Source of the DNA: a virus | Strand: one strand, 5' to 3' | DNA length: 64,000 nt | Virus record (IMG/VR): IMGVR_UViG_3300029786_000322 | In this document: positions 1-64,000 of the stretch, one piece after another | Numbering within the stretch: the stretch's first letter is position 1 | Layout: each line of letters starts with the position of its first letter | Position numbers and translations under genes: made by a program | Notes under the pieces: generated by a model | Databases searched by the model: none | What the model saw: the letters and a program-made list of their open reading frames with translations, nothing else | Told to the model about the DNA's origin: nothing

Positions 1-297
1 ATGCAACAAATTACATCATATAACCAGCTGTTCACTAATATTTCAGAGCATCCAGAATATCCATACATAATCATTGATTTTCTTGTTGTAAATGATGAGA
101 AAGTAGATCTTTGGTGTTCGCAGCGTACTTCATCATTATTGAAGATTGGAGAACCAAAGCATCGGCTATTGAGAGGAAAAGTAGCTTATGATACCCCGGA
201 AATGAAAAGAATAGGCAGAGAGATAAAGAGAAAACTGCAGAAAGATTTGCGTGGTACTGGTTTTGAAGTGCATAGCAATCTGCGTTTTAGGTTCTGA
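1..297 (+). CDS. hypothetical protein, 3' portion of a gene that starts upstream of the window
   Basis: Open frame running from the window edge to a stop at 297. No recognisable domain. Confidence 0.35.
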   Translation: MQQITSYNQLFTNISEHPEYPYIIIDFLVVNDEKVDLWCSQRTSSLLKIGEPKHRLLRGKVAYDTPEMKRIGREIKRKLQKDLRGTGFEVHSNLRFRF

Positions 298-395
298 CAT
301 TTACAGATGGAATTAAGAAGAGTCTTCTGGCTCTTCTTTTTTTTATTGCATATTAAGGGTGTAAACAAAACATATTTGAAAGGAGAATTGAAACT

Positions 396-890
396 ATGAA
401 AGAGTACAAAGAATTTAAAGATCAGGATGAAATGTATAAAGTAATTACTTTCTGGAGTAATTGCTGCGGTGACCTGCATCACAACGGGGAATACGATGTC
501 AGCGAGGAACAGCTTCCGGAAGAATTGCAAAGGGCATACCGCGAACTGTGGGAAGAAGGCAACGGATGCCTGGAATATCTTCTTGAGTATGGCGGCAGAT
601 ATTACGTTGCGTTGTCTGCGGAATTTGATGGCGATTACGCAGATATGCTTGGTCTTTCCATGGACGAACTGTATGCGGTTGGTAAATGCAATGCACTTAA
701 ACTGTATTGCACGGATCTGTTTAAGGATACACTGCTTCTTATGGCAAAAAAGCCGCTAGATGGAGATTGCCACGAATTCATATTCCTGGTTCCGGCAATG
801 GAGTCGAAGGAAGTTTACGATGAAATCGAGAAGGAAATCAGCGAAAAAATCTGGGATGTCCCGAAGGAAGTTGTGGATAAGAGAAGATAG
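396..890 (+). CDS. hypothetical protein, acidic, 164 aa
   Basis: ATG with a GGAG RBS (gaaaggagaattgaaactATG). Clean 164-codon ORF. Confidence 0.6.
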   Translation: MKEYKEFKDQDEMYKVITFWSNCCGDLHHNGEYDVSEEQLPEELQRAYRELWEEGNGCLEYLLEYGGRYYVALSAEFDGDYADMLGLSMDELYAVGKCNALKLYCTDLFKDTLLLMAKKPLDGDCHEFIFLVPAMESKEVYDEIEKEISEKIWDVPKEVVDKRR

Positions 891-1039
891 CAACAAATCA
901 CTTAAGGGGGAATGGGAAACCGTTCCTTCTTTTTCTGCCTGCAAGCAGACGATGTATACAGTTTATTTCAAAAATTAAAATATGAGGTTTTTCAGTATAC
1001 GGTTGTAAAAATATTTTTAAAAAAACTTTCTAAATTCCT

Positions 1040-1068
1040 TTGACAATTTTCCAGATGGCGCAATATGT
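1040..1068 (+). promoter_or_regulatory. conserved promoter-like element copy 1 (TTGACA-N11-GGCGCAATATGT)
   Basis: One of 12 copies sharing the -35-like TTGACR, an 11-nt AT-rich spacer and an invariant GGCGCAATAT. Lies upstream of leader RNA copy 1 and the helicase gene. Confidence 0.65.
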
Positions 1069-1073
1069 GTATT

Positions 1074-1219
1074 GTAAAGGTCATAAACCGGGCTGCCAGG
1101 GTTACCGGCTGGCAGAAATCCTTTCGATATTTGTTTACGCTTCCGGGGAAACCCGGAAAGGAGCAGGAGGACAGCAGCACATGCTGCTTCCGGGTCCGAT
1201 TCCCGGATGCTTCTTTTAC
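1074..1219 (+). ncRNA. structured leader RNA, copy 1
   Basis: Three hairpins shared with copies at 12637 and 17663. CUGCCAG..CUGGCAG. CCGGGGAAACCCGG, which carries a GNRA loop. CCGGGUCCGAUUCCCGG, which has a tRNA T-loop-like UUCGAUU loop followed by a U-tract. A closing stem AAAGGAGC/GCUUCUUU has G-U covariation between copies. Confidence 0.55.
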
Positions 1220-1280
1220 AAGACCGCACGAAGCGGCGCAAAAACCACATAAACATGACAAAATACAGGGAGATTAAAAA

Positions 1281-3584
1281 ATGAATCAGAATAAGAAGAT
1301 AGCAGAGAAAAAATCAAGACCATACCAGCAGGAATGCATTGATAAGGTAGACAGCTTAAAAGAAGGAAGATTCCTGATTGCTCTTGCAACAGGGCTTGGG
1401 AAGACATGGATCTTCTCCCACTTTAAGAGATACGGAAGGGTACTTATTCTTTCACACAGGGATGAACTGGTCAACCAGCCGAGACGGTATTTCGACTGTA
1501 GTTTTGGCGTAGAAAAGGCAGAAAACCATTCCAATGGGGAAGAGGTAGTATCTGCGAGTGTTCAGACACTCAGCCATGACTCCCGTCTTAAGCAGTATAA
1601 GCCGGACGATTTCCACACGATCATCATTGATGAGGCGCACCACGCTGCCGCACCATCCTATAAGAAGATCTTAAATTATTTTTCCGGCGCTAAGCGTGTA
1701 ATCGGTGTCACGGCAACTCCGAAGCGTGGCGACAACGTCCGGTTAGATGACGTTTTTAACGAGATTATTTATGCAAAGGATCTTCGTTGGGGGATTAAAA
1801 ATAAATATTTAAGTCCGGTGCACTGCCGGGAGGTCCGTGCAAAATATTCCCTGAAAGGCGTAAAAAAATCTATGGGGGATTTTAATGTATCCGATTTGGA
1901 CGGTTGTATTACGGAAGAAGCTGTAATAAGTGTTGCAAAAGTTCTTACAGACTGTCTCCAGGAGAATCGGCATATTCTTATTTATTGTACTACTGTCAGA
2001 ACCTGTAATTTCCTGAAGGCAGTAGTTGACAAACTGCTCCCGGAAAAAGAACGTGGCAGTGTTGCTGTTTTATCAGGGAAAACACAGGAAGAAGATAGAA
2101 AAAATATGCTTGATGGTTTTATGAACGGGAGTGTCCGCGCCATTATTAACTGCATGGTTTTAACAGAAGGTACAGATCTTCCTATTGCGGATACCATTAT
2201 CAACTTCCGGCCGACGTGCAACGCGTCTTTGTATCAGCAGATCATCGGAAGAGGAACCCGGCTCTATGAAGGTAAGGAAAACTGTTTATGCATTGATATT
2301 CTTCCAGATGATGGCAGCGGGACAAGAAATCTGTGTACAGCTCTTACTCTTTTTGGTATAGATGCAAAACTTCTTGGAAAGAAACAGTCTCGAATGCTTG
2401 AAGGTGAGATTGATCCGCTTGAGATTAGCGATGAAATTGCAGGACGATTTGCAGAACTTACAAAGGCGTATGAATATCGGTTGGAGCAGGTTAATCGCTT
2501 TGTGCAGGAGCAGGAAGAAATTATATCTTCTGCGCGGAAGAAACCACATGCAGATTTAAGCGACCTTGCGCATGCAGTAGATAAATATAATTCAAAGAAA
2601 ATGGATGAATTCCAAAATGATTATGATTTTCTTGGAATGGATTACTCACTTATGCCGGATACGGAACATCGTTATTGTATCAAACCTACATGGAATGACC
2701 ATATTTACCTTGCTGATCCAGATGTTATGGGTAATACAACAGTTACGTTTGATCTTACTGCCAGTGTCGGGAAATATTATATCGGTGAAATGAAAATGCA
2801 GGATGCAATTTCATTTGTTCATGATTTTTGTATGGTATCTCCAGATTATATGAAATATTCCTGGAACGTGGCATTACAAGATGAATGGGGGAAAATAAAA
2901 GCAACTGAAAATCAAATTGGACGTCTTATGAATGAGTATGACGGGTTTCACAAAGGAAATATTAACAAACTTCAAGCATCCAGACTGATTGATCTTGCCT
3001 CTCGTATTTCGAAGATGAAGGCAGAGGGGAAAATGATGCTTATTACACCAAGAATGCAGGAAAAAACAATTGATAAAAAAAAGAAAATGTTTAAGGAAAT
3101 ACTCGAAAAGGAACTGAGGGCAAAAGAGCAGGGGCGTAGTGAGTTTGGAGAATTCCAGTCGAAAATCTTTGCTTTGGCAGAAAAAAAGAAAAAAGACGAA
3201 GAGAAATTAAAGAACCAAAAGCCTTTGGAAGAAGAAATGCTCGAAAATGGGGCGATTACAGTTAATATTGCTGTTTTTAGTTCAAAAAAAACAGCAAGCG
3301 ATGCGCAGATAAAATTTCTTGGTAATTTAAAAGATAAATTAAAAAACAGAGGAGTGGCTGTCGATAAAAAAATTCCTTATATAGGAATGGGAGCAGAAGA
3401 GGCAAGTGTATATATTACTATATTAAAAACGCTTGTAGATCGTAACGTAGACCTTATAAAATATGGTAAAAAAATTTATTTTAATCCAAATACAATCATG
3501 AGTGTTGTATTAAAACTAAAGGACACTTCATCCAGAGAAATTAAATGTTGTATCCCGTTCGAAAAAATAGAAGAATTGAGATAA
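1281..3584 (+). CDS. superfamily-2 DEAD/DEAH-box helicase (type III restriction res-like ATPase core) with a long Lys-rich C-terminal extension
   Basis: Walker A ATGLGKT, DEAH box IIIDEAHH, motif III VTATP, motif VI QQIIGRGTR. RBS AGGGAG precedes the ATG. Confidence 0.85.
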   Translation: MNQNKKIAEKKSRPYQQECIDKVDSLKEGRFLIALATGLGKTWIFSHFKRYGRVLILSHRDELVNQPRRYFDCSFGVEKAENHSNGEEVVSASVQTLSHDSRLKQYKPDDFHTIIIDEAHHAAAPSYKKILNYFSGAKRVIGVTATPKRGDNVRLDDVFNEIIYAKDLRWGIKNKYLSPVHCREVRAKYSLKGVKKSMGDFNVSDLDGCITEEAVISVAKVLTDCLQENRHILIYCTTVRTCNFLKAVVDKLLPEKERGSVAVLSGKTQEEDRKNMLDGFMNGSVRAIINCMVLTEGTDLPIADTIINFRPTCNASLYQQIIGRGTRLYEGKENCLCIDILPDDGSGTRNLCTALTLFGIDAKLLGKKQSRMLEGEIDPLEISDEIAGRFAELTKAYEYRLEQVNRFVQEQEEIISSARKKPHADLSDLAHAVDKYNSKKMDEFQNDYDFLGMDYSLMPDTEHRYCIKPTWNDHIYLADPDVMGNTTVTFDLTASVGKYYIGEMKMQDAISFVHDFCMVSPDYMKYSWNVALQDEWGKIKATENQIGRLMNEYDGFHKGNINKLQASRLIDLASRISKMKAEGKMMLITPRMQEKTIDKKKKMFKEILEKELRAKEQGRSEFGEFQSKIFALAEKKKKDEEKLKNQKPLEEEMLENGAITVNIAVFSSKKTASDAQIKFLGNLKDKLKNRGVAVDKKIPYIGMGAEEASVYITILKTLVDRNVDLIKYGKKIYFNPNTIMSVVLKLKDTSSREIKCCIPFEKIEELR

Positions 3585-3653
3585 TAATATTATATTAAAA
3601 TAAAAGTTTGTTACTATGTATAAAAATAAATACAATATTCTTTTAAAATTTTT

Positions 3654-3680
3654 TTGACGTTTGTTTAAATGGCGCAATAT
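3654..3680 (+). promoter_or_regulatory. conserved promoter-like element copy 2
   Basis: TTGACG-N11-GGCGCAATAT, directly upstream of the conserved 55-nt element and mini-array A. Confidence 0.6.
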
Positions 3681-3702
3681 TCATAACGAAGGAAGTAAAC
3701 AG

Positions 3703-3757
3703 TTAAAAATAATCCCACGGGGATAGAGGTTAGTGAATAGCTTTAAGCCACTGTTAT
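3703..3757 (+). ncRNA. conserved 55-nt structured element (leader of mini-array A). A near-identical copy follows the tnpB stop codon at 59021-59073
   Basis: TTAAAAATAATCCCACGGGGATAGAGGTTAGTGAATAGCTTTAAGCCACT versus TTAAAAGTAATCCCACTGGGATAGGGCTTTGTGAATAGCCTTAAGCCACT. Two hairpins, the second with compensatory changes (GGTT/AGCT versus GGCT/AGCC). Confidence 0.5.
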
Positions 3758-3758
3758 A

Positions 3759-3992
3759 GTTGCACCACGCAAGGGTGCAGGGGTGAAATATTATACTGAA
3801 TCGTCGCTGCCTGCATAGATATAGTTGCATCCCTTATGGGATGTATGGGTTGAAATTCAATAGAAACAGATGCATTCGGAGGTGTTACAAGTTGCACCCC
3901 CGCAAGGGGTGCATGGGTTGAAAATAAGAAATGGTAGGAAGGAATTCAGATATGAACATTAGTTGCATCCCGCAAGGGTGCAGGGGTGAAGT
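3759..3992 (+). CRISPR. mini CRISPR array A: 4 type I-C-like repeats, 3 spacers of 33-35 nt
   Basis: Repeats at 3759-3789, 3824-3856, 3891-3925 and 3962-3992. They keep GTTGC...(G/T)GGTTGAAAT ends, but each has a different palindromic stem. Spacer 2 recurs in array D. Confidence 0.7.
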
Positions 3993-4151
3993 AAAAGGAT
4001 GTTGCCAGATATGTCAACCAAACTCGACTATTGAATAAATAACCGAGCATGATTCCTTCGGAACTGCTGAATCATGTAGTCTGACTGGTGAAGCGATGGT
4101 ATACATATTTGAACAAATTAAACAAAAATACAGAATCAGAGGGAAAATAAT

Positions 4152-4799
4152 ATGTCAAAAACAAAAGGACTATCAAAGAAGAAAAAATTACTAAAAACGC
4201 TCATACATAAATACCTTCCATTGCAGGTACTACTTACTGTCTTTTTGTATGCAGTAATTGTATTTATTAACATTCCAATTAATAAATGGCTTACTCTCAA
4301 CTGTCAGAAATGGTCAAGTGGGGAATATCATTTTTATGATGCATTTTTTATTCTTCCATTTGCTGAACTGTTAATTTTTGCCATTATGTCTGCCGTTATT
4401 TGCGCTGTTTATTATTTTGTCAGTGGAATAATCGCATATAGGAATTACTGTTACATTCCACTTACAGAAGATGAAATCAAGAAAAAAGGATTTAAAAATG
4501 CAGATGAGTATTTTGCTTATGTGTGCAACATGTGTTCTTATGGTTTTAAAAATAATAAAGACTACATTCTTGTTGGTGATGAAGACCTCCAAAAAATGTT
4601 AACTACCTGTCTGCAGGTATTTCCTGATAATGGGACAATTTTTGGAATAAACCGCCATATGGTACGAAATATCATATGGGATCCTGATTTTCTTTCCGCA
4701 CTTGCACTAGCCAGTGACCAAAGGGCGGAAATCATCAATGGACGTGTTGTATTGTCTGGCACCACAAAAGATGGTGACAGAAAAGAATATAAGATATAA
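4152..4799 (+). CDS. membrane protein with two N-terminal TM helices, array-linked paralog family (copy 1)
   Basis: RBS GAGGGAAAATAATATG. Paralog of 25498-26145 with shared blocks INIPINKWLT and AYRNYCYIPLTEDEIK. Sits directly downstream of array A. Confidence 0.7.
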   Translation: MSKTKGLSKKKKLLKTLIHKYLPLQVLLTVFLYAVIVFINIPINKWLTLNCQKWSSGEYHFYDAFFILPFAELLIFAIMSAVICAVYYFVSGIIAYRNYCYIPLTEDEIKKKGFKNADEYFAYVCNMCSYGFKNNKDYILVGDEDLQKMLTTCLQVFPDNGTIFGINRHMVRNIIWDPDFLSALALASDQRAEIINGRVVLSGTTKDGDRKEYKI

Positions 4800-4815
4800 A
4801 GCAAGGAGATATAAT

Positions 4816-5034
4816 ATGTCAAAGAAAGCATCAGAAACACCGGAGGTGCCATCATATATCCCTCCGGCAAGTGAAAAGGAAAAGATTATAGAAAAGATCC
4901 GAAAAAAAGGAATTGAATGCAAACCGGATGGTACCGGGATTCCAATATTCTACACAAATGACCCGAAAGTAATGGATATGATCCGAAAAGAGATCAATGA
5001 ACGATTTTCGTTCGGGTTTCATATTCGTCCATAG
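4816..5034 (+). CDS. hypothetical small protein, 72 aa
   Basis: AAGGAG RBS 7 nt upstream of the ATG. In frame with track ORF 4714-5034. Confidence 0.5.
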   Translation: MSKKASETPEVPSYIPPASEKEKIIEKIRKKGIECKPDGTGIPIFYTNDPKVMDMIRKEINERFSFGFHIRP

Positions 5035-5073
5035 GGAAAATAATAGAAAATAAGATTATAGGAGAAATAGTAC

Positions 5074-5406
5074 ATGTCAAAGAAAAAAATATCAAAAAAG
5101 AAAAATGTATTAAAGGTGTTATGGAATGAGTGTATAACATTCAAGGTGTTAATTTTTATCATAGCATATGTAGTGCTTGCGTTTATTAATATGCCATTTG
5201 AAAAATGGCTCTCACTTTATTTCGAATGGGAAAAATTAAAGGATTATCAAGAAGTATTCATGGAGGAGATAACATTATTAGTAATTCTCCCTCTCATGGA
5301 GATAGCTGCTGTTGCATTAATTTGTTTTATTATCTATGAGTTTTTTTGCTCTGTCAGTAAGATGATTGCATCTGATGAAGTAATTTCGATTGAAAAGGAA
5401 GAATGA
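5074..5406 (+). CDS. truncated paralog of the array-linked membrane protein (N-terminal TM part only)
   Basis: MSKKKISKKKNVLKVLWNEC matches the N-terminus of 25498-26145. RBS ATAGGAGAAATAGTACATG. Confidence 0.55.
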   Translation: MSKKKISKKKNVLKVLWNECITFKVLIFIIAYVVLAFINMPFEKWLSLYFEWEKLKDYQEVFMEEITLLVILPLMEIAAVALICFIIYEFFCSVSKMIASDEVISIEKEE

Positions 5407-5474
5407 TACGAAAAGAACACCGCTATTAGGTCAGAAATAAATAGCAGAGGTTTGCAGATATAAGGAGGATCGGA

Positions 5475-5645
5475 ATGTGTACTTTAAAGGATAAGTTAGT
5501 GGAATGTGGAGCATGTGTAGCAGCTGTAATTCTTGTGTTGGCAGTTTGTTATGGACTAAGTTGGATTGTAACATGTGGAGTTATTAAGCTGATTACGATG
5601 TGTTTTGGATTAACATTTAAGTGGTCCATTGCAACCGGTAAATGA
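5475..5645 (+). CDS. small Cys-rich membrane peptide, 56 aa
   Basis: Strong RBS TAAGGAGGATCGGAATG. Hydrophobic core AAVILVLAVCYGLSWIV. Confidence 0.4.
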   Translation: MCTLKDKLVECGACVAAVILVLAVCYGLSWIVTCGVIKLITMCFGLTFKWSIATGK

Positions 5646-5901
5646 GCTATGACAATATTAAATTTTATCATTGAGTGTTGGAAGAATTCTTGCGACGAAA
5701 AAATCAAAAGGAATTATGTTGAATCCCTTGCTAAAGTGGCGGTTTCAGTGGCCATCATTATTATATCTGTTTTATTATATTTGCACATATGAAATGTATA
5801 ACGGAAATGTATATTTTGGGGGAGGAGGGGTAAGTACAAACATAATTTTTAAAAAAGTAGCGCAAAGAAAGAATTCACTAATGCAGAAGGGGCGTAACAA
5901 T

Positions 5902-7725
5902 ATGATCAACGGAGAATTAGTTGTAGATAATTTTGCGGGCGGAGGAGGAGCTTCCACAGGAATTGAACTTGCTACCGGATACAGCGTAGACATAGCTATT
6001 AACCATGATCCGGAGGCCATTAAGATGCATAAAGTAAATCATCCCAATACAAAACACTATTGTGAAAACGTATGGGAGGTTGATCCAGTAAAAGCCTGCA
6101 AGGGGCACCCTGTCGGTCTTGCATGGTTTTCTCCGGACTGTAAGCATTTTTCCAAGGCCAAGGGGGGAAAACCGGTAGAAAAGAATATTCGCGGTCTTGC
6201 GTGGGTTGTGCTTAAATGGGCGGCACTTGTCAGACCAAGAGTTATCATGCTTGAAAATGTGGAAGAATTTCAGACATGGGGACCATGTATTCCTATCAGG
6301 GATAAAGATACAGGACGCGTTATTGTCAGCATGGTAGGAAGGCATGACAGAGAGAAGAACGAGCCGCGTACGAGGGTTGCAGATCCAGGAGAAGTTGTTC
6401 CTGTGGATCGCCAGATATTCCAACCAGATCCTAAAAGGAGCGGCCAGACATACAAAAAATGGAGAAAGCAGCTAGAAGCACTTGGATATGAGATAGATAC
6501 AAAGGAACTTGTAGCAGCTGATTATGGCGCACCTACTATGAGAAAGAGATTCTTTATGATTGCACGGTGTGATGGCAAGCCGATTGTCTGGCCGGAACCA
6601 ACACATGGACCGGCAGATAGTGAAGAGGTAAAGGCAGGACTGTTAAAACCATACGTTGGAGCGTATACGCAATTGGATTTTTCTCTTCCTTGCCCGAGCA
6701 TATTTGATACGGCAGAGGAAATCAAAAGGAAATATGGAATACGCGCTGTACGTCCATTGGCGCAGAAAACAATGGATCGAATCGCAAGAGGATTGAAAAA
6801 GTTCGTATTAGACAATCCGGAGCCGTTTATTATCCAATGCAATCATGGTGGAGAGCGTAGACAAAACGACATCAAAGAGCCTTTACCTACTATTACTGGA
6901 AAACACGGATATGGAATTGTGGAACCTAAGATTGTTCCATATATGGGAACCAATACAACAAATCATCCAGGTGGAAATTGTAAAAATCCTATACATACAA
7001 TTACAACAGGAAATCAACAGTGCCTTATCAGCCCAACGCTGATTCAGTATCATTCCGAAACATCGAAGGATGAAGTCAGAGGCCAATCGATTGAAGATCC
7101 GATAATGACCGTGGATGGTTCGAACCGATACGGATTGGTCACGTCGTTTCTACATAAATATTATGACGGAGGATACACTGGAGCTGGTGATACTGTCGAA
7201 AATCCGTTACCGACAGTAACATCCTGGGATCATAACAGTCTGTGTGCAGTTAATCTGATCCAAATGAATAATCATTGCGATGGAAGGGACGTGAAGGAGC
7301 CAATTCCAACAATCACAGCAGGCGATGGTCATTTCGGAGAGGTTAGAGCATTTCTGATCAAGTATTATGGTCAGGGAACTGGACAGGATGTTAAGGAACC
7401 TTTGGATACGGTTACATCAAGAGATCGATTTGGTTTAGTTACAATTAATGGTACCGACTATAAGATCGTGGATATCGGATTGAGGATGCTTGAACCGAAA
7501 GAACTGTATGGATGCCAGGGATTTCCAGATGATTACATCATAGACCGCGATTACACAGGGAAAAAATACCCAAGAAGCGAGCAGGTACGCAGGTGTGGAA
7601 ATGCTGTATGTCCTCCGATTCCGGCTGCTCTTGTAAAAGCAAATCTTCCGGAATTATGCGTAGCGAAACGCACTGGGAATATGAAAATTCGTGAGGAACA
7701 GACCGGGCAGCTTAGATTTGCATAA
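5902..7725 (+). CDS. DNA (cytosine-5)-methyltransferase, probably multispecific (five tandem target-recognition-like repeats)
   Basis: Motif I FAGGGGAS, PC motif SPDCKHFS, ENV motif MLENVEEF, motif VIII-like QTW. Five repeated blocks KEPLPTITG / EDPIMTVDG / ENPLPTVTS / KEPIPTITAG / KEPLDTVTS. The start is placed at MINGEL, which has an AAGGGG RBS. The track ORF extends to 5671, but the N-terminal extension looks non-coding. Confidence 0.8.
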   Translation: MINGELVVDNFAGGGGASTGIELATGYSVDIAINHDPEAIKMHKVNHPNTKHYCENVWEVDPVKACKGHPVGLAWFSPDCKHFSKAKGGKPVEKNIRGLAWVVLKWAALVRPRVIMLENVEEFQTWGPCIPIRDKDTGRVIVSMVGRHDREKNEPRTRVADPGEVVPVDRQIFQPDPKRSGQTYKKWRKQLEALGYEIDTKELVAADYGAPTMRKRFFMIARCDGKPIVWPEPTHGPADSEEVKAGLLKPYVGAYTQLDFSLPCPSIFDTAEEIKRKYGIRAVRPLAQKTMDRIARGLKKFVLDNPEPFIIQCNHGGERRQNDIKEPLPTITGKHGYGIVEPKIVPYMGTNTTNHPGGNCKNPIHTITTGNQQCLISPTLIQYHSETSKDEVRGQSIEDPIMTVDGSNRYGLVTSFLHKYYDGGYTGAGDTVENPLPTVTSWDHNSLCAVNLIQMNNHCDGRDVKEPIPTITAGDGHFGEVRAFLIKYYGQGTGQDVKEPLDTVTSRDRFGLVTINGTDYKIVDIGLRMLEPKELYGCQGFPDDYIIDRDYTGKKYPRSEQVRRCGNAVCPPIPAALVKANLPELCVAKRTGNMKIREEQTGQLRFA

Positions 7726-7865
7726 ATTGCATAAATTGCTATACTGTAAAAAGAAAATGTAAATATTGCTATCATTTGTATTTTTATAGACGTTCATATG
7801 CGCAATACATAATTCTTTTTGAAAAAGTAATGAGATGGTAACAAAGAAAAAAGGAGAGTGAAAGA

Positions 7866-8324
7866 GTGGTTCAAAATTTTGAGGCGTATGGAGTTGAAAT
7901 TACGGTAGAGAAACCAATTGCTGTATGCGTAGCGTGCTCATTTTGTGTAAACATAGATATGGCGGTGGATAAAAATGTTACTCATTTTTGTGAAATTCTT
8001 GGGAAAGAAATGACTAATCAAGAAGCTGATAATAAACCTTGTTCAGAATGTCCAATTACATATAGAAATAAAGAGTCTTTAAATGAAAAGAAGGAGAAAG
8101 GAAAAATGTTGATAATAAGTATTGTAATTTTATTTATGGGACTTGTATACATGGGGGCTATTGGAGTTGAAACTTTTTCACGCTCATTAATTTTTATTAT
8201 GATTTCCATCGTTGAGCTTTTTCTTATCGTGTATGCGGACCGAAAAGATTTTGAAGAAAAAAGAAAACGTGATCATTCCATAACTCAATATGATCCGGAT
8301 GAAGAAACAATAGAAGAGGATTAA
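7866..8324 (+). CDS. hypothetical Cys-rich protein with a C-terminal TM segment (GTG start)
   Basis: AAGGAGAGTGAAAGAGTG RBS. CxxC...CxxC pairs, then a hydrophobic stretch LIISIVILFMGLVYMGAIGV. Confidence 0.45.
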   Translation: MVQNFEAYGVEITVEKPIAVCVACSFCVNIDMAVDKNVTHFCEILGKEMTNQEADNKPCSECPITYRNKESLNEKKEKGKMLIISIVILFMGLVYMGAIGVETFSRSLIFIMISIVELFLIVYADRKDFEEKRKRDHSITQYDPDEETIEED

Positions 8325-8512
8325 AAAATGGGGGATGAAATTTGCTATTTGCATGCTTCAGAATAGGAAATTAAAAGGATAATGGAGAATAGAAATGGGA
8401 GTTTTTCAAACAAAAGTATACAAGGAATGTTATCCATTTTCGAGAGAGGTTTTGTACAATACAGAAAAACGGAAATTAATAATTCATTTACTAGAAAGGT
8501 GGTGATATAATT

Positions 8513-8782
8513 ATGCATGAAATAGAAAACAAAATTTTAGAAGAATTGCTTGTTGCACCTTTGTGCATTGTTCAAGACCGGTATGGTGGATGTTATTCTG
8601 GAGCAGAATATCTGGCATTTAATATGGAACCGTATTTAGTAACAGAATTGGACGTAGATGCAGGTGATATGAGCTGTCGCGATTTTTGGGAATACGAAGC
8701 GAAAGAGTATATTATTGGAAAAGGAAATACTCCGTTAGAAGCACTATGCGATTTACAAATTAAATTAACTTCAAAGAAGTGA
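8513..8782 (+). CDS. hypothetical protein, 89 aa
   Basis: RBS AAAGGTGGTGATATAATTATG. Confidence 0.5.
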   Translation: MHEIENKILEELLVAPLCIVQDRYGGCYSGAEYLAFNMEPYLVTELDVDAGDMSCRDFWEYEAKEYIIGKGNTPLEALCDLQIKLTSKK

Positions 8783-8976
8783 TTGTGGCAGAAAGAACGG
8801 GTATAAAATGAAAAAGATTCCATGGCTTGTCTTATCTATCAATAACAGCAGAGTACCACTTCCATATGATGCTCCGCATGGGAGTGGTAGTTCATAAAAA
8901 AGCTTCCATCAATGCTTTTGAAAAGCTATAATTATAACGTGTTATGGTCAAGCTTATAATAAGGAGATGAATAAAT

Positions 8977-9192
8977 ATGTACGGTATATCAAGGAAAATC
9001 CATGAGAGATTCATAAATAGAAAGTCAAAGAAACACGATGAAAAATATACAGTCCCATTTCCTACGGACATTCCAAACCCAAATATCGTGGTTTTCGGTA
9101 CTCATGGGAGTGGTAAATGTCGGATGCCTCTTCGCGTTAATGCTCAAATAAAAGAACTGACTACATATGATGGACTGACAGAAAGGAGATAA
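8977..9192 (+). CDS. hypothetical protein, 71 aa
   Basis: RBS ATAAGGAGATGAATAAATATG. Confidence 0.5.
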   Translation: MYGISRKIHERFINRKSKKHDEKYTVPFPTDIPNPNIVVFGTHGSGKCRMPLRVNAQIKELTTYDGLTERR

Positions 9193-9194
9193 AT

Positions 9195-9539
9195 ATGGGA
9201 ACTATTAGAAACAGATTAACGATTGTGAATGATTACAATTTTGATAGAATTACCAACACAAGACAAAATGCGGTTGAATATTTTGGAAAAATCATGCGAG
9301 ATGAATTTGACTTTCCGGATTATGATGTGAACACACAGATGATAAGTCCTATTTTGCCAAGTGTAGTAAACGGCATATACACCTTTGTTATTATGGGAGA
9401 CTGCTCAAAAGACGGATGGGAATTATCTAACGATTTTAAAAAGTACAGAGACGAGTGGATTCGGAAAAATAAGGGTCTAAATATATTGGTTGCAGACTTT
9501 GGAGAGGGAGATGCAGAAGCATATATAAAAGAGTATTAA
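9195..9539 (+). CDS. hypothetical protein, 114 aa
   Basis: RBS GAAAGGAGATAAATATG. Begins 2 nt after the upstream stop. Confidence 0.55.
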   Translation: MGTIRNRLTIVNDYNFDRITNTRQNAVEYFGKIMRDEFDFPDYDVNTQMISPILPSVVNGIYTFVIMGDCSKDGWELSNDFKKYRDEWIRKNKGLNILVADFGEGDAEAYIKEY

Positions 9540-9746
9540 TGCCCGTTTACAGTCTATAAAAGACATATTGTATCCAGAATTAAGCAAACAAGCCGTTTCT
9601 TCTCGCCTGTAGAAGGAAGGTTGAACTGGATGAAGATGTGACAGTAGACAACTGGAAGGCTCGTATAGATATTGATGAATTAGAAGCTACATATCGGGTC
9701 GCAGATTTATATACCGGTTCAATCGAAGCGTGATAGTTAATGTGTA

Positions 9747-9780
9747 AAGAAAGAGTCTTGGAATAAGGCTCTTTTTTTTA
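9747..9780 (+). terminator. rho-independent terminator
   Basis: AAGAGTCTT-GGAATA-AGGCTCTT stem followed by T8. Confidence 0.65.
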
Positions 9781-9815
9781 TTTCAGAAAAATTTTCAAGA
9801 AATTTCTGATTTACT

Positions 9816-9842
9816 TTGACGATTTTTCAAAAGGCGCAATAT
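9816..9842 (+). promoter_or_regulatory. conserved promoter-like element copy 3
   Basis: TTGACG-N11-GGCGCAATAT. Confidence 0.6.
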
Positions 9843-9885
9843 GTGTAATGAAGACGAAAATAAGACGATTTTGGAGGGAGAAAAA

Positions 9886-10215
9886 ATGAAAATTTACTTT
9901 GAGGATGGAAAACTTGTCAATATTAAGCAATTACCGATTGCGCCGGATTATGTGATTGATGCTTCTGATGGAGTAACTGCCTGCATGGATATGCTGGATC
10001 GAATTTACTCGACTAATCGAGATGCAGTTGTATATACAAATTCAATTATTGCATTCAGTAACCGGTATGCATGGAATGAAGAGAAGAAAATTTCGGATGT
10101 TTATATCAGAGATGGAGAGGGTATGGAATTTACCAATATTGCGCTTCTGACAAATAGACAACTTCGGGAGGGGCATAATCTCGCGAAGTTGTATCTTGGC
10201 GGTGAGTTCCGGTAG
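9886..10215 (+). CDS. hypothetical protein, 109 aa
   Basis: Start moved to MKIYFEDG, which has a GGAGGGAG RBS. The track start at 9841 lies inside the promoter element. Confidence 0.55.
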   Translation: MKIYFEDGKLVNIKQLPIAPDYVIDASDGVTACMDMLDRIYSTNRDAVVYTNSIIAFSNRYAWNEEKKISDVYIRDGEGMEFTNIALLTNRQLREGHNLAKLYLGGEFR

Positions 10216-10609
10216 GAAAGAAAGGGAAAAATCATGGACAAAAGTGGAGTAATTAACGGATAGACTTACGAGGAAACAAACCAGACTGCGAAAACTGCAT
10301 GATTGTGGGAAAAAATATGTACAGATAGGATGTCCTACGACAGCTTATGGGATTTGTGTAGGCATACAAAAAGGAAATTGATGAATACTATGCGGTCGGA
10401 GTCCCAGAAGAGCGCCTGGAAAATGCAGAAAAGCAGAGAAAGGAAGAAAAACTTGAGCAAGAATCTAATTTGCATATGAGGGTATAGCAGATTCAAGATC
10501 GGTTGTATGTATTATTTTTGAAAGGGGTGATGCCTATTGAGAGTTAATTTTAAAGAGAGTACATAAATAGCAGTTTAAAAAATCATAAAGAATGTGAGGG
10601 AAAAAATAT

Positions 10610-12394
10610 ATGAGTGGTTTACCATTTGATCCTATTATTATTGCGGTTGTCGCGGTCGTTGTGATCCTTATCGGCATACTTGCCAGCGGGTATGTCAAAG
10701 CGCCGGCAGACAAGGCATACATCATTTCCGGACTTAAGAAAGTTCCGAAGGTGTTAATTGGCCGGGCAGGAATTAAGATTCCTTTTCTGGAAAGAAAAGA
10801 CGAACTTCTGTTAAAGCAGATCGGTATTGATATTAAAACCGGAGGCTATGTTCCAACGAAAGATTTCATCGGTGTTGATATTGATGCGATTGCAAAAATC
10901 CGTCTGATTTCCATGCAGGATGTAGGCAAAGAGAAAACCTATACCAGAACAATCGTTGATGAGATTGTTGACGGCAGCAATACAAAAGATGGAGATAAAG
11001 AATATTCAACTCATACAGAAACTGTTACAATCAAGATTACAGAAGATATGGCGCGTGCGGCAATGCGGAATTTCCTTAATATGAAAGAATCCAACATTGT
11101 TGAAGCTTTACAGGATTCTTTACAGGGAAATATGAGAGAAATCGTTGGTACGCAGACATTGCGTGCTTTGTGCCAGGATCGTAAATCTTTTGGTGATGAG
11201 GTTCAGAGCAAAGCGCAGCCGGATATGAATGCCCTCGGTGTATGGATCGAGTCCTGCAATATTCAGCGTATTGAGGACGAACAGGATCTGATCAATGCTC
11301 TTGGTATGGATAACATGGCTGCTATCCAGAAGAGTGCAAGCATTGCAAAGGCAGAGGCTGACAAAGACGTTGCGATTGCACAGGCGAAGGCAGCAAGAGA
11401 AGCAAATGATGCAAAAGTCGCCGCTGATACGGAAATTGCTGAGAAGCAGAACGAGCTTGCAATCAAAAAGGCAGAATTACAGCAGCTCTCTGACACAAAG
11501 AAGGCGATTGCGGATGCTGCTTATAAGATTCAGGAACAGGAACAGCGTAAAGCGATTGAGACAGCAAAAGTTAATGCAGATATTGCAGAGCAGGAAAGAA
11601 CTGTTGAACTTCGCGAGAAGGAAGCACAGGTTGCAGAACAGACACTTAATGCGACGGTAAAGAAGCAGGCGGATGCAGATAAGTACAGCAGACAGCAGGC
11701 TGCAGAAGCAAATCTGATTGAAAAATCCCGTCAGGCTGATGCAGAAAAATATCAGCAGGAGAAGGAAGCAGAAATCCAAAAGATTAAGGCAGAGGCCGAT
11801 AAGGAAGCGAAGAAAAAAGAAGCAGAAGGTATTCTTGCAATCAAGAGATCAGAAGCAGAAGGTATCGCCGCTGTAGGTAAAGCAGAAGCTCAGGCAATCG
11901 AAGCAAAAGGTATTGCAGAAGCTCAAGCAATGGAGAAAAAAGCAGAAGCTTATTCAAAGTATAACAAGGCTGCTGTTGCAGAAATGACGATCAAAATGCT
12001 TCCAGAGCTTGCAGCCAAAGTTGCTGAGCCGCTTGGACAGATTGACAAAATCACAATCATCGGAGGCGGCGATGGCAGCAATGGTATCGAACAGGTTGCC
12101 GGGAATGTTCCTGTTGTTATGGCGAAGGTCTTTGAGAGTGTCAAAGAAGCTACAGGGATAGATCTGACAAGTATTGTTAATGCTGAGTCTTACGATGCGA
12201 AGGTTAACCGCAATGTTAATTTAACCGGTATCAAAGATACGGTGGCAATTTCCGGCGGATCAAAGAGTGATACTGACGCAGATAAAACCGAGAATTCCGG
12301 CATCGATTCTGATTTATCAGGAGAAAATGCAGAGGTCATCCGTTCTTTGGCAGAAAATGCTAATCAGGAATCAGCTGACAGTAATCTGGACTAA
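10610..12394 (+). CDS. flotillin-like SPFH/band-7 domain membrane protein with a long Ala/Glu/Lys coiled-coil
   Basis: N-terminal TM segment IIIAVVAVVVILIGILASG, an SPFH core, then EA-repeat coiled coil AEAQAIEAKGIAEAQAMEKKAEAY typical of FloT/YqiK-type flotillins. Confidence 0.75.
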   Translation: MSGLPFDPIIIAVVAVVVILIGILASGYVKAPADKAYIISGLKKVPKVLIGRAGIKIPFLERKDELLLKQIGIDIKTGGYVPTKDFIGVDIDAIAKIRLISMQDVGKEKTYTRTIVDEIVDGSNTKDGDKEYSTHTETVTIKITEDMARAAMRNFLNMKESNIVEALQDSLQGNMREIVGTQTLRALCQDRKSFGDEVQSKAQPDMNALGVWIESCNIQRIEDEQDLINALGMDNMAAIQKSASIAKAEADKDVAIAQAKAAREANDAKVAADTEIAEKQNELAIKKAELQQLSDTKKAIADAAYKIQEQEQRKAIETAKVNADIAEQERTVELREKEAQVAEQTLNATVKKQADADKYSRQQAAEANLIEKSRQADAEKYQQEKEAEIQKIKAEADKEAKKKEAEGILAIKRSEAEGIAAVGKAEAQAIEAKGIAEAQAMEKKAEAYSKYNKAAVAEMTIKMLPELAAKVAEPLGQIDKITIIGGGDGSNGIEQVAGNVPVVMAKVFESVKEATGIDLTSIVNAESYDAKVNRNVNLTGIKDTVAISGGSKSDTDADKTENSGIDSDLSGENAEVIRSLAENANQESADSNLD

Positions 12395-12410
12395 CAGAAT
12401 ATGTAATTTA

Positions 12411-12456
12411 AGACATATACCGGGGTACTTGCGTATTCTGGTATATGTCTTTTTAT
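12411..12456 (+). terminator. rho-independent terminator
   Basis: 11-bp stem AGACATATACC / GGTATATGTCT followed by TTTTTAT. Confidence 0.7.
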
Positions 12457-12479
12457 GCTTTTATGGTGAGAGTTTTATT

Positions 12480-12590
12480 TTTGATCATGGCGAAACGATA
12501 CCAAAGAAAGTCCGGTTTGCAGTGTACGAAAAATGCAACCACCGGTGCAATTTTTACTTCGAAAAGATCGGACTGGATATGGCGTAAGTT
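12480..12590 (+). pseudogene. internally deleted remnant of an HNH endonuclease gene (compare 49753-50169)
   Basis: Encodes ...KKVRFAVYEKCNHRC|NFYFEKIGLD, i.e. the N- and C-terminal ends of the HNH protein fused, with the catalytic core missing. Confidence 0.4.
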
Positions 12591-12602
12591 TTCAAAAAAT
12601 CT

Positions 12603-12629
12603 TTGACGATTTTTCAAAAGGCGCAATAT
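12603..12629 (+). promoter_or_regulatory. conserved promoter-like element copy 4
   Basis: TTGACG-N11-GGCGCAATATGTATAGTG. Confidence 0.65.
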
Positions 12630-12636
12630 GTATAGT

Positions 12637-12780
12637 GTAAAGGTCATAAACCGAGCTGCCAGGGTTACCGGCTGGCAGAAAATCCTTTCGAAAAATGTTT
12701 ACGTTCCGGGAAATCCCCGGAAAGGATAGTGGGTACGCAGCGCAAGTTATTCCGGGTTCGACTCCCGGATATCCTTTTTC
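12637..12780 (+). ncRNA. structured leader RNA, copy 2
   Basis: Same three-hairpin architecture and T-loop-like terminal hairpin plus U-tract as copy 1. Closing stem AAAGGAUA/UAUCCUUU. Confidence 0.55.
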
Positions 12781-12812
12781 AAAATTGCAGGAAAAATGTG
12801 GAGGAAAAGAGA

Positions 12813-13118
12813 ATGGATGAACTGATCAAGAAACTTCGGATGTATGCAGACACATACAAAAAAGAACCAGCCGGACGGGAAGTTGAAGGTACCGTGGAAT
12901 TGCTCGAAAATTCTGCAGATGCTTTGCAGGAAGCAGGGGAGGCTGTTCAAAAATTAAAGCAGAGATTTGTGGATGGAATAGATGTCCATTACCAGGGACA
13001 TGATGCCGACGATTACATTGAGTGTCCTTTCTGCGGATACGAGGTTGCAGCGATCGACGATTACTGTGAGCTGCGCCCAAATCATTGTCCGAAATGTGGA
13101 ACAAAGCTGATATACTAG
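12813..13118 (+). CDS. small zinc-ribbon protein, 101 aa
   Basis: GGAGGA RBS. C-terminal CPFCG...CPKCG zinc ribbon. The track ORF start at 12729 overlaps the leader RNA. Confidence 0.6.
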   Translation: MDELIKKLRMYADTYKKEPAGREVEGTVELLENSADALQEAGEAVQKLKQRFVDGIDVHYQGHDADDYIECPFCGYEVAAIDDYCELRPNHCPKCGTKLIY

Positions 13119-13133
13119 ATATAGGAGGCTGGC

Positions 13134-13361
13134 ATGAAAGAATTGAGGAAGTTGTGCATGCACCCATTGTGCGATGCAGAGCCAAAAATGCATACGATTT
13201 ACGAATATATCGGAAAAGCCGGGACGAAAGGTACGACAGTTTTGTGGTTCCTTGAGATCCCAAAAAAGGAGCCAAAGTGTATGGGATCAGTGAGGAAGAC
13301 CATGTTTCTCCGTATATGGAAGGCATGGCATTCCGGTATGCAGAATTCAAACCATACATGA
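13134..13361 (+). CDS. hypothetical protein, 75 aa
   Basis: RBS TATAGGAGGCTGGCATG. Confidence 0.45.
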   Translation: MKELRKLCMHPLCDAEPKMHTIYEYIGKAGTKGTTVLWFLEIPKKEPKCMGSVRKTMFLRIWKAWHSGMQNSNHT

Positions 13362-13470
13362 TTGATGAGATTTACAGCAATGGATTCGTTGTCTGCCACG
13401 AGTGTTAGGATAAGACAAAAATGCGTGTCCAATTAACAAGAAGGAATATGCGGTAAGTAATGGAGATATT

Positions 13471-13950
13471 GTGGATATAAATGCAGAATACCACAAAAGG
13501 GCATCAAATCTTGGCATGGAGAAGCAGAGGACTTACCTTCAGTATGAGATCTCCAAGCCAGATGCCATCAGAAAAGATCTTGAGACCGCAAAAAAGAGGC
13601 TGGAAAAGGCAAAAGAAAGAAATTTTAAAACGTTGGATGAGTGGGAAGAAAAAATTGAAGCTTATACGAAAGTGTTGGAAGACAGCAAAGTATCTTCCTT
13701 GTTTTACAATGATATTTCTAACGCCATTTCGGACGGAACAGCACAGTGCCGTATCTGTACCTTCGTTTGGCAGGGTAAATGGAAATATACGGAAAATATT
13801 TCCCTTGGAGTGTGCGTCGTGATCAAGCACATGGGGTACACCTACATTTTTGGCACAAGTCCAGACAGCCAGTATTCTCCATGTTTTGCAGTATGGGAAA
13901 GCGAAGGAGAACCAGAGCTGGAAGAAGAAAACTACCTTATAGTCAAGTAA
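13471..13950 (+). CDS. hypothetical protein, 159 aa (GTG start)
   Basis: GGAG lies 8 nt upstream of the GTG. Coiled-coil-like N-terminus. Confidence 0.45.
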   Translation: MDINAEYHKRASNLGMEKQRTYLQYEISKPDAIRKDLETAKKRLEKAKERNFKTLDEWEEKIEAYTKVLEDSKVSSLFYNDISNAISDGTAQCRICTFVWQGKWKYTENISLGVCVVIKHMGYTYIFGTSPDSQYSPCFAVWESEGEPELEEENYLIVK

Positions 13951-14002
13951 GAAAGAAGCCGTGGAATCCCGACTTTTCTGCTGCATTGTGTGTATATTTT
14001 AA

Positions 14003-14075
14003 CGCCGCCTGCGGGATTCGAACCCGCGGATAAAGAGTTCAAAGCTCCCTGCGTTAACCTTTTCGCCAAGGCGGA
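14003..14075 (-). tRNA. tRNA-Gln(TTG), provisional
   Basis: T-arm GCGGG-TTCGAAT-CCCGC, anticodon loop CTTTGAA, U1 as in Gln tRNAs. Acceptor pair 1-72 is mismatched. Confidence 0.5.
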
Positions 14076-14076
14076 G

Positions 14077-14144
14077 CACACCCGGAAGGACTCGAACCCT
14101 CGTTACCGGTTTTGGAGACCAGTTTCTGTCCATCAGACAGGTGC
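14077..14144 (-). tRNA. tRNA-Trp(CCA), provisional (short D-arm)
   Basis: Anticodon arm CTGGT-CTCCAAA-ACCGG identical to the canonical Trp arm. T-loop TTCGAGT. Acceptor GCACCTG/CGGGTGT has two G-U pairs. Confidence 0.5.
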
Positions 14145-14148
14145 ATAA

Positions 14149-14219
14149 CAGGCGATAATGGAATCGAACCATTGTTTTCTGAGTCAGAATCAGATGTCTT
14201 ACCATTGAACGAATCGCCC
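14149..14219 (-). tRNA. tRNA-Gln(CTG), provisional
   Basis: Anticodon arm TCTGA-TTCTGAC-TCAGA, T-arm AATGG-TTCGATT-CCATT. Confidence 0.55.
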
Positions 14220-14221
14220 AG

Positions 14222-14295
14222 TATCCCCAAAGGGACTCGAACCCTTAACCGACAGATTAGAAATCTGTTGCTCTTTCCAATTGAGCTATGGGGAT
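14222..14295 (-). tRNA. tRNA-Arg(TCT)
   Basis: Acceptor ATCCCCA/TGGGGAT, D-stem GCTC/GAGC, anticodon arm ACAGA-TTTCTAA-TCTGT, T-arm AAGGG-TTCGAGT-CCCTT. Confidence 0.7.
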
Positions 14296-14301
14296 ATATA
14301 G

Positions 14302-14391
14302 CGCAGACACCGGGGATCGAACCCGGACAGCGGGTGTGCCGCATGCCACATTAGCAGTGTGGAGGGGTACCATTTACCTTTATATGTCTGC
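14302..14391 (-). tRNA. class II tRNA-Ser(GCT), provisional
   Basis: 90 nt. Anticodon arm CCACA-CTGCTAA-TGTGG, long variable arm GCGG..CCGC, T-arm CCGGG-TTCGATC-CCCGG, acceptor GCAGACA/TGTCTGC. Confidence 0.55.
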
Positions 14392-14396
14392 ATAAG

Positions 14397-14468
14397 AGGC
14401 ATCGGAGGGGATCGAACCCTCGCCTTCCGGGTTGCAGCCGGACGCCTTCGCCGTTTGGCTACGATGCC
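14397..14468 (-). tRNA. tRNA-Cys(GCA)
   Basis: Acceptor GGCATCG/CGATGCC, anticodon arm TCCGG-CTGCAAC-CCGGA, T-arm GAGGG-TTCGATC-CCCTC. Confidence 0.7.
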
Positions 14469-14498
14469 ATATAATTCTTCCCGATAAGAGAAGATGAG

Positions 14499-14582
14499 CG
14501 CTGGGGCAGGGAGTCGAACCCTGATATCCTTTCGGAATGACGGTTTTCAGGACCGTTGCTTTACCAGTTGAGCCACCACAGC
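14499..14582 (-). tRNA. class II tRNA-Ser(TGA), provisional (C33, one acceptor mismatch)
   Basis: 84 nt. Anticodon arm ACGGT-CCTGAAA-ACCGT, variable arm TCC-GAAA-GGA, T-arm CAGGG-TTCGACT-CCCTG. Confidence 0.5.
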
Positions 14583-14827
14583 AAAAATAAAAGCATACAC
14601 CTCTCAATCGAAAGATGTATGCTTTGCAATTCCAGGTATTTCCAATATTCTCCCGGAAATTTCCCTACAATGACCACATTTCTTTCAATTTGAGACAATA
14701 TTTATTTGCACGACAACTACGCCAGATACATGACTGCGACTGACTCATACTTGCCTGTGAATATTGTCTCATTACTGCTGTAATCATTGATTTTCCCTTC
14801 CTTTCCTTGGTTTTCTTGAATATTTAG

Positions 14828-14901
14828 TGTGTCTGGTGGGACTTGAACCCGACGACCCCACGATTAAAAGTCGCGTGCTCTGCCAACTGAGCTACAGACA
14901 C
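14828..14901 (-). tRNA. tRNA-Lys(TTT)
   Basis: Acceptor GTGTCTG/CAGACAC, D-arm GCTC-AGTTGGCA-GAGC, anticodon arm CGCGA-CTTTTAA-TCGTG. The T-stem has a 1-nt bulge. Confidence 0.65.
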
Positions 14902-14906
14902 ATAAG

Positions 14907-14978
14907 CGGATCAGGAGGGAATCGAACCCTCATCTTCCGGTAGACAGCCGGATGTACTAGCCGCTATACTACAGATCC
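14907..14978 (-). tRNA. tRNA-Asp(GTC), provisional (U37, one acceptor U-U)
   Basis: Anticodon arm TCCGG-CTGTCTA-CCGGA, T-arm GAGGG-TTCGATT-CCCTC. Confidence 0.55.
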
Positions 14979-14982
14979 ATAA

Positions 14983-15055
14983 AGCTCCCGTCCGGCTTCG
15001 AACCGGAAACCTTCTGATTACAAGTCAGATGCACTACCAGTTGTGCTACAGGAGC
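14983..15055 (-). tRNA. tRNA-Thr(TGT)
   Basis: Acceptor GCTCCTG/CGGGAGC, D-stem GCAC/GTGC, anticodon arm TCTGA-CTTGTAA-TCAGA, T-arm TCCGG-TTCGAAG-CCGGA. Confidence 0.7.
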
Positions 15056-15139
15056 AGGAACACTTCCGACGGGTGCTGCCCCGCTATCTCCGCCGTGACA
15101 GGGCGGTGACTCTGTTGTTTGTCCTCGGAAGTAAATAAG

Positions 15140-15221
15140 TGCGCCGGGGAGGACTCGAACCTCCGGTGTTTCTTTGTGGCTGATTTACAGTCAGCTGCTG
15201 TCGCCTCTGAGCCACCGACGC
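15140..15221 (-). tRNA. class II tRNA-Tyr(GTA)
   Basis: Anticodon arm GCTGA-CTGTAAA-TCAGC, long variable arm, T-arm GGAGG-TTCGAGT-CCTCC, acceptor GCGTCGG/CCGGCGC. Confidence 0.7.
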
Positions 15222-15226
15222 ATAAG

Positions 15227-15298
15227 CTGGTCCGGAGGGTCTCGAACCCTCAACGCCCCGGTTAACAGCCGGGTGCTCTACCATTGAGCTACGGATCA
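15227..15298 (-). tRNA. tRNA-Asn(GTT)
   Basis: D-arm GCTC-AATGGTA-GAGC, anticodon arm CCCGG-CTGTTAA-CCGGG, T-arm GAGGG-TTCGAGA-CCCTC. One A-C acceptor mismatch. Confidence 0.65.
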
Positions 15299-15299
15299 G

Positions 15300-15371
15300 A
15301 GCATGTGACGGGTCTCGAACCCGCCCGTCCTGCTTGGAAGGCAGGTGTGCCGCCAACAACACTTCACATGC
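15300..15371 (-). tRNA. tRNA-Gly(TCC)
   Basis: Acceptor GCATGTG/CACATGC, anticodon arm CCTGC-CTTCCAA-GCAGG, T-arm GCGGG-TTCGAGA-CCCGT. Confidence 0.7.
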
Positions 15372-15436
15372 ATGCGGATAAAAGAAGTGCCTGTTTTCTC
15401 TTATCCATTCAGTTTTTTTACCGCATCGCTGCGGAG

Positions 15437-15508
15437 TGGACAGGAGTGGTAACGATCCACCCTGTAAGGATTTTCAGTCCTTCGCTAATCCATCTCAGCT
15501 ACCTGTCC
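15437..15508 (-). tRNA. tRNA-Phe(GAA) with an atypical T-loop (A54/U58 swapped)
   Basis: Perfect acceptor GGACAGG/CCTGTCC, D-arm GCTG-AGATGGAT-TAGC, anticodon arm AAGGA-CTGAAAA-TCCTT, T-arm GGTGG-ATCGTTA-CCACT. Confidence 0.55.
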
Positions 15509-15880
15509 ATGGCTTTTTCTGCAATAAAAAAGCCGCATCAAGAAATTTCCTCTTCTCTCTGCGGTCATCTGCGTTTTGCAATATTTCGGTTTTAAGTGCC
15601 TGGTTTAAAATCGAAATCGACCGCGGGAAGGTGTATCATAATAGTTCTGTCCCCATGTTTTCCCGGATTTTGAGCATGAGAAACTAAACATATTGCTGAA
15701 ATCGCCGTATGTTCTACAATCATTATTAAAATTTTTACTACTCATCATCTTTAACATGGTTTTCTTTTCCTTTCATTTTAATTAATGCTGGATAAACAAA
15801 AAGCCCGTCACTTAACTCAAAGCTACACACCCAAATAGCTCTGAGTTAAAAGACAGGCACTTCTTTTATCTCATGCACCT

Positions 15881-15909
15881 ATCATATCATACTGATCGTG
15901 AAGTGTCAA
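15881..15909 (-). promoter_or_regulatory. canonical sigma70-type promoter driving the tRNA cluster
   Basis: On the minus strand: TTGACA, a 17-nt spacer, then TATGAT. Confidence 0.6.
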
Positions 15910-15925
15910 CAGGAAATTTAAAAAA

Positions 15926-15994
15926 GGTTATTTTTGGTTATTTTGGTTATTTTTCAAAATAAAACAAAATAAAACAAAATAAAACAAATAAAAA
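15926..15994. repeat. short tandem repeats (GGTTATTTT x3, then AAAACAAAAT x3-4)
   Basis: Direct reading. The two AT-rich blocks are imperfect reverse complements of each other. Confidence 0.6.
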
Positions 15995-16019
15995 TCTCCG
16001 CCAAAATAGACGGAGATTT
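15992..16019. terminator. bidirectional hairpin terminator
   Basis: AAATCTCCG-ccaaaataga-CGGAGATTT, flanked by A/T runs on both sides. Ends the minus-strand gene 16025-16645. Confidence 0.6.
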
Positions 16020-16024
16020 GAAAA

Positions 16025-16645
16025 TTAACAGGTTAATTCGTAGTCGTACAGATCGAGCGGCGTTTTGTTTCCGCTGGACCACTCAAACTCTTCGTTGTCC
16101 CAAATGCTGCGGGCGTTGTTCAGATTGATCTCATCCGTCAATACCTTTTCTTCGATATTAATGAACCGTTCCAAAGATTCTTTGAAGCGGTTGATGACTT
16201 CCTCGGGATTCTTTGAATGCCAGCTGTATTCGTCGAAAAACCTTCCACTGGCGGTAATTGTTAATTTCTCGCCGTTATCCGACAATCCAGATAGTTCAAG
16301 TGTAACCATTCCCTCGGAAATATCGCTATAATATTCGCCTGGTTTGTTGGTATCGTTGATTTTGTTCCCTAGTTCTTCCGCTTTTTCCATCATGCCCCAA
16401 ATTTCCCCTGGAAGCGTAAGGTAGTCTTCTGGATAGTATTCCACGGTTGGGTTGATTTCCTCTTGCAGGAGATCTTCAACAAAATTGTCTCCTTTAAAAA
16501 TAGCAAAAGAGTCGACACCTCTTGCGGAAACCTCAACTTTCCCGCATTTGCATGGGAATATTTTAAAAAGTCTTCTATCTCGAGTGTCATAAGCTACTGA
16601 AAAAATGCCGCATTCTTTGCATTTAAAATTTCTTTGTGTTTTCAT
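16025..16645 (-). CDS. hypothetical protein with an N-terminal C4 zinc ribbon, 206 aa
   Basis: Start at MKTQRNFKCKECG with a GAAGGGAGAAAAATC RBS. The longer track ORF start overlaps the divergent promoter. Confidence 0.6.
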   Translation of the reverse strand: MKTQRNFKCKECGIFSVAYDTRDRRLFKIFPCKCGKVEVSARGVDSFAIFKGDNFVEDLLQEEINPTVEYYPEDYLTLPGEIWGMMEKAEELGNKINDTNKPGEYYSDISEGMVTLELSGLSDNGEKLTITASGRFFDEYSWHSKNPEEVINRFKESLERFINIEEKVLTDEINLNNARSIWDNEEFEWSSGNKTPLDLYDYELTC

Positions 16646-16673
16646 GATTTTTCTCCCTTCATCAATGGTTTTA

Positions 16674-16694
16674 TTTACACTTTTAATATGAAAT
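16674..16694 (-). promoter_or_regulatory. conserved motif GTTTACACTTTTAATATGAAAT upstream of a minus-strand gene (copy 1 of 3)
   Basis: Also found at 17577-17598 and 63823-63844, each 30-50 nt upstream of a minus-strand start codon. Confidence 0.45.
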
Positions 16695-16728
16695 ATTAAA
16701 AATATTTCAAAAAATTTCCCGGAAATTT

Positions 16729-16755
16729 TTGACGAAATTTCAAAAGGCGCAATAT
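16729..16755 (+). promoter_or_regulatory. conserved promoter-like element copy 5
   Basis: TTGACG-N11-GGCGCAATAT. Divergent from the minus-strand motif at 16674. Confidence 0.6.
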
Positions 16756-16783
16756 ATGTAATGAAAGGAGGAGGAAATACAAA

Positions 16784-17116
16784 TTGAAATGTTTGACATG
16801 CAAGAAACACTGGTCGCAGGGAGGCCGCTGTTCAGAGAACGTGAGAAACTGCCTGCATTATGAGGAAGAACCAAGAGGAAAAATGGTCCGCACAGAACTG
16901 TCTTTTCGTATGGATGCAGAGGCGGAAACTCCGGTGGTCAGATTTGGAGAGAAAATACTGGTTTCCGATGGTTCAAAAGCGGTCGAGATGACTGTGGTCA
17001 AGATCAACTGGGTTAATCTTCGGGATATGCTCTGCAATGTATCCGCGGATTATCATGAGAATGAGATGCCGCGATTTGAGAAAGAAAAGAAGTTCAAAGC
17101 ATTACATGGAAAATAG
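16784..17116 (+). CDS. hypothetical protein, 110 aa (TTG start)
   Basis: AAAGGAGGAGG RBS 9 nt upstream of the TTG. The stop codon abuts the first repeat of mini-array B. Confidence 0.5.
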   Translation: MKCLTCKKHWSQGGRCSENVRNCLHYEEEPRGKMVRTELSFRMDAEAETPVVRFGEKILVSDGSKAVEMTVVKINWVNLRDMLCNVSADYHENEMPRFEKEKKFKALHGK

Positions 17117-17222
17117 TTGCATTCCAGTGGAATGCATGGGGTGAAAGAAATAGGCAAATCGCATGACAATTTCTGAAATTAAATTGTTGCGCTCCCGTGG
17201 AGGGGGGCGTATGGATTGAAAT
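17116..17222 (+). CRISPR. mini CRISPR array B: 2 repeats, 1 spacer
   Basis: Repeats GTTGCATTCCAGTGGAATGCATGGGGTGAAA and GTTGCGCTCCCGTGGAGGGGGGCGTATGGATTGAAAT. Begins at the last base of the upstream stop codon. Confidence 0.55.
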
Positions 17223-17275
17223 GTGGAATCCTGTGATTGGCACATACTTGGGTGTAGTGCAGAAAAAGTGACCCA

Positions 17276-17551
17276 TTACAGATCACTTTCGATGAAAATT
17301 TGCTTTGCGATTTTTCCGATCACCCAATTTGGAATGTCGCTGCGGCATCCAGAATGGATTTCTCCGTTTTCAACAAAAAAGAATGCGGATTCTTCCGTTT
17401 TCATGCGGTCTAAAGCTTGCGCAGAAAAATATAAGGAATGGTGGAAGTCGCATCTTTGTGCCTCCTCATATGTATGGACTTCCTCTATTTTCCCATCGAT
17501 CAGGCTGACACAGCCGGACCAGAACTCTTTTCCTTCGAATATTGCTGCCAT
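17276..17551 (-). CDS. hypothetical protein, 91 aa
   Basis: AAGGAG RBS. Preceded on the minus strand by the conserved TTTCATATTGAAAGTGTAAAC motif. Confidence 0.55.
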   Translation of the reverse strand: MAAIFEGKEFWSGCVSLIDGKIEEVHTYEEAQRCDFHHSLYFSAQALDRMKTEESAFFFVENGEIHSGCRSDIPNWVIGKIAKQIFIESDL

Positions 17552-17576
17552 GTTTTGCTCCTTTCAAAATACTTTC

Positions 17577-17598
17577 GTTTACACTTTCAATATGAAAT
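17577..17598 (-). promoter_or_regulatory. conserved minus-strand upstream motif, copy 2
   Basis: GTTTACACTTTCAATATGAAAT. Confidence 0.45.
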
Positions 17599-17628
17599 GA
17601 AAATATTTCAAAACATTTCCAAAAACTT

Positions 17629-17655
17629 TTGACGATTTTTTAAATGGCGCAATAT
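17629..17655 (+). promoter_or_regulatory. conserved promoter-like element copy 6
   Basis: TTGACG-N11-GGCGCAATATGTATCATG. Confidence 0.65.
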
Positions 17656-17662
17656 GTATCAT

Positions 17663-17805
17663 GTAAAGGTCATAAACCGAGCTGCCAGGGTTATCGGCTG
17701 GCAGAAATCTTTTCGATATTTGTTTACACTCCGGGGAAACCCGGAAGGGGTAGTGAGGACGCAGCGTGTGCTGTTTCCGGGTTCGATTCCCGGGTATCCC
17801 TTTTG
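17663..17805 (+). ncRNA. structured leader RNA, copy 3
   Basis: Same architecture as copies 1 and 2. CCGGGUUCGAUUCCCGG T-loop-like hairpin plus U-tract. Closing stem AAGGGGUA/UAUCCCUUUU. Confidence 0.55.
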
Positions 17806-18020
17806 ACTGCCACATACGGTCTTCTCAAAATTCAGCCGTCTGCGGCCTGTGGAACTTTCCACTGGACCAAAATAACGATAACCGCCAGAATAACAGCAGC
17901 GTGCGTTGGCGTGAGAACTATCGGCGCACAGGGATTACTCCTTTCATATTTATCTATCAAACCTTTCCGTACATCGTATGGAAAGGTTATGGGACAGCAG
18001 GTGCATAGACATGAACTATT

Positions 18021-18050
18021 CCGGGATCGTTTCCCGGATGTTCCATTTTT
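18021..18050 (+). terminator. attenuator-like hairpin plus T-run in the long 5' UTR of the 18083 gene
   Basis: CCGGGATCGTTTCCCGG followed by ATGTTCCATTTTT. Confidence 0.4.
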
Positions 18051-18082
18051 AAAACATTAAAACAAATCATAGGAGGGAATTG

Positions 18083-18808
18083 ATGATGGAGAAAGAAGTA
18101 GTATATGTTGCAGAACTGGATTCCGATGTTGATGATGTCGTTGCGGCACATTACTTATTTAACGAGGGTGTGTTAAAGTGTGTAGTATGCGATCCATATC
18201 CAAGAACACCGGAGGGGTTGGCACGAAAGGGAAAGCTGGAAGCGCTTGGCATCGATGTGGTTAAGAAAATGCCACCGGTTGCAAAATATGTGTTTGTTGG
18301 CGGCGCTCTTACGGCTGTTGCTGGCTATATCCGGATGCACCATGTCGACTGGCTGGTAATGAACGGAGGCTTTGTTGGAGCAAATATTGCGACCTTTGAA
18401 CTGGATAAGTTCAAGGGGAAGAACACTGTCCGTACCTTCAATTTCAACTGCGATGTTGTGGCTGCAGATACGGTTTTGAAAACTGATGAGAAGCATATTT
18501 CTCATATTGTTCTTGTCGGAAAAAACGTCTGCCATGACGTCCGAAATACGAAAAATGGTCTCTGGAGTGGCGAGAAATACAAGAAATTGTTCGATGAGTA
18601 CCGGGTTAAGGATGAGAAGCGTCAACACGACTTGCTTGCCTGCCATGAGGGGCTTGCATTTCTGCGGGGAACCAATGCGATCTGTGAGTATGAGATGGTA
18701 AGACCATACAACACAGGCTTGAATGGCAAGCTGACGCAGTGGGGTAGCACAAAAACCATGGAAACACCATATCGCGAAGTGCTTGCTGCTGTTGGCTACC
18801 AGAATTAA
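18083..18808 (+). CDS. hypothetical protein, about 241 aa
   Basis: GGAGGG RBS. ATG at 18083; the track gives a TTG at 18080. Confidence 0.6.
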   Translation: MMEKEVVYVAELDSDVDDVVAAHYLFNEGVLKCVVCDPYPRTPEGLARKGKLEALGIDVVKKMPPVAKYVFVGGALTAVAGYIRMHHVDWLVMNGGFVGANIATFELDKFKGKNTVRTFNFNCDVVAADTVLKTDEKHISHIVLVGKNVCHDVRNTKNGLWSGEKYKKLFDEYRVKDEKRQHDLLACHEGLAFLRGTNAICEYEMVRPYNTGLNGKLTQWGSTKTMETPYREVLAAVGYQN

Positions 18809-18810
18809 AA

Positions 18811-18915
18811 GCTGCATCATGTGCGGGGGTGTATGGATTGAAATGTCGGAGTATGGTGTAAGAATCATATATATTCCTACGTTGTGCTCCTCCCGGTTGG
18901 TGCACGGGTTGAAAT
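18811..18915 (+). CRISPR. mini CRISPR array C: 2 repeats, 1 spacer
   Basis: GCTGCATCATGTGCGGGGGTGTATGGATTGAAAT, a 35-nt spacer, then GTTGTGCTCCTCCCGGTTGGTGCACGGGTTGAAAT. Starts 2 nt after the upstream stop codon. Confidence 0.55.
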
Positions 18916-19613
18916 ATAGTTCTAAAAATGGTTGGAAGACCTGTTTTTTGGTTACACCCATTGTCAGCTGTAAACCACAGTTAAGGCTTTCGGATGCGGT
19001 TAAAGTTTAAAAAGGCAACACCGCCAGATGGCTGTTCCTTTCGCGCCCTGAGATCAAGAAATCATTATGGGGCGGGCACTTACCAAATGAACTTGAAAGA
19101 AAGATCTACGTGGAATCCATGATCCACAGGACAAAGGATAATCCCATTGTCCTTTATGACTTTGATGACAGGTTTTACCAGTGCATGTACATGCTCCACT
19201 ATGCGTGAAGATGGCACAGTCGCTGAAAGACGGTTCTTAAAACTCCCGGCAGAATACGACTCTCTGCAACATAAGATCGATCATATCAAACGTGCACGGC
19301 ACCATGGTTCCAGACGTGTTTCAAACCTCTGGGCATATGCAGACGACGTCAATAAAGACATTGTTGTAAAAACAGCCCAGTTTGTTACGGATACTGCCGT
19401 GCTGCATGTTAACAGCATGCAGTTGCGGTGTTATCACTGTGTCCTCAGTCAGCGAGTCCATACGGGAAAACAGGTATGGAAGCACGCGAATTTAGTCATG
19501 TGAGACTTCACGGCCGGCCGCCGAAAGGACGTACACTACAAAAGCCTTTTGCACCTGACTTTTCTGTGGTATACTGAAAATATAAAAGATATTTCAAGGA
19601 GAAGGCAGAGAAA

Positions 19614-20486
19614 ATGAGAAAAAGTGTGAAAGATTTTGGAAATTTTGTAAGAAAAGACAATTACCCGGAGCTTCCAGAAGAATTGAAAGAATTTAACTAT
19701 TTTTTGAGTGATGGCGAGACGGGACATGTGATCATGGCTGTGCCTGAGCACACTTTGAATAAAGCAGAAGAAAATGTGGATGAACTGGATGATTACGAAT
19801 GTCCAGTTCCAGTGGCATATGTTCTTAAGAATGGCTATCGGCTGTATAAGAACCATGTAATATGCCAGGTTCCGTACGATGAGAAACTGGGGGTGCGTAT
19901 TCCGGAAGAATATTACGAACCGTCGATTATTTCTACAGATGCCGGGGAAGCAGAGAATCCGGTGTCCGGAGAGTTCCCTTATGAGAAAAGGAAATGCTAT
20001 CCAGAATTTGCAAACCATGCAGAAGCTGTAGTTGCGGATATCGTTAAGGATTACGTGCAGATCCGCGTATTTTTTAAAAATCCTACAGAAAACGAGATTG
20101 CACAGTTTTCTCCGGATGCCAGACTGAAAATTCGTTTTACGGAGATGGATGGAACCTGTCTGTTTACCGTTAAAGCTGGTGATTTGTCATGGATGGATGC
20201 ACCATACCATGCAAAACTTGCAAAAGATTTGTCTGGATTCGACTTTACAGGTGAAAGTGAGATTCCGTTATATCTCCTCCTGATCGACTCATCGAATGGT
20301 GAGGTCAAAGCGGTTCGAAATGTCCAGTTGTCAGAAGAGTTTTCCAGCAAATTGAGAAATCTGGTGGATCGTCAGGTCAACTCTGATTTTGATAAAAAGA
20401 AATATGCGGATATATTGTCCAACATTTATCTCCTTTTTTCATCGGATGAGCTGGCGGATGCCAGCACCATTAAGTGTCAGTGGTAG
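19614..20486 (+). CDS. hypothetical protein, 290 aa
   Basis: RBS GGAGAAGGCAGAGAAAATG. Confidence 0.65.
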   Translation: MRKSVKDFGNFVRKDNYPELPEELKEFNYFLSDGETGHVIMAVPEHTLNKAEENVDELDDYECPVPVAYVLKNGYRLYKNHVICQVPYDEKLGVRIPEEYYEPSIISTDAGEAENPVSGEFPYEKRKCYPEFANHAEAVVADIVKDYVQIRVFFKNPTENEIAQFSPDARLKIRFTEMDGTCLFTVKAGDLSWMDAPYHAKLAKDLSGFDFTGESEIPLYLLLIDSSNGEVKAVRNVQLSEEFSSKLRNLVDRQVNSDFDKKKYADILSNIYLLFSSDELADASTIKCQW

Positions 20487-20506
20487 GTAAGAAGATATAC
20501 TTTACT

Positions 20507-20724
20507 GTTGCGCCCCATTGGGTGCATGGGTTGAAATCTTTATGACCTTCTGAAAAGTGAGGGCATCTTAGTTGCACCCCCGCAAGGGATGTATGGGTTG
20601 AAATTCAATAGAAACAGATGCATTCGAAGGCGTTACAAGTTGCACCCCGCGAGGGGTGTATGGGTTGAAATTGCAGAAAGCTCAGGATTGGAAGGTTGCA
20701 TCCTATGGGATGCATGGATTGAAA
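20507..20724 (+). CRISPR. mini CRISPR array D: 4 repeats, 3 spacers
   Basis: Repeats at 20507-20537, 20571-20604, 20639-20671 and 20695-20724 with divergent stems. Spacer 2 (20605-20637) is near-identical to spacer 2 of array A. Starts 20 nt after the upstream stop. Confidence 0.7.
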
Positions 20725-20764
20725 CGAACATATTTGTTATTATTTATTATTGAGATCAGAAAGG

Positions 20765-20800
20765 TCTGCAGTCAGTTAATCTGGCTGCAGATTTTTTTTG
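20765..20800 (+). terminator. rho-independent terminator
   Basis: TCTGCAGTCAG-ttaat-CTGGCTGCAGA followed by T8. Confidence 0.7.
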
Positions 20801-20828
20801 CAATTTTTTAAAAATTTTCCAAAATCTT

Positions 20829-20855
20829 TTGACGATTTTTTAAAAGGCGCAATAT
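20829..20855 (+). promoter_or_regulatory. conserved promoter-like element copy 7
   Basis: TTGACG-N11-GGCGCAATAT. Its flank CCAAAATCTTTTGAC matches spacer 3 of the main array. Confidence 0.6.
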
Positions 20856-20863
20856 ACATATTG

Positions 20864-21085
20864 AAGGGATAAACAGGGGCTTACCGTTTGTTTCTTCAAT
20901 AAGAGTTTTTCTCTTATATGCCTCCTTAAGTTTCCTGCGCTGCATTTACAGCATTTTGGCAGCGCAGGGGGAATCCACAGGACTGCATTTGACGTTGTGT
21001 GGCGGCCTGCTCATCCGGTTCAACCCCGGAGGATTCCCTTACCGCTTATTTTTGCGGAGACAAAAATTTTAAAAAATATTCAAAA
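20864..21085 (+). ncRNA. candidate small structured RNA between promoter copies 7 and 8
   Basis: No ORF with an RBS. Several strong hairpins, including CCTGCGCTGC...GCAGCGCAGG, GGGAATCC...GGATTCCC and CCGC-ttattttt-GCGG. Confidence 0.35.
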
Positions 21086-21090
21086 ATTCT

Positions 21091-21117
21091 TTGACGATTT
21101 TTTAAAAGGCGCAATAT
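21091..21117 (+). promoter_or_regulatory. conserved promoter-like element copy 8 (cas operon promoter)
   Basis: TTGACG-N11-GGCGCAATAT, 95 nt upstream of cas5. Confidence 0.65.
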
Positions 21118-21170
21118 GTGTATTGAAGGAATAAACAGGGGCTTGCCGCTGTTGATTACCAGAGTTAAAA

Positions 21171-21200
21171 GTTGTGCCCCTATGGGGTGCATGGGTAATA
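21171..21200 (+). CRISPR. solitary degenerate CRISPR repeat in the cas5 5' UTR
   Basis: GTTGTGCCCCTATGGGGTGCATGGGTAATA has the repeat 5' end and hairpin but a degenerate 3' handle. Confidence 0.35.
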
Positions 21201-21210
21201 AGAGAAAGGA

Positions 21211-21885
21211 ATGGAAAAAGAAAAAATGGGAGTGAAACTAAAAGTCTGGGGAGATTACGCATTGTTCACCAGACCAGAACTGAAAACTGAACGGTATACA
21301 TACGATGTGATGACACCGTCGGCGGCTAGAGGAATTCTGGAATCTATCTACTGGCATCCGGGACTTCGGTGGTATGTAGACAAGATTCATGTATTAAATC
21401 CGATTGCCACTACGAGCGTGAGAAGAAATGAACTTCTCAGTAAGATACCAAAGTCAAATATGCTGCAGGCATACAACGGCGGGGATGTGAAACTGTATAA
21501 CTCGTCAAGAGACGATATTATCCAGAGGGCATCTGTTATTCTCCGGGATGTCTGCTATGTGATTGAGGCGCATTTTGAAATGACAGGGAAAGCGAGCCCA
21601 ACAGACAGCCCGGCAAAGTTTATAAGTATCTTTAACAACAGGGCAAGAAAAGGGGCATGTTATTCGATGCCGTATTTTGGTGTAAGGGAATTCCCGGCAC
21701 ACTTTGAACTCTGCGAAGGAGATGAAAAGATCCCATCCTACTATGAAGGACTTCCGGATAAAGATCTCGGGCTGATGCTTTATGATCTGGATTACTCCTG
21801 CGGTAGAGATATCCAGCCAATGTATTATCATGCGATTATGAAAAACGGCGTTATTGACGTTGGGAACAGTGAGGTGCTTCGATGA
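21211..21885 (+). CDS. cas5: Cas5 (type I-C Cas5d, crRNA-processing subunit)
   Basis: N-terminal LKVWGDYALFTRPE...SAARGILESIYWHPG is the Cas5d signature. The stop overlaps the cas8c start (ATGA). Confidence 0.9.
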   Translation: MEKEKMGVKLKVWGDYALFTRPELKTERYTYDVMTPSAARGILESIYWHPGLRWYVDKIHVLNPIATTSVRRNELLSKIPKSNMLQAYNGGDVKLYNSSRDDIIQRASVILRDVCYVIEAHFEMTGKASPTDSPAKFISIFNNRARKGACYSMPYFGVREFPAHFELCEGDEKIPSYYEGLPDKDLGLMLYDLDYSCGRDIQPMYYHAIMKNGVIDVGNSEVLR

Positions 21886-23621
21886 TCCTTCAGTCACTTG
21901 TGAAATTATATGAAACACTTGCGGATCAGGGAAAAGTGTCCCGTCCTGGCTGGTGTAATGCAAAGGTATCCTATGCGGTGGTTTTAAACCATGATGGGAC
22001 GATTAAAGATATTGTTTCCGTGAAACAGAAAGTGAAGAGAGGAAAGAAGACTGTTGAAATTCCAATAATTATGCAGGTTCCAGAGATGGTCACCCGCGCT
22101 AACAACATTGCCTCCAGCTTTCTCTGCGAAAATGCAAAGTATCTCTTTGGGATTGACGAAAAGATGAGTTTGCGTACACTGGAATGTTTTAAGGCGGCAA
22201 AGAAAAAACATCTTGATATTCTTGATGTTGTGGATTCACCTGTAGCACAGACGGTATGTAACTTTTTCCGTTCATGGGATCCGGAACAGGCGTTGGATCA
22301 ACCGGCTGTTGCAAAACTTGCAGAAGAGTTTTATAAAGGCGGAAACCTCGTTTTTGAAGTAGATGGGGAATATGTGCATGATAATGAAGAAGTCCGCAGG
22401 GCATGGATGGATTACAGCAGTGTACCATATGAAATGGTAACTGGAAGATGCCTTATTACTGGAGAGGAAGCGGAGATTGCCCGCACGCACGGGAAAATCA
22501 AAGGAGTTCCGGGAGCACAGTCATCTGGCGCGTCGCTTGTATCATTTAACGGAGCATCCCTTGAGTCTTATGAAAAAACACAGAGCTACAACGCGCCGAT
22601 TAGCACCTATGCGGCGTATGCATATGTGACCGCGCTGAATTACTTGCTTTCTACGGACGGGTATCACAGCAAGGTAGGAGATTCCATGGTGGTTTTCTGG
22701 ACAGATTCCGGGGATGTGGATGATGTGAGCAGACTGCGGAAGATGATGGGAAGCATCAATGAAAAGGATCACACCCCTACAGATACGGATGAAAAACTGT
22801 ACGTCCTCTGCCTTGCACCAAATGCCGGGCGAATTGCAGTCCGGTTCTTCTATGAGGATGCGATCGGGGTAATCTGGGAAAACCTGTCCGAACATGCCAG
22901 TCGGATGAAGATTGTAAAACCAGTATTTGAGGATCAAGAATTTATCAATATCTGGCAGATGCTCATGGAGACAGTCAACCAGAATCTTACAGATAAAACA
23001 CCTGTCCCGCATATGTCAGCAATGACGTTACAGTCAGTCATTTCGGATACACCGTATCCGCAGAGTCTGTATGCAGGTGTGTTATCTCGTATCCGCGCGG
23101 AGCACAAAGGTGTTACTTACAGAAAAGCATCGATTATTAAAGCTTTTTTAATAAAGAACTACAAATGGGAGGAAGGAAAAAATATGGAAGCATTAAATGA
23201 AGGCTGTAAGGATCGGGCATATATCCTTGGAAGACTGTTTGCGGTTATGGAAAAGGCACAGAAAGAAGCAGTTGGCAATATCAACCAGACAATTTGTGAT
23301 AAGTTTTACAATTCCGCGTGCACAACACCAAGATCGATCTTTCCAGTACTGATCAGGCTATCTAACAGTCATTTAAGTAAGTTGAAACGGACAAAACCGG
23401 GGAGAGGATATTATTTTACAGCTAAAATGCAGGATTTAATGGATAAAATTCCGGTAACAGATGATGATCCGGGATTCCCGCGGCGTTTCTCATATGAGGA
23501 TCAGGGTAAGTTTGCACTTGGTTATTATCATCAGATGCGGGCGGAATATACAAGCAGTAAGTTAAAAGATAATGATTCAGAAGGTGATCAGACAAATGCA
23601 GAGAATATGGAGGAAAACTAA
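21882..23621 (+). CDS. cas8c: Cas8c (Csd1), type I-C large subunit
   Basis: 579 aa. Its position between cas5 and cas7 and its size fit Csd1. N-terminal MILQSLVKLYETL. Confidence 0.85.
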   Translation: MILQSLVKLYETLADQGKVSRPGWCNAKVSYAVVLNHDGTIKDIVSVKQKVKRGKKTVEIPIIMQVPEMVTRANNIASSFLCENAKYLFGIDEKMSLRTLECFKAAKKKHLDILDVVDSPVAQTVCNFFRSWDPEQALDQPAVAKLAEEFYKGGNLVFEVDGEYVHDNEEVRRAWMDYSSVPYEMVTGRCLITGEEAEIARTHGKIKGVPGAQSSGASLVSFNGASLESYEKTQSYNAPISTYAAYAYVTALNYLLSTDGYHSKVGDSMVVFWTDSGDVDDVSRLRKMMGSINEKDHTPTDTDEKLYVLCLAPNAGRIAVRFFYEDAIGVIWENLSEHASRMKIVKPVFEDQEFINIWQMLMETVNQNLTDKTPVPHMSAMTLQSVISDTPYPQSLYAGVLSRIRAEHKGVTYRKASIIKAFLIKNYKWEEGKNMEALNEGCKDRAYILGRLFAVMEKAQKEAVGNINQTICDKFYNSACTTPRSIFPVLIRLSNSHLSKLKRTKPGRGYYFTAKMQDLMDKIPVTDDDPGFPRRFSYEDQGKFALGYYHQMRAEYTSSKLKDNDSEGDQTNAENMEEN

Positions 23622-23622
23622 G

Positions 23623-24534
23623 ATGAGCACACCAATTAAGAACAGATATGATTTCGTAGTATTATTCGACGTAGAGAATGGAAATCCGAACGGTGATCCG
23701 GATGCCGGAAATATGCCGAGAGTTGATCCAGAGACTGGCATCGGGCTTGTGACAGATGCCTGCATAAAGCGCAAGATCCGTAATTATGTGGAAACTGTAA
23801 AAGAAGATGCAGCCGGGTTCAAGATCTATATTAAAGAGGGGGTCCCGCTGAACCGGAGTGACCTTAAGGCAGTCGAAAGTCTTGGTATTGACGTCGGTGA
23901 CGACAAAAATGCACTTGAAGATGTAAAGAAGCTGAAAAAGACAGATGAAGATGTGGATCTTAAGCTCCGTGACTATATGTGTAGTAATTTCTATGATATC
24001 CGTACATTTGGTGCTGTCTTGACTACCTTTACAAAGGCGGCATTAAACTGTGGGCAGGTACGTGGCCCGGTACAGATTGGTTTTGCAAAAAGTATTGATC
24101 CTGTTTTCAGCCAGGATATTACTGTAACCAGAGTTGCAATCACAACGGAAAAGGATGCGGAAAAGAAAAATACAGAAATGGGAAGAAAGAGTATTATTCC
24201 TTATGGACTTTACCGTGTGGAGGGATATATTTCTGCTAATCTTGCCCGTAAGACCACCGGCTTTTCTGAAGACGATCTGGAACTGCTTTGGGAAGCAATC
24301 ATTAACATGTTTGAGAATGACCATTCCGCAGCACGCGGGAAGATGGCAGTGCGTGAGCTCATCGTATTCAAGCATAACAGCGAGCTTGGCAATTGTCCAT
24401 CGTACAAACTGTTTGAAACTGTTGATGTTAAGAAGAATGATGGTGTTGAGTTTCCTCGTAAATATTCCGATTATGCAGTGACTATTCATGAGGATGCGAT
24501 TCCGGATGGCGTGACAATGACTCGCAAAATCTAA
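23623..24534 (+). CDS. cas7: Cas7 (Csd2), type I-C backbone subunit
   Basis: Start at MSTPIKNRYDF with a GGAGGA RBS. DVENGNPNGDPDAGNMPR is the Csd2 signature. Confidence 0.9.
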   Translation: MSTPIKNRYDFVVLFDVENGNPNGDPDAGNMPRVDPETGIGLVTDACIKRKIRNYVETVKEDAAGFKIYIKEGVPLNRSDLKAVESLGIDVGDDKNALEDVKKLKKTDEDVDLKLRDYMCSNFYDIRTFGAVLTTFTKAALNCGQVRGPVQIGFAKSIDPVFSQDITVTRVAITTEKDAEKKNTEMGRKSIIPYGLYRVEGYISANLARKTTGFSEDDLELLWEAIINMFENDHSAARGKMAVRELIVFKHNSELGNCPSYKLFETVDVKKNDGVEFPRKYSDYAVTIHEDAIPDGVTMTRKI

Positions 24535-24784
24535 AAAGATTTCCAGAGATTACAAGGCAACCCGCGTTTTGCGGGCTGCATCTGCTTGGGTTATGCCGAA
24601 ATGTAGAATTCCGGTGCGAACTGAAAGCTTACATAGCTTCTCTGGGAGACTCGCACCGGAAATGGAGGTATTAGTGTACAAAAAGAACACAAAACCCAAC
24701 TGTATAAGGCCGTTTGAGAACAATTAATTAGAGGAATTGTTTATATTTTGGCGATCGGGAGAGTTGTTTCTGTTCACTTTTACA

Positions 24785-25482
24785 GCTACGCCCCATGGAG
24801 GGGCGTATGGATTGAAAATGATTGTTATTGTTTTTTATTCATGGAGAGGAAAGCTACGCCCCATGGAGGGGCGTATGGATTGAAAAGTAAGGTTTCGTCT
24901 CGAAGCCTTTATTCTGTTTTGCTACGCCCCATGGAGGGGCGTATGGATTGAAATACCAAAATCTTTTGACATTCTTATAAATGGTAACAGCTACGTCTTA
25001 TGGGGTACGTATGGATTGAAATCATAATAATTGTAGAGATCTCAATACAAAATAAAGCTGCGTCTCATGGAATACGTATGGATTGAAATGAAAAGGCGAG
25101 TTTGCGAAAGCAGATATTGGAATGTTGCGTCTCGTGGAGTACGTATGGATTGAAATTCCAACTTTAACTACATAACTATCCTGATAAACTTGCTGCACCC
25201 CATGGAGAGTGTATGGATTGAAATTTAAAAAATCATGGATAACATCTGCGATAAGACGTTGCACCTCGCTAGGGGTGTATGGGTTGAAATTTCCATAATC
25301 GGTAGCCAATTATTATCATTAGGTGTTGCACCCCATAGAGGGTGTATGGATTGAAATTATATAAAAATGATGAATATGTAAAAAAAATAAAAGAGTTACG
25401 CTCCATGGAGTGCGTATGGCTTGAAACCTCTTATTTTTTTAAAGATATCACAATTACGCCCAAAGTGGGCTTACGTAAATTT
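24785..25482 (+). CRISPR. main CRISPR array: 10 repeats of 33 nt plus a degenerate terminal repeat, spacers of 33-37 nt
   Basis: Repeats at 24785, 24853, 24921, 24990, 25057, 25124, 25192, 25258, 25325 and 25395. A degenerate eleventh sits at 25454-25482. The first three are identical (GCTACGCCCCATGGAGGGGCGTATGGATTGAAA). Later ones keep the GYTRC 5' end and TATGGATTGAAAT 3' handle but have different, internally complementary stems. Confidence 0.85.
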
Positions 25483-25497
25483 AAAGGAGAAAAGTAC

Positions 25498-26145
25498 ATG
25501 TCAAAAACAAAAGGAATATCAAAAAAGAAAGATATATTAAAGGTATTTTGGAATGAGTGTGCAGTATTTAAGGTAGTTGTTTGTATTCTTGCGTATGTGA
25601 TACTCGGCTTTATCAATATACCAATTAACAGGTGGCTTACATTTCATGTACCTAAATGGTCAGATGGGAAACTACATGATATAACAGGATCATTTTTTGT
25701 TCTTCCTATCCTTGAAGTATTAGCGGTCACTTTAATTTATCTTATCGCTAATGGATGCTTTTATTTCATCAGCAAGATGATCGCGTACAGGAATTACTGT
25801 TACATTCCGCTTACGGAAGATGAAATTAAAGGAAAGAAATTTAAGAATGCAAATGAGTATTTTTCCTATGTCCTCAATGTCCTTTCCTATGGTTTTAAGA
25901 ATGAAAAAGAAAATCTCCAGGTTAGTGATGATGATCTTCGAGAAATGCTTATAACTTGTCTGATTGTATTCCCTGATAATGGGACAATATTTCAGATAAA
26001 ACCAGAAACTGCGTGGAATGTTTCAGACGACATCCTTTTCTCCGAAGCCGTTGAATTGAATTGCGGAAAAGCAGAAATAATTGATAAGCATGTTGTATTG
26101 TCTGGTGATAATAGAAACGGCAAAAGAGAAGAATATACAGTGTGA
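25498..26145 (+). CDS. membrane protein with two N-terminal TM helices, array-linked paralog family (copy 2)
   Basis: Paralog of 4152-4799. RBS AAAGGAGAAAAGTACATG. Starts 16 nt after the terminal degenerate repeat. Confidence 0.7.
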   Translation: MSKTKGISKKKDILKVFWNECAVFKVVVCILAYVILGFINIPINRWLTFHVPKWSDGKLHDITGSFFVLPILEVLAVTLIYLIANGCFYFISKMIAYRNYCYIPLTEDEIKGKKFKNANEYFSYVLNVLSYGFKNEKENLQVSDDDLREMLITCLIVFPDNGTIFQIKPETAWNVSDDILFSEAVELNCGKAEIIDKHVVLSGDNRNGKREEYTV

Positions 26146-26196
26146 AAGTTGATAGGTCCTCATTCGAATTTTTTATCAAATTATGGAGGAATGGCA

Positions 26197-26721
26197 ATGG
26201 AAACAATAAGAGATTACGAAGCAATGGTATACGTACTTGAACATAACCGGAAAAGTGCCGGAACAGGTGAAAATATCAGTTGGAAGAAAATATCATATGA
26301 AAAGTTAAGTAAAGAGATGAAAAGCTATACCGGACGGATTAAGCGTATGCTTGGAGAACTTATATTAAACGGACGGATAGAGATTAAAACAGAACGTCCT
26401 TTTGTTTACCGTGTTCTTATTAAATCCGTGTTTACAGAAGAAGAATTTAAGGAATACCAGGATACCCGTCTTCTTGGAAAATTCCATGACTCATTATCAA
26501 AATTAACTGATACTGTGGAAACTGCTTCCGAAACAGTACAAGCTGTTTGGCGTCCAAGTGAAGCTATGCAGAAACGCCAGACGGGTGCGGGGAATACGTT
26601 TGTGTATAGCAAAGGGAATTCTTTAAGCGTGCATGAGAGTTTTGAACGGTCAAAACAGAACCGGGAATACCGGCCGGCAGGAGAAAAGGCAGGAAAGAGA
26701 AAAGCTGTAACGATATGGTAA
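26197..26721 (+). CDS. hypothetical protein (possible DNA-binding regulator)
   Basis: GGAGGA RBS with 6-nt spacing to the second ATG. Confidence 0.45.
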   Translation: METIRDYEAMVYVLEHNRKSAGTGENISWKKISYEKLSKEMKSYTGRIKRMLGELILNGRIEIKTERPFVYRVLIKSVFTEEEFKEYQDTRLLGKFHDSLSKLTDTVETASETVQAVWRPSEAMQKRQTGAGNTFVYSKGNSLSVHESFERSKQNREYRPAGEKAGKRKAVTIW

Positions 26722-26749
26722 TTAAAAAGTAGGAAGGAAGTGAAGCGGA

Positions 26750-27214
26750 ATGTATGGTCTTATTATTAAGAAAAAATGGTTGGATTTAATCATGAGCGGG
26801 CAGAAGACTCTGGAGATCCGCGGAAGCAGGACTTCCCATGCAGGAGAAGAGATTGCGCTTCTCGAAAGCGGATCACAGAAGATCCGTGGTTTTTGTACGA
26901 TTAAAGAAGTAACGGCCTTGGATAAAGGAAAATGGGAAGCACACAGGGATCGCCATTGCGTGGATGTGCCGTGGGAAAATCTTATTAAACGATATAAGAC
27001 GCCATATGCGTGGCACTTATCTTCAATCACACCAACGGAGGAACTTACATATGAGCATCCAAAGGGTGCCGTGATCTGGGTTAACCTGGATCATGTTCCT
27101 GTATTTAAAAAAATGAACAATAAAGGAAGAAATTGTCATGAACAAATCAAGGGAACCAGCTTGCACAAATATTTCATCTCGGGAGGGTTCTATGGAAAAT
27201 ATCATAACTTATAA
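26750..27214 (+). CDS. ASCH-domain (PUA-like) protein
   Basis: KKKWLDLIMSGQKTLEIRGSRTSH matches the ASCH N-terminal beta-barrel motif. Confidence 0.55.
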   Translation: MYGLIIKKKWLDLIMSGQKTLEIRGSRTSHAGEEIALLESGSQKIRGFCTIKEVTALDKGKWEAHRDRHCVDVPWENLIKRYKTPYAWHLSSITPTEELTYEHPKGAVIWVNLDHVPVFKKMNNKGRNCHEQIKGTSLHKYFISGGFYGKYHNL

Positions 27215-27596
27215 AACGACAAACTTATTTTCAACACCAGATCTGGTTTCTCTTTTCACATCTGTTGGATGGGTTAATGAAAGTGCAGAATATCCTAATC
27301 GATTGGAAAATGCAATGTATCATTCAGATATTGTTTTTAGCGCATGGGACGGAGATAAGCTTGTTGGTTTATTAAGTACCATAAGTGATACAATGCATGT
27401 TTATATAACATATCTTCTAGTCGATCCATCTTATCAAAATAGAAAGATAGGTACTAAATTGTTAAATATGTTTGAAAAACATTATGTTAATTACAAAAAA
27501 GAACTTAAAACGGAGAAAGCATCAGATTATTATAAACGCTTTGGGTGGCATTCGGATTCTGTGGGGATGGTTAAGAATGATCTTCCCCCTTTATGA
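27192..27596 (+). CDS. GNAT-family N-acetyltransferase
   Basis: GGGAGGG RBS. Motif A QNRKIGTKLL plus YYKRFGW. Confidence 0.65.
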   Translation: MENIITYKTTNLFSTPDLVSLFTSVGWVNESAEYPNRLENAMYHSDIVFSAWDGDKLVGLLSTISDTMHVYITYLLVDPSYQNRKIGTKLLNMFEKHYVNYKKELKTEKASDYYKRFGWHSDSVGMVKNDLPPL

Positions 27597-27751
27597 TTAT
27601 TGATTCTTAACAAATGCACCAATTGCGAAGTAGAAGGAGACGCAAATGTCATATATGAGTGAGTGGATTTATTCCGAAGAAGATGCATATTTTATTATTT
27701 TAGCAGTTGCTGATATTGTAACAGGGATTTCAACACTTGGAGGTTTTAACC

Positions 27752-28177
27752 ATGAATAACGTTGTATTGATAATTATAGCTATTGCCACAACATTTGTAA
27801 TTGATAAAGTATTTGATGATGTTCTAAGTCCTGCTGCAAAGTTTATTGTGACATTGTTGACGATATTGTTTTTCGTTTTTATTTATGTTTTTGGACAGTA
27901 TGCAGCGGGTTCTGCCACTGCTGAACTACACAAATTTGTAGAACAACTTGATACGGAACAGCAGAATCAGGTAGTTGAGACAGAAAAACAAGCTAATCCA
28001 AAAAAGCAAACAAGAAAAGAGCAGGAAGAGAAATTACATAAACTTGCCGCATCTGGTAAAGCGAAGATTGTAATAGATGGTGAACCGACAAGTGATGAGT
28101 TTGATATTGATGGCATTAAATTAAAAGATTATGATATCAAATTTAAGAATGGAAAAGTCTATTTGATATCAAAATAG
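27752..28177 (+). CDS. membrane protein. C-terminal domain is paralogous to 37364-37699
   Basis: GGAGG RBS. Two TM helices. C-terminal DIDGIKLKDYDIKFKNGKVYLISK matches DIDINGINLDRYNIKIKEGKIYLIDK. Confidence 0.5.
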   Translation: MNNVVLIIIAIATTFVIDKVFDDVLSPAAKFIVTLLTILFFVFIYVFGQYAAGSATAELHKFVEQLDTEQQNQVVETEKQANPKKQTRKEQEEKLHKLAASGKAKIVIDGEPTSDEFDIDGIKLKDYDIKFKNGKVYLISK

Positions 28178-28414
28178 GAAGCTATTACTATGTATTTCAT
28201 TACTCTTATCTAAGTTTTGTTAGAATTAAAGAGGTTTGTCATGCTTATTGTTTTGAGCGTCATTATAGTATTTATGGGTAATTCAGAATGGGTATCCTGC
28301 AAGAATTGTAATAGAAAAATCTGAGGCTATTAATTCATTATTCTTTCCTAAAAATACAGAAGCCAAAGATTAGATTATTCTTGCAAAAATGCATTTAAGG
28401 AGGAACAAATTTTA

Positions 28415-28903
28415 ATGAATACGTTGGAAAATTTAGAAATGGTATTGTTTGACTTTGATGATACGCTGTGTATACATAGTCATCGCTCAGATTCTTATGA
28501 GGAACTGATGGAATATTTGTCATATATTCATTCAGGTGAAACATTTCCAAAATCATGGAATAAATCAAAACCGAATTTGCAGTTAAAGAAATTCATGGAT
28601 TATCTTGCTTATAAGAATATCCCTATGGGTTTAATTAGCGGAGTGCGTGATTGTAAGACTGCGGAAAGAAAGATCAAATGGGTTAAAGAAAATTACGGTT
28701 ACTTACTGGAAAATTACTGTGTATCCAGTCAGGAACAGAAGATTATTGAACTTAAGGTCCTTGCAAAGGTTAACAGGCTTCATGAAAACCAGATTGCTAT
28801 TATCGACGATTTATATCCCAATCTTGAAAAAGCAGAAAGTGAAGGTTTCGTTGCTCTTTCCCCAATGCAGGTTGTCAATTTATTTAATGAAATATCTAAA
28901 TAG
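28415..28903 (+). CDS. HAD-superfamily phosphatase (nucleotidase-like)
   Basis: Motif I LFDFDDTL (DxDxT). AAGGAGG RBS. Confidence 0.7.
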   Translation: MNTLENLEMVLFDFDDTLCIHSHRSDSYEELMEYLSYIHSGETFPKSWNKSKPNLQLKKFMDYLAYKNIPMGLISGVRDCKTAERKIKWVKENYGYLLENYCVSSQEQKIIELKVLAKVNRLHENQIAIIDDLYPNLEKAESEGFVALSPMQVVNLFNEISK

Positions 28904-29092
28904 AGACCTACTGATACTGCCGAGATTGCACAAGATTACGATTTTCCATTGCAGGATATGTGAGAGATAATTTGTTGAATTAGAGGTGATTATATTGGAT
29001 TTATTTGGAAGAGATTTATGGACCCAAGCAGATGAAGATTTTTTAGGTAGAAAGTGTTATTTGTTGCAAAGTACGGTTGGAAGGGGATTTTA

Positions 29093-30088
29093 ATGAATAA
29101 GTTGGAAAATTTAAAAATGGTGCTGTTTGACTTTGATGATACATTGGCTGTGCATAGTCAAGGACATCGCATAAGCGATCATCTGATGAAATATATGATA
29201 AACGTGCATTCTGGAAGTAAAGAATTATGGAATACCTCGAAACCGAATTTACAATTAAAGAAATTCATGGATTATCTCGCCTGTAAGAACATTTCTATGG
29301 GATTGATTAGTGGAGTACATGATTGTAAAGCCGCGGAAAGAAAAATCGAATGGGTCAAAGAAAACTATGGGTATTCATTAGAGAATTATTGTGTATCCAG
29401 TCAAGAACAGAAGATGATTGAATTATCAACCATTGCAGAGGTTAATGGATTTCATGAAAGCCAGATTGCTCTTGTTGATGACTACTATGAAAATCTCGGA
29501 AATGCTGAAAAAATGGGATTTACAACATTTTCTCCTATGGAAATTGTTAATTTGGTTAATTGCTTTCAAAATACAGATTTGGAAAAAATGTTGATCAGCC
29601 CTGATCCTGGGTGGGGGATAAATTTACGAAATAAATACATATTCTGGGATATAGACGGCACTTTAGCGGAATACCGGTTTAACGGGCATGTTTCAGATCC
29701 GGAAGGTACTGATAACGGTATGAGTTTAAAAGAAATTGAGGATGGGGTTTTTCTCAAGAGAAAACCATCTTATCATATGCAGATGGTATTGTCTACATGT
29801 GGCGCGAAGCAGAACATTGTAATGGGGCACTGCCAGGTACAGAAAGAAATGGATGATAAACAGCTCTGGCTGGACAAGTATTATCCAAGTATCACAGAAC
29901 GTTTACTTGTGTCGGAAGATAAATCGAAAGCAGATACCATTTTGCAATACTGTAAGGATCATGATATTAGCTTGCAAGATGTGGTATTTGTTGATGACAC
30001 GATTCCATTTCTCCGCGAAGCAGAGCGAAAAGGGATTAAATCATTTCATATCAGCAGTTTTTTGGATTGGGATTTCGAAAGGAGGTAA
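29093..30088 (+). CDS. tandem HAD-domain phosphatase
   Basis: The N-terminal domain is paralogous to 28415-28903 (LFDFDDTL). A second DxDGT motif sits at IFWDIDGTLAEY. Start taken at MNKLENLK. Confidence 0.7.
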   Translation: MNKLENLKMVLFDFDDTLAVHSQGHRISDHLMKYMINVHSGSKELWNTSKPNLQLKKFMDYLACKNISMGLISGVHDCKAAERKIEWVKENYGYSLENYCVSSQEQKMIELSTIAEVNGFHESQIALVDDYYENLGNAEKMGFTTFSPMEIVNLVNCFQNTDLEKMLISPDPGWGINLRNKYIFWDIDGTLAEYRFNGHVSDPEGTDNGMSLKEIEDGVFLKRKPSYHMQMVLSTCGAKQNIVMGHCQVQKEMDDKQLWLDKYYPSITERLLVSEDKSKADTILQYCKDHDISLQDVVFVDDTIPFLREAERKGIKSFHISSFLDWDFERR

Positions 30089-30092
30089 CATA

Positions 30093-31160
30093 ATGGATTT
30101 ATGTATTGACTACAACTTGTTGTTTGCAGAATTAAAGAAACATGGTTTCTGCCTTGGTTTTTCAACAATTGAGAATGTTGCGCTTTCAAAGGATCAGGTG
30201 GATTACTGGCATCGTGGCAATTTCATTTGTTGTGTAAAATCAAAGGGATTAATTGCAACTTATGTATGCTTTATTACTGGTGATGAATTGAAAGATGAAT
30301 TCTCTACTTATAAGAGTGTTCATGAGTATTTGAATTTCACAGATACTATAGAAGCTCAGCGGAGACCATCAATCATTAAAGCATTTGAAAACGTTTTATT
30401 TGCCAGTTATTCTGATGCAGTTGCTAAATATAATCAGATGCTTGCTGTTTTTCCAAAATTTACACCAGCATTTAAAGAATTGTTTGCAGAAGAAATGGAT
30501 GCTCTTGCAGTATCTAATACGTCAATTCAGGTTAAACCTGATTTGTCTAAAATTTATATAAATAAAGAGCATGAATATTGTTACATCTCAGCTGTTACAC
30601 CGGATAGTGTTTGTGTTAACCGGCTCACCGCTGTATCTTTTGAAAAAGAGCTGGATTATCGTGAATTGCAGCAATACACTGCCGTTCCAGAAGTTTTTGA
30701 CGAATTACGTTCACTTCTGTTAACAGTATTACACGGTCTTTCTTCTGTTATCAAGATAAATAATCTGCCTGAAGATAACAGTGTTTCTTTGAAATATTAT
30801 AATGAAACCGATGAATTCCGTGATACAAGATATACTGCAGTTGGTCAAAATTTCGAATTGATACTTATCAATATGCTTGGTGCTTCCTGTTATTTGAGTG
30901 ATAAGTCTCGTACACATGATTCAGATAATAAGTGTCACGCATACGATATTGCTGATGTTTTTTCAGCAAATGCTAAAGCCAAACGTATTCATGATTTTCT
31001 TGTAAAACTCATGAAAGAGTTTGCGCCTATTTTAGCAGGTGACCTGGCATTGCGGAAGCAGCTTTTCGATTATTTGTATACACTTGAGGATGGTGATAAT
31101 TCCGTTAATGCGCAGCAACCAGGGTTGCCAGATAATACGGATTCTTTGCCTCATAAATAG
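30093..31160 (+). CDS. hypothetical protein, 355 aa
   Basis: AGGAGGTAACATAATG RBS. The track ORF 29853-31160 has a spurious N-terminal extension overlapping the previous gene. Confidence 0.6.
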   Translation: MDLCIDYNLLFAELKKHGFCLGFSTIENVALSKDQVDYWHRGNFICCVKSKGLIATYVCFITGDELKDEFSTYKSVHEYLNFTDTIEAQRRPSIIKAFENVLFASYSDAVAKYNQMLAVFPKFTPAFKELFAEEMDALAVSNTSIQVKPDLSKIYINKEHEYCYISAVTPDSVCVNRLTAVSFEKELDYRELQQYTAVPEVFDELRSLLLTVLHGLSSVIKINNLPEDNSVSLKYYNETDEFRDTRYTAVGQNFELILINMLGASCYLSDKSRTHDSDNKCHAYDIADVFSANAKAKRIHDFLVKLMKEFAPILAGDLALRKQLFDYLYTLEDGDNSVNAQQPGLPDNTDSLPHK

Positions 31161-31188
31161 GAAGAAAAAGGAGGAAAATAATTGCGAT

Positions 31189-31971
31189 ATGTATACTAAA
31201 ATATATGCTATTTTTACGACAGTGGTTAAATATTTTATTCTGGCGTGTGGTATATCCTTATTACTATTTTTCTTTTATGATAATGAATTAGAACCAACAA
31301 AAGACAATATTAAATGTGTAGTTAGCATAATATATATGAATTTATTAACTGCAGTAGTAATTACATATTTATTTAAAAAATTAATTGGTAGTATTAAGGA
31401 AGACGTTGTAAATGCAAAGCCGTATGGAAAAGCGCAAATAGGAAATAAAGAAAAAACGTATGAGAATATAAGAGAAATAATTACTGTTCACGAAGCAGGT
31501 CATGCAGTAATGTCTTATTTAAAAAATGCAGATACAATTATTGTGAATGCTTCTCTTTGCGAACCCAATGTAGTATCGGGATATGATAGCGTAGTAAATG
31601 CAGAAGTTGTGAAAAGCATGATACTTATTAAATACGCAGGAGCAATAGCAGAAGAATTAATATTTGGACATTATGATGCAGGTTCTTTTCTCGGATCTAA
31701 TTCAGATTTTAAAAATGCGACGGAATTAATTAAGGGCTACATTACTATGATTGATCCAGAACGGAGCAAAACACTATTAGATGACGAACTGAAAGATCAA
31801 CTTATAGATATATCAAAAACTTTTTATCAAGAATGCAAAGAATTACTTAGCTGTAATATAAAATTAGTTGAACATTTATCTAATGTATTGACATACAAAG
31901 AAAGATTAACCACAGAAGAAGTACTTGAGATAATAAATGCTTTCAAGGAGAGCAAAGAAATAAATACTTAA
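31189..31971 (+). CDS. membrane-anchored M41 (FtsH-like) zinc metalloprotease domain protein with no AAA module
   Basis: Two N-terminal TM helices. TVHEAGHAVMSY is the FtsH HEAGH zinc-binding motif. Downstream helical region resembles the FtsH peptidase domain. Confidence 0.65.
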   Translation: MYTKIYAIFTTVVKYFILACGISLLLFFFYDNELEPTKDNIKCVVSIIYMNLLTAVVITYLFKKLIGSIKEDVVNAKPYGKAQIGNKEKTYENIREIITVHEAGHAVMSYLKNADTIIVNASLCEPNVVSGYDSVVNAEVVKSMILIKYAGAIAEELIFGHYDAGSFLGSNSDFKNATELIKGYITMIDPERSKTLLDDELKDQLIDISKTFYQECKELLSCNIKLVEHLSNVLTYKERLTTEEVLEIINAFKESKEINT

Positions 31972-32131
31972 ATTTTTATCATTTCCGGATGTCACGATTA
32001 TCTGCAATGATTGCCACGGCAGAGGCTTTGCGGTTGTTGCAGAGAGTATTCGTGAACTGTCCGACAATATAAAGCAGCTGATTGAACAGAACAATAAGGA
32101 TTGAAGATGATATTCTGTATTTAATGTCAAA

Positions 32132-32332
32132 GTGAAAGGAGAATTGTATATGGTTGTTATTATTGGAGCAATAATTGTTTTTTGCCTTTTCATGGGAGTT
32201 ATTCTTATAATTTCCGGATGTCACGATTATAACGAAGCAAACAGAGGAATGGAGATTGGCATTGGTATTTCTCTTATCCTCGCCCCAATTGTTGTTACGT
32301 TGACATATCTGGCTTTTGGAGGTGTGTTGTAA
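32132..32332 (+). CDS. small membrane protein, 66 aa
   Basis: RBS GAAAGGAGAATTGTATATG. Two hydrophobic segments. Confidence 0.45.
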   Translation: MKGELYMVVIIGAIIVFCLFMGVILIISGCHDYNEANRGMEIGIGISLILAPIVVTLTYLAFGGVL

Positions 32333-32524
32333 TTTCTTGCGGAGCAGAGCAGAGGAAGGCTCACCGGGCTCATGACCTGGGTGTCGGATGTTCGATTCCT
32401 TTCTCCGCAATTAATTTTAAAAAAGGGAGGTTATAACATGTTCTAACTGATTAGAAAACATAAACAAGCATTCGTTCAAAAGAAAGATTCGTATGTGAAA
32501 AAAGGATGGGAGGAAAAGAAAATC

Positions 32525-33490
32525 ATGGGAATGGATGTAAACATGCTTGCCTGCGTGCGGGCACTTGCAGAAAACAGAATACAGGATGCGAAGAAATACG
32601 CGGTCTGCTGTTGTGCCAATGACAATACGAAGAAAAATGAGAGCCAAGTCAGAAGATGTAAAAATCTTCTGCTCAACGGTCCAAATATGATCGAGCTGCC
32701 AGCAAATCTTAACGGGCTCCTACGTATGGAAGATGTGTCCAGCTTTCATGCCGAGCGGTACTACCTTGGGAAAACCCAGTGGGATCTTTTTGAAAAGATT
32801 AAACGTGGTGTGGCGGTCACGCTTAAATTAATGGAGTATGGGATTCCCTACAAAAACAGCACCCTCATATACGGCGTGCCCGGCACTGGGAAAACGGAGT
32901 TTGCCAGATATGTGGCGTATTCCCTGGGTATTCCTTATGCATATATTAATTTTTCCTTCCTGATCGACTCATTCATGGGGAATACATCGAAGAATATCCA
33001 GCGTGTGTTTGATTTCTGCAAAGGGCAGAAATGTGTCCTGATGCTTGATGAGATCGACTGTATCGGATTAAAGCGCGGCATAGGAGGAAATGGGGGACCA
33101 GATGGGGAAATATCAAGAACGACCATTTCTCTTATGCAGGCATTGGACGATCTGACAGACGGGCAGATCATCATTGCTGCCACGAACCGGTACGACCTGC
33201 TTGATCCCGCTTTGTCCAGACGGTTCCAGAACCATGTGGAATTCCGTCCATTCAATTTTGAAGAAAACAGGGAGATGATGGAAAAATTCCTGGCGGCAGT
33301 GGACGAGTCTTTGCTGAGTGTTATGGAAATTGTAACGTATGCAAGAGAAAACCATACGCAGGCAGAGGTAACCGGGCATCTCATTGAAGTACTGACGCGC
33401 AAGGTATCGCAGGAAGTGGATGTGGAAGCGGCGCTGGAAGCACTAAAAAGTGGGAATGGAAGAACAGATGACTGGGAAAAGCTTTTCTAA
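32525..33490 (+). CDS. AAA+ ATPase of the FtsH/Cdc48 clade
   Basis: Walker A GVPGTGKTEF, Walker B VLMLDEID, sensor/second region IIIAATNRYDLLDPALSRRF. GGGAGG RBS. Confidence 0.75.
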   Translation: MGMDVNMLACVRALAENRIQDAKKYAVCCCANDNTKKNESQVRRCKNLLLNGPNMIELPANLNGLLRMEDVSSFHAERYYLGKTQWDLFEKIKRGVAVTLKLMEYGIPYKNSTLIYGVPGTGKTEFARYVAYSLGIPYAYINFSFLIDSFMGNTSKNIQRVFDFCKGQKCVLMLDEIDCIGLKRGIGGNGGPDGEISRTTISLMQALDDLTDGQIIIAATNRYDLLDPALSRRFQNHVEFRPFNFEENREMMEKFLAAVDESLLSVMEIVTYARENHTQAEVTGHLIEVLTRKVSQEVDVEAALEALKSGNGRTDDWEKLF

Positions 33491-33520
33491 CCGGTATTAA
33501 TGGCAATAAGGAGGAAAATC

Positions 33521-34444
33521 ATGGACAATCAGATTAACATTAAATATATGTTCACTGTGATCGGTGGAGGCTGGGAGCGTGTATCGAGGGCGTATTTTAT
33601 TGCTGATGATAGGGTTTATTTTTTAAATAAGTTTTCACCAGATGATTTAAAAATGTTGGAGAATCATTTTGATGATATCACAGCTACACTTGCTTCCGTG
33701 AATTTTGATACAACCGGGCTGGATTTTGTGAATCATGGCACGAATGTAGGGTTTGATATGCCGACAATTACCATGTACCGGTATGAGGATGGGAAATACA
33801 AAAAATTGTGGTCAGAAGGGGATTATCGAAATTCAGAAGCTGTCGATACAATCCAGAGCATTTTTCAGGATTCCGGCTACCTGGCAAAAGGGGGAAACCC
33901 GGTCTGCAAATACCGCTACTTCATGAGTGGGATGTTTTACCCGACTGACGGAAACGAATACGAGATCAATATTCCATCTCCAGTGATACATGACTCTGAA
34001 GAAGAAGCTATGGCTGATGGAAACTTTGGTTACCGCTTTATACAGATAGATAGATCGGTTGGACCGGTAATCGTTATATTTGAAAATGAAAATTTCAAAG
34101 TCACAACTGATGAAAAAGGTCAGTCCTGTTTAGAACAATGGGTTGAAGGGAAAATCGTCGGTACTTATACGTTTGAACAATTCAAAAAATCGGGCGGATA
34201 CATTCGAATGCTTAAACCGGAATGCAAAGGGAGAGGTTTCATTGATGGAAATACCGATTTTGTTCCAACGGAGAAAACGTTTGCGGACATATTCCCGGAT
34301 ATTCAGCCGCAAAAGCTTTATTACATTGATAACGAAGCATATTGGATTGGTGAATTAAAGAGAAATAAGGAAGAAACTCCGGATGGAAAGCCGAAGCTGT
34401 ATACCGGGGATATTAACGAGCTGATCAAGAAGTTCCAAAAGTAA
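33521..34444 (+). CDS. hypothetical protein, 307 aa
   Basis: AAGGAGG RBS. The C-terminal 22 aa and the downstream hairpin are shared with 48041-48427. Confidence 0.55.
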   Translation: MDNQINIKYMFTVIGGGWERVSRAYFIADDRVYFLNKFSPDDLKMLENHFDDITATLASVNFDTTGLDFVNHGTNVGFDMPTITMYRYEDGKYKKLWSEGDYRNSEAVDTIQSIFQDSGYLAKGGNPVCKYRYFMSGMFYPTDGNEYEINIPSPVIHDSEEEAMADGNFGYRFIQIDRSVGPVIVIFENENFKVTTDEKGQSCLEQWVEGKIVGTYTFEQFKKSGGYIRMLKPECKGRGFIDGNTDFVPTEKTFADIFPDIQPQKLYYIDNEAYWIGELKRNKEETPDGKPKLYTGDINELIKKFQK

Positions 34445-34515
34445 TCAGATCCGCAAAGTTGCCTCATGCCGGGGCAGTTTCTTATCGTCAAATACGGATA
34501 CACAGAGGTTTAAAT

Positions 34516-35256
34516 ATGTTGGAAAAATACAGTTATGAATTGTGGAATGGAAATTGTCTGGAATTAATGAAATCTATTCCTGATAAATCAATAGATATGA
34601 TTTTATGTGATCTGCCATATGGGACAACTAAGTGCAAATGGGATATCGTAATACCATTTAAACCAATGTGGGATCAATATAGTCGTATTGCAAAAGATAA
34701 TGCTGCAATCGTATTGTTTGGACAGGAGCCATTTTCTTCTTTATTAAGGGTAAGCAATATCAGCGATTACAAGTATGATATTTACTGGGAAAAAGAGCGG
34801 TTAACAAATATTAATCAGGTTAAACGGAGAGTTGGGAAAACTGTAGAGACAATATCTGTATTTTATAAAAAACAATGTACATATAATCCTCAAATGGTTA
34901 AGCATGAAGGGAAACTAAGGAAAAACAGGGTAAAAAATGGTAAACTCGGAAAACTTACAGATGAAAATGAAAAAAAAGTAATTGAGTATAATGATACTGG
35001 GTGGCGTTACCCTACGCAAGTTTGGAAATTCCAAAGAGATTGTCTGACTTCAAATTTGCATCCAACCCAAAAACCATTGCTTTTATGTGAGACACTTGTC
35101 AAAACATTTTCCAATGAAGGCGATATTGTCCTGGATAATTGTATGGGGTCTGGAACAGTTGGTGTAGCATGCAAACTTCTAAACCGTAAATTTATTGGTA
35201 TAGAACTTGAAGAGAACTATTTCAAAATTGCAAAGGAAAGGATTAGCCAAAATTGA
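34516..35256 (+). CDS. DNA N6-adenine / N4-cytosine methyltransferase (beta class)
   Basis: DLPYG (DPPY-type catalytic motif) comes early. The SAM-binding FxGSG motif comes late (NCMGSGTVGVA). Confidence 0.7.
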   Translation: MLEKYSYELWNGNCLELMKSIPDKSIDMILCDLPYGTTKCKWDIVIPFKPMWDQYSRIAKDNAAIVLFGQEPFSSLLRVSNISDYKYDIYWEKERLTNINQVKRRVGKTVETISVFYKKQCTYNPQMVKHEGKLRKNRVKNGKLGKLTDENEKKVIEYNDTGWRYPTQVWKFQRDCLTSNLHPTQKPLLLCETLVKTFSNEGDIVLDNCMGSGTVGVACKLLNRKFIGIELEENYFKIAKERISQN

Positions 35257-37073
35257 GAAAAGGACAGATTAAATTACTGGAAAAAGCAGAAAAAGAAGGA
35301 TTTACAGAAGAACAGCTGGCTGTATTACGTGGTAATCAGATGTTATACACTTTAGATTATTATTACTTTTTGCTGAAGCGTGGTGTTTCTGCTTCTGTAA
35401 TTAATGCAATCATCAAAGCTGGTGAAGGATGGGGAATGCATTCGTTTGGATTCCAGTTGATGGAATGTGGTTATTCATTGGAGGATATCCTTACATATAT
35501 TGAGAAAAGCAAAAAGCTGTTACTTAATCATAATTATTTTTACGAAGAGATCATGACAGGGAAAAGTAAAAATGAAACTGATGTGTCTTTGCGTAAAAGC
35601 TATGCAGAAACACTTATACAGATTCCCGAATTATTGAGTTGCCATGATCAATATATTACAAGGGCTGTCGAATTTGCAATCAATTCACGAATTTCAGTGA
35701 AAGATTTTATTGAGGAATTTTTCCCAAAGGAAGAGGATAGCTGGAAGGTCTTTAGAAACGGAAATTATAAAGATAGCCAGTATACCGCTTTACTTTCGTT
35801 TTGGCGTAACCATATTCCACATTTATCAGACTTGTTATTGCCCAATGACAACAGTTTGTTTTACGAGCAGAAAGAAGTAGCTTTGGAAGATCAGATGAAA
35901 CTTTTTATGGAAGCATGGAAAGCCCTTAACCATGTAACAGGGAAAGAACATTTCATTAAAATAAAAGACTGCCCCATGTACTACAGGAGTATTGACATTA
36001 ATAAGTCAGCAGTTAATATTGATCTGGCTTCGTCTTCTTATACAAATATTAACAATGGCGAATTCCATTTTGATGCACCGGAAGTATCTATGAAACTGGT
36101 CATTTTTCATTCCGGTGGATATTACTATAAGGGTTTCAAAGACCGGCTGTTTCCGCTTTCCTTAAAGAAATTAAGTTCCATATGGAATGATTATGGAAAT
36201 CTTGGAAAACAGGTGGTTGCATTCATCCTTGGACATGCAATGGAAAAATTAAATGCCCCGGTCATGAAGGATATCCTGCGAACATTTGAAAAAGATAATT
36301 TTATGCTGCTTCCAATCAGACTTATCGACTGCCGAGATTCGTATAATTACAATCATCTGCTTCAGAAGAGGTGGGTTGCTGCGGATAAGATCAACTGGAG
36401 CAGGACAGACGTCAACCTTGCTTACCTCGTAATTAAAAGTCTTCCGTACCTGGGACGTGAAATCGATAAAAAACGATTATTACAGACAAAAGATGCATCC
36501 CTGCTTGATGTGGTGGATTCTTCCTTCTGGAAGAGGAGATGGAACAACAAATGTATTTCCACTTTCCTCGGATGCTTTATTGCAGACGGTATCAGTGATG
36601 TGCCTGAAGACGGCGGTCTGAATAAGGTCAGAACCACAGCGGATGATTACATAAAAATGGCACACGAGATGCACCAAAAGGTTAAGCTTGGGTTCCGTAG
36701 CTGGAAGAAACTTAAGGATGCGCATGACAAAATATCAAAGAAATACAAAAATCGACTTCACCGGGTGCATGTTCCAAAGAACAGCAAGTTCAACCATCTG
36801 AGGGAACTGCTCCCGGAATCCTATGAATGGATCCGTACAGGCAGCCGTCTCCGCATGGAAGGTATTGAGATGGGACACTGTGTGAATTCTTACTGGCAAT
36901 ACATAAACCAGGATACCTGTGCCATATATTCCTTTACAGCAGGAGAAAAACGCTACACTGCAGAATTCCGTGTTGGCAGTAACGGGAAATATACGGTCCG
37001 GCAGATCCAGTCAAAGTATGACAGGGGATGTCCGGCTTCTGTCCGGAAACAGGTGGGTAAGTTGATTTCCTAA
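35253..37073 (+). CDS. hypothetical large protein, 606 aa (TTG start)
   Basis: Long clean ORF. A PcfJ-like assignment for the C-terminal region is possible but uncertain. Confidence 0.55.
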   Translation: MRKGQIKLLEKAEKEGFTEEQLAVLRGNQMLYTLDYYYFLLKRGVSASVINAIIKAGEGWGMHSFGFQLMECGYSLEDILTYIEKSKKLLLNHNYFYEEIMTGKSKNETDVSLRKSYAETLIQIPELLSCHDQYITRAVEFAINSRISVKDFIEEFFPKEEDSWKVFRNGNYKDSQYTALLSFWRNHIPHLSDLLLPNDNSLFYEQKEVALEDQMKLFMEAWKALNHVTGKEHFIKIKDCPMYYRSIDINKSAVNIDLASSSYTNINNGEFHFDAPEVSMKLVIFHSGGYYYKGFKDRLFPLSLKKLSSIWNDYGNLGKQVVAFILGHAMEKLNAPVMKDILRTFEKDNFMLLPIRLIDCRDSYNYNHLLQKRWVAADKINWSRTDVNLAYLVIKSLPYLGREIDKKRLLQTKDASLLDVVDSSFWKRRWNNKCISTFLGCFIADGISDVPEDGGLNKVRTTADDYIKMAHEMHQKVKLGFRSWKKLKDAHDKISKKYKNRLHRVHVPKNSKFNHLRELLPESYEWIRTGSRLRMEGIEMGHCVNSYWQYINQDTCAIYSFTAGEKRYTAEFRVGSNGKYTVRQIQSKYDRGCPASVRKQVGKLIS

Positions 37074-37172
37074 TCGGTACCGGAAACAAAACTGCCGTAA
37101 GGAAAACATGACATGCGGATTTTTATGTCATCCTTTAAATACGGAATAAGATCGGAGATTCGATAATAAATC

Positions 37173-37367
37173 ATGGGTTTTAAATTTGAAGAAAAAAACG
37201 TCAGCTTAAAATGCACTGAGTGCGGTCAGGATTACGAAGATACGCAGATAATTGTGAATGGTGTTCCGAGCTGCAAATTCCACATATGTCCGGAATGTAA
37301 AAGAAAAGTAATTGAAAAAGCTTTTGGAAAGATCAACGAAGTTAATAAGAAAGGTGATAGGAAATGA
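37173..37367 (+). CDS. small zinc-ribbon protein, 64 aa
   Basis: CTECG...CPECK. A pseudogene copy lies at 44845-44980. Confidence 0.5.
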   Translation: MGFKFEEKNVSLKCTECGQDYEDTQIIVNGVPSCKFHICPECKRKVIEKAFGKINEVNKKGDRK

Positions 37368-37699
37368 ATACATGTTTTTTGATTTTTGGAATTATTTTTA
37401 TAGTTGCTGGAATACTTCTCGAAATATACGGATTGGGTAGTCATAATAAGAGGCCTATTGCGGTTTGCGAAGGTATTACGCTTGTATTATTAGGTATTGG
37501 TATGTTCATAGAACGGAATGAAAAATCGCCTTATGAAATACAGGCAGAACTTGAGTCGGAAGCTATTGAAAACTATGATAACGGTTCAGAAGTTTATATC
37601 AATGGCAAGAAAACCGATGACATAGACATTAACGGTATTAATCTTGATAGATACAATATTAAAATCAAGGAAGGAAAAATTTACCTGATTGATAAATAA
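37364..37699 (+). CDS. membrane protein, paralog of the 27752 gene's C-terminal domain
   Basis: Overlapping ATGA start, two TM helices, shared C-terminal motif. Confidence 0.5.
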   Translation: MNTCFLIFGIIFIVAGILLEIYGLGSHNKRPIAVCEGITLVLLGIGMFIERNEKSPYEIQAELESEAIENYDNGSEVYINGKKTDDIDINGINLDRYNIKIKEGKIYLIDK

Positions 37700-37707
37700 G
37701 CAGCCAA

Positions 37708-37750
37708 AACACAGTTCCATATTCATGATATAGGACTGTGGTTTTTTTTG
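37708..37750 (+). terminator. rho-independent terminator
   Basis: CACAGTTCC...GGACTGTG followed by T8. Confidence 0.7.
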
Positions 37751-37780
37751 TAAGAAAATAAATAAAATTTTAAATTTCCT

Positions 37781-37807
37781 TTGACGAATTTTGAGATGGA
37801 TAAATAT
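37781..37807 (+). promoter_or_regulatory. conserved promoter-like element copy 9 (degenerate: GGATAAATAT)
   Basis: TTGACG with the same 11-nt spacing, but the downstream box is diverged. Confidence 0.4.
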
Positions 37808-37902
37808 ATATACAGAAGATAAAAATTGCCATACAGGAGACAGAACGCATAGAATTTTCTGCCATCCTTTAAATATCAGAAAATTAAAGGAGAATAATTT
37901 CC

Positions 37903-39348
37903 ATGAAAGAAAAATTTTTCCACCAGCTTCTTTCCATGTTTAGGGTAACACCGGAATATCCGGAAACGCTTATCCCGTCCGTAGAGGAAACCGCAAGAAT
38001 TTTAAAAACAAACCCGGAAATATATAAGAGATTTGAGAATGCCTACCAGACTTCAGATGCTATAGGTATTCCCGGCTATCCCGTAAATGCAAAACAGGCT
38101 GCCAGAGAAAAAGAGGGAGTGGATACATCTGCTCCGGATCTTTCCTCTCTTATGAACAGGATCGTTAGAGAGTTGGAAAACGATACTTTTATCTGGCAGT
38201 ACACGGATGGAACTGTTTCCCCATTTAGTATCAACATTCCGGAAATAACAGAAATACCGGAACCTGTAACGGTGGAAGAGTTAAACATTGTTCCAAGGGA
38301 ATACCGCCCACAGCTTGCCGGGAATATCGTCTGCAGGGGCTGGAATGACCATGCAGGGCGGCAGGCTGCATACTGGTATAATCTTGCAGTTAGTGAAAAA
38401 TCAGAAAAGAAAAGGGAAGAAGCTTATTCCATGTTCCGGAAAAGTCTGGATATCCTTAACCCTGATCCTGTTACATACAAAATGATCGGGATGCATGTCA
38501 ATTCCATGGGTTACTGGCTTCCAAAGATGGTGAATGCCATAAAGGAAGACGGCTTCTTTAAAATTCCAGACACAACAATCATTAAAATCCCGCTTCCTCT
38601 GTTACAGCTCACATTTCTGGAATACAGCGACATTAACCGTACAACCCTTGATATCGTTGATGATTACTGCAGGAAGGTTTTTTCGTTGGACGAGACAAAG
38701 GAATACTTCATTAAAACCGGAGTTTTTTCATCCAAATATGATTTCAGAAATGCCCGTGTAAGTGGGTCAAAGGAAGTCCGTGAACTTGGCGAATACCTGC
38801 TGTATATCCATGGATTTTCAAGGGTTGTTGGTGGCCCAACATCCTATGGTGCTGCCACAACTAACGAGTGGGTGGTTCGTGACTTTATTCCGGACACAGA
38901 GAATAACCCAACGATCTACCATGGTCTGCCGCTCCATACGGAATACCGGGTATTTGTGGATTTTAATGCTACAGATCCCTTTGAGCAGGTGCTTGGTATC
39001 AGTCCGTATTGGGAACCAAAAACCATGAAAAATCATTTCATGCCTCTTGTAGAAGGTCGCAGTGGAATGAATCCGGATGCATACCATGACTACTGCACGT
39101 ATTCCGTTGCCGAGGAAAAACTGATGAAGAGGTACGAAGAAAACAAGGAGAGAGTTCTGGATCATGTTTTGAATATCGTCCGCTGCAATGAACAGATGCA
39201 CGGACAGTGGTCCATGGATATTATGCAGAATGGAAATGATTTCTGGTTTATCGACATGGCAACAGCAAGTGAATCTGCATTAAAAGAATGTATTCCGAAA
39301 GGAAAATTAAAAAAGATGAAAGAAAACTGGATTCCGGAGATCAGATAG
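37903..39348 (+). CDS. hypothetical protein, 481 aa
   Basis: RBS AAAGGAGAATAATTTCCATG. Confidence 0.65.
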   Translation: MKEKFFHQLLSMFRVTPEYPETLIPSVEETARILKTNPEIYKRFENAYQTSDAIGIPGYPVNAKQAAREKEGVDTSAPDLSSLMNRIVRELENDTFIWQYTDGTVSPFSINIPEITEIPEPVTVEELNIVPREYRPQLAGNIVCRGWNDHAGRQAAYWYNLAVSEKSEKKREEAYSMFRKSLDILNPDPVTYKMIGMHVNSMGYWLPKMVNAIKEDGFFKIPDTTIIKIPLPLLQLTFLEYSDINRTTLDIVDDYCRKVFSLDETKEYFIKTGVFSSKYDFRNARVSGSKEVRELGEYLLYIHGFSRVVGGPTSYGAATTNEWVVRDFIPDTENNPTIYHGLPLHTEYRVFVDFNATDPFEQVLGISPYWEPKTMKNHFMPLVEGRSGMNPDAYHDYCTYSVAEEKLMKRYEENKERVLDHVLNIVRCNEQMHGQWSMDIMQNGNDFWFIDMATASESALKECIPKGKLKKMKENWIPEIR

Positions 39349-39357
39349 GGGGAAACT

Positions 39358-40059
39358 ATGAAAATTATTTATTCTAAATATACATTTGAAGAAGTCCACA
39401 ATACAAGAAGAAAATGGTTATCTGATGAACCTGGTACTTCGCATGAAAAAATAAAAATTGTATTACGATCCTTTCCATTTTTAGTTTATTTTTTATTTTG
39501 TGAGTATATCCTTCTCAAGTATACCCTTCTCATTAACATATTTGATTATTCACAGCCGCTGGCTTATAGAAATGTTATGAGGAAAATAATGAACCTTGAT
39601 ATTTATAAAAACGCAGGGGTTTATACGAAGTTTTCAATCGATATACTATCGTACATATGTTATATGAGCGCTATTGGCATTGCATTATGTCTAATAGCGA
39701 TACTAATTTGCAAAATATATAAAAATATTGTATGCAGAATTATACCAATCAGTACGCCATGTATAGATAGAAATAAGAAAAATCGATACGGGTATGATAA
39801 AACAATTGATATTGAAAAATTACTTGAAAGACAGAAAATGTTAAAAGAATTTATCAGTGATCACAATGCAGTATTTGTTCTAACAGGGAACGTGTTAAAA
39901 GTGACAATTTGTGAAGATGGATATTGCGAAGAAAAGTCTTTCCAGTTATCAGAGACAGAAGCAGAAAACATTCGGGAAAATGGGACATTTGATTTTTCTT
40001 ATCTTGATGAAGAATGGGAAAAAATAATGTCGTACATACGAGGAGAAGAGAAAATATGA
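39358..40059 (+). CDS. membrane protein, 233 aa
   Basis: Several hydrophobic helices. Confidence 0.5.
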   Translation: MKIIYSKYTFEEVHNTRRKWLSDEPGTSHEKIKIVLRSFPFLVYFLFCEYILLKYTLLINIFDYSQPLAYRNVMRKIMNLDIYKNAGVYTKFSIDILSYICYMSAIGIALCLIAILICKIYKNIVCRIIPISTPCIDRNKKNRYGYDKTIDIEKLLERQKMLKEFISDHNAVFVLTGNVLKVTICEDGYCEEKSFQLSETEAENIRENGTFDFSYLDEEWEKIMSYIRGEEKI

Positions 40060-40634
40060 ACAGTGAAATATTTAGAGTAGGTCAAACCTACAGTTTCATG
40101 GGTTACGATTGGACGGCCTGTGAGCTGATCAATAAAGGTAAAACCCTTGTGATTCAGTCCCATGGTGTAACCCATGGGGAATGGCCGGGCTTTGTAATGC
40201 CACAGTTTGGCAATGGTAATTACTATGCTGATTCCATTGATGGACAGGATATCAGTGCCTATGACAACAAGATGCAGGCACTCTACGATGCCATCAAGGA
40301 TGCTGAGGATTCATCCACTTCCTATGGTAAGGGATTGTTTCTTATTAGCAAAGAAAAAGTCGGTTTTACGGAATGGGGTAAATCTGGTTCCGGAAATTAC
40401 TGGCAGGCTTTGAAAAAAACAGCGGAAAACGCCTGTTCGTTCGGGTCTCCCGACAACTATGCGTGGCTTGGTACCGTCTACGGTAGCGGCGGCGCGTGGT
40501 ATGTCAACTCGAATGGCGGCGTCTCCTACAACGATCAGAGCGACGACTATGTGGTCGCGCCCGCTTTTAATCTCGACTTATCCAAAGTTGAGGTTGTTGA
40601 AAATCAAATTGTCAAAATAAGGTTAGAAAGGTGA
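40056..40634 (+). CDS. hypothetical protein, tandem paralog A
   Basis: About 60% identical to 40631-41257 (WTACELINKGKTLVIQSHGVTHG...VAPAFNLDLSK). GGAGAAG RBS. Confidence 0.6.
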   Translation: MNSEIFRVGQTYSFMGYDWTACELINKGKTLVIQSHGVTHGEWPGFVMPQFGNGNYYADSIDGQDISAYDNKMQALYDAIKDAEDSSTSYGKGLFLISKEKVGFTEWGKSGSGNYWQALKKTAENACSFGSPDNYAWLGTVYGSGGAWYVNSNGGVSYNDQSDDYVVAPAFNLDLSKVEVVENQIVKIRLER

Positions 40635-41257
40635 AAAATATGAATAGTCAAATTACAAAAAATAACAATGTTTTAGAACTCGGAAAAACATACCAATTTG
40701 CCGGTTATAAATGGACAGCCTGTGAACTGATCAATAAAGGTAAAACTCTTGTGATCCAGTCCCATGGTGTAACCCATGGCGCATGGCCGGGATATGTAAT
40801 GCCGCAGTTCGGCAACGGGAATTTTTATGCAGCAGATATTGATGGCGAGGATATTAGTGCCTACGATGACAAGATGCAGACACTCTACGATGCCATCAAG
40901 GAGGCTGAGGATTCATCCGCTTCCTATAGTAAGGGATTGTTTCTTATTAGCAAAGAAAAAGCCGGTTTTACGGAATGGCGTGAACCCGGCTCTGGAAATT
41001 ACTGGCAGGCTTTGAAAGAGGCTGCGATGAATTATCAGTCGTTCGGGGCTGCCGACGGCATCGCGTCGCTCGGTACTGTCAACGGCAGCAACAACGCGTG
41101 GTATGTCTACTCGGATGGCTACGTCTACAACGACGAAAATCAGGACTACGACTTTGTTGTCGCGCCCGCTTTTAATCTCGATTTATCCAAAATAGAGATT
41201 GTTGGGGACGAGATTATCATTATGCATAAAGAAAATTTTAAAGATGAAGAAAAATAA
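40631..41257 (+). CDS. hypothetical protein, tandem paralog B
   Basis: See paralog A. Confidence 0.6.
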   Translation: MKNMNSQITKNNNVLELGKTYQFAGYKWTACELINKGKTLVIQSHGVTHGAWPGYVMPQFGNGNFYAADIDGEDISAYDDKMQTLYDAIKEAEDSSASYSKGLFLISKEKAGFTEWREPGSGNYWQALKEAAMNYQSFGAADGIASLGTVNGSNNAWYVYSDGYVYNDENQDYDFVVAPAFNLDLSKIEIVGDEIIIMHKENFKDEEK

Positions 41258-41402
41258 TATAATGAATTACGTTTTAAATTTATGGCGAAAAATCCACAGG
41301 CTTGCCTGTGGGATGAAAGCTACATTTTTCACTTACTTGTTTCAACAGTTGGACACATAAGTGAAACTACAGTGATCAAATACATTGAGGAGCAGAAAAC
41401 AC

Positions 41403-42791
41403 ATGGATGCTGACGAGTACAAAAAACTTCTGAAAAAATTTCATAAACTTTCTGACAGGCATATCCTGGTCGCTGAGACGGATATGTCTTATCCTGATGT
41501 GCAGAAGGTCGTAAATTTCTCCGGCAGGATCCGGAAAGCTGGCAATGAGCTTGTTGGTGTCATGAAAAAGAATTATGAACAGCTCATGCGTACCAAAAAG
41601 TACCGCAAGATGCTCCAGCTGTATGGCTCCACTGAGGACAAAAACAAACGCAAAACATATGCCGGACAGCTCAACGAAATGCAGGAACAGTATAATCTCA
41701 CAAAGGAGTCCTGCCGGACGTTGATGATACCCATTGGCAAGAAGTACGGCATTGATGCCATATTTGCCCTCGCGAAAGCCGAGGACGTGTGGCGAGGTGT
41801 TGAAAAATGCCTTTACGGGAATGGAAGGATGCTTCATTTCTCCAGATATGGAGACTTTCCATGCATCAGGGCAAAGCAGATCAACCGCGGCGTCCCGATG
41901 CCCGTAAAAAACGATGAACTGAAGTTTAAGCTGGGAAAATTAGTTTTCGGGATACAGGTCAAAGACCGGTTCCAGACAGACGAAGTCAATGCCGTCCTGG
42001 ATTATCTGGCACAGCCGGAAGTCATAGACAACAAGGCAGTAAAGACTCTTCAGGATGAAGCGTGCTGTATCAGCACGTACCGGCCTTGCTACGCAACGCT
42101 CGTACCGAAATTCATCCGTGGGAAATACAGGGTGTACCTGCATCTCGTCATCGAAGGAAAGGCAAAACCGAAGTACGACAGTTCCGGCAATCCGCGGCAT
42201 AAATACGGCAGGGGCGTCGTTGGTGCGGACATTGGCACACAGACGATAGCCTATACTTCCGATACAGAGACAGGACTTAAAAACTTATCGGAAAGAGGCA
42301 ACAGCATACAGAAATCCGAACGTCTGGAAAGACTGTATTACCGCGCCATGGACCGAAGCAGACGTGCCACGAATCCGGAGAATTACAACGCCGATGGCAC
42401 CATTAAGAAAGGGAAGAAGAAGTGGACTTACTCCAGGCATTACAAAAAGCTGAAGGCAAAACATGCGGAACTCTGCCGCATAAATGCCACAAACAGGCAG
42501 CTTGCCATAAATGAGGATGTAAACCACCTGCGTTGTCTCGGAGATACATTTGTCACGGAACCTAAAAATGCAGCCAGGCTCATGAAACGGGCGAAAGAGA
42601 CAACTGTTAATAACAAAGGCAAGATCAACAGGAAGAAACGTTTTGGAAAGTCGGTAAAGAACCGGTGCCCGGGCGGTTTCCAGGCTGCCGTGGAAAATAA
42701 GTTCAAAACATCCGGCGGTACATATATAGAAGTACCCAATAATTACAGGGCAAGCCAGTATGACCACACGGCAGATGATTACATAAATTAG
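41403..42791 (+). CDS. tnpB: TnpB-like RuvC-fold protein, truncated by an insertion (lacks RuvC-III and the C-terminus)
   Basis: RuvC-I VVGADIGTQTIAYTSD and the central region FQAAVENKFKTSGGTYIEVPNNYRASQYDH. The frame stops right after a 217-bp segment that is repeated at 43153-43370. Confidence 0.6.
   Translation: MDADEYKKLLKKFHKLSDRHILVAETDMSYPDVQKVVNFSGRIRKAGNELVGVMKKNYEQLMRTKKYRKMLQLYGSTEDKNKRKTYAGQLNEMQEQYNLTKESCRTLMIPIGKKYGIDAIFALAKAEDVWRGVEKCLYGNGRMLHFSRYGDFPCIRAKQINRGVPMPVKNDELKFKLGKLVFGIQVKDRFQTDEVNAVLDYLAQPEVIDNKAVKTLQDEACCISTYRPCYATLVPKFIRGKYRVYLHLVIEGKAKPKYDSSGNPRHKYGRGVVGADIGTQTIAYTSDTETGLKNLSERGNSIQKSERLERLYYRAMDRSRRATNPENYNADGTIKKGKKKWTYSRHYKKLKAKHAELCRINATNRQLAINEDVNHLRCLGDTFVTEPKNAARLMKRAKETTVNNKGKINRKKRFGKSVKNRCPGGFQAAVENKFKTSGGTYIEVPNNYRASQYDHTADDYIN
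42570..42788 (+). repeat. direct repeat copy 1 (about 217 bp, tnpB internal segment)
   Basis: Near-identical to 43153-43370. The two copies flank a roughly 365-bp insert. Confidence 0.7.
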
Positions 42792-42812
42792 AGTTGTAGA
42801 AAGGATATATGA

Positions 42813-43193
42813 ATGATTCTAACAGAACATGAACAGGTAATTATTAACAATATGAGACACCCATCAATTCGTACAGTAACGGCGAGCAAATCGTATAAAG
42901 ATTTATCCGATGAAGAGCTTACTTCACTAATTGGCAAAATAGATGACTATGTGAATGAAATTGGTGAAACACAGAGAGCTTTCGGTAATTATGATGAATT
43001 TTACGTATTAGAATTTGATTCGATTAAGGCTCATCTAGTAGATGAATGTCAACGCAGAAAAATTATGCTTAGAATGCAAGGCGATAAATTTGACGTTTAT
43101 CGAAAAGAATATAATGAAATAGTAAATAGCGCAATGAATCATCCTGTTGGATGCAGCCAGACTCATGAAACGGGCGAAAGAGACAACTGTTAA
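42813..43193 (+). CDS. hypothetical ORF inside the insert that splits tnpB
   Basis: 126 aa, RBS AAAGGATATATGAATG. Its end runs into repeat copy 2. Confidence 0.35.
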   Translation: MILTEHEQVIINNMRHPSIRTVTASKSYKDLSDEELTSLIGKIDDYVNEIGETQRAFGNYDEFYVLEFDSIKAHLVDECQRRKIMLRMQGDKFDVYRKEYNEIVNSAMNHPVGCSQTHETGERDNC

Positions 43194-43596
43194 TAACAAA
43201 GGCAAGATCAACAGGAAGAAACGTTTTGGAAAGTCGGTAAAGAACCGGTGCCCGGGCGGTTTCCAGGCTGCCGTGGAAAATAAGTTCAAAACATCCGGCG
43301 GTACATATATAGAAGTACCCAATAATTACAGGGCAAGCCAGTATGACCACACGGCAGATGATTACATAAAAAAGAAGCTGTCCGACAGGATGTATAAACT
43401 TACAGACGGGACACTGGTACAAAGGGACTGGTACTCATCATTCCTGTTGTACTGCTACAATTACAGAACCAATGATATAGATAAAAAGAAATGTGCTGCA
43501 GAATTTAAAAAATGCTACAGCATGGAAAAGGAATTAATTGAATGGATCAAAAAACATAAGATCAAAGTGCTGAACAGCGGAATTAAAACCGCTTGA
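43147..43596 (+). pseudogene. tnpB: displaced C-terminal fragment of tnpB, including the RuvC-III-like QRDWYSSF region
   Basis: In frame with the repeat. Continues ...HTADDYIKKKLSDRMYKLTDGTLVQRDWYSSF, which aligns to the TnpB C-terminus. Confidence 0.5.
43153..43370 (+). repeat. direct repeat copy 2
   Basis: See copy 1. Confidence 0.7.
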
Positions 43597-44023
43597 CTAT
43601 ATGTTCGTAGGGAGACTGACTATGCTTCCTTGTCGCCAGACAGAAATTTACTGAAAAACAACTAGCTTTCTTTACATAATAATGTGGCCGTAGGGCTGCA
43701 TGGTAATAAAGTCCTTGCTTGAAATAGACTTATACCTGTATTCCAAAGCCTGCAAATGGTGTACGATTACAGGCAAAACTTGAGAGCAAGAACCCCACAG
43801 GCTTGCCTGTGGAAGTAGTCAGTTATGCCGTATTAAACGATTGTCCTCCTGGAACAACGACATATTTTTTTGTTGAAAAAATGTTCAGAAGAAAAATCAA
43901 ATGAGAATATTAGAGATAACATTCTTAAATCAAGTAACACTTATAGTTTCATGGAGAGATAGGTTAACTACTCCTGACAATGCAGGAGACTTTTTCTTAG
44001 ATATTTTATTAAATAAATGACCG

Positions 44024-44059
44024 ATAGCCTTGTGTTTTTTACACAGGGCTATTTTTTTC
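44024..44059 (+). terminator. rho-independent terminator
   Basis: ATAGCCTTGTGT-tttttt-ACACAGGGCTAT followed by T7. Confidence 0.6.
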
Positions 44060-44098
44060 TAATTTCGCAAAAATTTTTAAAAACTTTTCAAGATTTCT

Positions 44099-44125
44099 TT
44101 GACGATTTTTCAAATGACGCAATAT
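44099..44125 (+). promoter_or_regulatory. conserved promoter-like element copy 10
   Basis: TTGACG-N11-GACGCAATAT. Confidence 0.55.
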
Positions 44126-44168
44126 CTATAGTGTAAGGATAAAAATGCGAAGTACAAGGAGGAAAAAT

Positions 44169-44801
44169 ATGGGAAAATTAAAGAAAATTGTTGTATCAGC
44201 ACTGATTGTCGGCATGTTGTGCGCATGTACCGGGTGCGGGTTGTTTGATAGTGAGGTTAATGAGTTGAACGGAACGATAAAAGGAAATACCTATAATATT
44301 TCCTTTTATTCCAATGAAGGAGAGAAATTCATGGAAATGTCCGGTCAGAAGATTGACATGAATTCGAATACTGTTGAAGAACCTACATATACGGATAGCG
44401 GGTGGGGATATACCCAGACTCTTTCCAGTGTAGTCACAATTACTGTAGATGGCAAGGAAGTTGAAAGTTGTGGAACTACAATGTTGTTTGCAGAAAATGG
44501 CCTGTCGCCGGATGTTGATTTTACACAGCCGGATAAAATTAACAGTAAGACGGATGGGAAGCTGTCTGATAATACTATCATTGCCAAGACGGTAAATAAA
44601 TATAAAAACTATTTTGGAAAGTCTAGGATTGTAGTCATTCAATCACAGCTTGGAGATCCAATCTGCGCATATTCCGGGGATGAAGTGTATTGGAAAGTGT
44701 GCAAGGACCTACCAAAGACAACAAAACTGATGGTTGATGGAAGGGCGTTGTATATCCACCGTGCGAATTTCCAGATCATCGACAAAGCACTTCTTAAATA
44801 A
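44169..44801 (+). CDS. lipoprotein, about 210 aa
   Basis: AAGGAGG RBS. Signal peptide with a lipobox-like LCACTGC. Confidence 0.6.
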   Translation: MGKLKKIVVSALIVGMLCACTGCGLFDSEVNELNGTIKGNTYNISFYSNEGEKFMEMSGQKIDMNSNTVEEPTYTDSGWGYTQTLSSVVTITVDGKEVESCGTTMLFAENGLSPDVDFTQPDKINSKTDGKLSDNTIIAKTVNKYKNYFGKSRIVVIQSQLGDPICAYSGDEVYWKVCKDLPKTTKLMVDGRALYIHRANFQIIDKALLK

Positions 44802-44844
44802 CGGGAGAAAAATAATGGAAATTCATAAAAGAAACGTTGTGATC

Positions 44845-44980
44845 AAATGTCATGAGTGAGGTCGGGATTACGAAGATACGCAGATAATTGTGAATGGTAT
44901 TCCGTGCTGCAAATTTCATGTATGTCCGGAATGTAAAAGAAAATTAGTTGAGGCAGTTTTTGGGAACCACGGAAATAACA
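44845..44980 (+). pseudogene. zinc-ribbon gene copy with a premature TGA (paralog of 37173-37367)
   Basis: AAATGTCATGAGTGAGGTCGG versus AAATGCACTGAGTGCGGTCAGG. A TGC to TGA change creates a stop. Confidence 0.5.
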
Positions 44981-45005
44981 TAAAATAACATAAGGAAGTG
45001 AATGT

Positions 45006-45761
45006 ATGAAAAAAATAATAAAGCGTATGCTTCAGGCAAAAACAAAAGAAGAACTTTTGACATGCGAGGTAGATCTGCAGATTCAATACAATCATCTTTC
45101 AGAAGAATTGTTGGAGGATGGTGCGATAAGTGAAAAGGATTACGAGGGAATTTTGACGTTTTACCGTTCCTCTCGAGAATTGTTGGTGGATATTAATGAG
45201 AAAGCAGAAAATTTACAAAAAAAATTTCCGAGAGCCATTGAGATTTTACAGCTTGCGATTTTGTACTATTCCCGAGAAATTCTGCATTTGTTGTATTCGG
45301 GATATTGGGATAATCTGCTTGTGATGAAGGGTAAGAAAAAAGAGCGGTTTGTTAATCTGGTTGAAGAACTTGAAAAAAGCCAGATGGGATTATTCCTTGG
45401 TCTGTGGCAGTGCTTTTCTTTTACAATCATCGGTATTGGGGATTACAAAAAGAGGTCAGAAAGCCGGAATCGCAAAAGGTGGACTGAATATTGTACTGTA
45501 TTAGAGTTGGATCAGCCAGAGGAAATTACTATTTATAACAATGATTATGAAGAGCTTTTGAATCATTCTTTAACTTCCTTTGGTGGAAGCCTGTTTTCGC
45601 AAATTGTAGACAGGTGTCTCGGGCAATACATTGCTTATTTTACAAAGATCGAATACATACTCAATTATCAGCCGATTTTCGTAGGTGCGGCATTTACATT
45701 GTTAAAAATTATAGCAGAAGAAAAGAGAAAATCGCAGAAAACGGAGGTGCAAAAGATGTAA
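45006..45761 (+). CDS. hypothetical protein, 251 aa
   Basis: RBS AAGGAAGTGAATGTATG. Confidence 0.55.
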   Translation: MKKIIKRMLQAKTKEELLTCEVDLQIQYNHLSEELLEDGAISEKDYEGILTFYRSSRELLVDINEKAENLQKKFPRAIEILQLAILYYSREILHLLYSGYWDNLLVMKGKKKERFVNLVEELEKSQMGLFLGLWQCFSFTIIGIGDYKKRSESRNRKRWTEYCTVLELDQPEEITIYNNDYEELLNHSLTSFGGSLFSQIVDRCLGQYIAYFTKIEYILNYQPIFVGAAFTLLKIIAEEKRKSQKTEVQKM

Positions 45762-45941
45762 AGTAAGGTCAGAAAATTAAAATAGATTAATGCGGCGGTA
45801 AAGATTGCAGCAATCATTGTAATTTTTTTGTTTCTCTGATTGTTTTTGGAATCGGATTTGCAGATTTGTCATTTTACACAAAAATCGGGGGAAGACAGCA
45901 TTGGTACAATCTATCTCTATTTGTCCATCATCGTGACAAAT

Positions 45942-46040
45942 GTTGCACTCCCGCGGAGGGGGTGCATGGATTGAAATCGACTTTCGAAACGGTAATTGGA
46001 TTTTACTACGCTGCGTCCCCGCGAGGGGCGCATGGATAAA
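45942..46040 (+). CRISPR. mini CRISPR array G: 2 repeats, 1 spacer
   Basis: GTTGCACTCCCGCGGAGGGGGTGCATGGATTGAAAT, a 32-nt spacer, then GCTGCGTCCCCGCGAGGGGCGCATGGATAAA. Confidence 0.5.
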
Positions 46041-46064
46041 GAAACAGGGAAAGGGAGGGAACGT

Positions 46065-46463
46065 ATGAGTATATTACAAAATGTTGTCGATGAGTATACA
46101 AAAGATTACCATCCGACGGAGAAGCAATTGGATACGGTGGACGAACTTTATACAAACAATAGGGAATTGGATGTTGGTAAGTATTACGGTGATGCCTCAA
46201 TGGTTATCGGTGGAGCAAGAGGAGATATAGCTGCAATGGAAACGATCGCAGGTGTTTGCGCCCGCCTTTGTACAAAACCAGAGGAGGATATGACGGCGGC
46301 TCCGCAGATTGCGGCAGGTGTGCATGCCCGCTGGCCTGACGAGCAAATGGTTCTTTCAAAGGCGGACGGCGGGATGTCGTTTTCTACAAAAATGGATGTT
46401 GTTCGGACGTGTTTTAACGAGAATGACGTGCAGGTTGTGATTGATCCGAAGAGGGAGGTTTGA
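46065..46463 (+). CDS. hypothetical protein, 132 aa
   Basis: GGGAGGGAACGTATG RBS. Lies 25 nt downstream of mini-array G. Confidence 0.5.
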   Translation: MSILQNVVDEYTKDYHPTEKQLDTVDELYTNNRELDVGKYYGDASMVIGGARGDIAAMETIAGVCARLCTKPEEDMTAAPQIAAGVHARWPDEQMVLSKADGGMSFSTKMDVVRTCFNENDVQVVIDPKREV

Positions 46464-46467
46464 AAAA

Positions 46468-47004
46468 ATGAGAAAAAATAAGATTCTTGGAAGAGTAGCA
46501 GCGTGCGTAGCTGCAGGCGTGCTTGTACTTTCAAGTTGCACAGCTTGTGGCGTCAATATATACAGCACTATGGATGACAAAATTGATCTTGTGATTGAAG
46601 GGGAGAAGAACATTGCGCAAATTTCATCCATTGTCGGATCACCGGTGGCATCATTGACTTCAAAAGATAATGTATTGGTAGTCAGGTATAAAAATGGCGC
46701 ATCTTACACATCTGGAATAAAACGTGACGGATGTAAGCTGATTTTTACAAATAAGGTTACAAATACAAGCAATGTCCTTTCAGATCAGCAAGTTAAGGAC
46801 GTCATCTGTTACTCATTTGAAGACTATATGGATAACCAGGATGTGCAAAAAGTAGTAGATGAGATCTGCCATGCGTATAAAGAGGACATGCTTTACAACG
46901 GTTCGTTTAAAGACGAGGGCATAAAATACGATGTATTGTTTGTTACGAGTGATCGAGGTGAAGAGTTGAGGGACGTTACCCTGCAGATAACTGCAAAACA
47001 TTAA
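46468..47004 (+). CDS. lipoprotein
   Basis: GGAGG RBS. Signal peptide ...VLVLSSCTAC. Confidence 0.55.
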   Translation: MRKNKILGRVAACVAAGVLVLSSCTACGVNIYSTMDDKIDLVIEGEKNIAQISSIVGSPVASLTSKDNVLVVRYKNGASYTSGIKRDGCKLIFTNKVTNTSNVLSDQQVKDVICYSFEDYMDNQDVQKVVDEICHAYKEDMLYNGSFKDEGIKYDVLFVTSDRGEELRDVTLQITAKH

Positions 47005-47024
47005 CAATAGGAAGGAGAAAATTA

Positions 47025-47792
47025 TTGAAGAAGAGAATAGTAGTTTCGGTGATTGAAATTCTGCTGGCATGTCTGGTTATTGTTGCAATGCTTTTTGGTA
47101 CTTTTTATGTCAGCCGGAAAATTGATCAAAGATTTTTTACAGGTAAGTCCTACATATATTTGTATCCAGAAGAAGATAACACACCTATTTCTGTTAGTCT
47201 TTCTGATGATACGGTGTATGCGTCAGAAGATCCTTATCCAACATTCAGTCATGAAAGCACATGGAATGTCAAGGGAGACCATGATGGTTTTATTGAGTGT
47301 AATGGAGAATATTATAACAAATTGGGACGAAAAGTGGAGGGATTTGATTGGAAATGGGATTTCCGTAAGGGATACTGTGTTTCAAAGGAAGAAACATATT
47401 CGTTTATATATAAATCATTGAAACAGCTTGGCGTGAATGATTTTGAGGCAAGGAAATTCCTACATGACTTACCATGGATGGATCGTTCTCCATATAATGT
47501 TATTTCGTTTCAGTCAGATATATATCAGGACCATGTGAAGCTGAAAACGGAACCGGAGTCTGATACCGTGAACCGTATATTTATGGTTTGGTATCCGTCA
47601 AAAAAGAAAATTAATATTGAACCTCAGAAGCTTGCTACTTTGAAAAGAAAAGATTTTGATGTTCTTGAACTAGGTTATACGGAAACGGAAAAATGGATGT
47701 GCGTTTTTTCAAAGGAAGATCGATTTTATCCAAGACCGTTTTTGTCTTTTCATCCTGAAATAAGAAAAATAATGGATAATATCAGGAAATAG
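47025..47792 (+). CDS. membrane-anchored protein, 255 aa (TTG start)
   Basis: RBS GGAAGGAGAAAATTATTG. N-terminal TM helix. Confidence 0.5.
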   Translation: MKKRIVVSVIEILLACLVIVAMLFGTFYVSRKIDQRFFTGKSYIYLYPEEDNTPISVSLSDDTVYASEDPYPTFSHESTWNVKGDHDGFIECNGEYYNKLGRKVEGFDWKWDFRKGYCVSKEETYSFIYKSLKQLGVNDFEARKFLHDLPWMDRSPYNVISFQSDIYQDHVKLKTEPESDTVNRIFMVWYPSKKKINIEPQKLATLKRKDFDVLELGYTETEKWMCVFSKEDRFYPRPFLSFHPEIRKIMDNIRK

Positions 47793-47817
47793 ACGATTTT
47801 AGGAGAAAAATTGATTT

Positions 47818-48018
47818 ATGGGATCAAAGGATTTTATTTTTTATTATTACATAGTTTGCGGAATATTATTTATGGTATATGGATTCGTGTTGATTGGCGG
47901 TTTTCTTAAAATGAAAAGCAACGATACTGGTGTGCCTTATCTAATAGTAGGTATTGTTGAAATTTTTTTAGGTATTTTATTGATGTTTTTGTTGTGGAAA
48001 ACAAAATTTGCTTATTAA
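47818..48018 (+). CDS. small membrane protein, 66 aa
   Basis: Two TM helices. Confidence 0.4.
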   Translation: MGSKDFIFYYYIVCGILFMVYGFVLIGGFLKMKSNDTGVPYLIVGIVEIFLGILLMFLLWKTKFAY

Positions 48019-48040
48019 AAAAGTGATGGAGGAAAGATTA

Positions 48041-48427
48041 TTGAAGAAGAGAATAGGAATGCTTACAGTAATTGGATGTATTTTTTTTAGTGGAATGTTT
48101 GTCGGTGGATGCAGAATGCCGGATACGGTTAAAGGAACATTGTCGTCAGATGGAACTATCTATGATGTTGAGTCGTACAAGTTGAGTGGAGACGTTACGT
48201 TTCTTCCAATTTCTGTACAGAAGATTGATAACCACAGTGCAGAGTCGACTGTGATTACAGAATTTGTTAATATCAAGGATAAGACGGTGTGGATGCAGTC
48301 GTACAAAGGATATTATCGGGCAGACAGTGGTGTTGGGCAGAGCATGGTTCAAGAACTTGATCCGGATGGAAAACCGAAGCTGTACTCCGGGGATATTAAC
48401 GAACTGATCAAAAAATTTCAGAAATAA
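48041..48427 (+). CDS. putative lipoprotein (TTG start). Its C-terminal 22 aa are shared with 33521-34444
   Basis: GATGGAGGAAAG RBS. Start context paralogous to 47025. C-terminus DPDGKPKLYSGDINELIKKFQK. Confidence 0.45.
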   Translation: MKKRIGMLTVIGCIFFSGMFVGGCRMPDTVKGTLSSDGTIYDVESYKLSGDVTFLPISVQKIDNHSAESTVITEFVNIKDKTVWMQSYKGYYRADSGVGQSMVQELDPDGKPKLYSGDINELIKKFQK

Positions 48428-48445
48428 TAAGGTTACTTTATAAAA

Positions 48446-48472
48446 CTGCCTCGTTTTGGGGCAGTTTTTGTT
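48446..48472 (+). terminator. rho-independent terminator
   Basis: CTGCCTCG-tttt-GGGGCAG followed by TTTTTG. Confidence 0.65.
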
Positions 48473-48509
48473 TAAAATTTAAAAAATGAAAGAAAATACA
48501 GATTTGACT

Positions 48510-48536
48510 TTGACGATTTTATAAATGGCGCAATAT
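48510..48536 (+). promoter_or_regulatory. conserved promoter-like element copy 11
   Basis: TTGACG-N11-GGCGCAATATGTATAGTG. Confidence 0.65.
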
Positions 48537-48818
48537 GTATAGTGAATGGAGAAATAGGGGTTCTCTTAAATCTTAACTTAGCCAATTCAAGGCTTAAAAA
48601 ACATTACAATAACAGAAACGGAGGAAAAATTATGAAGAAAAGAACAAAATTAGTAGGATTGATCCTTTTGGCAGCACTTTTGACGGCCACTTTTTCTGGG
48701 TGTTCCTATGAAGAGGAATATGTTCCAGTAGATACACAGACTGATGTTTTACAAAATACCGAAAACAGCAATGGCACTGTAAGTATTCCAAACTTAATAT
48801 GATACGGGAAAGTATTCT

Positions 48819-49307
48819 TTGAAAAACTGGCATGTAACGGATACAAAGTCGATCAACATGAATGTGCATACCAAAAATTTGCTGGATGGGTATGATGTCA
48901 TGGTGGAGCATATGCATGCAGACATCTCACTTGTAAGCACATCTCCGCAGATTAACGGTATTACACAAGATTCCATGGATAATTCTTTCCACGGAAACAC
49001 CCAGGACGGTTTTGTAATTGATAATAAAACAAGCTATTACCGGACTTTCGCAATAGAAGGATACACGGATCAGTTTTACCAGTTATGGGGGTGTGCATTC
49101 GGAGATTTCGGAACTCTAAGCAGTACTTATAAACGTTTGACAGAACTCAATATTATTAAAGTTGGGACATATGCTGAACGCTTATCAGTTGTTTATGATC
49201 TTGCCATCAAGGCTCCAGGCGATAAGAAATACCATTCCACTTCTGTAAAGAGTGAGATTTTAATCCCCGTCAGCCAGAATGTCAAAACAAGAACCGTGGA
49301 ATATTAG
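48819..49307 (+). CDS. hypothetical protein, 162 aa
   Basis: Clean ORF. May be fused by a frameshift with the small lipoprotein-like ORF at 48632-48802. Confidence 0.4.
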   Translation: MKNWHVTDTKSINMNVHTKNLLDGYDVMVEHMHADISLVSTSPQINGITQDSMDNSFHGNTQDGFVIDNKTSYYRTFAIEGYTDQFYQLWGCAFGDFGTLSSTYKRLTELNIIKVGTYAERLSVVYDLAIKAPGDKKYHSTSVKSEILIPVSQNVKTRTVEY

Positions 49308-49318
49308 GAGGTCAGGTC

Positions 49319-49600
49319 TTGAGGATTTATATAAAGAATAAAAATAACTTTGGAGATTTTCTGATTCTTATTTTTGTCATCATTTTTCTAATCTTGTCAA
49401 TTATTCTTTCTATTGTATATGGTATAGATGCCCTTATAGCTATTACTGCACTTTTAACAATATGTTTTTGCGGAATAATTGCCGTTATGCTTATCATTTT
49501 GGCAATTTATGGCATGGTTATTCTTATAAAAAATACATTCGGGATAAAATTTGACAGGTCAGAGGGGAAAGATAAAAATGGGAAAAAGAAGAAAAAATAA
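49319..49600 (+). CDS. membrane protein, 93 aa (TTG start)
   Basis: TAGGAGG RBS. Three hydrophobic helices. Confidence 0.45.
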   Translation: MRIYIKNKNNFGDFLILIFVIIFLILSIILSIVYGIDALIAITALLTICFCGIIAVMLIILAIYGMVILIKNTFGIKFDRSEGKDKNGKKKKK

Positions 49601-49748
49601 GGAAATTCCAAAATACGCAAATCGAACAGGGTGGACCCAGCCGGTATATGCCTGTCCGACATGCGGGGCGCGTTTGATCAGTCCTGATACCTGTATTGAA
49701 TGCGGCCAGCGAATTCGATGGACGGATCCAAAAAATGAAGGATGGTGA
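49578..49748 (+). CDS. small zinc-ribbon protein
   Basis: CPTCGARLISPDTCIECG. Confidence 0.4.
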   Translation: MGKRRKNKEIPKYANRTGWTQPVYACPTCGARLISPDTCIECGQRIRWTDPKNEGW

Positions 49749-49752
49749 AATA

Positions 49753-50169
49753 ATGTCAGCACATAAAAAGATACCCAAGAAAATCCGGCTTCTGGTGTAT
49801 GAAAAATGCAACCACCGGTGTGCATACTGTGGATGTGAGCTGGAATACAAGGATATGCAGGTGGATCATGTAAAGTCTGTTTTTGCCAATACCGATGTCA
49901 GCCATACAATGACAGAAGAGGAAATGTATTCGGAAAAGAACTTTCTTCCGGCATGCCGGCAGTGTAACTTTTATAAGTCATGTGGTAACCTGGAGTCTTT
50001 CCGGGAAGCATTAACAAGCACACTAATGAGAAATCTGCAGAAAACATTTCAGTATCGTCTGGCAATTAAGTATGGACTCATACAGGAACATATTGAGCCG
50101 GTGCAATTTTATTTTGAAAAAATTGGCATTAACATAGATGCCTCAGATTGCGGTCAAAAGGAGGAATAA
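49753..50169 (+). CDS. HNH endonuclease
   Basis: YEKCNHRCAYCGCEL...VDHVKSV...ACRQCN. Contains the HNH His-Asn-His and Cys ligands. Confidence 0.75.
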   Translation: MSAHKKIPKKIRLLVYEKCNHRCAYCGCELEYKDMQVDHVKSVFANTDVSHTMTEEEMYSEKNFLPACRQCNFYKSCGNLESFREALTSTLMRNLQKTFQYRLAIKYGLIQEHIEPVQFYFEKIGINIDASDCGQKEE

Positions 50170-50193
50170 CATGGAAGATAGATATTTATTGCG
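49997..50193 (+). repeat. direct repeat copy 1 (HNH 3' end plus the start of the next gene)
   Basis: Repeated at 50671-50866. The copies flank a roughly 480-bp insert carrying two small ORFs. Confidence 0.7.
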
Positions 50194-50460
50194 GTCAGAA
50201 ATTGGAAATGAAATTTAACTTTCTTTGGTGTGGAAGAGAATTAACTAAAGAAAATTTTGGTGGAGTTTTTAATGATAAGTCAGATACGAAAGAGAGGATA
50301 AATTATGAAAAATAGTATCAATAATTGGTTCAAAAAGAATACTAAAGAAGAAGAAAAAATATTTAGACAAGGGTTACTTGCTTTTTTAATATTTATTATT
50401 GTAGTGATACTCTTAAAAGTATTTAGATTGGGAATTTTTTATGGGTAAAGGGAGAGAACA

Positions 50461-50655
50461 ATGAAAGTAATAACTGCAAGCACAATTGGAAATCTTATCT
50501 CAGCACACATAGAAGGGGATGAGAAAAAATTTCTCGCATATGCAAATTTTATTGCAGATGCATATGACGAAGCAGGAGAAGAGCGTAGTGCTAGAATTAT
50601 TAGAAAAAGGATAGACGGTACATATAAAAATGAACCACAAGTTACTTTGGATTAG
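50461..50655 (+). CDS. hypothetical protein, 64 aa, inside the insert
   Basis: RBS AAGGGAGAGAACAATG. Confidence 0.45.
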   Translation: MKVITASTIGNLISAHIEGDEKKFLAYANFIADAYDEAGEERSARIIRKRIDGTYKNEPQVTLD

Positions 50656-50670
50656 AACGATAAACTGACA

Positions 50671-50866
50671 CTTTCCGGGAAGCATTAACAAGCACACTAA
50701 TGAGAAATCTGCAGAAAACATTTCAGTATCGTTTGGCAATTAAGTATGGACTCATACAGGAACATATTGAACCGGTTAAATTTTATTTTGAAAAAATTGG
50801 AATTAACATAGATGCCTCAGATTGCGGTCAAAAGGAGGAACAACATGGAAAATAGATACTTATTCC
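50671..50866 (+). repeat. direct repeat copy 2 (includes a pseudo-3' end of HNH and supplies the RBS and start of the 50845 gene)
   Basis: See copy 1. Confidence 0.7.
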
Positions 50867-51279
50867 GTGGCAAGCGGATCGACAATGGTGAATGGGTGGA
50901 AGGATATCTGTCATACCCATTTTGCACGAAAAAGGGCAACGAAAGTTATTATTTCTACGCAAAGGATAGTTTGGGTTTCTTCTGTCGTTGTGTTGTAGAT
51001 GCATCTACTATCTGCCGGTGCACAGGATGTGAGGACATGAACGGTAAGCTTATTTTTGAGAATGATATTCTACACAATGGAAATTATTTTGTTGTTAAAT
51101 GGAATGCACCTTGTGCAAGATTTGACATTGTATTAAATAATTCACATAACATTCCAATAGGAAAATGGGAACCAATGATTTGTGATTGGGAAACCAATGA
51201 TTTTAAGGAATATAGAAAATCCGTTGATTATGAAGTTATCGGCAACATCTTTGACAACCCGGAATTATTGGAGGTGTAG
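50845..51279 (+). CDS. hypothetical phage protein (possibly YopX-like)
   Basis: AAAAGGAGG RBS. N-terminal RYLFRGKRIDNGEWVEGY loosely resembles YopX-family starts. Confidence 0.45.
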   Translation: MENRYLFRGKRIDNGEWVEGYLSYPFCTKKGNESYYFYAKDSLGFFCRCVVDASTICRCTGCEDMNGKLIFENDILHNGNYFVVKWNAPCARFDIVLNNSHNIPIGKWEPMICDWETNDFKEYRKSVDYEVIGNIFDNPELLEV

Positions 51280-51393
51280 GCATGATTAAAGGAAGAAAAG
51301 TATATGATCCGCTGACAAAAACATGGAGCACCGGATATTGGATTATGGATAATAAGGGTAATTATTATCCTGTGTGGTCGGAAAGGAATAGCC

Positions 51394-51588
51394 ATGACGA
51401 TTGATGAAGCAATTATCATCATGATTGTTCTAGGAATTATTTTAGTTGTTAATTCATTTAAACTTAAAGATGATGAGGATGATTGGTGGGTTGGTCTAAT
51501 AGGCGGTATTGTCGTATTTTTTTTGGGTGTTTTAACGATGATATTGGCATACAAATATCCGTCAATAATTCATTTATTGGAGGTGTAG
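51394..51588 (+). CDS. small membrane protein. Paralog at 56728-56949
   Basis: Shared block IVLGIILVVNSFKLKDDEDDWWVGLIGGIVVFF. Confidence 0.45.
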   Translation: MTIDEAIIIMIVLGIILVVNSFKLKDDEDDWWVGLIGGIVVFFLGVLTMILAYKYPSIIHLLEV

Positions 51589-51590
51589 GC

Positions 51591-51899
51591 ATGATTAAAG
51601 GAAGAAAAGTATATGAGGCGGCTGTGGAACGAAACAATGAAAAAACTCGGATAATTGATGGAGTTACAGAGTGTTGCGGATATTATGTTGGACCAGGTGT
51701 GTTTCAAGTGGAACTGTTAAATCCTGCCCTATTTGCGGAAGGAAAATTGAAAGGAGCAATGAAGAATGAGATTATATGCGGTAAATGCGGATGTGCTGGT
51801 CCGTATGTAAAAATTAAAGAATTTCCTAACAAGATGGACGCGCAGGGAAAAGCAAAGAAAACATGGAACAGGAGGGTAAATGATGGGAAGATTGATTGA
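51591..51899 (+). CDS. Cys-rich small protein. The N-terminal module MIKGRKVY recurs at 51282 and 52223
   Basis: GGAGGTGTAGGCATG context repeated three times. CGKCGCAGPY motif. Confidence 0.5.
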   Translation: MIKGRKVYEAAVERNNEKTRIIDGVTECCGYYVGPGVFQVELLNPALFAEGKLKGAMKNEIICGKCGCAGPYVKIKEFPNKMDAQGKAKKTWNRRVNDGKID

Positions 51900-52131
51900 T
51901 GCAGATGATGTAATATCATTGCTTGCCAATCATCATTTTGATGACAGCAAGGAAAATACGAAGATATTGAACGGCAGGGGTTGCTTCTGCGGTTGCCAAT
52001 CAGTGAAGATGCACCAGTGTATTCCATCGAGTATTGTTGCGGGAAAAACAAAAGTAATCGGTCTGGAATGTGTTTTAGAGGATTTTGCGAGAATTGTAGT
52101 GATAAGGCGTACTACATACGTGAAAGCGTAG
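51880..52131 (+). CDS. hypothetical protein. The N-terminal 26 aa are identical to 52392-52688
   Basis: MMGRLIDADDVISLLANHHFDDSKENT is duplicated. Confidence 0.45.
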   Translation: MMGRLIDADDVISLLANHHFDDSKENTKILNGRGCFCGCQSVKMHQCIPSSIVAGKTKVIGLECVLEDFARIVVIRRTTYVKA

Positions 52132-52222
52132 CTAAACAATGCAGCATTTGCGAAATTAATAAATCAGTATTCTTTACTCGTGAGGAAACAGAAACTAAGC
52201 TGAAAGAAATGGAGGAAAATCA

Positions 52223-52411
52223 ATGATTAAAGGAAAGAAAGTAGTAATAAACGACAAATACTATGTGTCAGAGAAAAATAAAGGCAAGATTTTTGAAGTT
52301 ACAAGTGAGCCGTATAGTGTATGCGGAACCGTAGTTGTAAAGCTGAAAGGCTTAAGCGGCTGTTATGCGTTGGATGGATTAGATGAGGTGAATGATGGGA
52401 AGACTGATTGA
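52223..52411 (+). CDS. hypothetical small protein
   Basis: RBS GGAGGAAAATCAATG. Confidence 0.45.
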   Translation: MIKGKKVVINDKYYVSEKNKGKIFEVTSEPYSVCGTVVVKLKGLSGCYALDGLDEVNDGKTD

Positions 52412-52688
52412 TGCAGATGATGTAATATCATTGCTTGCCAATCATCATTTTGATGACAGCAAGGAAAATACTGATTTGTTGATACACAATTTATGCAAGG
52501 AAGTAAAGAGTGTTCCAACCGCCTACGATGTGGATGCAGTTGTGGATAAATTAAAGCAGCGAAGCAAAGAATATAATTCTGGCGTTAGGCTTCATGGGAA
52601 ACCAGAAGAAATGATTACCACTGAAGCAATCGAGATTGTTAAAAGCGGTGGCGGTGGTGTAGATGCAATTAGATCTGTCGGCAATTGA
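52392..52688 (+). CDS. hypothetical protein, paralog of 51880
   Basis: See 51880. Confidence 0.45.
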   Translation: MMGRLIDADDVISLLANHHFDDSKENTDLLIHNLCKEVKSVPTAYDVDAVVDKLKQRSKEYNSGVRLHGKPEEMITTEAIEIVKSGGGGVDAIRSVGN

Positions 52689-53030
52689 GAATAGAAAACA
52701 GTTGGTGACTATGAGAGAAATCATACCGATCAATATCATGAATGTCCTTATTCCGACAAAGACGATGTAGACGATTGTATGGATTATTTTATGGGTGAAT
52801 GCCAGAACACATGCAGTTTCTGCCCTATGGAAGACAAATATGGAGTGATCTGGTAAATTACTTGTTGAGGGGAAAATAAGAATTTATTTTAAAAGGGAAA
52901 GGAAAAAAAATTATGGATCAAAATACTAAAGTGGTAGTTTCAGCAGCTATTATTGTTTACTGTATTTTCCGTATATTCCAATTCTTTCATATGAGATAGT
53001 GATACAGGTTGTAAAGGAGTGGTGATAAAG

Positions 53031-53657
53031 ATGGCAATAAAAGCGATTTTATTCGATACAGAGATGGTCAGGGCAATTCTGGAAGGTAGAAAGAGTTGCA
53101 CTAGAAGAATTGTGAAACCACAACAGCTCATAGGGATGTTGCCGGATAAATGCAAAAATGGAGCACCTGAAAAATTCTTGAAAGAAAAGAAACTCATGTT
53201 CAAACCATATTGCGATATGACAGATATAGAACTGATAAATACTGCATACAAAGCTCCATATCAGCCGGGCGATATTCTTTATGTCCGGGAAACATGGAAA
53301 AAGGCGCCGAACGGATACTATTACTACGAAGATTGGCAAAGGAATGACATTGCCGATGTTACAAAGTGGAAACCATCCATCCGCATGCCGAAAGAAGCAG
53401 CGCGTATCTGGCTGAAGGTTACGGATGTGAGAGTGGAGCGGTTGCAGGAGATCAGCGCAGAAAGTGCGTTGGCAGAAGGAGCAGATAAGTATATCCACAC
53501 AAATGGAGGACTTGATGAAAACATGACAATTACATCGTTTATAGGGATTTGGAACAGCACCATTAAAAAATCCGACATTGATCGTTATGGTTGGGATGCA
53601 AACCCCTATGTGTGGATTATCGAGTTTGAGCGGTGTGAAAAGCCGGAGGGAGTGTGA
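53031..53657 (+). CDS. hypothetical protein, 208 aa
   Basis: AAAGGAGTGGTGATAAAGATG RBS. Confidence 0.55.
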   Translation: MAIKAILFDTEMVRAILEGRKSCTRRIVKPQQLIGMLPDKCKNGAPEKFLKEKKLMFKPYCDMTDIELINTAYKAPYQPGDILYVRETWKKAPNGYYYYEDWQRNDIADVTKWKPSIRMPKEAARIWLKVTDVRVERLQEISAESALAEGADKYIHTNGGLDENMTITSFIGIWNSTIKKSDIDRYGWDANPYVWIIEFERCEKPEGV

Positions 53658-53661
53658 TGGT

Positions 53662-53955
53662 ATGTGTACAATGAAGTGGAAAGAAGTTGTCCCAGAACAA
53701 GATGACTGGGAAAAGCAAATAGACATCGTTGCCTATTATGGTAGTATCACCGTAGGAAGCATTGTTTATTGTGGCGAAGAGATAGGATGGCAGTCAGTGA
53801 TTGATGGCCACATGAATTTTATGCAAGCAGAATCCTTAGAGGATGCCAAAAGGGAAATGATTGATATATTGGAGGAGCACTGTACCGACCAAATCAACTA
53901 TTATAAGGAGTTACAGGGATATCTTGAAGAATTAAATGCAGCGGAGGTGAACTGA
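53662..53955 (+). CDS. hypothetical protein, 98 aa
   Basis: GGAGGGAG RBS. A 56-nt piece of this gene is duplicated at 54770-54826. Confidence 0.45.
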   Translation: MCTMKWKEVVPEQDDWEKQIDIVAYYGSITVGSIVYCGEEIGWQSVIDGHMNFMQAESLEDAKREMIDILEEHCTDQINYYKELQGYLEELNAAEVN

Positions 53956-54140
53956 TGGTTAAAGCAGTATTGATTATGGATATGCCGGAATCGTGCGATA
54001 TGTGCGATTTTGCAGACGATACACAGCCACCAAGGTATGGAGAGCGAACGTTGTATTGCAATGCTCCAGGTATTGGAGATGATGTGACAGATTATATTGC
54101 GTGCAGACCAGATTGGTGTCCGCTCCGGGAACTGCCATAG
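53955..54140 (+). CDS. small Cys-rich protein, 61 aa
   Basis: Overlapping ATGA start. CDMCDF...CNAPG...C. Confidence 0.4.
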   Translation: MVKAVLIMDMPESCDMCDFADDTQPPRYGERTLYCNAPGIGDDVTDYIACRPDWCPLRELP

Positions 54141-54233
54141 AAACAGTAAGTGAATATGCAAATCTTGTCTGGAAAATTGCAGGTTGGAATGTGTGCCTGG
54201 ATGAAATCTTAAAGTGAATGGGAGTAGAATTGT

Positions 54234-54464
54234 ATGAATAAACGAATTGCGAAAAAGAAATATAAGAAAGCTGTTGAGATCATAAAAAATCCTAAAGCAC
54301 ATGGATTAGCTTCAGTAATGATTATCAACCAAGCTTGTGTTGATACAAATGGGCAGCCGTGTGATCCGAGGGAAAAACCGGATTCAAGGATAATTCGCCT
54401 TAAACGTCCAAAGATCATCTATATTCGCGATTGCAAAACCGATAAGGAAAAGTGGAAGTGGTGA
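54234..54464 (+). CDS. hypothetical protein, 76 aa
   Basis: RBS GGGAGTAGAATTGTATG. Confidence 0.45.
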   Translation: MNKRIAKKKYKKAVEIIKNPKAHGLASVMIINQACVDTNGQPCDPREKPDSRIIRLKRPKIIYIRDCKTDKEKWKW

Positions 54465-55643
54465 TTGAAGGAAGTGTGTTTCCGCCTATGACAAACGAAA
54501 GGATTTTGATTATGAAACGTATTTTATTTTGTATATCACTAAGGTTTATTATGGCGTCTTTTTTTGTCCATGTAACTTTATCAGAGCCGGTAGTTAAATT
54601 CTTTATGAAATTTTCAAATAATATAGAGGAAGTGGCTTGGTTCCTTATAGTATGGTTTTTAATAGTGGAATGGTTTTTTACTCTGGTTGTAACAACAGAT
54701 TTGGCAAGTTTGTTTTTCAAAAACGATTCTGAAAACAATGAACCGAAGTATCAGGCAAGTGGAAAGAAGTTACCCCAGAACAAGATGTCTGGGAAAAGCA
54801 AATAGACATCGTTGCCTATTATGGCACTTAATTTTGTAATCCATGACAAAATTGATAACGAAGAAATTGCTGGATTATGGATATCCTCACAGAAGAAAGC
54901 GTCGTCGATACTATCTTGGAAGCAAGTTGTTTTGCAAATTAAAGAAGGTATACTTAATCTAACCGGCATTCCTCAAATCCATATCAGAAATAAATTAGAG
55001 CAAAAACTAATTGATTTCATATTAACAGAATTCAACGCTATAAAATTACTAAAATTTCAGTGTAGCTGCAACACCTACATCGCAGTTATCCTAACAGACT
55101 TTAGGTGTTGCAATAATTTTAAAAAAAATGGAGATACAGAAATGAAATATGATAATATTAAATACCATCTAATCAATACTATCAATGAAGTAACTAAAGA
55201 AATTAATTCTTTAGATGAATTTTCTCAAAATCAAATATTCAATGAAGATATCATTCCAGATGAGCCAACTTTATTATTTTTAAATAATAGCTACTATTGT
55301 TTAAACGAATTACTCTTAAGCCTTAATAACCTATGATTTTTTGGTGATACCTGGCGTATGGATCTTTCTATTCACCAAAATAATAAAATTTAGGATGCCA
55401 ATCGGGAATCCTCTGCTATTCAAATATGCTATTTTTTTCAGTTCTTTTCATTGCATTCCATTCCTGCTTATTGGTTTATGCCATCAGTCACGAAACGAGA
55501 AGAAAAAAGTATCCGTGCCACTGGTATATGTCAGGGAGCCGACTTTGGACGAAGTAAGGGAAAAGATAAATGATGTGATTGGTTTTACGAGAGTTCAGTT
55601 TACTTATTTAATTTAAAACGATATCTAAAAGGAAGATTCTAAA

Positions 55644-55931
55644 ATGTCATACAGGACTTACATCAACAATACGCAGGTGTTTGGTAATAACGAATGTTAC
55701 CCAGAATGGATCAAGTACGTTGAAAGCAAGGGTATTACAGTCGGTGAAGACGGAGATTATGAGGGAGAACTTGACGATTTCATGGAAGCTCTGGATGTCG
55801 TCGAGTCGATCGTAATGCGGCTTGAATCAGAAAGGCGGGAGAGGAAAAAGAAGGGAGAAAAGTTCTTCTTTATAAATGGGTACATATATAATATGAAGAT
55901 TCGAAATAATCATAAGAAAGGAAATTTTTGA
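55644..55931 (+). CDS. hypothetical protein, 95 aa
   Basis: RBS AAAGGAAGATTCTAAAATG. Confidence 0.5.
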   Translation: MSYRTYINNTQVFGNNECYPEWIKYVESKGITVGEDGDYEGELDDFMEALDVVESIVMRLESERRERKKKGEKFFFINGYIYNMKIRNNHKKGNF

Positions 55932-56263
55932 TGTACAGAAAAATAATTTTGGGAATAATGCTATTTTTTATGGCACGTTTGTTGTATTTGTATATAGCAT
56001 GGTGGGTGTGCGGAAGCTCAAAAAAACTAATGCATGCTTTGCGTGCACTGTGGTATTTATTCCTGGCTGCTCTTGCTCTTTACTTCCGGTATCAGGGTAA
56101 TTTTTGGGAGAAAGCGACAGAGTTTTCATTTACGAATTGGAAAGATATTGTGTTTCTTGTGATGTATGCGATCCCTATTGTGTTAACAGTTGCAGATGTC
56201 GTGCTTACAAGGAAATACGATAAGAAAGAGAAAAATAAGGAGGATTCAAAATGTACAGAGTGA
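55928..56263 (+). CDS. membrane protein, 111 aa
   Basis: Overlapping ATGA start. Three TM helices. Confidence 0.45.
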   Translation: MMYRKIILGIMLFFMARLLYLYIAWWVCGSSKKLMHALRALWYLFLAALALYFRYQGNFWEKATEFSFTNWKDIVFLVMYAIPIVLTVADVVLTRKYDKKEKNKEDSKCTE

Positions 56264-56727
56264 TCATCTTGGCTTTGCTATTTGCTTTGCTTGCGAGATT
56301 CGCATATAAGCTTGGAGTGTCGAATAAAGTTCTTCAGCCAGAGTATTTTTGATCTGGGGGATATTTACAATGAAGTTGTTGAAGATCCGGAAGAAGAAAG
56401 CTTGCGAAGACATCCTCGAATACAAAGGTCATTCCTGGAGGGGGGAAACATACAAAAATTTTCAAGTTAAAGGAAGGCTGCAAGATCAAAGTAAGTGCCT
56501 GTTAATGGTGAGGTGTGTATGTCTAAATATTACGGGGATATTCCATGTGTGAAACTAAATGGAATTGTACATATAACTAAGTGTGCGACAGAATGCCTGT
56601 GTGGTCAAAAATGGAGTTACTCGCGATCTTCAAATAGAGAAGATTTTAAAACAGAGAATATAATTTGGAGAAGTCTGAATGCGGTAACCTGTGAAAAATG
56701 TAAAGAACTAGGAGTTAAAAAGGGAAA

Positions 56728-56949
56728 ATGAATCAAATCGAAAAATGCAATAAATTTGCAGAAAATTTCTTTTCTTCCTTATGGAAACCTCATGGAATCA
56801 TCATGATTGTTCTAGGAGTTATTTTAGTTGTTAATTCATTTAAACTTAAAGACGATGAGGATGATTCTTGGTGGGCTGGTCTAATAGGCGGTATTGTCGT
56901 AATTTTTTGGGGTGTTTTAACGATTATATTGGGACACAATTATTCGTAA
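56728..56949 (+). CDS. small membrane protein, paralog of 51394-51588
   Basis: Shared block listed at 51394. Confidence 0.45.
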   Translation: MNQIEKCNKFAENFFSSLWKPHGIIMIVLGVILVVNSFKLKDDEDDSWWAGLIGGIVVIFWGVLTIILGHNYS

Positions 56950-56976
56950 AACAAAAATAAGAAAGGATCAGAGAAA

Positions 56977-57285
56977 ATGGGATTACAAATGAGAAAAATA
57001 CCATATGGCTACACATTTTACCCGGTGTTGTGGAAAGGAGAAGCGTATGCTGTTGATCTTCTTTGGAGTAGAGATGGAATCGTGTCCGGGTACGTTATGG
57101 TGCACATATGCCAGTACATAGAGAAAAAAATATTTTTGTACGGATATTCTGGTAAACGGCTGTTCAATGCAGGGAAAATCTACAATGAGCACAGAGTGCC
57201 CCTTCTGACCTACTGGATCAGGAGGTTACCAGTGATACTTCTTCGAAGTACCACAACGGGTGAAAGCACAGAGGATCAAAGATAA
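56977..57285 (+). CDS. hypothetical protein, 102 aa
   Basis: RBS AAAGGATCAGAGAAAATG. Confidence 0.45.
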   Translation: MGLQMRKIPYGYTFYPVLWKGEAYAVDLLWSRDGIVSGYVMVHICQYIEKKIFLYGYSGKRLFNAGKIYNEHRVPLLTYWIRRLPVILLRSTTTGESTEDQR

Positions 57286-57411
57286 TCAATGGCATTATCA
57301 GAGATTATTTATTTTTCTGATTATTGATATACTTCTCAACTGCATCTGCTGTACGGTCACTTACAGTTTTATTCTCTGTAAAAATAAAATTTAAAAAGTT
57401 TCCAAAATCCT

Positions 57412-57438
57412 TTGACAAAATCACAAAAGGCGCAATAT
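57412..57438 (+). promoter_or_regulatory. conserved promoter-like element copy 12 (drives tnpB)
   Basis: TTGACA-N11-GGCGCAATATGTATACCG. Confidence 0.65.
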
Positions 57439-57485
57439 GTATACCGTAAAGGTAAAAATACCACAATGGAAAGGAGACAACTGAT

Positions 57486-59015
57486 ATGGGTTACATGCGT
57501 ACTGCAACTGTATATATCAATGAGGGACACCCTCTGTTCAAATATGCAGACAACTTAACAGCACTGACCAACAACCTCAGTAACGCGGCACGTTTCCGTC
57601 AGCGGCAGGTGCTCTCAGCTGTCTCCAAAGAGGAAGCTGACTGGACAGCCAACGAGCGCGAGGTTATGGAGGAAATCCGTAAAACAGTCCCTCTGAGGGA
57701 AAAGGCATCCATGCCGACCAAAGGAAAACATTTCCTCGGATATATGTTTCTTGAGGGGATCTTGCGGGTGAACCATAACCCGGATTTTTACGCTGAAGGA
57801 CTGCCTCGCCAGACAGCACAGCATGTCTTAAAGACTGCAGTGAAAGACATGAAGAGTTTTTATAAAGCCATTAAGGAATACAATAAAAACCCTGACCGTT
57901 TCACCGGACAGCCAGAACTTCCAGGCTACAAACGCAAGGGAGGCCATTCCACTGCGCTGATCACCAACCAGGACTGCACAATCAAAACCTGTGACGGCAA
58001 GTGGTATGCGTACTTTCCTCACGCAAAGGATAAACCCGTGTGCCTTGGATATCCGATACCGAATGCAAGACTTAAACAGGCATGCATCACTCCGAACAAC
58101 GGACGGTATAAGTTGTCCTTTCAGTTTGAAGTAGATGCAGATATCCCGGAAATCCCAGAGGATATCCGTCCAGAGCGTATCTGTGCCATTGACTTTGGTG
58201 TGGACAACCTTATGTCGGTCACAAACAACTGCGGTCTGCCATCCCTGATTTATAAAGGCGGTGTGGCAAAGTCCGTCAACCAGAAATACAACAAAACGAT
58301 AGCTGCACTCGTGAGCGAGCAGACCCTCCGTACCGGGGAAAAGTTTGTCCCAGATGCAGCGTATCACGCTGCAACAAACAGAAGAAACGACCAGATCTCT
58401 GATTTCATGCGAAAGTGCGCAAAACACTTCGTGGCATGGTGCATAGAAAACCGTATCGACACCGTTGTCATGGGTATAAACAAGTACTGGAAGCAGGAAG
58501 CAGGCCTCGGCAAAAGAAACAACCAGAACTTTGTGCAGCTCCCGTTTGACAGGCTGCGTAACATCATCCGCTATCTCTGCGTATGGGAAGGCATCTTCTG
58601 TCTGGATCAGGAGGAAAGCTATACTTCAAAAGCAAGCTTTCCGGACAGGGACTTTATCCCTGTATACGGTAATGAGAAAGGAAAACCCTCCTTCTCCAGA
58701 CAGCGGAGACCTGTACATTACAAGGGAATGTACAAAAAGGATGGCTTCCGCGGGCTTTATACAACAAAATCCGGCGATATCATCAACTCCGACCTGAATG
58801 GATCTGCAAATATCCTGCGGAAAGCATTCCCAAACGCTTTCACAGAAAAACCTGCGCCTGATTTTAACAGTGTGGTAATTATCCGCCATCCGGATGAAGA
58901 AAAAGTCAAAAATAACCGGAAGAAACAGACGGCAGTGCAAAAACAGGACAGCCATGCAAAAATCAAACGGCAGCGCAAAAAGGATGCAAAGCGTAAAAAA
59001 CATCCGGCTGCGTAA
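57486..59015 (+). CDS. tnpB: TnpB-like RNA-guided-nuclease-family protein (RuvC-I/II/III present, zinc finger degenerate). No tnpA present
   Basis: RuvC-I ICAIDFGVDNLMSVT, RuvC-II region VAWCIENRIDTVVMGINKYWKQ, EESYTSK, RuvC-III INSDLNGSANILRK. AAAGGAGACAACTGATATG RBS. Confidence 0.85.
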   Translation: MGYMRTATVYINEGHPLFKYADNLTALTNNLSNAARFRQRQVLSAVSKEEADWTANEREVMEEIRKTVPLREKASMPTKGKHFLGYMFLEGILRVNHNPDFYAEGLPRQTAQHVLKTAVKDMKSFYKAIKEYNKNPDRFTGQPELPGYKRKGGHSTALITNQDCTIKTCDGKWYAYFPHAKDKPVCLGYPIPNARLKQACITPNNGRYKLSFQFEVDADIPEIPEDIRPERICAIDFGVDNLMSVTNNCGLPSLIYKGGVAKSVNQKYNKTIAALVSEQTLRTGEKFVPDAAYHAATNRRNDQISDFMRKCAKHFVAWCIENRIDTVVMGINKYWKQEAGLGKRNNQNFVQLPFDRLRNIIRYLCVWEGIFCLDQEESYTSKASFPDRDFIPVYGNEKGKPSFSRQRRPVHYKGMYKKDGFRGLYTTKSGDIINSDLNGSANILRKAFPNAFTEKPAPDFNSVVIIRHPDEEKVKNNRKKQTAVQKQDSHAKIKRQRKKDAKRKKHPAA

Positions 59016-59020
59016 ATACA

Positions 59021-59073
59021 TTAAAAGTAATCCCACTGGGATAGGGCTTTGTGAATAGCCTTAAGCCACTTAT
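59021..59073 (+). ncRNA. conserved 55-nt structured element immediately 3' of tnpB (candidate omega-RNA terminal scaffold). Near-identical copy at 3703-3757
   Basis: See 3703-3757. Confidence 0.5.
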
Positions 59074-59092
59074 GTTACTCTAACTCCCGAAA

Positions 59093-59133
59093 CCACGCCT
59101 GATGGCGGAGCGGAGCGAAGGTTTCAGGCGTGG
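59093..59133 (+). terminator. long hairpin 3' of the tnpB locus (terminator-like, weak U-tract)
   Basis: CCACGCCTGA, a 20-nt loop, then TCAGGCGTGG, followed by TAATTCATTTT. Confidence 0.4.
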
Positions 59134-59581
59134 TAATTCATTTTAAATCTGTAATGGATCCATCCGTTTCATTCCATAATATCAGTTACAATCAGATGTT
59201 ATTAGCTCTTTATCCGGATATTATAAAGAAGGCATTCGCTGAATATGAGAAGAGATTGTTTGAACAGACTTTGCAGAATGAAATGGAAAAGAAAGCTGCT
59301 GAATGGGATGGGGTTATAGATGCCGTTCAAGATTCTTCCAGCAGACGAGAAAGGTTAGAAAAACGACTCATATATTTAAAGGATTATTTACAAAAGTACG
59401 ATGGTGTGAGTGAACAGATTTATAATAGTTTTAGCAAAGAAATTACAGAAATAGAAGAAGAACTGGGGAAGCTTGGAGGTTGATACATATCCGCAACTTT
59501 TTAGGGTGTTTCGTTATTTCTTAGCTGATAAGATATTTTGGAGACATAAGATTTACGTTTGATAAAAAGGAGAGAAGTGAT

Positions 59582-60325
59582 ATGTTTAACAATTACGTGG
59601 AAATGCTTAAGAAGGCAACGGAAGCAATGACAAGTTTGCACCACACAGAGGCAGGCCCTGCGGAGTACTTCAGCGCAGTAGGATATGAATTTGCGGTAAT
59701 AGGACTTGGGATTCTTTGGTTAGCCATTATTGTTGCTGTTATTGCAATTCCCATAGTGATTACTAAATGGGTATTAAATGGAAAATTTGCAACCAGAAAA
59801 TGGAAAAAATTTTGCAGCATATGGAAAGATGCAAAAGCTATTATTAAACAGAGAAATGATTTGGAAGTTGATTTTCGCTTTTCGATATTACACGATGTGA
59901 ATGATGTTGTTAATACAATCTTTTCGTTTTATCAGCAGCACTGTGGAAAGGATCGGGTAAAACCGTTTATAGACGCTGCTGCTAAACTTTCAGCAAAAAA
60001 ACTTTGGAAATACATACAGTTTGAAGATCTAACAAATCTGTACTCTAAGAGTTGGGAAAAGAGTGGTGTTTTTATAGATAAAAAAGATAAAATAAATATT
60101 TTTATGACGGGTTTAGGAGTAGAAAAACCAGATGATCATGATTATGATTTAATCGTAAATTCCGATTATATTGATTTGAAAGAAGATGCAAAAAAAATAT
60201 TTACAGATGTAGGTGAATATAAAAAAGAGAAAAAGATAAACCATATTATGACCAATGTGTATTTGATCTTGTTATATGCAGTATATGCAATATTTCTGAT
60301 TCCTTTAATTTTGATTTTCATTTAA
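59582..60325 (+). CDS. membrane protein, 247 aa
   Basis: AAAGGAGAGAAGTGATATG RBS. TM helices at both ends. Confidence 0.55.
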   Translation: MFNNYVEMLKKATEAMTSLHHTEAGPAEYFSAVGYEFAVIGLGILWLAIIVAVIAIPIVITKWVLNGKFATRKWKKFCSIWKDAKAIIKQRNDLEVDFRFSILHDVNDVVNTIFSFYQQHCGKDRVKPFIDAAAKLSAKKLWKYIQFEDLTNLYSKSWEKSGVFIDKKDKINIFMTGLGVEKPDDHDYDLIVNSDYIDLKEDAKKIFTDVGEYKKEKKINHIMTNVYLILLYAVYAIFLIPLILIFI

Positions 60326-60370
60326 GATTTGCAAATTGGAGAGTACAATACTGTTTTTAAGGAGAGATTT

Positions 60371-61111
60371 ATGTTAGTAAAACTTGTACCAGGATTAGAA
60401 AAATATGCTATGGATTCATCAAACGTAACGCTTTTACTTCTTGTAGTATTTGCGTCAATTGTTATCAAGGATATTTTTGAGCAGAAAAAACTGTTGAAGG
60501 AGTATGAGGCTTTTTGGATATACCCTATTATAAGTGTTATATTGTTGATTGGCATTGCTCTAAGTCCGGATATAACATCAGATTTATTTATGATACTTGA
60601 ACTTCTCTGTAGTGTAAAGATGGGGGCGCTCCAATACGAGCTGAATAAGAAATCAAGGAACAGAATGGGGTCATGTGCGATTTATATACTCATATTGCCG
60701 GATAATACGGTAATTGTTGAAAAACCCATGTATGAAAATGAAATGCAGTTGTCAGGATGTATATTTTATAATCCAGAATCCAAGAAATATGAAACTTATG
60801 GGACTGTATCGGATAAAACACTTGCAAAAGTCAGAAATAATGAACCCGATCTATATAAAAAGATAGTCAATAATGAGCCGGTCAATGCGCAGGATTATCC
60901 TTTATCATGTGTATGGGAAAGTAATATCCCAAAGGAACATGATGAGCTGCTGCAATACATAATCGAAGAGTGTGTTTATCTGTATTCAGATCAGCTTATA
61001 GAGTTTGGAGAGTACATGGATAAAGAGACAAATATTATTTTCCAACTTTACGGGAAAAGAAATGATGCAGTCAGCATAACACTTAATGAGTATTTTCAGC
61101 ATTACCGATAA
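60371..61111 (+). CDS. hypothetical protein with N-terminal TM helices
   Basis: AAGGAGAGATTTATG RBS. Confidence 0.55.
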   Translation: MLVKLVPGLEKYAMDSSNVTLLLLVVFASIVIKDIFEQKKLLKEYEAFWIYPIISVILLIGIALSPDITSDLFMILELLCSVKMGALQYELNKKSRNRMGSCAIYILILPDNTVIVEKPMYENEMQLSGCIFYNPESKKYETYGTVSDKTLAKVRNNEPDLYKKIVNNEPVNAQDYPLSCVWESNIPKEHDELLQYIIEECVYLYSDQLIEFGEYMDKETNIIFQLYGKRNDAVSITLNEYFQHYR

Positions 61112-61186
61112 ATGAAATTATAGACAAGATTAAGGCAGAGTTGAATAAACAGTCCTCAGAGAAAGACACATAGGTTATAAAATAAA

Positions 61187-61762
61187 TTGGAATATATCTG
61201 CCGTTGGGCGGGGCTTGTGAAACCGAGAGTGATCATGTTGGAAAACGTAGAAGAATTTAAAACATGGGGACCATTGAACCGGCGGCATCATCCAATTAAG
61301 GCAAAACAGGATAAGACATTTGAGCGGTTTGTGCAACAACTTCGGGAGCTTGGCTATGAAGTGGAGCTCCGTGAGCTGATTGCTGCCGATTATGGTGCGC
61401 CGACTATGCGCAAACGATTCTTTATGATCGCGCGGTGTGACGGCAAGCCGATTGTATGACCAGAGCCAACACACGGACCGGCAGACAAGTGAATAGGTAA
61501 AAGCCGGACTGTTAAAACCATACGTTGGAACATACACACAGATTGATTTCAGCCGGCCGTGTCCTTCGATTTTTGATACATCAGAGGAGATCAAAGAAAA
61601 GTACGGCATCCGGGCAGTACGTCCGTTGGCTCCGAAAACAATGGATCGGATCGCAAGAGGTTTGAAAAAGTTTGTACTCGACAATCCGGAACCATTTATC
61701 ATTCGGTGTAACCACGGCGGCGAGCGCAGACCGAACGATATCCGGGAACCAATACAACAAAT
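61187..61762 (+). pseudogene. decayed second copy of the C5 methyltransferase (frameshifts and stops), 5' and middle part
   Basis: RVIMLENVEEFKTWGP...ADYGAPTMRKRFFMIARCDGKPIV parallels 6240-6600. Downstream, homology continues in other frames (KAGLLKPYVG, IRCNHGGER). Confidence 0.6.
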
Positions 61763-61798
61763 CAAATGTTAAATGCCTCACAAAAAAGGAGAAAAAAT

Positions 61799-62218
61799 AT
61801 GTTAGAAATGATCGAAAAAGTTATTAGAGATGGAGGAAATCTGCATATTGAACCTGCATTATACGGAGGAGATATCTTTGTCTGCATTGATTTCCCGTGT
61901 TATTTTGGTTTAAACAATGCAACTGAGTTGTCAGACGCTACTATTGTTTACGAAGGAACAGAACTAAAAGACACCATTGTCGACATCTGCTCACCTGGAG
62001 ATATACGTGCGATAGCAGTTGAAGATTTTTTAACGGATTATGCAGTCAAAGATCCGGCTTTGTTGGTTGCAAGAGCAGAAAATTTACAGACGGCATTAAA
62101 CCATCTCGAAGAGCGTCTGGCAGAATGGTACCATCTGACAGACGCTCAACAGAAAACAATACTGCTCTCTTTTGCAGCAGAACGGAAAAAATACCTCGAA
62201 AATGTAGTACAATATTGA
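61799..62218 (+). CDS. hypothetical protein, 139 aa, inserted within the decayed methyltransferase copy
   Basis: AAAAGGAGAAAAAATATG RBS. Confidence 0.5.
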   Translation: MLEMIEKVIRDGGNLHIEPALYGGDIFVCIDFPCYFGLNNATELSDATIVYEGTELKDTIVDICSPGDIRAIAVEDFLTDYAVKDPALLVARAENLQTALNHLEERLAEWYHLTDAQQKTILLSFAAERKKYLENVVQY

Positions 62219-62469
62219 AAACTATCATGACTTAAAGGGAAATACCCTATACCCACCCACCATCACAAGAAAGGATTTTTTATGAGACAAAATAGATTGA
62301 CAAAACAGAAGATTCTTTTGTTTACCTTGATGTTTGCAATGGCCGTAGAATATATTCCGCAGCCCTCTTCTGCAACAAACTCCACGACCATCGTGACATC
62401 TGAGGCTAAAGAAAAATTTTCATTATCGGATGTCCCGAAGTACAAAGACCAGGCGGTTGCCAGGGCTTT

Positions 62470-62669
62470 CCAGATGATTACATCATAGACCACGATTACA
62501 CAGGAAAAAATACCCAAGAAGCGAGCAGGTACGCAGGTGTGGAAATGCTGTATGTCCTCCGATTCCGGCTGCTCTTGTAAAAGCAAATCTTCCGGAATTA
62601 TGCGTAGCGAAACGCACTGGGAATATGAAAATTCGTGAGGAACAGACCGGGCAGCTTAGGTTTGCTTAA
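62470..62669 (+). pseudogene. 3' terminal fragment of the decayed methyltransferase copy
   Basis: About 95% identical to 7515-7725, including the stop codon. Confidence 0.6.
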
Positions 62670-62780
62670 ATTTTGGAAAATGATGGTAGGAAATTTAAAG
62701 AGCATGATTAAAAATGAATAGAAGAAAAGCCAAAAAGTGAAAGAATAACACCTATCTTTTATGTAGTAAGTATATTTACA

Positions 62781-62872
62781 GTTGCATCCCTTATGGGATG
62801 TATGGGTTGAAATGCAATCAGGCTGCGGATGCTACCGGCTTGTTGCGCTTTATGAGGCGCATGGATGGAAAT
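62781..62872 (+). CRISPR. mini CRISPR array H: 2 repeats, 1 spacer
   Basis: The first repeat, GTTGCATCCCTTATGGGATGTATGGGTTGAAAT, is identical to repeat 2 of array A. The second is GTTGCGCTTTATGAGGCGCATGGATGGAAAT. Confidence 0.55.
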
Positions 62873-62948
62873 TGCAGAAAAAAAGTGGGAAAAGACAGAC
62901 AGTAAAAAAAGAGCTGCAGATTTTTGCAGCTCTTTTGCGTGTCCGCGG

Positions 62949-63791
62949 TTAAGCGTACATTTTCTCCATGATTTTTCTGATATTTTCCTTCTTCTTCCCG
63001 GATACTCCAGGGAGTCCGGTCATCAGGAAATCAAACATCTCATCCTGACAGCCGCCTGTGGAATAGAGCATGTATCCAACCAGTTCCTCTTCTTTTGCGG
63101 TTTCGAGGAATTTCTGGAGGGCAAGTGCACCTGCATTTTCTCCAGTTTCCGCTTCTGCTTCAAGTACATACTCGTTGCAGGAGCCATACCAGTTGATGTA
63201 AAGCCGGACGAAAGTATCTGGTGTTTGATACAAGAGGACTTCCATCTGGCTGATCGCCTCCTGGCAGGTAATATTACGTCCAGAGTCAGTGTCAGCGAAA
63301 AAGTACCAGTTTCCGCGATATTTGAATTCGTTAGTGGAGAGGTCGTAACCTTGGATAAGCTTTTGGCCTTTCCTTGGTCCATCAAGATACCCGGACCCAT
63401 CTGGGAACTTGTGCCAGATGCAGTTCGGGAAAATCTCAGATACAGAGTCTGTTGCCCTCATATCTTCCGGAATTTCCTCTGGATCCATATGGCGGAATAC
63501 CAGCACCTTAAGATCTCCCAGCTCGAATTCGTCATACGAACTGCACCTGGAATCGGAGCGGGTGTTGAAGATGAGAAAACTCAGCTTGTCAAGCAGCTCC
63601 TTGTTTGATAGGTTGTATCCGAGAGCTTTCGCTCCCTGAAAGTTCATGTAACCGGAAACTTTTTCCTTTCGGTCATGTGACAGCAGCTCAAGCGGGATCG
63701 CACCGGATGCCTCACTGTTGTCAATTCTGATTAAAAGATCCTCGTTTACTTCCTTTTCCTGGAGGATAATATCATATCTTGCGTATTTCAT
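62949..63791 (-). CDS. hypothetical protein, 280 aa
   Basis: GAAAGGAGAAAAACCATG RBS on the minus strand. Preceded by the conserved minus-strand motif. Confidence 0.6.
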   Translation of the reverse strand: MKYARYDIILQEKEVNEDLLIRIDNSEASGAIPLELLSHDRKEKVSGYMNFQGAKALGYNLSNKELLDKLSFLIFNTRSDSRCSSYDEFELGDLKVLVFRHMDPEEIPEDMRATDSVSEIFPNCIWHKFPDGSGYLDGPRKGQKLIQGYDLSTNEFKYRGNWYFFADTDSGRNITCQEAISQMEVLLYQTPDTFVRLYINWYGSCNEYVLEAEAETGENAGALALQKFLETAKEEELVGYMLYSTGGCQDEMFDFLMTGLPGVSGKKKENIRKIMEKMYA

Positions 63792-63822
63792 GGTTTTTCT
63801 CCTTTCGATGTTTAAAAAATCG

Positions 63823-63844
63823 GTTTACATCTTCAATATGAAAT
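63823..63844 (-). promoter_or_regulatory. conserved minus-strand upstream motif, copy 3
   Basis: GTTTACATCTTCAATATGAAAT. Confidence 0.45.
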
Positions 63845-64000
63845 AAAAAAAAGACACGGACAAAGCCGCGCCATGAGTTGATTTTGTATGTGTGATGGAT
63901 TTTTATCCGGATTACCTGGTGGTGCCAGATTGGGAAACTTTTTGCACTTCTTCGAATGTCACGCTTGGGAAAGATGCAAAACAGGTTGTTGGCAGAGCGT

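Follow-up and report, generated by a model that had tools for sequence, protein, structure and literature searches.

A spacer of an element-borne type I-C CRISPR array with no Cas3 gene found nearby matches the promoter-like region of a putative holin-like toxin gene in a Roseburia faecis island

The window analyzed here, a stretch of 64,000 nucleotides held as a viral record (IMGVR_UViG_3300029786_000322), carries on its + strand a compact type I-C CRISPR effector operon followed by a repeat-spacer array. The operon consists of cas5c (21211–21885; PF09704, 2.5e-38; TIGR01876, 176 bits against a cut-off of 85), cas8c/csd1 (21882–23621; PF09709, 3e-165; TIGR01863, 400 bits against a cut-off of 219), and cas7/csd2 (23623–24534; PF05107, 1e-107; TIGR02589, 342 bits against a cut-off of 182; given in the 303-aa form called in public assemblies), so that all three type I-C Cascade components are present and score above the curated Pfam and NCBIfam cut-offs. 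Among the cellular homologs of Cas8c listed, the nearest share about 50% identity, and those with a name belong to Roseburia or Eubacterium. Downstream of a promoter-like copy at 21064, the 5′ untranslated region of cas5c contains a degenerate repeat hairpin (TGCCCCTATGGGGTGCATGGGTAATAA, 21175–21201) that stops 10 nt short of the ATG, a candidate site at which Cas5c might regulate its own operon.

Ten public copies of the locus show no Cas3, Cas1, Cas2, or Cas4 among the called genes up to 10 kb before and after cas8c, and none was found in the upstream flank or among the larger open reading frames scanned in the window. The region examined comprises the 64-kb window and about 10 kb upstream of it, taken from a public contig of the same element. 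Within this region, the check for cas1, cas2, and cas4 relied on precomputed Pfam labels, available for about the leading half of the window plus the ∼10 kb before it, and on scanned open reading frames, which took in some, not all, of the small ones at 34–64 kb. The 767-aa helicase encoded at 1281–3584 has neither an HD nor a Cas3 domain. An earlier, sequence-only reading of this DNA had described the complex as a Cas3-less Cascade, and for the region examined, with cas5c–cas8c–cas7 and no Cas3, that description stands; the element as a whole measures 200–375 kb, and a cas3 gene or a better self-target could sit in the rest of it.

The main array (24785–25427, + strand) comprises ten repeats and nine spacers and is separated from cas7 by a leader of 250 nt (24535–24784). 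Its repeats have the length, hairpin, 3′ tail, and 11-nt handle of type I-C; canonical repeats of this type measure about 32–34 nt and combine a hairpin with a 3′ tail, ATTGAAAY, that gives such a handle. The third spacer, F3 (ACCAAAATCTTTTGACATTCTTATAAATGGTAACA, 24955–24989, + strand), was read directly and has the normal length of 35 nt; both its sequence and its position had been given correctly before. The repeat 5′ of F3 (24921–24954) is the same in sequence as both leader-proximal repeats and folds at −15.3 kcal/mol (z −3.4), its 8-bp hairpin leaving an 11-nt tail, UGGAUUGAAAU, as the crRNA 5′ handle. The repeat on the 3′ side (24990–25022) has diverged, with most of the stem gone and only a weak hairpin left (−3.9 kcal/mol, z −0.15), and judging from this fold, crRNA processing there may be inefficient. 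Repeats 1–3 of the array are identical and the older ones heterogeneous; within 25023–25427 the two sides of the stem change in pairs from repeat to repeat (ACGCCCC/GGGGCGT, GCACCCC/GGGGTGT, and others), and the tail ATGGATTGAAAT is kept.

In ten other samples (L001–L010) F3 is identical, all nine spacers are unchanged, and one or two extra units stand between the leader and the first repeat (locus coordinates about 12900–13700): the spacer TACCGCAACAATTAAAGGCAATGAAAATCTTGTAC in all ten, TATGATTACTATTGGAAGTAATGATGGGCAGGG in L001 only, and GTAAAATGATAAACTGCTGCATTACCAAAATACTC in L010 only. The four array alleles compared, distinguished by the extra units X0, X1, and X2, share the final 60 nt of the leader and differ by leader-proximal units only, which is the pattern of polarized spacer gain, new repeat-spacer units going in beside the leader. 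Degraded as it looks, the main array evidently still gains spacers without cas1, cas2, or cas4 nearby, and the adaptation proteins presumably come in trans. F3 is unit 3 here and unit 4 or 5 in the other samples, and its conservation is no greater than that of the neighboring spacers. Because the array gains spacers at its leader end in different samples, we conclude that F3 is an ordinary acquired spacer. A role as an internal array promoter was rejected, the spacer having a −35 box and linker and lacking the conserved GGCGCAATAT box.

What kind of element carries this system? Public assemblies contain the exact Cas8c protein in 1,584 blocks; the contigs that carry it reach 200–375 kb, and none exceeds 1 Mb. 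All ten places listed for its locus are metagenome assemblies or a metagenome-assembled genome (MAG), and the exact Cas7 and the flotillin of the window are present in NCBI MAGs named Roseburia faecis. The carrier is a large extrachromosomal element of 200–375 kb whose contigs fall into bins of R. faecis MAGs, and R. faecis is its probable host. No phage hallmark gene was found in the window, and the label of phage, used in the sequence-only reading, is unsupported. Other genes of the window encode methyltransferases, a helicase, a PcfJ-like protein, and TnpB-like proteins (41385–42791 and 57486–59015). An AAA ATPase gene at 32495–33490 matches the defense protein IetA (PADLOC, 1e-51), with a peptidase M41-like gene just before it in public copies of the locus. 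Almost all other genes lie on the + strand, and 13 of the 14 tRNA genes are clustered on the − strand at 14002–15508, the remaining one being a tRNA-Met at 32337–32411. Near-identical local tandem duplications are found at 42568–42792/43151–43375 (99% identity), 49997–50193/50671–50867 (95%), and 40084–40383/40686–40985 (85%).

I-C-like mini-arrays and solitary repeats are also scattered between genes, all on the + strand and at a distance from the main array, at 3823–3924, 17189–17222, 18811–18844, 20504–20725, 45944–46043, and 62780–62872. The single spacer at 3857–3890 is identical at 32 of 34 positions to the second spacer of the mini-array at 20504–20725, the third spacer of which is only 22 nt long. 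These scattered repeats could represent Racr/Cracr-like RNAs or Cas5c processing sites in operon transcripts.

A promoter-like repeat of 85 nt, built around the core TTGACGATTTTTYAAAWGGCGCAATATGTAT, occurs at least 11 times in the window. The copies are intergenic, several of them just after terminator-like hairpins, and lie 20–60 nt before the ribosome-binding site (RBS) and ATG of + strand genes; from this position we infer that they are promoters, and a sigma-70 consensus scan did not call them. Directly after three of the copies stands a conserved element of about 150 nt (1004–1153, 12567–12716, and 17593–17742; 69–81% identity) with a tRNA-like T-arm, TTCCGGGTTCGATTCCCGG, at its end. Rfam gives no family match for it beyond a 17-nt tmRNA-like fragment, and it may be an undescribed small RNA.

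F3 resembles this family, and the sequence-only reading had built on that resemblance. The best own match is copy 7 (20818–20852, + strand), about 390 nt upstream of cas5, which agrees with F3 at 25 of 35 positions. Its exact run, CCAAAATCTTTTGAC at 20819–20833, does comprise the 15 consecutive bases reported earlier; the run corresponds to spacer positions 2–16, however, with position 1 mismatched, and leaves out the first base of the seed that it had been said to cover. Nor does copy 7 offer the TTC protospacer-adjacent motif (PAM) placed one nucleotide upstream of the match: this TTC occupies 20817–20819, overlaps the first matched base, and is 2 nt out of the register set by the fixed 11-nt 5′ handle, the in-register triplet being TTT. 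Copy 6 (17618–17652, + strand) likewise reaches 25/35, with ATT, and the copy at 57385 reaches 23/35 over 57401–57435 (+ strand), with GTT, this being copy 12 of the sequence-only reading. The match described for copy 11 is real over the 3′ half of the spacer only (16 of 19 bases, 48510–48528), with just 19/35 overall. The remaining copies agree with F3 in register at 18–22 of 35 positions, the copy at 21064, directly before cas5, at 22 with TAT.

Across all 11 own copies the in-register triplet is CTT, ATT, TTT, TAT, or GTT and nowhere TTC; position 1, an A in F3, is a T in every copy; and each copy has at least ten mismatches overall. F3 is alone among the spacers of the window in having a noticeable self match. 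Of 400 shuffled versions of this A/T-rich spacer, 1% attained a run of 15 nt and 0.5% an identity of 25/35; with about 20 spacers tested, the self match is, on the window alone, only suggestive, at moderate significance. The likeness between F3 and the family nevertheless reflects homology rather than chance, because its register is constant with the whole repeat family and because a protospacer outside the window bears it out.

This outside protospacer was found by searching the metagenome collection for VACCAAAATCTTTTGACATTC, in which bases 1–20 of F3 follow any base other than T, a query that drops array copies and with them any protospacer carrying T at −1, so that a TTT-flanked copy elsewhere would be missed. 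Four of the 13 matches were chance 20-mers. Nine human-gut contigs carry the sequence aaaaTTC directly followed by ACCAAAATCTTTTGACATTCTTATAAATGGCAACA, which agrees with F3 at 34 of 35 positions, the sole mismatch falling at position 31. The same site is present in seven further contigs fetched independently through neighboring genes, bringing the total to 16 human-gut contigs. At this protospacer, which we call T, the type I-C PAM 5′-TTC is present in all 16 contigs, as it is at none of the own-promoter copies, and among the 16 protospacer copies there are no PAM or seed escape variants. T also confirms the borders of F3: the TTC abuts base 1, and the last repeat base is ruled out as part of the spacer, the protospacer having a C there and not a T. 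Aligning the spacers to the window and to other genomes with attention to the PAM had been suggested along with the sequence-only reading, together with the result that would speak against it, namely a perfect protospacer for F3 in an unrelated genome; a near-perfect one in another genome is what was found.

The alignment between T and the promoter family continues past the spacer (GGCAACATATGTAAAATGAAG versus the consensus GGCGCAATATGTATAGTGAAG), and on this evidence T is itself a diverged member of the element's own promoter-like family. F3 looks like the element's promoters only because T and the own copies share ancestry. From −7 to +16, copy 7 and T differ only at PAM position −1 (T versus C) and at +1 (T versus A). 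The earlier suggestion that the spacer was taken from a user of the same promoter family is thereby essentially upheld, given a 34/35 protospacer with TTC that belongs to the family; its source, though, is an R. faecis chromosomal island and not the closely related phage or competitor that had been envisaged.

On a contig of 371,775 bp the gene order is glmS–lepB–nadA–pstS–pstC–pstA, an island of about 8.5 kb, and pstB–phoU–phoB–phoR. The GlmS of this contig has identical counterparts in R. faecis, encoded on contigs that reach 3.85 Mb, and other strains are without the 3.7-kb segment that holds T. Taken together, the gene context, the GlmS identity, and the absence from other strains therefore place T in a strain-variable chromosomal island of the probable host. 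The T-bearing contigs have nothing else in common with the window but one canonical copy of the promoter family; a comparison of island and element for shared genes yielded none, promoter sequence being the only match. The called genes of the island include no integrase or other mobility gene, and no cas genes were present in the 20 kb seen around T.

The canonical family promoter lies about 220 nt upstream of T and is followed by a solitary I-C-like repeat hairpin. In two of the island loci (L021, 10200–10279; L035, about 9580–9700, − strand) the arrangement is a canonical promoter copy, about 14 nt, and the repeat hairpin ACATGTACCATACAAGTGGTACATGGATTGAAAT (−14.3 kcal/mol). A target search with the sequence after the solitary repeat came up empty, and the notion that the island is a CreTA-like module, in which the solitary repeat RNA targets T, was rejected, as this sequence has no seed match to T. 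Another variant of the island (L025, 1–3600) contains three tandem cassettes of about 1156 nt, each made up of a two-repeat mini-array and a gene for a protein of 273–274 aa with an N-terminal signal-peptide-like sequence, a layout suggesting that repeat hairpins are used as inter-gene elements.

Which gene would T control? About 110 nt downstream of it, a strong RBS (AAAGGAGG-N8-ATG) introduces an open reading frame of 29 aa, MITYSTLFEFCKLIVAIISLIFQIFNHKK, encoding a hydrophobic peptide and followed by a hairpin terminator and a merR gene. The peptide matches the Hol_Tox family (PF16935) at 25.9 bits against a gathering score of 23.3, with residues 1–29 aligned to profile positions 1–34 of 34, and can be regarded as a putative holin-like toxin whose score is just above threshold. 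A search for a Hol_Tox homolog in the window found none.

T is the only target that emerged from our searches. In IMG/VR, exact searches with F3 (as a 29-mer and a 19-mer), the promoter consensus, and three other spacers returned no match, as did a Cas8c-based search for the locus. A scan of GTDB genomes with the 19-mer TTGACATTCTTATAAATGG gave six matches, all of them chance hits to the core only (22–26/35), and neither the cas/array region nor the complete array had a BLAST match above chance among isolated phages and plasmids. F3 alone gave a match when every spacer of the window, the three extra ones, and the stretches that follow solitary repeats were set against the window, its flanks, and the R. 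faecis loci; the other eight array spacers and the three extra ones were without a target in all of these searches.

T is very probably both the origin and the cognate target of F3. Type I-C systems strongly prefer 5′-TTC on the non-target strand in vivo (10.1101/2022.06.15.496202), also given as NTTC (PMC6546366), and binding by the type I-E Cascade of E. coli requires a PAM and a seed paired from position 1 (PMC5904413). By these rules T is a full target and the element's own promoters are not, escaping because they lack the PAM and are mismatched at position 1. We propose that F3 was acquired at the leader end of the element-borne array from promoter T. Cas5c would cut the array transcript, and Cascade would be loaded with the F3 crRNA. 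Upon reading the TTC, the complex would form a near-full R-loop at T that begins 11 nt upstream of the −35 TTGACA and stops where the conserved GGCAACATAT box starts, and stable binding would span the −35 box and linker of T. The bound Cascade would then occlude RNA polymerase, silencing the chromosomal toxin gene without DNA cleavage. The proposal supposes production of the F3 crRNA, binding of T by Cascade, repression as the consequence, no Cas3 in the rest of the element or recruited otherwise, and a toxic peptide. Element and island presumably reside together in one cell, and mutual exclusion of the two could also occur. Taken as a whole, an acquired F3 with a host toxin promoter silenced by a nuclease-free Cascade is the best explanation we can offer, and one that we consider reasonably probable; that silencing of T is the function of F3 is put forward more tentatively, as a serious possibility.

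The sequence-only reading had first offered CRISPRi-style self-regulation. By way of the 15-nt match, the F3 crRNA would then bring Cascade, in the absence of Cas3, to promoter copies on the element itself, in a tuning circuit of the CreR/CreA kind. The match of positions 2–16 to copy 7 near cas5 and the 25/35 agreement with two copies fit this idea; CreA/CreR circuits operate on limited PAM-proximal complementarity (10.1101/2023.03.10.532045; 10.1101/2024.01.05.574328), and a seed of 5 nt can suffice for E. coli Cascade binding (PMC5904413). The details of the own copies do not bear it out, since none has an in-register TTC, position 1 and at least ten positions overall are mismatched in all of them, and even the copy directly before cas5 offers just 22/35 and a TAT. 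Off-target binding in type I-E is transcriptionally inert, moreover, and six PAM-distal mismatches lower repression (PMC5904413). F3 itself sits in a normal acquiring array, with normal length, a near-perfect outside target, and no conservation beyond that of its neighbors. Self-regulation therefore strikes us as very improbable, and as possible only in the form of weak off-target binding. It is also conceivable that F3 is a functionless relic, left from an earlier acquisition, with the R. faecis island or a relative as its source, and without effect at present, through either a poor crRNA or inconsequential binding. The repeats in the older half of the array are indeed heterogeneous, the repeat on the 3′ side of F3 folds poorly, other spacers are without a target found, and the I-C array of similar gut megaplasmids has been called ‘apparently degraded’ in a preprint (PMC12934698). 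Set against decay are a 5′ repeat that is intact and identical to the repeats now being duplicated, intact cas genes that do not differ across more than 1,500 collection blocks, an array still gaining spacers, and a PAM and 34 of 35 bases kept on both sides in every copy seen; we regard the relic as unlikely.

Destructive interference would make a different use of the same full-length match and canonical PAM, which are as expected for interference targets: Cascade would recruit a Cas3, from the host or from elsewhere on the element, and cleave island-bearing DNA, F3 serving to exclude a rival island or the strains that carry it. The island is strain-variable and, as might be the case for a rival or something satellite-like, has the promoter family and I-C-like repeats in common with the element, and I-C systems occur in this group of bacteria, as the ∼50% identical Cas8c proteins of Roseburia or Eubacterium attest. 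That same level of identity to the cellular homologs makes cross-recruitment uncertain, and no cas3 was found in the window or its flanks. The absence of a mobility gene from the called genes of the island and of escape variants from the 16 protospacer copies also speaks against an exclusion contest, which we consider improbable.

Why would a chromosomal toxin gene stand behind a promoter of the element's family? Returning to silencing of T by Cascade, we speculate that the island may be an element-sensing trap, in which the Hol_Tox gene would be switched on by the arrival or activity of the element and silenced by the element through natural CRISPRi. Induction of the toxin would lead to abortive infection or plasmid exclusion; the element would have captured T as a spacer, its own promoters being spared by the two base differences at PAM −1 and +1. 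We hold this extension to be rather doubtful.

The idea of self-regulation thus gives way to a host-directed one that can be tested. A very common R. faecis element of the human gut carries a nuclease-free Cascade together with a spacer that is near-perfect for a host toxin-gene promoter, and if binding and repression prove true, this would be natural CRISPR interference by a resident element against a host chromosomal gene. The system would then bring its own control, in the form of look-alike promoters on the element itself with a different PAM and first seed base. The target of F3 also links the element to its host.

How does this arrangement compare with known systems? Huge phages carry CRISPR arrays without nuclease and adaptation genes, with spacers against host chromosomes, for which ‘blocking promoters’, that is, repression without cleavage, has already been proposed (Al-Shayeb et al. 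2020, PMC7162821). Like those systems, the one described here is element-borne and compact, has no cas1, cas2, cas4, or recognizable nuclease nearby, and has one spacer matching a bacterial intergenic promoter region. It differs in its canonical Cas5c–Cas8c–Cas7 effector, in a carrier without a phage hallmark gene in the window, and in its target, the promoter of a Hol_Tox peptide gene that belongs to the element's own promoter family.

The likeness to CreTA/CrePA and to viral Cracr RNAs (10.1101/2024.01.05.574328; 10.1101/2024.10.29.618823) lies in a mobile-element crRNA directed against a chromosomal toxin promoter, with Cascade repression expected. CreA and Cracr RNAs, however, come from degenerate repeats, act through short or partial complementarity, and borrow the host's Cas proteins, whereas F3 has a 34/35 match, a regular array, and the element's own Cascade genes adjacent; the short complementarity and host Cas proteins that mark Cracr RNAs are thus both missing. 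Cracr RNAs target the host cas operon or the promoter of a CRISPR-guarding toxin; the target of F3 is a toxin-family promoter in the host chromosome, in the pst region and not in a cas locus. Nor does F3 resemble CreR/CreA in having a PAM-flanked promoter match in the same genome, the 11 copies being without an in-register TTC, or in coming from a separate, degenerate mini-array, as it lies within an acquiring one.

The type IV-A3 systems of plasmids (10.1101/2023.06.23.546257) are similarly extrachromosomal and nuclease-free, with no adaptation module nearby and polymorphic arrays that imply acquisition in trans, and they act by transcription interference. Here, by contrast, the effector is type I-C and not IV-A with DinG, and the target is chromosomal and not a rival plasmid. 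The Vibrio phage ICP1, in work attributed to Seed and colleagues in 2013, reportedly directs its own type I-F CRISPR array against the PLE island of its host and, with Cas3 present, destroys it. As in ICP1 versus PLE, the element's own array is aimed at a small chromosomal island of the host; unlike there, no Cas3 is seen and the island is without mobility or satellite genes.

The carrier also resembles the ‘Hodor’ conjugative megaplasmids of the human gut (PMC12934698): the two agree in their size and habitat, in having TnpB, and in an I-C system whose array looks degraded. The element may itself be a Hodor megaplasmid, although its window has a GC content of 39.5% as opposed to 44.6–47.1%, and the Hodor markers Rep_3, ParA/B/M, T4SS, and multiple sortases are not in the parts of the window scanned; the Hodor paper contains no spacer-target analysis. 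CRISPR systems that are carried by elements, lack a nuclease, and have spacers matching intergenic DNA of the host are already known as a bioinformatic class, and CreTA and Cracr provide guide RNAs that silence toxin promoters. Two particulars mark the present case: the targeted promoter stems from the element's own promoter family, and it would drive a holin-like toxin gene.

Follow-up and report, generated by a model that had tools for sequence, protein, structure and literature searches.

A new and rare family of two-helix membrane proteins beside CRISPR arrays and a putatively exchangeable Cascade island

Genes and arrays at the locus

The window analyzed here is a stretch of 64,000 nucleotides from IMG/VR virus record IMGVR_UViG_3300029786_000322. 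It carries three related genes, designated A, B, and C, for a predicted two-helix membrane (TM) protein, together with CRISPR arrays and a set of Cascade genes (Table 1). Both full-length paralogs, A and B, are present as initially annotated, with an identity of 51% end to end (E 8e-76) instead of the first estimate of about 45%. The truncated third copy, C, was confirmed and aligns with B over about 96-103 aa at 48% identity (E 5e-25), covering the N-terminal two-helix half only. The reading frame of B is open further 5', up to a GTG at 25342 that lies inside arr3.

Table 1. Positions of the features discussed, numbered from the first nucleotide of the window.
Feature	Position	Strand	Description
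SF2 helicase (RadD / type I R-subunit-like)	1281-3584	+	NCBIfam RadD 1.5e-42; PADLOC mREase_IV / REase_I matches
Promoter-like box before arr1	3654-3690	+	Element-specific, TTGACG-N17-AATAT...
arr1	3755-3993	+	Type I-C-like mini-array; 4 partly degenerate repeats, 3 spacers
TM paralog A	4152-4799	+	215 aa; K-rich N-terminus, two TM helices, predicted cytoplasmic alpha/beta domain
Conserved core of A (juxtamembrane AYRNYCYIPLTEDEI... region)	4428-4643	+	216 nt; matches B 25777-25992; crossover zone
Accessory island	4644-25776		21.1 kb; bracketed by A and B; absent from L105/L106
p72	4816-5034	+	72 aa; in other lineages immediately upstream of the TM gene
Truncated copy C	5074-5406	+	110 aa; both TM helices kept, C-terminal domain missing
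arr2	20505-20725	+	Mini-array, 4 repeats; paralogous to arr1
Strong terminator-like hairpin after arr2	20758-20798	+	18-bp stem
Promoter-like box before cas5c	21091-21127	+	Further copy at 20829
cas5c	21211-21885	+	TIGR01876 8.6e-52; PADLOC Cas5c 2.5e-65
cas8c	21882-23621	+	TIGR01863 2.1e-119
cas7c	23623-24534	+	TIGR02589 1.6e-102
arr3	24786-25427	+	10 heterogeneous I-C repeats, 9 spacers
Degenerate terminal pseudo-repeat	25452-25486	+	Abuts ribosome-binding site of B
TM paralog B	25498-26145	+	215 aa counted from ATG
p175	26194-26721	+	Weak winged-helix hints; most widely kept TM-gene neighbour
ASCH-domain protein	26750-27214	+	Pfam ASCH; third of the TM-p175-ASCH trio

Hydropathy analysis places hydrophobic segments at residues ~16-45 and ~60-96, following an N-terminus rich in Lys and Arg. 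The presence of 6-8 such residues among the first 22 implies that the N-terminus and the C-terminal domain should face the cytoplasm. An AlphaFold2 model comprises two long helices followed by a confidently predicted C-terminal domain. In the resulting model, the lysine-rich N-terminus lies in the cytoplasm and leads into a hairpin of two membrane helices joined by a short outer loop; after it comes a conserved alpha/beta domain of ~120 aa, also cytoplasmic. The best-conserved stretch directly follows helix 2 (A-Y-R-N-Y-C-Y-I-P-L-T-E-D-E-I ... Y-G-F-K ... C-L-x-V-F-P-D-N-G-T-I-F). Residues N99, Y100, C101, P104, E109, C154, and G162 are invariant in the family, and the polar helix residues N40, P70, and E73 are nearly so.

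This protein family is new and rare. It comprises 91 clusters at 90% identity, all unnamed and all from human-gut and bovine metagenomes, and a profile search of 1.84 billion representatives recovered only 110 members. No significant match was found in Pfam, PHROGs, PADLOC, or NCBIfam, with 56 members covered in the Pfam, NCBIfam, and PADLOC searches; the best matches, to AntA (E 0.049) and FtsX (E 0.16), were taken as noise. Of the checks proposed in the initial annotation, structure prediction gave the two-helix and C-terminal domain model described above, and for remote homology the PDB returned neither a sequence profile match under E 0.1 nor a fold match. No relatives emerged from scans of IMG/VR in which B, the family alignment, the helicase, or Cas8c served as query, and B had no match in INPHARED or PLSDB. 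Among GTDB species representatives there was a single distant match, in a Lachnospiraceae MAG.

The assignments of cas5c, cas8c, and cas7c are secure (NCBIfam and PADLOC E-values of 1e-52 to 1e-144). No cas3, cas1, cas2, or cas4 was detected adjoining these genes, among the larger window ORFs scanned, or in the Pfam tables of two related loci (L001 and L103). The membrane protein genes had been described as lying next to a Cas3-less Cascade, which holds for the Cascade itself and for B; A lies 17 kb away. The closest Cas8c relatives outside the element's own lineage are chromosomal Roseburia proteins at ~50% identity. The helicase upstream of arr1 is at most a possible Cas3 substitute, a role to be set against its generic SF2 similarity, the absence of a detectable HD domain, and its persistence together with arr1 in Cascade-less elements. 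Searches of phages and plasmids with this helicase returned only DEAD-box helicases at about 35-39% identity.

The spacers of arr1 are 100% identical in ~20 related loci, and arr1 and arr2 have one spacer in common, with 2 mismatches. The pseudo-repeat downstream of arr3 scores 4 against the repeat consensus, ~3.5 sd above a background of -8.7 +/- 3.6. Both genes had been reported to start 16-160 nt after an array, with no terminator between. We confirmed this arrangement, with gaps of ~160 nt from the last arr1 repeat to A and, for B, 70 nt from the last intact arr3 repeat or 11 nt from the pseudo-repeat; in a related element (L107), the last repeat ends 26 nt before the ATG of a B-type gene. 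A consensus scan found no terminator-like site between arr1 and A or between arr3 and B. When folded, the two gaps (3990-4160 and 25390-25510) were no more structured than shuffled sequences (z -0.8 and +0.65), and the only structured RNAs in an Rfam scan were tRNAs.

The window contains a promoter-like box (TTGACGATTTTTTAAAAGGCGCAATAT...) at least 11 times, on the + strand in every case and against a chance expectation of 0, and no copy lies between arr1 and A or between arr3 and B. Since neither a terminator nor a promoter box separates array and gene, it is likely that A and B share transcripts with their upstream arrays, as had been proposed; the 26-nt gap in L107 points the same way. Homologs of the TM gene that lack an array likewise sit inside long + strand operons. 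Three spacers (arr3 spacers 3 and 7 and arr2 spacer 1) were considered as targeting the promoter box and rejected, as their 10-13-nt matches were equally frequent with shuffled spacers. After this control, arr3 spacer 3 alone is still noteworthy as promoter-box-like.

Gene neighborhoods and the island between A and B

The elements that carry these genes are large gut mobile elements whose host is probably Lachnospiraceae/Roseburia. A 13-tRNA cluster identified by Rfam in the window suggests a large phage, and TraG/VirB4-like, PcfJ, and LPD1 genes in the neighborhoods suggest a conjugative element. Among 20 large window ORFs compared with PHROG and Pfam, neither structural genes of a phage nor complete conjugation genes were detected. 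It is a very prevalent element, one neighboring protein being listed in 1838 blocks of the collection.

We compared 107 related loci by a repeat-motif scan and a de novo search for spaced repeats. Arrays stand upstream of the TM gene only in A-type loci, where the order is always SF2 helicase, arr1, A (L002-5, L041-53, L089-92, and L103-106), and in one Cascade-bearing lineage with two sublineages, where B-type genes always follow cas5-8-7 and an array. In at least 11 other clades, there are no CRISPR-like repeats within 1.2 kb or more. The upstream neighbor in such loci varies: a Dam methylase with a truncated Dcm remnant (L097 and L031), p72 (L099, L027, and L029), a RuvB-like ATPase (L094), TnpB (L006), an HNH protein (L101), or unrelated coding sequence (L059, L060, and L040). 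One homolog (L064) lies in a bacterial chromosome near purH-like, IMP-cyclohydrolase, and dnaJ genes and encodes an extra 150-aa protein tail. The ~40 nt before the TM start codon are clade-specific and remain unchanged whatever stands further upstream.

Of all associations, the order TM-(p72)-p175-ASCH persists across the widest divergence, down to ~38% identity. A bovine clade keeps the adjacency of the TM gene and p175, with both proteins ~38% identical to those of the window (tblastn). Like the TM protein, p175 belongs to an orphan family, with weak matches of the FeoC/TrmB type. It is missing from L107 and from the 30% clade.

The element L107 is informative in that its Cascade is 91% identical in DNA and its B-type protein 56% identical; the cas7-array-B order is kept, and the downstream p175 and ASCH genes are replaced. 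It is also dense in arrays, with 5 in 16.5 kb. Three of its four other arrays are followed by an unrelated + strand gene within 94-163 nt, and the remaining one by a terminator. Because related elements are so rich in arrays, the adjacency of an array and a gene carries less weight. The initial annotation had raised the possibility that the TM protein is an accessory effector or regulator of Cascade and asked whether related elements keep the array-then-gene order. They do so only in the A-type loci and the single Cascade lineage; family-wide, the adjacency is largely not conserved and homologs are common outside a CRISPR context, which speaks against such a role.

Two related elements (L105 and L106) correspond to window positions 1-4643 joined to 25777-27861 at 98.7-98.8% identity (blastn). 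Their alignments to the two halves overlap over the 216-nt core that A and B have in common; their TM protein is an A/B chimera, and Cascade is absent. The segment they lack contains p72, C, a Dcm methylase, a flotillin-like gene, the 13 tRNAs, arr2, cas5c-8c-7c, and arr3. Given that the junction falls within the shared core, A and B look like direct repeats that bracket this Cascade-bearing 21.1-kb island, and the sequences themselves show its exchange by recombination. Two chimeras (P0004 and P0005) have different crossover points, indicating that recombination between A and B is recurrent.

Other loci bear further marks of rearrangement. Tandem TM-TM duplicates, with gene fragments between them, are found in L022 and L027, and in L016 a deletion joins arr3 to codon 63 of B, removing the N-terminus of the protein and leaving Cascade in place. 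The 45 nt upstream of C are identical to the sequence upstream of the TM gene in a clade of 65% identity, at the junction of p72 and that gene, and C appears to be a relic of such an arrangement. On this evidence, each array-gene junction would mark where an exchanged segment ends, with the helicase-arr1 block adjoining A and the last part of the island, arr3, adjoining B.

Divergence is also concentrated at A. Compared with L089 and L048, kilobases of sequence on either side of the hairpin-coding region match at 99-100% identity; the value drops to 80% for 4000-4100 and lies at 73-89% for 4200-4500, the membrane-hairpin half of the gene. For closely related A alleles, residues 1-98 have a dN/dS of 0.88-1.36, against 0.08-0.24 for residues 99-215. 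We infer that the hairpin has been swapped or diversified while the cytoplasmic domain was held constant, the pattern expected of a specificity determinant; a loosely constrained anchor together with gene conversion among the paralogs could give it as well.

Explanations for the array-adjacent membrane protein

The account that we favor, with a probability of about 0.6, has four parts: a mobile-element membrane protein whose function is unrelated to CRISPR, a recombination hot spot, gene copies that bracket the Cascade island, and an array adjacency that is architectural. A, B, and the relic C would be paralogous alleles of an uncharacterized membrane protein family on large gut mobile elements. 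The TM gene would sit at the edge of the hot spot, where upstream cargo varies and the gene itself supplies the homology for exchange, such that recombination in the shared A/B core could remove or install the 21.1-kb island. The array-then-gene order would be a by-product, with arr1 belonging to the conserved helicase-arr1 segment and arr3 being the last feature of the island. The protein's own task would be independent of CRISPR, and it may act in exclusion or self-recognition, as a determinant of the element's specificity that is anchored in the membrane. In such a role, specificity would reside in the fast-evolving hairpin, and the cytoplasmic domain, which is constrained, would work with the co-conserved p175 and ASCH genes. 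The alternative named in the initial annotation, an unrelated superinfection-exclusion protein, thus fits the data better than the accessory role does, as a putative function; PHROG, Pfam, PDB sequence, and PDB fold searches gave no homology to known exclusion proteins.

The main rival on function, a plain membrane anchor or regulator of the TM-p175-ASCH module that tethers, for example, a winged-helix-like p175 or a nucleic-acid-binding ASCH protein and plays no part in exclusion or specificity, seems to us rather unlikely. It draws on the synteny of this trio, which is the widest conserved association of the family, on the strong purifying selection on the C-terminal domain, and on the weak FeoC/TrmB-type matches of p175. 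Variability of the hairpin would then reflect weak constraint on the anchor and gene conversion among paralogs, which could yield the same dN/dS pattern without diversifying selection. The island of divergence within otherwise identical flanks and the repeated allele swaps instead suggest selection favoring change, not drift. The absence of p175 from L107 and the 30% clade also counts against this role, as does its lack of an assignable function.

We regard as improbable a role for B as a Cascade-linked membrane effector or CreT-like guard toxin, with expression tied to crRNA biogenesis. Processing by Cas5c, coating of the trailing transcript by Cas7, or repression of the 21091 promoter by Cascade could gate synthesis of B, which would be set free once Cascade is lost or inhibited. 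The order cas7-leader-array-B is kept in two sublineages despite different downstream genes, the last repeat lies only 11-70 nt (window) or 26 nt (L107) from the ATG with no terminator or promoter box between, and one spacer of arr3 looks like the promoter box of the element itself. The B-type hairpin is known from two lineages, each of them next to an array, and arrays stand directly upstream in 2 of roughly a dozen clades, more than purely random expectation might give; both lineages nevertheless fall within one Cascade lineage and so represent one evolutionary event. A nuclease-less Cascade makes regulatory roles that require only binding plausible, judging from the parts of PMC7162821 that treat CRISPR and from the background on crlRNA and CreTA (bioRxiv 10.1101/2024.10.29.618823).

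Several observations weigh against this coupling. CRISPR is absent from the vicinity of most family clades, A is remote from Cascade, and A-type genes occur in Cascade-less elements. L016 has lost the N-terminus of B yet keeps Cascade, and L105 has lost Cascade yet keeps the gene; the latter kind of variant, with an intact A/B chimera, argues against obligate toxicity. No spacer seed with a TTC PAM was found near A, B, their upstream regions, or the promoter boxes at 3654 and 21091, and the protein has no sensor or effector domain.

A more specific form of the coupling starts from the position of B's ribosome-binding site and start codon, which in both sublineages are no more than one spacer length away from the terminal repeat or pseudo-repeat. 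Cleavage by Cas5c or coating by Cas7 could there control translation and make B a guard toxin or a membrane effector that senses the status of Cascade, an outcome to which we assign little credence. If this holds, B would be a CreT-like safeguard acting at the RNA level and, among type I systems, the first case of a membrane partner.

Least probable by our estimate is a pore-forming lysis or abortive-infection protein of a large phage, akin to a class II holin or a small membrane toxin: the two-TM topology with both termini inside, the charged N-terminus, the conserved polar helix residues N40, P70, and E73, and the phage hint from the tRNA cluster agree with it, but a protein of 215 aa that includes a folded cytoplasmic domain of 120 aa differs from class II holins, which have 65-95 aa, no endolysin or spanin lies near the TM gene in any of the contexts examined, one element tolerates several copies, truncated ones included, and there is no PHROG match.

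Under the favored account, the locus offers a clear natural case of gain and loss of a CRISPR-Cas island on a very prevalent gut mobile element, with two diverged copies of a single gene as the partners in homologous recombination. The family, which has a fast-evolving hairpin, can reasonably be put forward as a candidate for determining exclusion or compatibility. The locus also carries a caution for guilt-by-association reasoning: in array-dense elements, a position downstream of an array without a terminator is weak functional evidence. Should the accessory-effector idea prove true, a membrane effector would for the first time be linked to a type I Cascade.

Comparison with known systems

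Ancillary effectors located in the membrane occur in CRISPR systems of type VI-B (Csx28 and Csx27) and type III (Cam1 and Csx23); we know of none for type I-C. Effectors of the Csx28, Cam1, and Csx23 kind co-occur with cas loci in many lineages, and the type III ones have a CARF or SAVED ligand sensor. B resembles them as a small protein with TM helices beside a CRISPR effector module, and it is probably encoded on the array transcript. Unlike them, most members of the TM family are far from CRISPR, and the family contains no CARF, SAVED, HEPN, or other sensor or effector domain.

Characterized CreT toxins are small RNAs, not 215-aa membrane proteins. In CreTA modules, known in type I-B and I-F systems, a Cascade-repressed toxin is guarded by a crRNA-like CreA mini-array (bioRxiv 10.1101/2024.10.29.618823). 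The locus is similar in that B adjoins cas7c and arr3, A adjoins the mini-array arr1, the repeats are degenerate, and Cascade would be able only to bind DNA. The arr1 and arr2 mini-arrays further recall crRNA-like regulatory RNAs and Cracr arrays (bioRxiv 10.1101/2024.10.29.618823). The locus differs in that none of its spacer-like sequences matches the promoter or 5' region of A or B with a PAM-flanked seed, and in that the TM family is widespread without Cascade.

Nuclease-less type I-C variants on huge phages lack Cas1 as well as Cas2 and possess a helicase in place of Cas3, according to the CRISPR passages of Al-Shayeb et al. 2020 (PMC7162821). As described there, these systems share with the window cas5-cas8-cas7 without cas1, cas2, or cas3, compact arrays, an SF2 helicase nearby, and residence on a large mobile element from a microbiome. 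In contrast to the helicase of those passages, the one found here lies 17 kb from Cascade and persists in Cascade-less elements. The same passages do not mention a conserved membrane protein.

Mobile elements also encode exclusion membrane proteins, such as T4 Imm, P22 SieA, F TraS, and SXT/R391 Eex. The TM protein has no similarity to these in sequence or fold, an adjacent traG-type partner is not shown for its gene, and the resemblance is one of kind only. Like them, it is predicted to be a small inner-membrane protein on a mobile element. The TM genes also share with these proteins mosaic and diverse alleles, several copies per element, and the combination of a variable part with a conserved cytoplasmic one.

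A promoter-like box and its match in an arr3 spacer

The promoter-like box TTGACGATTTTTTAAAAGGCGCAATATGTGTA recurs at least 11 times in the window, strongly conserved and on the plus strand only, with 0 copies expected by chance; a sigma factor encoded by the element may read it. After three of the copies (1040, 12603, and 17629) lies a conserved stretch of ~40 nt, GTAAAGGTCATAAACCGAGCTGCCAGGGTTACCGGCTGGCA, which could be a leader or a small RNA.

Spacer 3 (24955-24989) of arr3, the type I-C-like CRISPR array preceding the gene for membrane protein B, resembles the element's own box at 20818-20852, 17618-17652, and 57401-57435. The match comprises 15 contiguous nt, including the -35 motif TTGAC, and 25/35 positions overall. 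The longest contiguous match to any box in a shuffled-spacer control was 13 nt, and the remaining spacers reached at most 22/35 against the window. The matching box copies carry TTT, ATT, or GTT where a TTC PAM is expected, and position 1 is mismatched. Judged from sequence, this spacer may be directed against the homologous promoter in a rival related element; alternatively, it may give a binding-only Cascade a weak site for autoregulation.

Array structure in the window and its relatives

The repeats of arr3 (24786-25427) are unusually heterogeneous for a single array, with the hairpin preserved by compensatory changes (GCCCC/GGGGC, GTCTC/GRTAC, CACCCC/GRGTG, and CGCTCC/GAGTGCG). Because the distal repeats are similar to those of arr1 and arr2, arr3 may be the product of array fusion. 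Related contigs (L009-12) carry 1-3 additional leader-proximal arr3 spacers despite the absence of cas1 and cas2. Another related locus (L107, 863-15629) has five I-C arrays and one solitary repeat in its 16.5 kb; there the gene for the two-helix membrane protein (TM gene) is flanked by arrays on both sides, the second of which has its own leader-like sequence.

Prevalence and other genes of the element

A 164-aa protein of unknown function (window 396-890) has entries in 1838 blocks of the metagenome collection, among them contigs 0.2-1 Mb in length; all or part of the element is thus extremely prevalent in human gut samples. Many relatives keep the pair formed by the Peptidase_M41-like protein and the AAA ATPase (31039-33490) downstream of the conserved TM-p175-ASCH trio, and its role may lie in defence or anti-defence. 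With the TnpB/Cas12f-like gene of the related locus L006, the recombination hot spot at the TM gene has received a further RNA-guided system.

Features of the element and of one related locus
Feature	Location	Strand	Remark
Promoter-like box copies	1040, 3654, 9816, 12603, 16729, 17629, 20829, 21091, 44098, 48510, 57412	+	Repeated TTGACGATTTTTTAAAAGGCGCAATATGTGTA
tRNA cluster, 13 genes	14003-15508	-	Inside 21-kb island
Additional single tRNA	32338-32410	+	Downstream
Peptidase_M41-like protein	31039-31971		Upstream of AAA ATPase
AAA ATPase	32495-33490		PADLOC IetA match, 1e-51
TnpB-family RNA-guided nuclease gene	57486-59015		
TnpB/Cas12f-like gene	L006 8352-9998		Ends 3 nt upstream of ORF called for TM homolog

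Conservation of arr1 in elements with and without Cascade

An inverted repeat, CATGATTCCTTCGGAACTGCTGAATCATG, lies between arr1 and the gene for membrane protein A (window 3990-4110), and the differences of L089 and L043 from this stretch resemble compensatory changes (GGTTCTTCGGAACC). Overall, the stretch folds no better than its shuffles (z -0.8).

All three spacers of arr1 (3755-3993) are 100% identical in ~20 related loci (L002-5, L041-53, and L089-92), whereas the neighbouring TM protein is merely 80-87% identical among elements sharing them. The array is also retained in elements lacking Cascade (L002-4 and L105). Spacers fixed in elements without a Cascade of their own suggest, at the level of sequence comparison, that arr1 would be a mini-array using the host (Roseburia-type I-C) Cascade, much like a regulatory or anti-defence crRNA-like array.

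Follow-up and report, generated by a model that had tools for sequence, protein, structure and literature searches.

The window analysed here, 64,000 nucleotides of a large phage-like human-gut genome that looks like that of a very large gut phage, carries an IS200/IS605-family element of ~2.5 kb between two of its genes (~41276-43822; all features below lie on the + strand), with identical hairpins at both ends. Within the 64 kb, the hairpin sequence CCACAGGCTTGCCTGTGG is found at 41294-41311 and 43795-43812 and nowhere else, against 0.01 occurrences expected by chance. The left end (LE, 41276-41336) holds the first hairpin, and copies located elsewhere (L002, L047) are homologous from 41271-41276 onwards. 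At the right end (RE, 43795-43822) the second hairpin is followed by AAGTAGTCAG and the element stops at 43822: all copies share the 3' terminus ..GAGYAGTCAG and diverge beyond it, homology to L047 ceasing at 43823. Both hairpins are subterminal and in the same orientation, and terminal inverted repeats are absent, as in IS200/IS605 elements of the IS608 and ISDra2 type (Y1 TnpA, TnpB and omegaRNA).

Directly 5' of LE, in the flank and outside the element, lies the pentanucleotide GTTTT (41271-41275), a likely target or TAM-like motif. All copies have a GTTAT-like pentamer at this position, as known IS200/IS605 elements have a conserved pentanucleotide 5' of LE, and their flanks show no direct repeat. 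Across 15 copies the pentamer reads GTTAT(AA), the form found in most, or GTTTT, GTTGC, GTTAC or ATTAT, just before ..TTATGGCGAAAA and the hairpin. No IS-free empty site was found among 20 places sampled via the two flanking genes, which leaves the LE boundary good to a few bases and the TAM approximate. The hairpin is kept at equivalent positions at both ends in at least 15 copies from Lachnospiraceae, Erysipelotrichaceae and Oribacterium genomes, with compensatory stem changes among them (CCACAGG/CCTGTGG, CCATAGG/CCTATGG, CCACGGG/CCCGTGG, CCACTGG/CCAGTGG). A sequence-only reading of this DNA had described an IS605-like element with such ends and proposed looking for the same ends elsewhere; more than 15 other copies are bounded by them, and the anatomy is upheld, with the left hairpin at 41294 as given and the right one, placed at 43794, moved by one base to 43795.

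Next to LE is a remnant of tnpA (41337-41413) consisting of the final 25 codons and the stop, whose translation, ..LVSTVGHISETTVIKYIEEQKTHGC, corresponds to the C-terminal end of L006's 143-aa Y1 transposase, a protein that matches PF01797 (5.9e-36). About 545 bp extra are present at this position in L006, L047 and L053, all with the full gene, and L053 is an intact tnpA+tnpB sister copy from related genomes. As in other IS200/IS605 elements, the Y1 (PF01797) tnpA of sister copies lies upstream of and overlaps tnpB, and in copies that bear it the LE hairpin is ~680 nt upstream of tnpB. The window copy retains only the tail of its Y1 HUH transposase, so that the earlier statement that there is no tnpA was right for a functional gene. 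It is a non-autonomous derivative of an IS200/IS605 family member; tnpA-less derivatives are common in this family, although here tnpB is broken as well.

The 5' tnpB ORF (41403-42791) encodes 462 aa from an ATG, comprising the N-terminal domains, RuvC-I and RuvC-II and ending before RuvC-III. Starting at a TTG at 41385 would make it 468 aa long (41385-42791); the ATG-started form is the one chosen by gene callers in all relatives. It stops at residue 461 of a protein that is 536 aa long when intact in relatives. The 3' tnpB ORF (43147-43596; 149 aa from a TTG, or 143 aa from an ATG at 43165) contains a degenerate TNB region, RuvC-III (QRDWY) and the C-terminal helix. The first ORF holds D276 of RuvC-I and E386 of RuvC-II and D481 of RuvC-III lies solely in the displaced C-terminal ORF, so that no single polypeptide in the window has the complete D-E-D triad. 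All three residues are invariant in a 13-sequence alignment; in a 90-sequence alignment E386 and D481 are invariant and D276 is at least 90% conserved. Alignment and ORF coordinates thus agree with the earlier proposal of a 468-aa first ORF ending after RuvC-II, with RuvC-III displaced to 43147-43596.

The gene is interrupted by a direct duplication of 220 bp with one mismatch between its copies, copy 1 at 42568-42787 (tnpB codons ~389-461) and copy 2 at 43151-43370, a refinement of the essentially correct 217 bp (42570-42788 and 43153-43370) first noticed. Between the copies is a 363-bp insert (42788-43150; previously 365 bp) with a GC content of 33% versus 46-48% for tnpB. Over 366 bp the insert matches MT835474.1 (L001 18606-18971), a contig of an unrelated gut phage, at 98.6% identity, and the match there is the start of ORF 18634-19107; it comprises the ribosome-binding site and codons 1-112 of this 157-aa phage gene. 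The small ORF already seen in the insert is confirmed as a chimeric 126-aa frame (42813-43193), made of 112 phage-protein residues and 14 out-of-frame tnpB-encoded residues and preceded by the native ribosome-binding site GAAAGGA. The left junction has 3 nt of microhomology (AAA) and the right junction has none.

Direct searches did not place the protein in a family. The reconstructed 542-aa protein and both fragments had no Pfam match at E<=0.1 (including PF01385, PF07282 and PF12323) and nothing meaningful in an NCBIfam scan, a single-sequence search against PDB sequences found no match, and PHROGs returned only the generic 'transposase' phrog_506. Membership is therefore shown by profile, structure and distant relatives. 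A profile search against PDB sequences matched Cas12n, Cas12p and ISDra2 TnpB, and distant relatives do match PF07282 (L043, 1.5e-6) or PF01385/PF12323 (P0140, P0146, P0201), some being named 'RNA-guided endonuclease TnpB family protein' by NCBI. An AF2 model of the intact homologue P0001 (96% identical) had a pLDDT of 90.3, and its top Foldseek matches in the PDB were ISFba1 TnpB (8iaz, 2.7e-13) and ISDra2 TnpB (8h1j, 3.6e-12), then Cas12f. By this model the intact protein has a TnpB/Cas12f fold. It shares with TnpB nucleases (ISDra2 8h1j/8exa, ISFba1 8iaz) and Cas12f the D-E-D RuvC triad and the QRD motif at RuvC-III, but differs from them in sequence (10-14% identity only), in an enlarged N-terminal helical part and in the degenerate TNB domain, and in the window the gene is also split. 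The placement of the RuvC motifs (D276, E386 and D481), whose boundaries it had been suggested to check against TnpB HMMs, holds by alignments and structure, whereas no curated Pfam TnpB HMM matched.

The zinc-ribbon CxxC...CxxC between RuvC-II and RuvC-III is absent: the Firmicutes branch reads ASQYDHTADDY...DGT..QRD without cysteines, and archaeal relatives retain SQxCHxCG...CC. Unlike other IS200/IS605 proteins, this TnpB is long (536 aa), has lost its zinc-ribbon cysteines and is missed by the Pfam OrfB_IS605 and Cas12f1-like_TNB models. Relatives of the element reside in Lachnospiraceae.

Because 75 residues are missing from the end of the 462-aa fragment, among them D481, the RuvC-III aspartate, and the C-terminal helix, we infer that it cannot be a nuclease; in the model, the truncation removes two strands and a helix that complete the RuvC fold. 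The fragment is most likely a non-functional pseudogene product. The 462-aa and 143/149-aa products could instead act jointly as a whole protein and reassemble as an active nuclease, since together they carry D276, E386 and D481 and both ORFs are open in most interrupted alleles. We regard this as very improbable: the two products overlap by 73 residues and would be expected to clash sterically, neither start of the C-terminal ORF has an obvious Shine-Dalgarno sequence in front of it, and variants with a frameshift in copy 1 exist. We know of no precedent for a TnpB working as two fragments.

Downstream of tnpB, an omegaRNA-like structured scaffold (approximately 43616-43822) is indicated by covariation and extends up to the RE boundary, as the 3'-end omegaRNA (reRNA) does in IS200/IS605 elements. 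In 16 copies its 45 pairs are 98.6% paired, with 52 double-change cells compared to at most 2 in slid controls, and none of 500 shuffles reached the observed values; the window copy keeps 43 of the 45 pairs. An Rfam scan at gathering thresholds returned tRNAs only and no omegaRNA family. Going by known TnpB/omegaRNA architecture, the would-be guide is TTATGCCGTATTAAACGATT in the flank (43823-43842), which, with up to 3 mismatches allowed, matches nothing in the 64-kb window but its own flank. The element was also scanned for promoters and terminators, and for promoters it scored no better than shuffled sequence.

IS copies are repeats, and the insert comes from a different phage, which is what a mis-join between IS reads and those of another phage might produce. 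More than 20 independent metagenome contigs from different studies, samples and assemblers (SPAdes NODE_, MEGAHIT k141_ and others) share both junctions, among them contigs of 200-375 kb and an NCBI assembly, so the junctions are not an assembly artefact; we give that reading practically no credence. An IMG/VR scan for the left junction returned no matches, and the lineage was reached via the ENA, NCBI and Logan protein indexes only.

To survey alleles, 14 related contigs were sampled via the two flanking genes. The intact tnpB was present in two, an uninterrupted but frameshifted gene in two (one frameshift at codon ~182 and one a CCC>CC deletion), the interrupted gene in seven and an interrupted and frameshifted gene in three, so near-identical genomes differ at this one locus, with all four classes represented. 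Most copies keep the 462-aa ORF open, and in 3 of the 10 interrupted alleles a CCC>CC frameshift in copy 1 cuts it to 441 aa. The interrupted form is the majority (10/14), and it is also found together with tnpA in two further contexts with different neighbours, in L006 and, at a different locus, in L047. This frequency and spread could mean an advantage instead of hitch-hiking and, like the open 462-aa ORF, count to that extent against decay.

Among interrupted copies, sequence diverges in blocks, some with 0 and others with 15-22 mismatches per 100 bp. Hardly any variation is seen in copy 1, the insert and copy 2, while the tnpB parts differ by up to 8%. At the sequence level, this mosaic divergence points to gene conversion, and the near-invariant insert to a young single origin. 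As the blockwise pattern reflects gene conversion from live IS copies, a dN/dS ratio would gauge selection on those copies and not on the truncated gene. The constancy of the insert would also be expected if the rearrangement had been kept for an expressed 126-aa protein with a complete N-module, the loss of tnpB being incidental. The captured gene keeps its native ribosome-binding site and start codon, and its N-terminal 88-aa module is a stand-alone ORF (P0276, P0280) in many contigs and may be expressed and functional. However, a recent origin predicts near-invariance equally well, the 14-residue tail is out-of-frame tnpB sequence, and the donor-gene family has no meaningful Pfam, PHROG or NCBIfam match, so we consider selection for the captured gene very unlikely.

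Two intact alleles, L057 and L062, were included in a comparison of ancestor and revertant. In L062 the 5' end of the duplicated segment is like copy 1 and its 3' end like copy 2, a pattern of variants that fits a crossover revertant and also fits an ancestor. The 220-bp direct repeats may permit precise reversion by homologous recombination.

The sequence-only reading had favoured a nuclease-dead TnpB that still binds RNA and DNA, with simple decay as its alternative. A domesticated protein of this kind would resemble TldR: the 462-aa fragment would fold, load the omegaRNA ~0.8 kb downstream and, guided by it, bind DNA or repress a target, or else it would block cleavage by intact TnpB in a dominant-negative manner. 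Precedent exists, as many characterised TldRs are C-terminal truncations that remove the ZnF/RuvC part and retain DNA binding (PMC10705468). The window resembles TldR (Wiegand et al., PMC10705468) and other inactivated TnpBs (Altae-Tran et al. 2023, PMC10691335) in having a TnpB derivative without the C-terminal RuvC part in a phage-like genome with a guide-RNA scaffold nearby, and here that scaffold is intact and the interrupted allele is common and occurs in three contexts. A domesticated TldR would be expected to carry an inactivating lesion that is fixed across a clade and kept by selection; the lesion here arose recently as a structural accident and is still polymorphic within one population, and frameshifts are accumulating on top of it. 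The transposon context has also not been lost, since LE, RE and the tnpA remnant are kept, and no conserved partner gene outside the transposon was found; the only new 'partner' of tnpB is the captured fragment inside the gene, the neighbours being different in L047 and L006. A TldR guide would be complementary to a TAM-flanked promoter target, whereas within the 64-kb window this one pairs with nothing beyond its own flank, and stable folding is uncertain for a protein missing two strands and a helix of the RuvC fold. Mosaic gene conversion from live IS copies accounts for the intact ORF without TldR-like selection. A TldR-like function is thus unsupported and, in our judgement, decidedly unlikely, and the segregation of intact, frameshifted and interrupted alleles at one locus makes simple decay the better explanation.

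We therefore think it highly probable that the feature is a recently pseudogenised, non-autonomous IS200/IS605 copy undergoing ordinary decay of tnpB. In the history we propose, a tnpA+tnpB element would have inserted at the present locus, and an internal deletion of ~545 bp would then have removed tnpA except for its last 25 codons. One complex illegitimate-recombination event would next have broken tnpB, producing the 220-bp tandem duplication and filling its junction with 363 bp copied from the 5' portion of an unrelated phage gene, presumably by a replication template switch in a co-infected cell. Tandem duplication with a templated junction insertion is known from replication template switching, in FoSTeS/MMBIR-type rearrangements. 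The window shares with such events a short direct duplication around a stretch from a remote template and junction microhomology of 0-3 nt, but here the mechanism is read back from its product, and a template gene from another phage implies either that the cell was co-infected or that the same genome has a copy not yet sampled. Because the LE and RE hairpins and the omegaRNA are intact, tnpA-bearing sister copies could still recombine with, gene-convert or mobilise the window copy, and such exchange would explain both the mosaic sequence and the presence of this broken allele in two further contexts.

The main value of these findings is a cleaned-up annotation: they define the omegaRNA and the hairpin bounds of an IS200/IS605 element whose TnpB belongs to a subfamily missed by Pfam. 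The TnpBs of this subfamily (536 aa) have no zinc-ribbon cysteines and are common among Lachnospiraceae and the phages of these bacteria. The 'split TnpB' is best annotated as a pseudogene allele and not as a regulator. Under the decay reading, the locus is a natural example of how IS genes degrade in a widespread gut phage-like genome, through tnpA deletion, duplication with templated insertion, recurrent homopolymer frameshift and gene conversion between copies, and of a gene fragment from one phage that has been copied into another element. We leave a small chance that the interrupted allele is not neutral, either because the RuvC-III-less TnpB with its omegaRNA serves as an RNA-guided DNA binder, for example by keeping active TnpB from cleaving the donor joint or a host target, or because the captured 126-aa protein is a useful phage gene. 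If so, the locus would show the very beginning of TnpB domestication or of IS-mediated gene capture, while ancestral and derived alleles both still segregate, and TnpB exaptation could be viewed unusually early, with the ancestral allele available to compare.

The window contains exactly two copies of an 18-nt palindromic hairpin, CCACAGGCTTGCCTGTGG (41294-41311 and 43795-43812), against 0.01 expected by chance. The two occurrences bracket a long ORF at 41385-42791, which encodes 468 aa from a TTG start or 462 aa from the ATG at 41403 and is followed by ORFs of 126 aa (42813-43193) and 149 aa (43147-43596). A direct duplication of 220 bp, whose copies at 42568-42787 and 43151-43370 differ by one mismatch, encloses a 363-bp insert with a G+C content of 33% versus 46-48%. 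Because re-measurement of the ORFs, hairpins, repeats and insert gave this arrangement, and removal of the insert plus one repeat copy regained a single 542-codon frame, the duplication and paired hairpins described in the sequence-only reading are confirmed, with coordinates accurate to one or two bases.

Pfam and NCBIfam did not recognise the window's protein, and its sole family-model match was the generic PHROG family 506 'transposase' (1e-16). Aligning it to TnpB HMMs, the check originally suggested, thus succeeds only through relatives: an archaeal one matches PF07282, and more distant Bacillaceae ones match PF01385 or PF12323 and carry the NCBI name 'RNA-guided endonuclease TnpB family protein'. 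A 13-sequence profile searched against PDB sequences matched Cas12n (9j09, 9.5e-6), Cas12p and ISDra2 TnpB, and the best PDB matches of an AlphaFold2 model (pLDDT 90.3) of P0001, an intact protein 96% identical to the window's, were ISFba1 TnpB (8iaz, 2.7e-13), ISDra2 TnpB (8h1j) and Cas12f. The RuvC triad D276, E386 and D481 (536-aa numbering) is invariant in the 13-sequence alignment; across 90 sequences this still holds for E386 and D481, with D276 conserved in at least 90%. The zinc-ribbon cysteines have been lost in the Firmicutes branch of the family. Profile, distant relatives, structure model and triad together show that the family is a divergent TnpB. With the window's 462-aa ORF terminating at residue 461, its product would, judging by the model, be missing two strands, the D481-bearing helix and the C-terminal helix, in agreement with the earlier claim that the first ORF ends after RuvC-II and that RuvC-III is displaced. 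Elsewhere in the window, at 57486-59015 (+), an unrelated 509-aa gene is also of TnpB type (PF01385, 1e-8; phrog_506, 2.6e-21) and lacks the CCACAGG hairpins; in related genomes (L051, L053) a 595-671-aa OrfB_IS605 gene adjoins the intact sister IS.

For comparison, reference genomes supplied 34 related loci, chiefly those of Lachnospiraceae, Erysipelotrichaceae, Oribacterium, Butyrivibrio and Holdemanella. The hairpin ends do recur beyond the window: closer copies have the same hairpin ~175-210 nt past the tnpB stop codon and a second one ~680 nt before the start codon if an upstream 138-143-aa gene is present, or ~110-190 nt ahead of it if not, and their stems show compensatory changes. A match to PF01797 (5.9e-36) identifies the upstream gene as a Y1 transposase. 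All copies end 3' at hairpin-GAGYAGTCAG, beyond which sequences diverge, and begin 5' directly past a GTTAT-like pentamer. Hairpin ends, Y1 transposase and fixed boundaries make up the IS200/IS605 architecture, and the window's element, at ~41276-43822, is a non-autonomous member. The last 25 codons of tnpA persist at 41337-41413, so tnpA was deleted from this copy and not absent from the outset.

The 3' non-coding region (~43616-43822) has a conserved fold of 45 pairs across 16 copies (98.6% paired), including a long-range helix in which the element's last 8 nt pair with a site 200 nt upstream. Compensatory double changes occur at 9 pairs in 52 cells; slid controls gave at most 2 double-change cells, and 0 of 500 shuffles reached the observed values. 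We read this structure as the omegaRNA, of which the window copy retains 43 of the 45 pairs.

The insert has an identifiable source. Positions 42785-43150 are 98.6% identical to part of MT835474.1, an unannotated gut phage contig otherwise unrelated to the window, where the matching stretch comprises the ribosome-binding site and codons 1-112 of a 157-aa ORF, whose remaining 45 codons lie beyond the match. The insert is therefore a 5' gene fragment copied from another phage. No function is annotated for the 157-aa family, which occurs in a Eubacterium ramulus assembly among other places and is modular, its first 88 residues also being found as a stand-alone ORF. Both parents share AAA at the left junction, and microhomology is absent at the right. 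Such a structure, in which 363 bp copied from a distant template fill the junction of a 220-bp tandem duplication with 0-3 nt of microhomology, is what a replication template switch should produce; we infer that replication left tnpB for the other phage's gene and re-entered tnpB 220 bp upstream. Alternatively, two independent deletions could have acted on an ancestor in which the 157-aa gene had an IS copy on either side; none of this kind was encountered. MT835474.1 also contains, at 26940-26998, an isolated ~42-nt stretch in reverse orientation, ~8 kb away from the donor gene, that resembles the IS end with its hairpin and has no adjoining tnpB match.

The 462 + 126 + 143-aa arrangement recurs with identical junctions in more than 20 contigs, some of 200-375 kb, from independent human-gut studies and different assemblers, which excludes an assembly artefact. 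When the locus was sampled without bias through its two flanking genes, 14 distinct contigs were recovered. Two have an intact 536-aa tnpB (L057/L067 and L062); two are uninterrupted and frameshifted, L055 near codon 182 and L065 by CCC>CC at the CPGG codons; seven are interrupted; and three combine the interruption with this CCC>CC frameshift, located in repeat copy 1. This 1-bp deletion, GTGCCCGGGCGG to GTGCCGGGCGG (equivalent to window 42667-42672), cuts the ORF to 441 aa. Its presence both in copy 1 of L054/L064, L061/L070 and L069 and in the uninterrupted L065 is due either to repeated slippage in the homopolymer or to recombination having spread it. These allele classes show several independent kinds of disruption at one locus, the signature of relaxed constraint. 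Given the length (220 bp) and near-identity of the repeats, tnpB would be restored precisely if they recombined homologously, so the intact alleles could be either ancestors or revertants; the pattern of variants fits both.

The interrupted allele also lies behind a complete Y1 tnpA in two other settings. In L006 (5301-8418) the right flank is the same as in the window and the left differs; in L047 (2303-5430), which has a PARG-domain region on one side and a LigA gene on the other, both flanks differ and homology ends exactly at the element's ends. The broken allele has therefore been passed from one IS copy or locus to another, whether by recombination or by transposition. In related genomes a fully intact tnpA+tnpB copy is present at a further locus (L053).

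The surrounding genes include helicase, methyltransferase, PcfJ-like and flotillin-like genes, a type I-C Cascade operon, a 13-tRNA cluster at 14003-15508 (-) and one more tRNA at 32338-32410 (+). Such tRNA clusters are typical of very large phages. With this gene content, many small ORFs without a family match and related contigs of 200-375 kb, the source looks like a very large phage or another large extrachromosomal element. Directly left of the IS are tandem paralogues of 206 and 208 aa (40014-40634 and 40631-41257, +), which have no family match and are 72-88% identical in DNA to further nearby copies in related contigs (L003, ~2300-2900). An AT-rich intergenic repeat of ~55-85 nt containing TTTTGACGATTTTTTAAAAGGCGCAATAT (20802-20886, 21064-21148), with shorter matches at ~12586-12644, 17627-17670 and 44091-44143, lies at sites including directly upstream of the DUF5052 gene right of the IS, is also found in L006 and L051, and resembles a promoter or regulatory element in shared use. 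The Cascade operon, at 21211-24534 (+), encodes cas5c (PF09704, 2.5e-38), cas8c/Csd1 (PF09709, 3e-165) and cas7c (PF05107, 1e-107), and is flanked by short degenerate CRISPR-like arrays (20513-20725 and 24784-25435; period ~67 nt) whose repeats end in GTATGGATTGAAAT. Neither cas3 nor adaptation genes were found among the neighbouring ORFs scanned, and a Cascade without Cas3 on a phage-like genome may merit separate attention.

Divergence of the interrupted copies from the window reaches 7.5%, yet their frames are still open, which at first gave the impression of purifying selection on the truncated gene. This was rejected, as the differences are block-wise (0 versus 15-22 mismatches per 100 bp) and hardly any variation exists among the copies in the two repeats and the insert that they enclose. 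Most simply read, the interruption arose once and recently, and gene conversion or recombination with other, live IS copies brought in the divergent blocks. Open frames inherited from functional donors are uninformative about selection on the truncated gene, and dN/dS would reflect constraint on the donors instead. The same processes could account for spread to other contexts, as could TnpA-mediated transposition, the ends being still intact. At 43537-43736 (tnpB 3' end and 5' part of the omegaRNA) the window has ~22 mismatches per 100 bp to all other interrupted copies and instead resembles L051 and L029, and its repeat copy 2 is homogenised to copy 1; both features point to local gene conversion specific to its lineage.

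The anatomy given in the sequence-only reading stands. That reading had also suggested, by analogy with TnpB-derived regulators, that the nuclease-dead product may still bind RNA and DNA. Compared with TldRs and inactivated TnpBs (PMC10705468, PMC10691335), the window's element has a lesion that is not fixed, retains its transposon ends and has no conserved partner gene; its candidate guide (43823-43842) has no second target in the 64-kb window, and further frameshifts are accumulating among interrupted alleles. The TldR analogy thus fails each test that could be run, and we consider it quite improbable that either the truncated protein or the captured 126-aa ORF is active in some way. The simple decay offered as the alternative is favoured instead: the element is an ordinary, recently pseudogenised IS copy.
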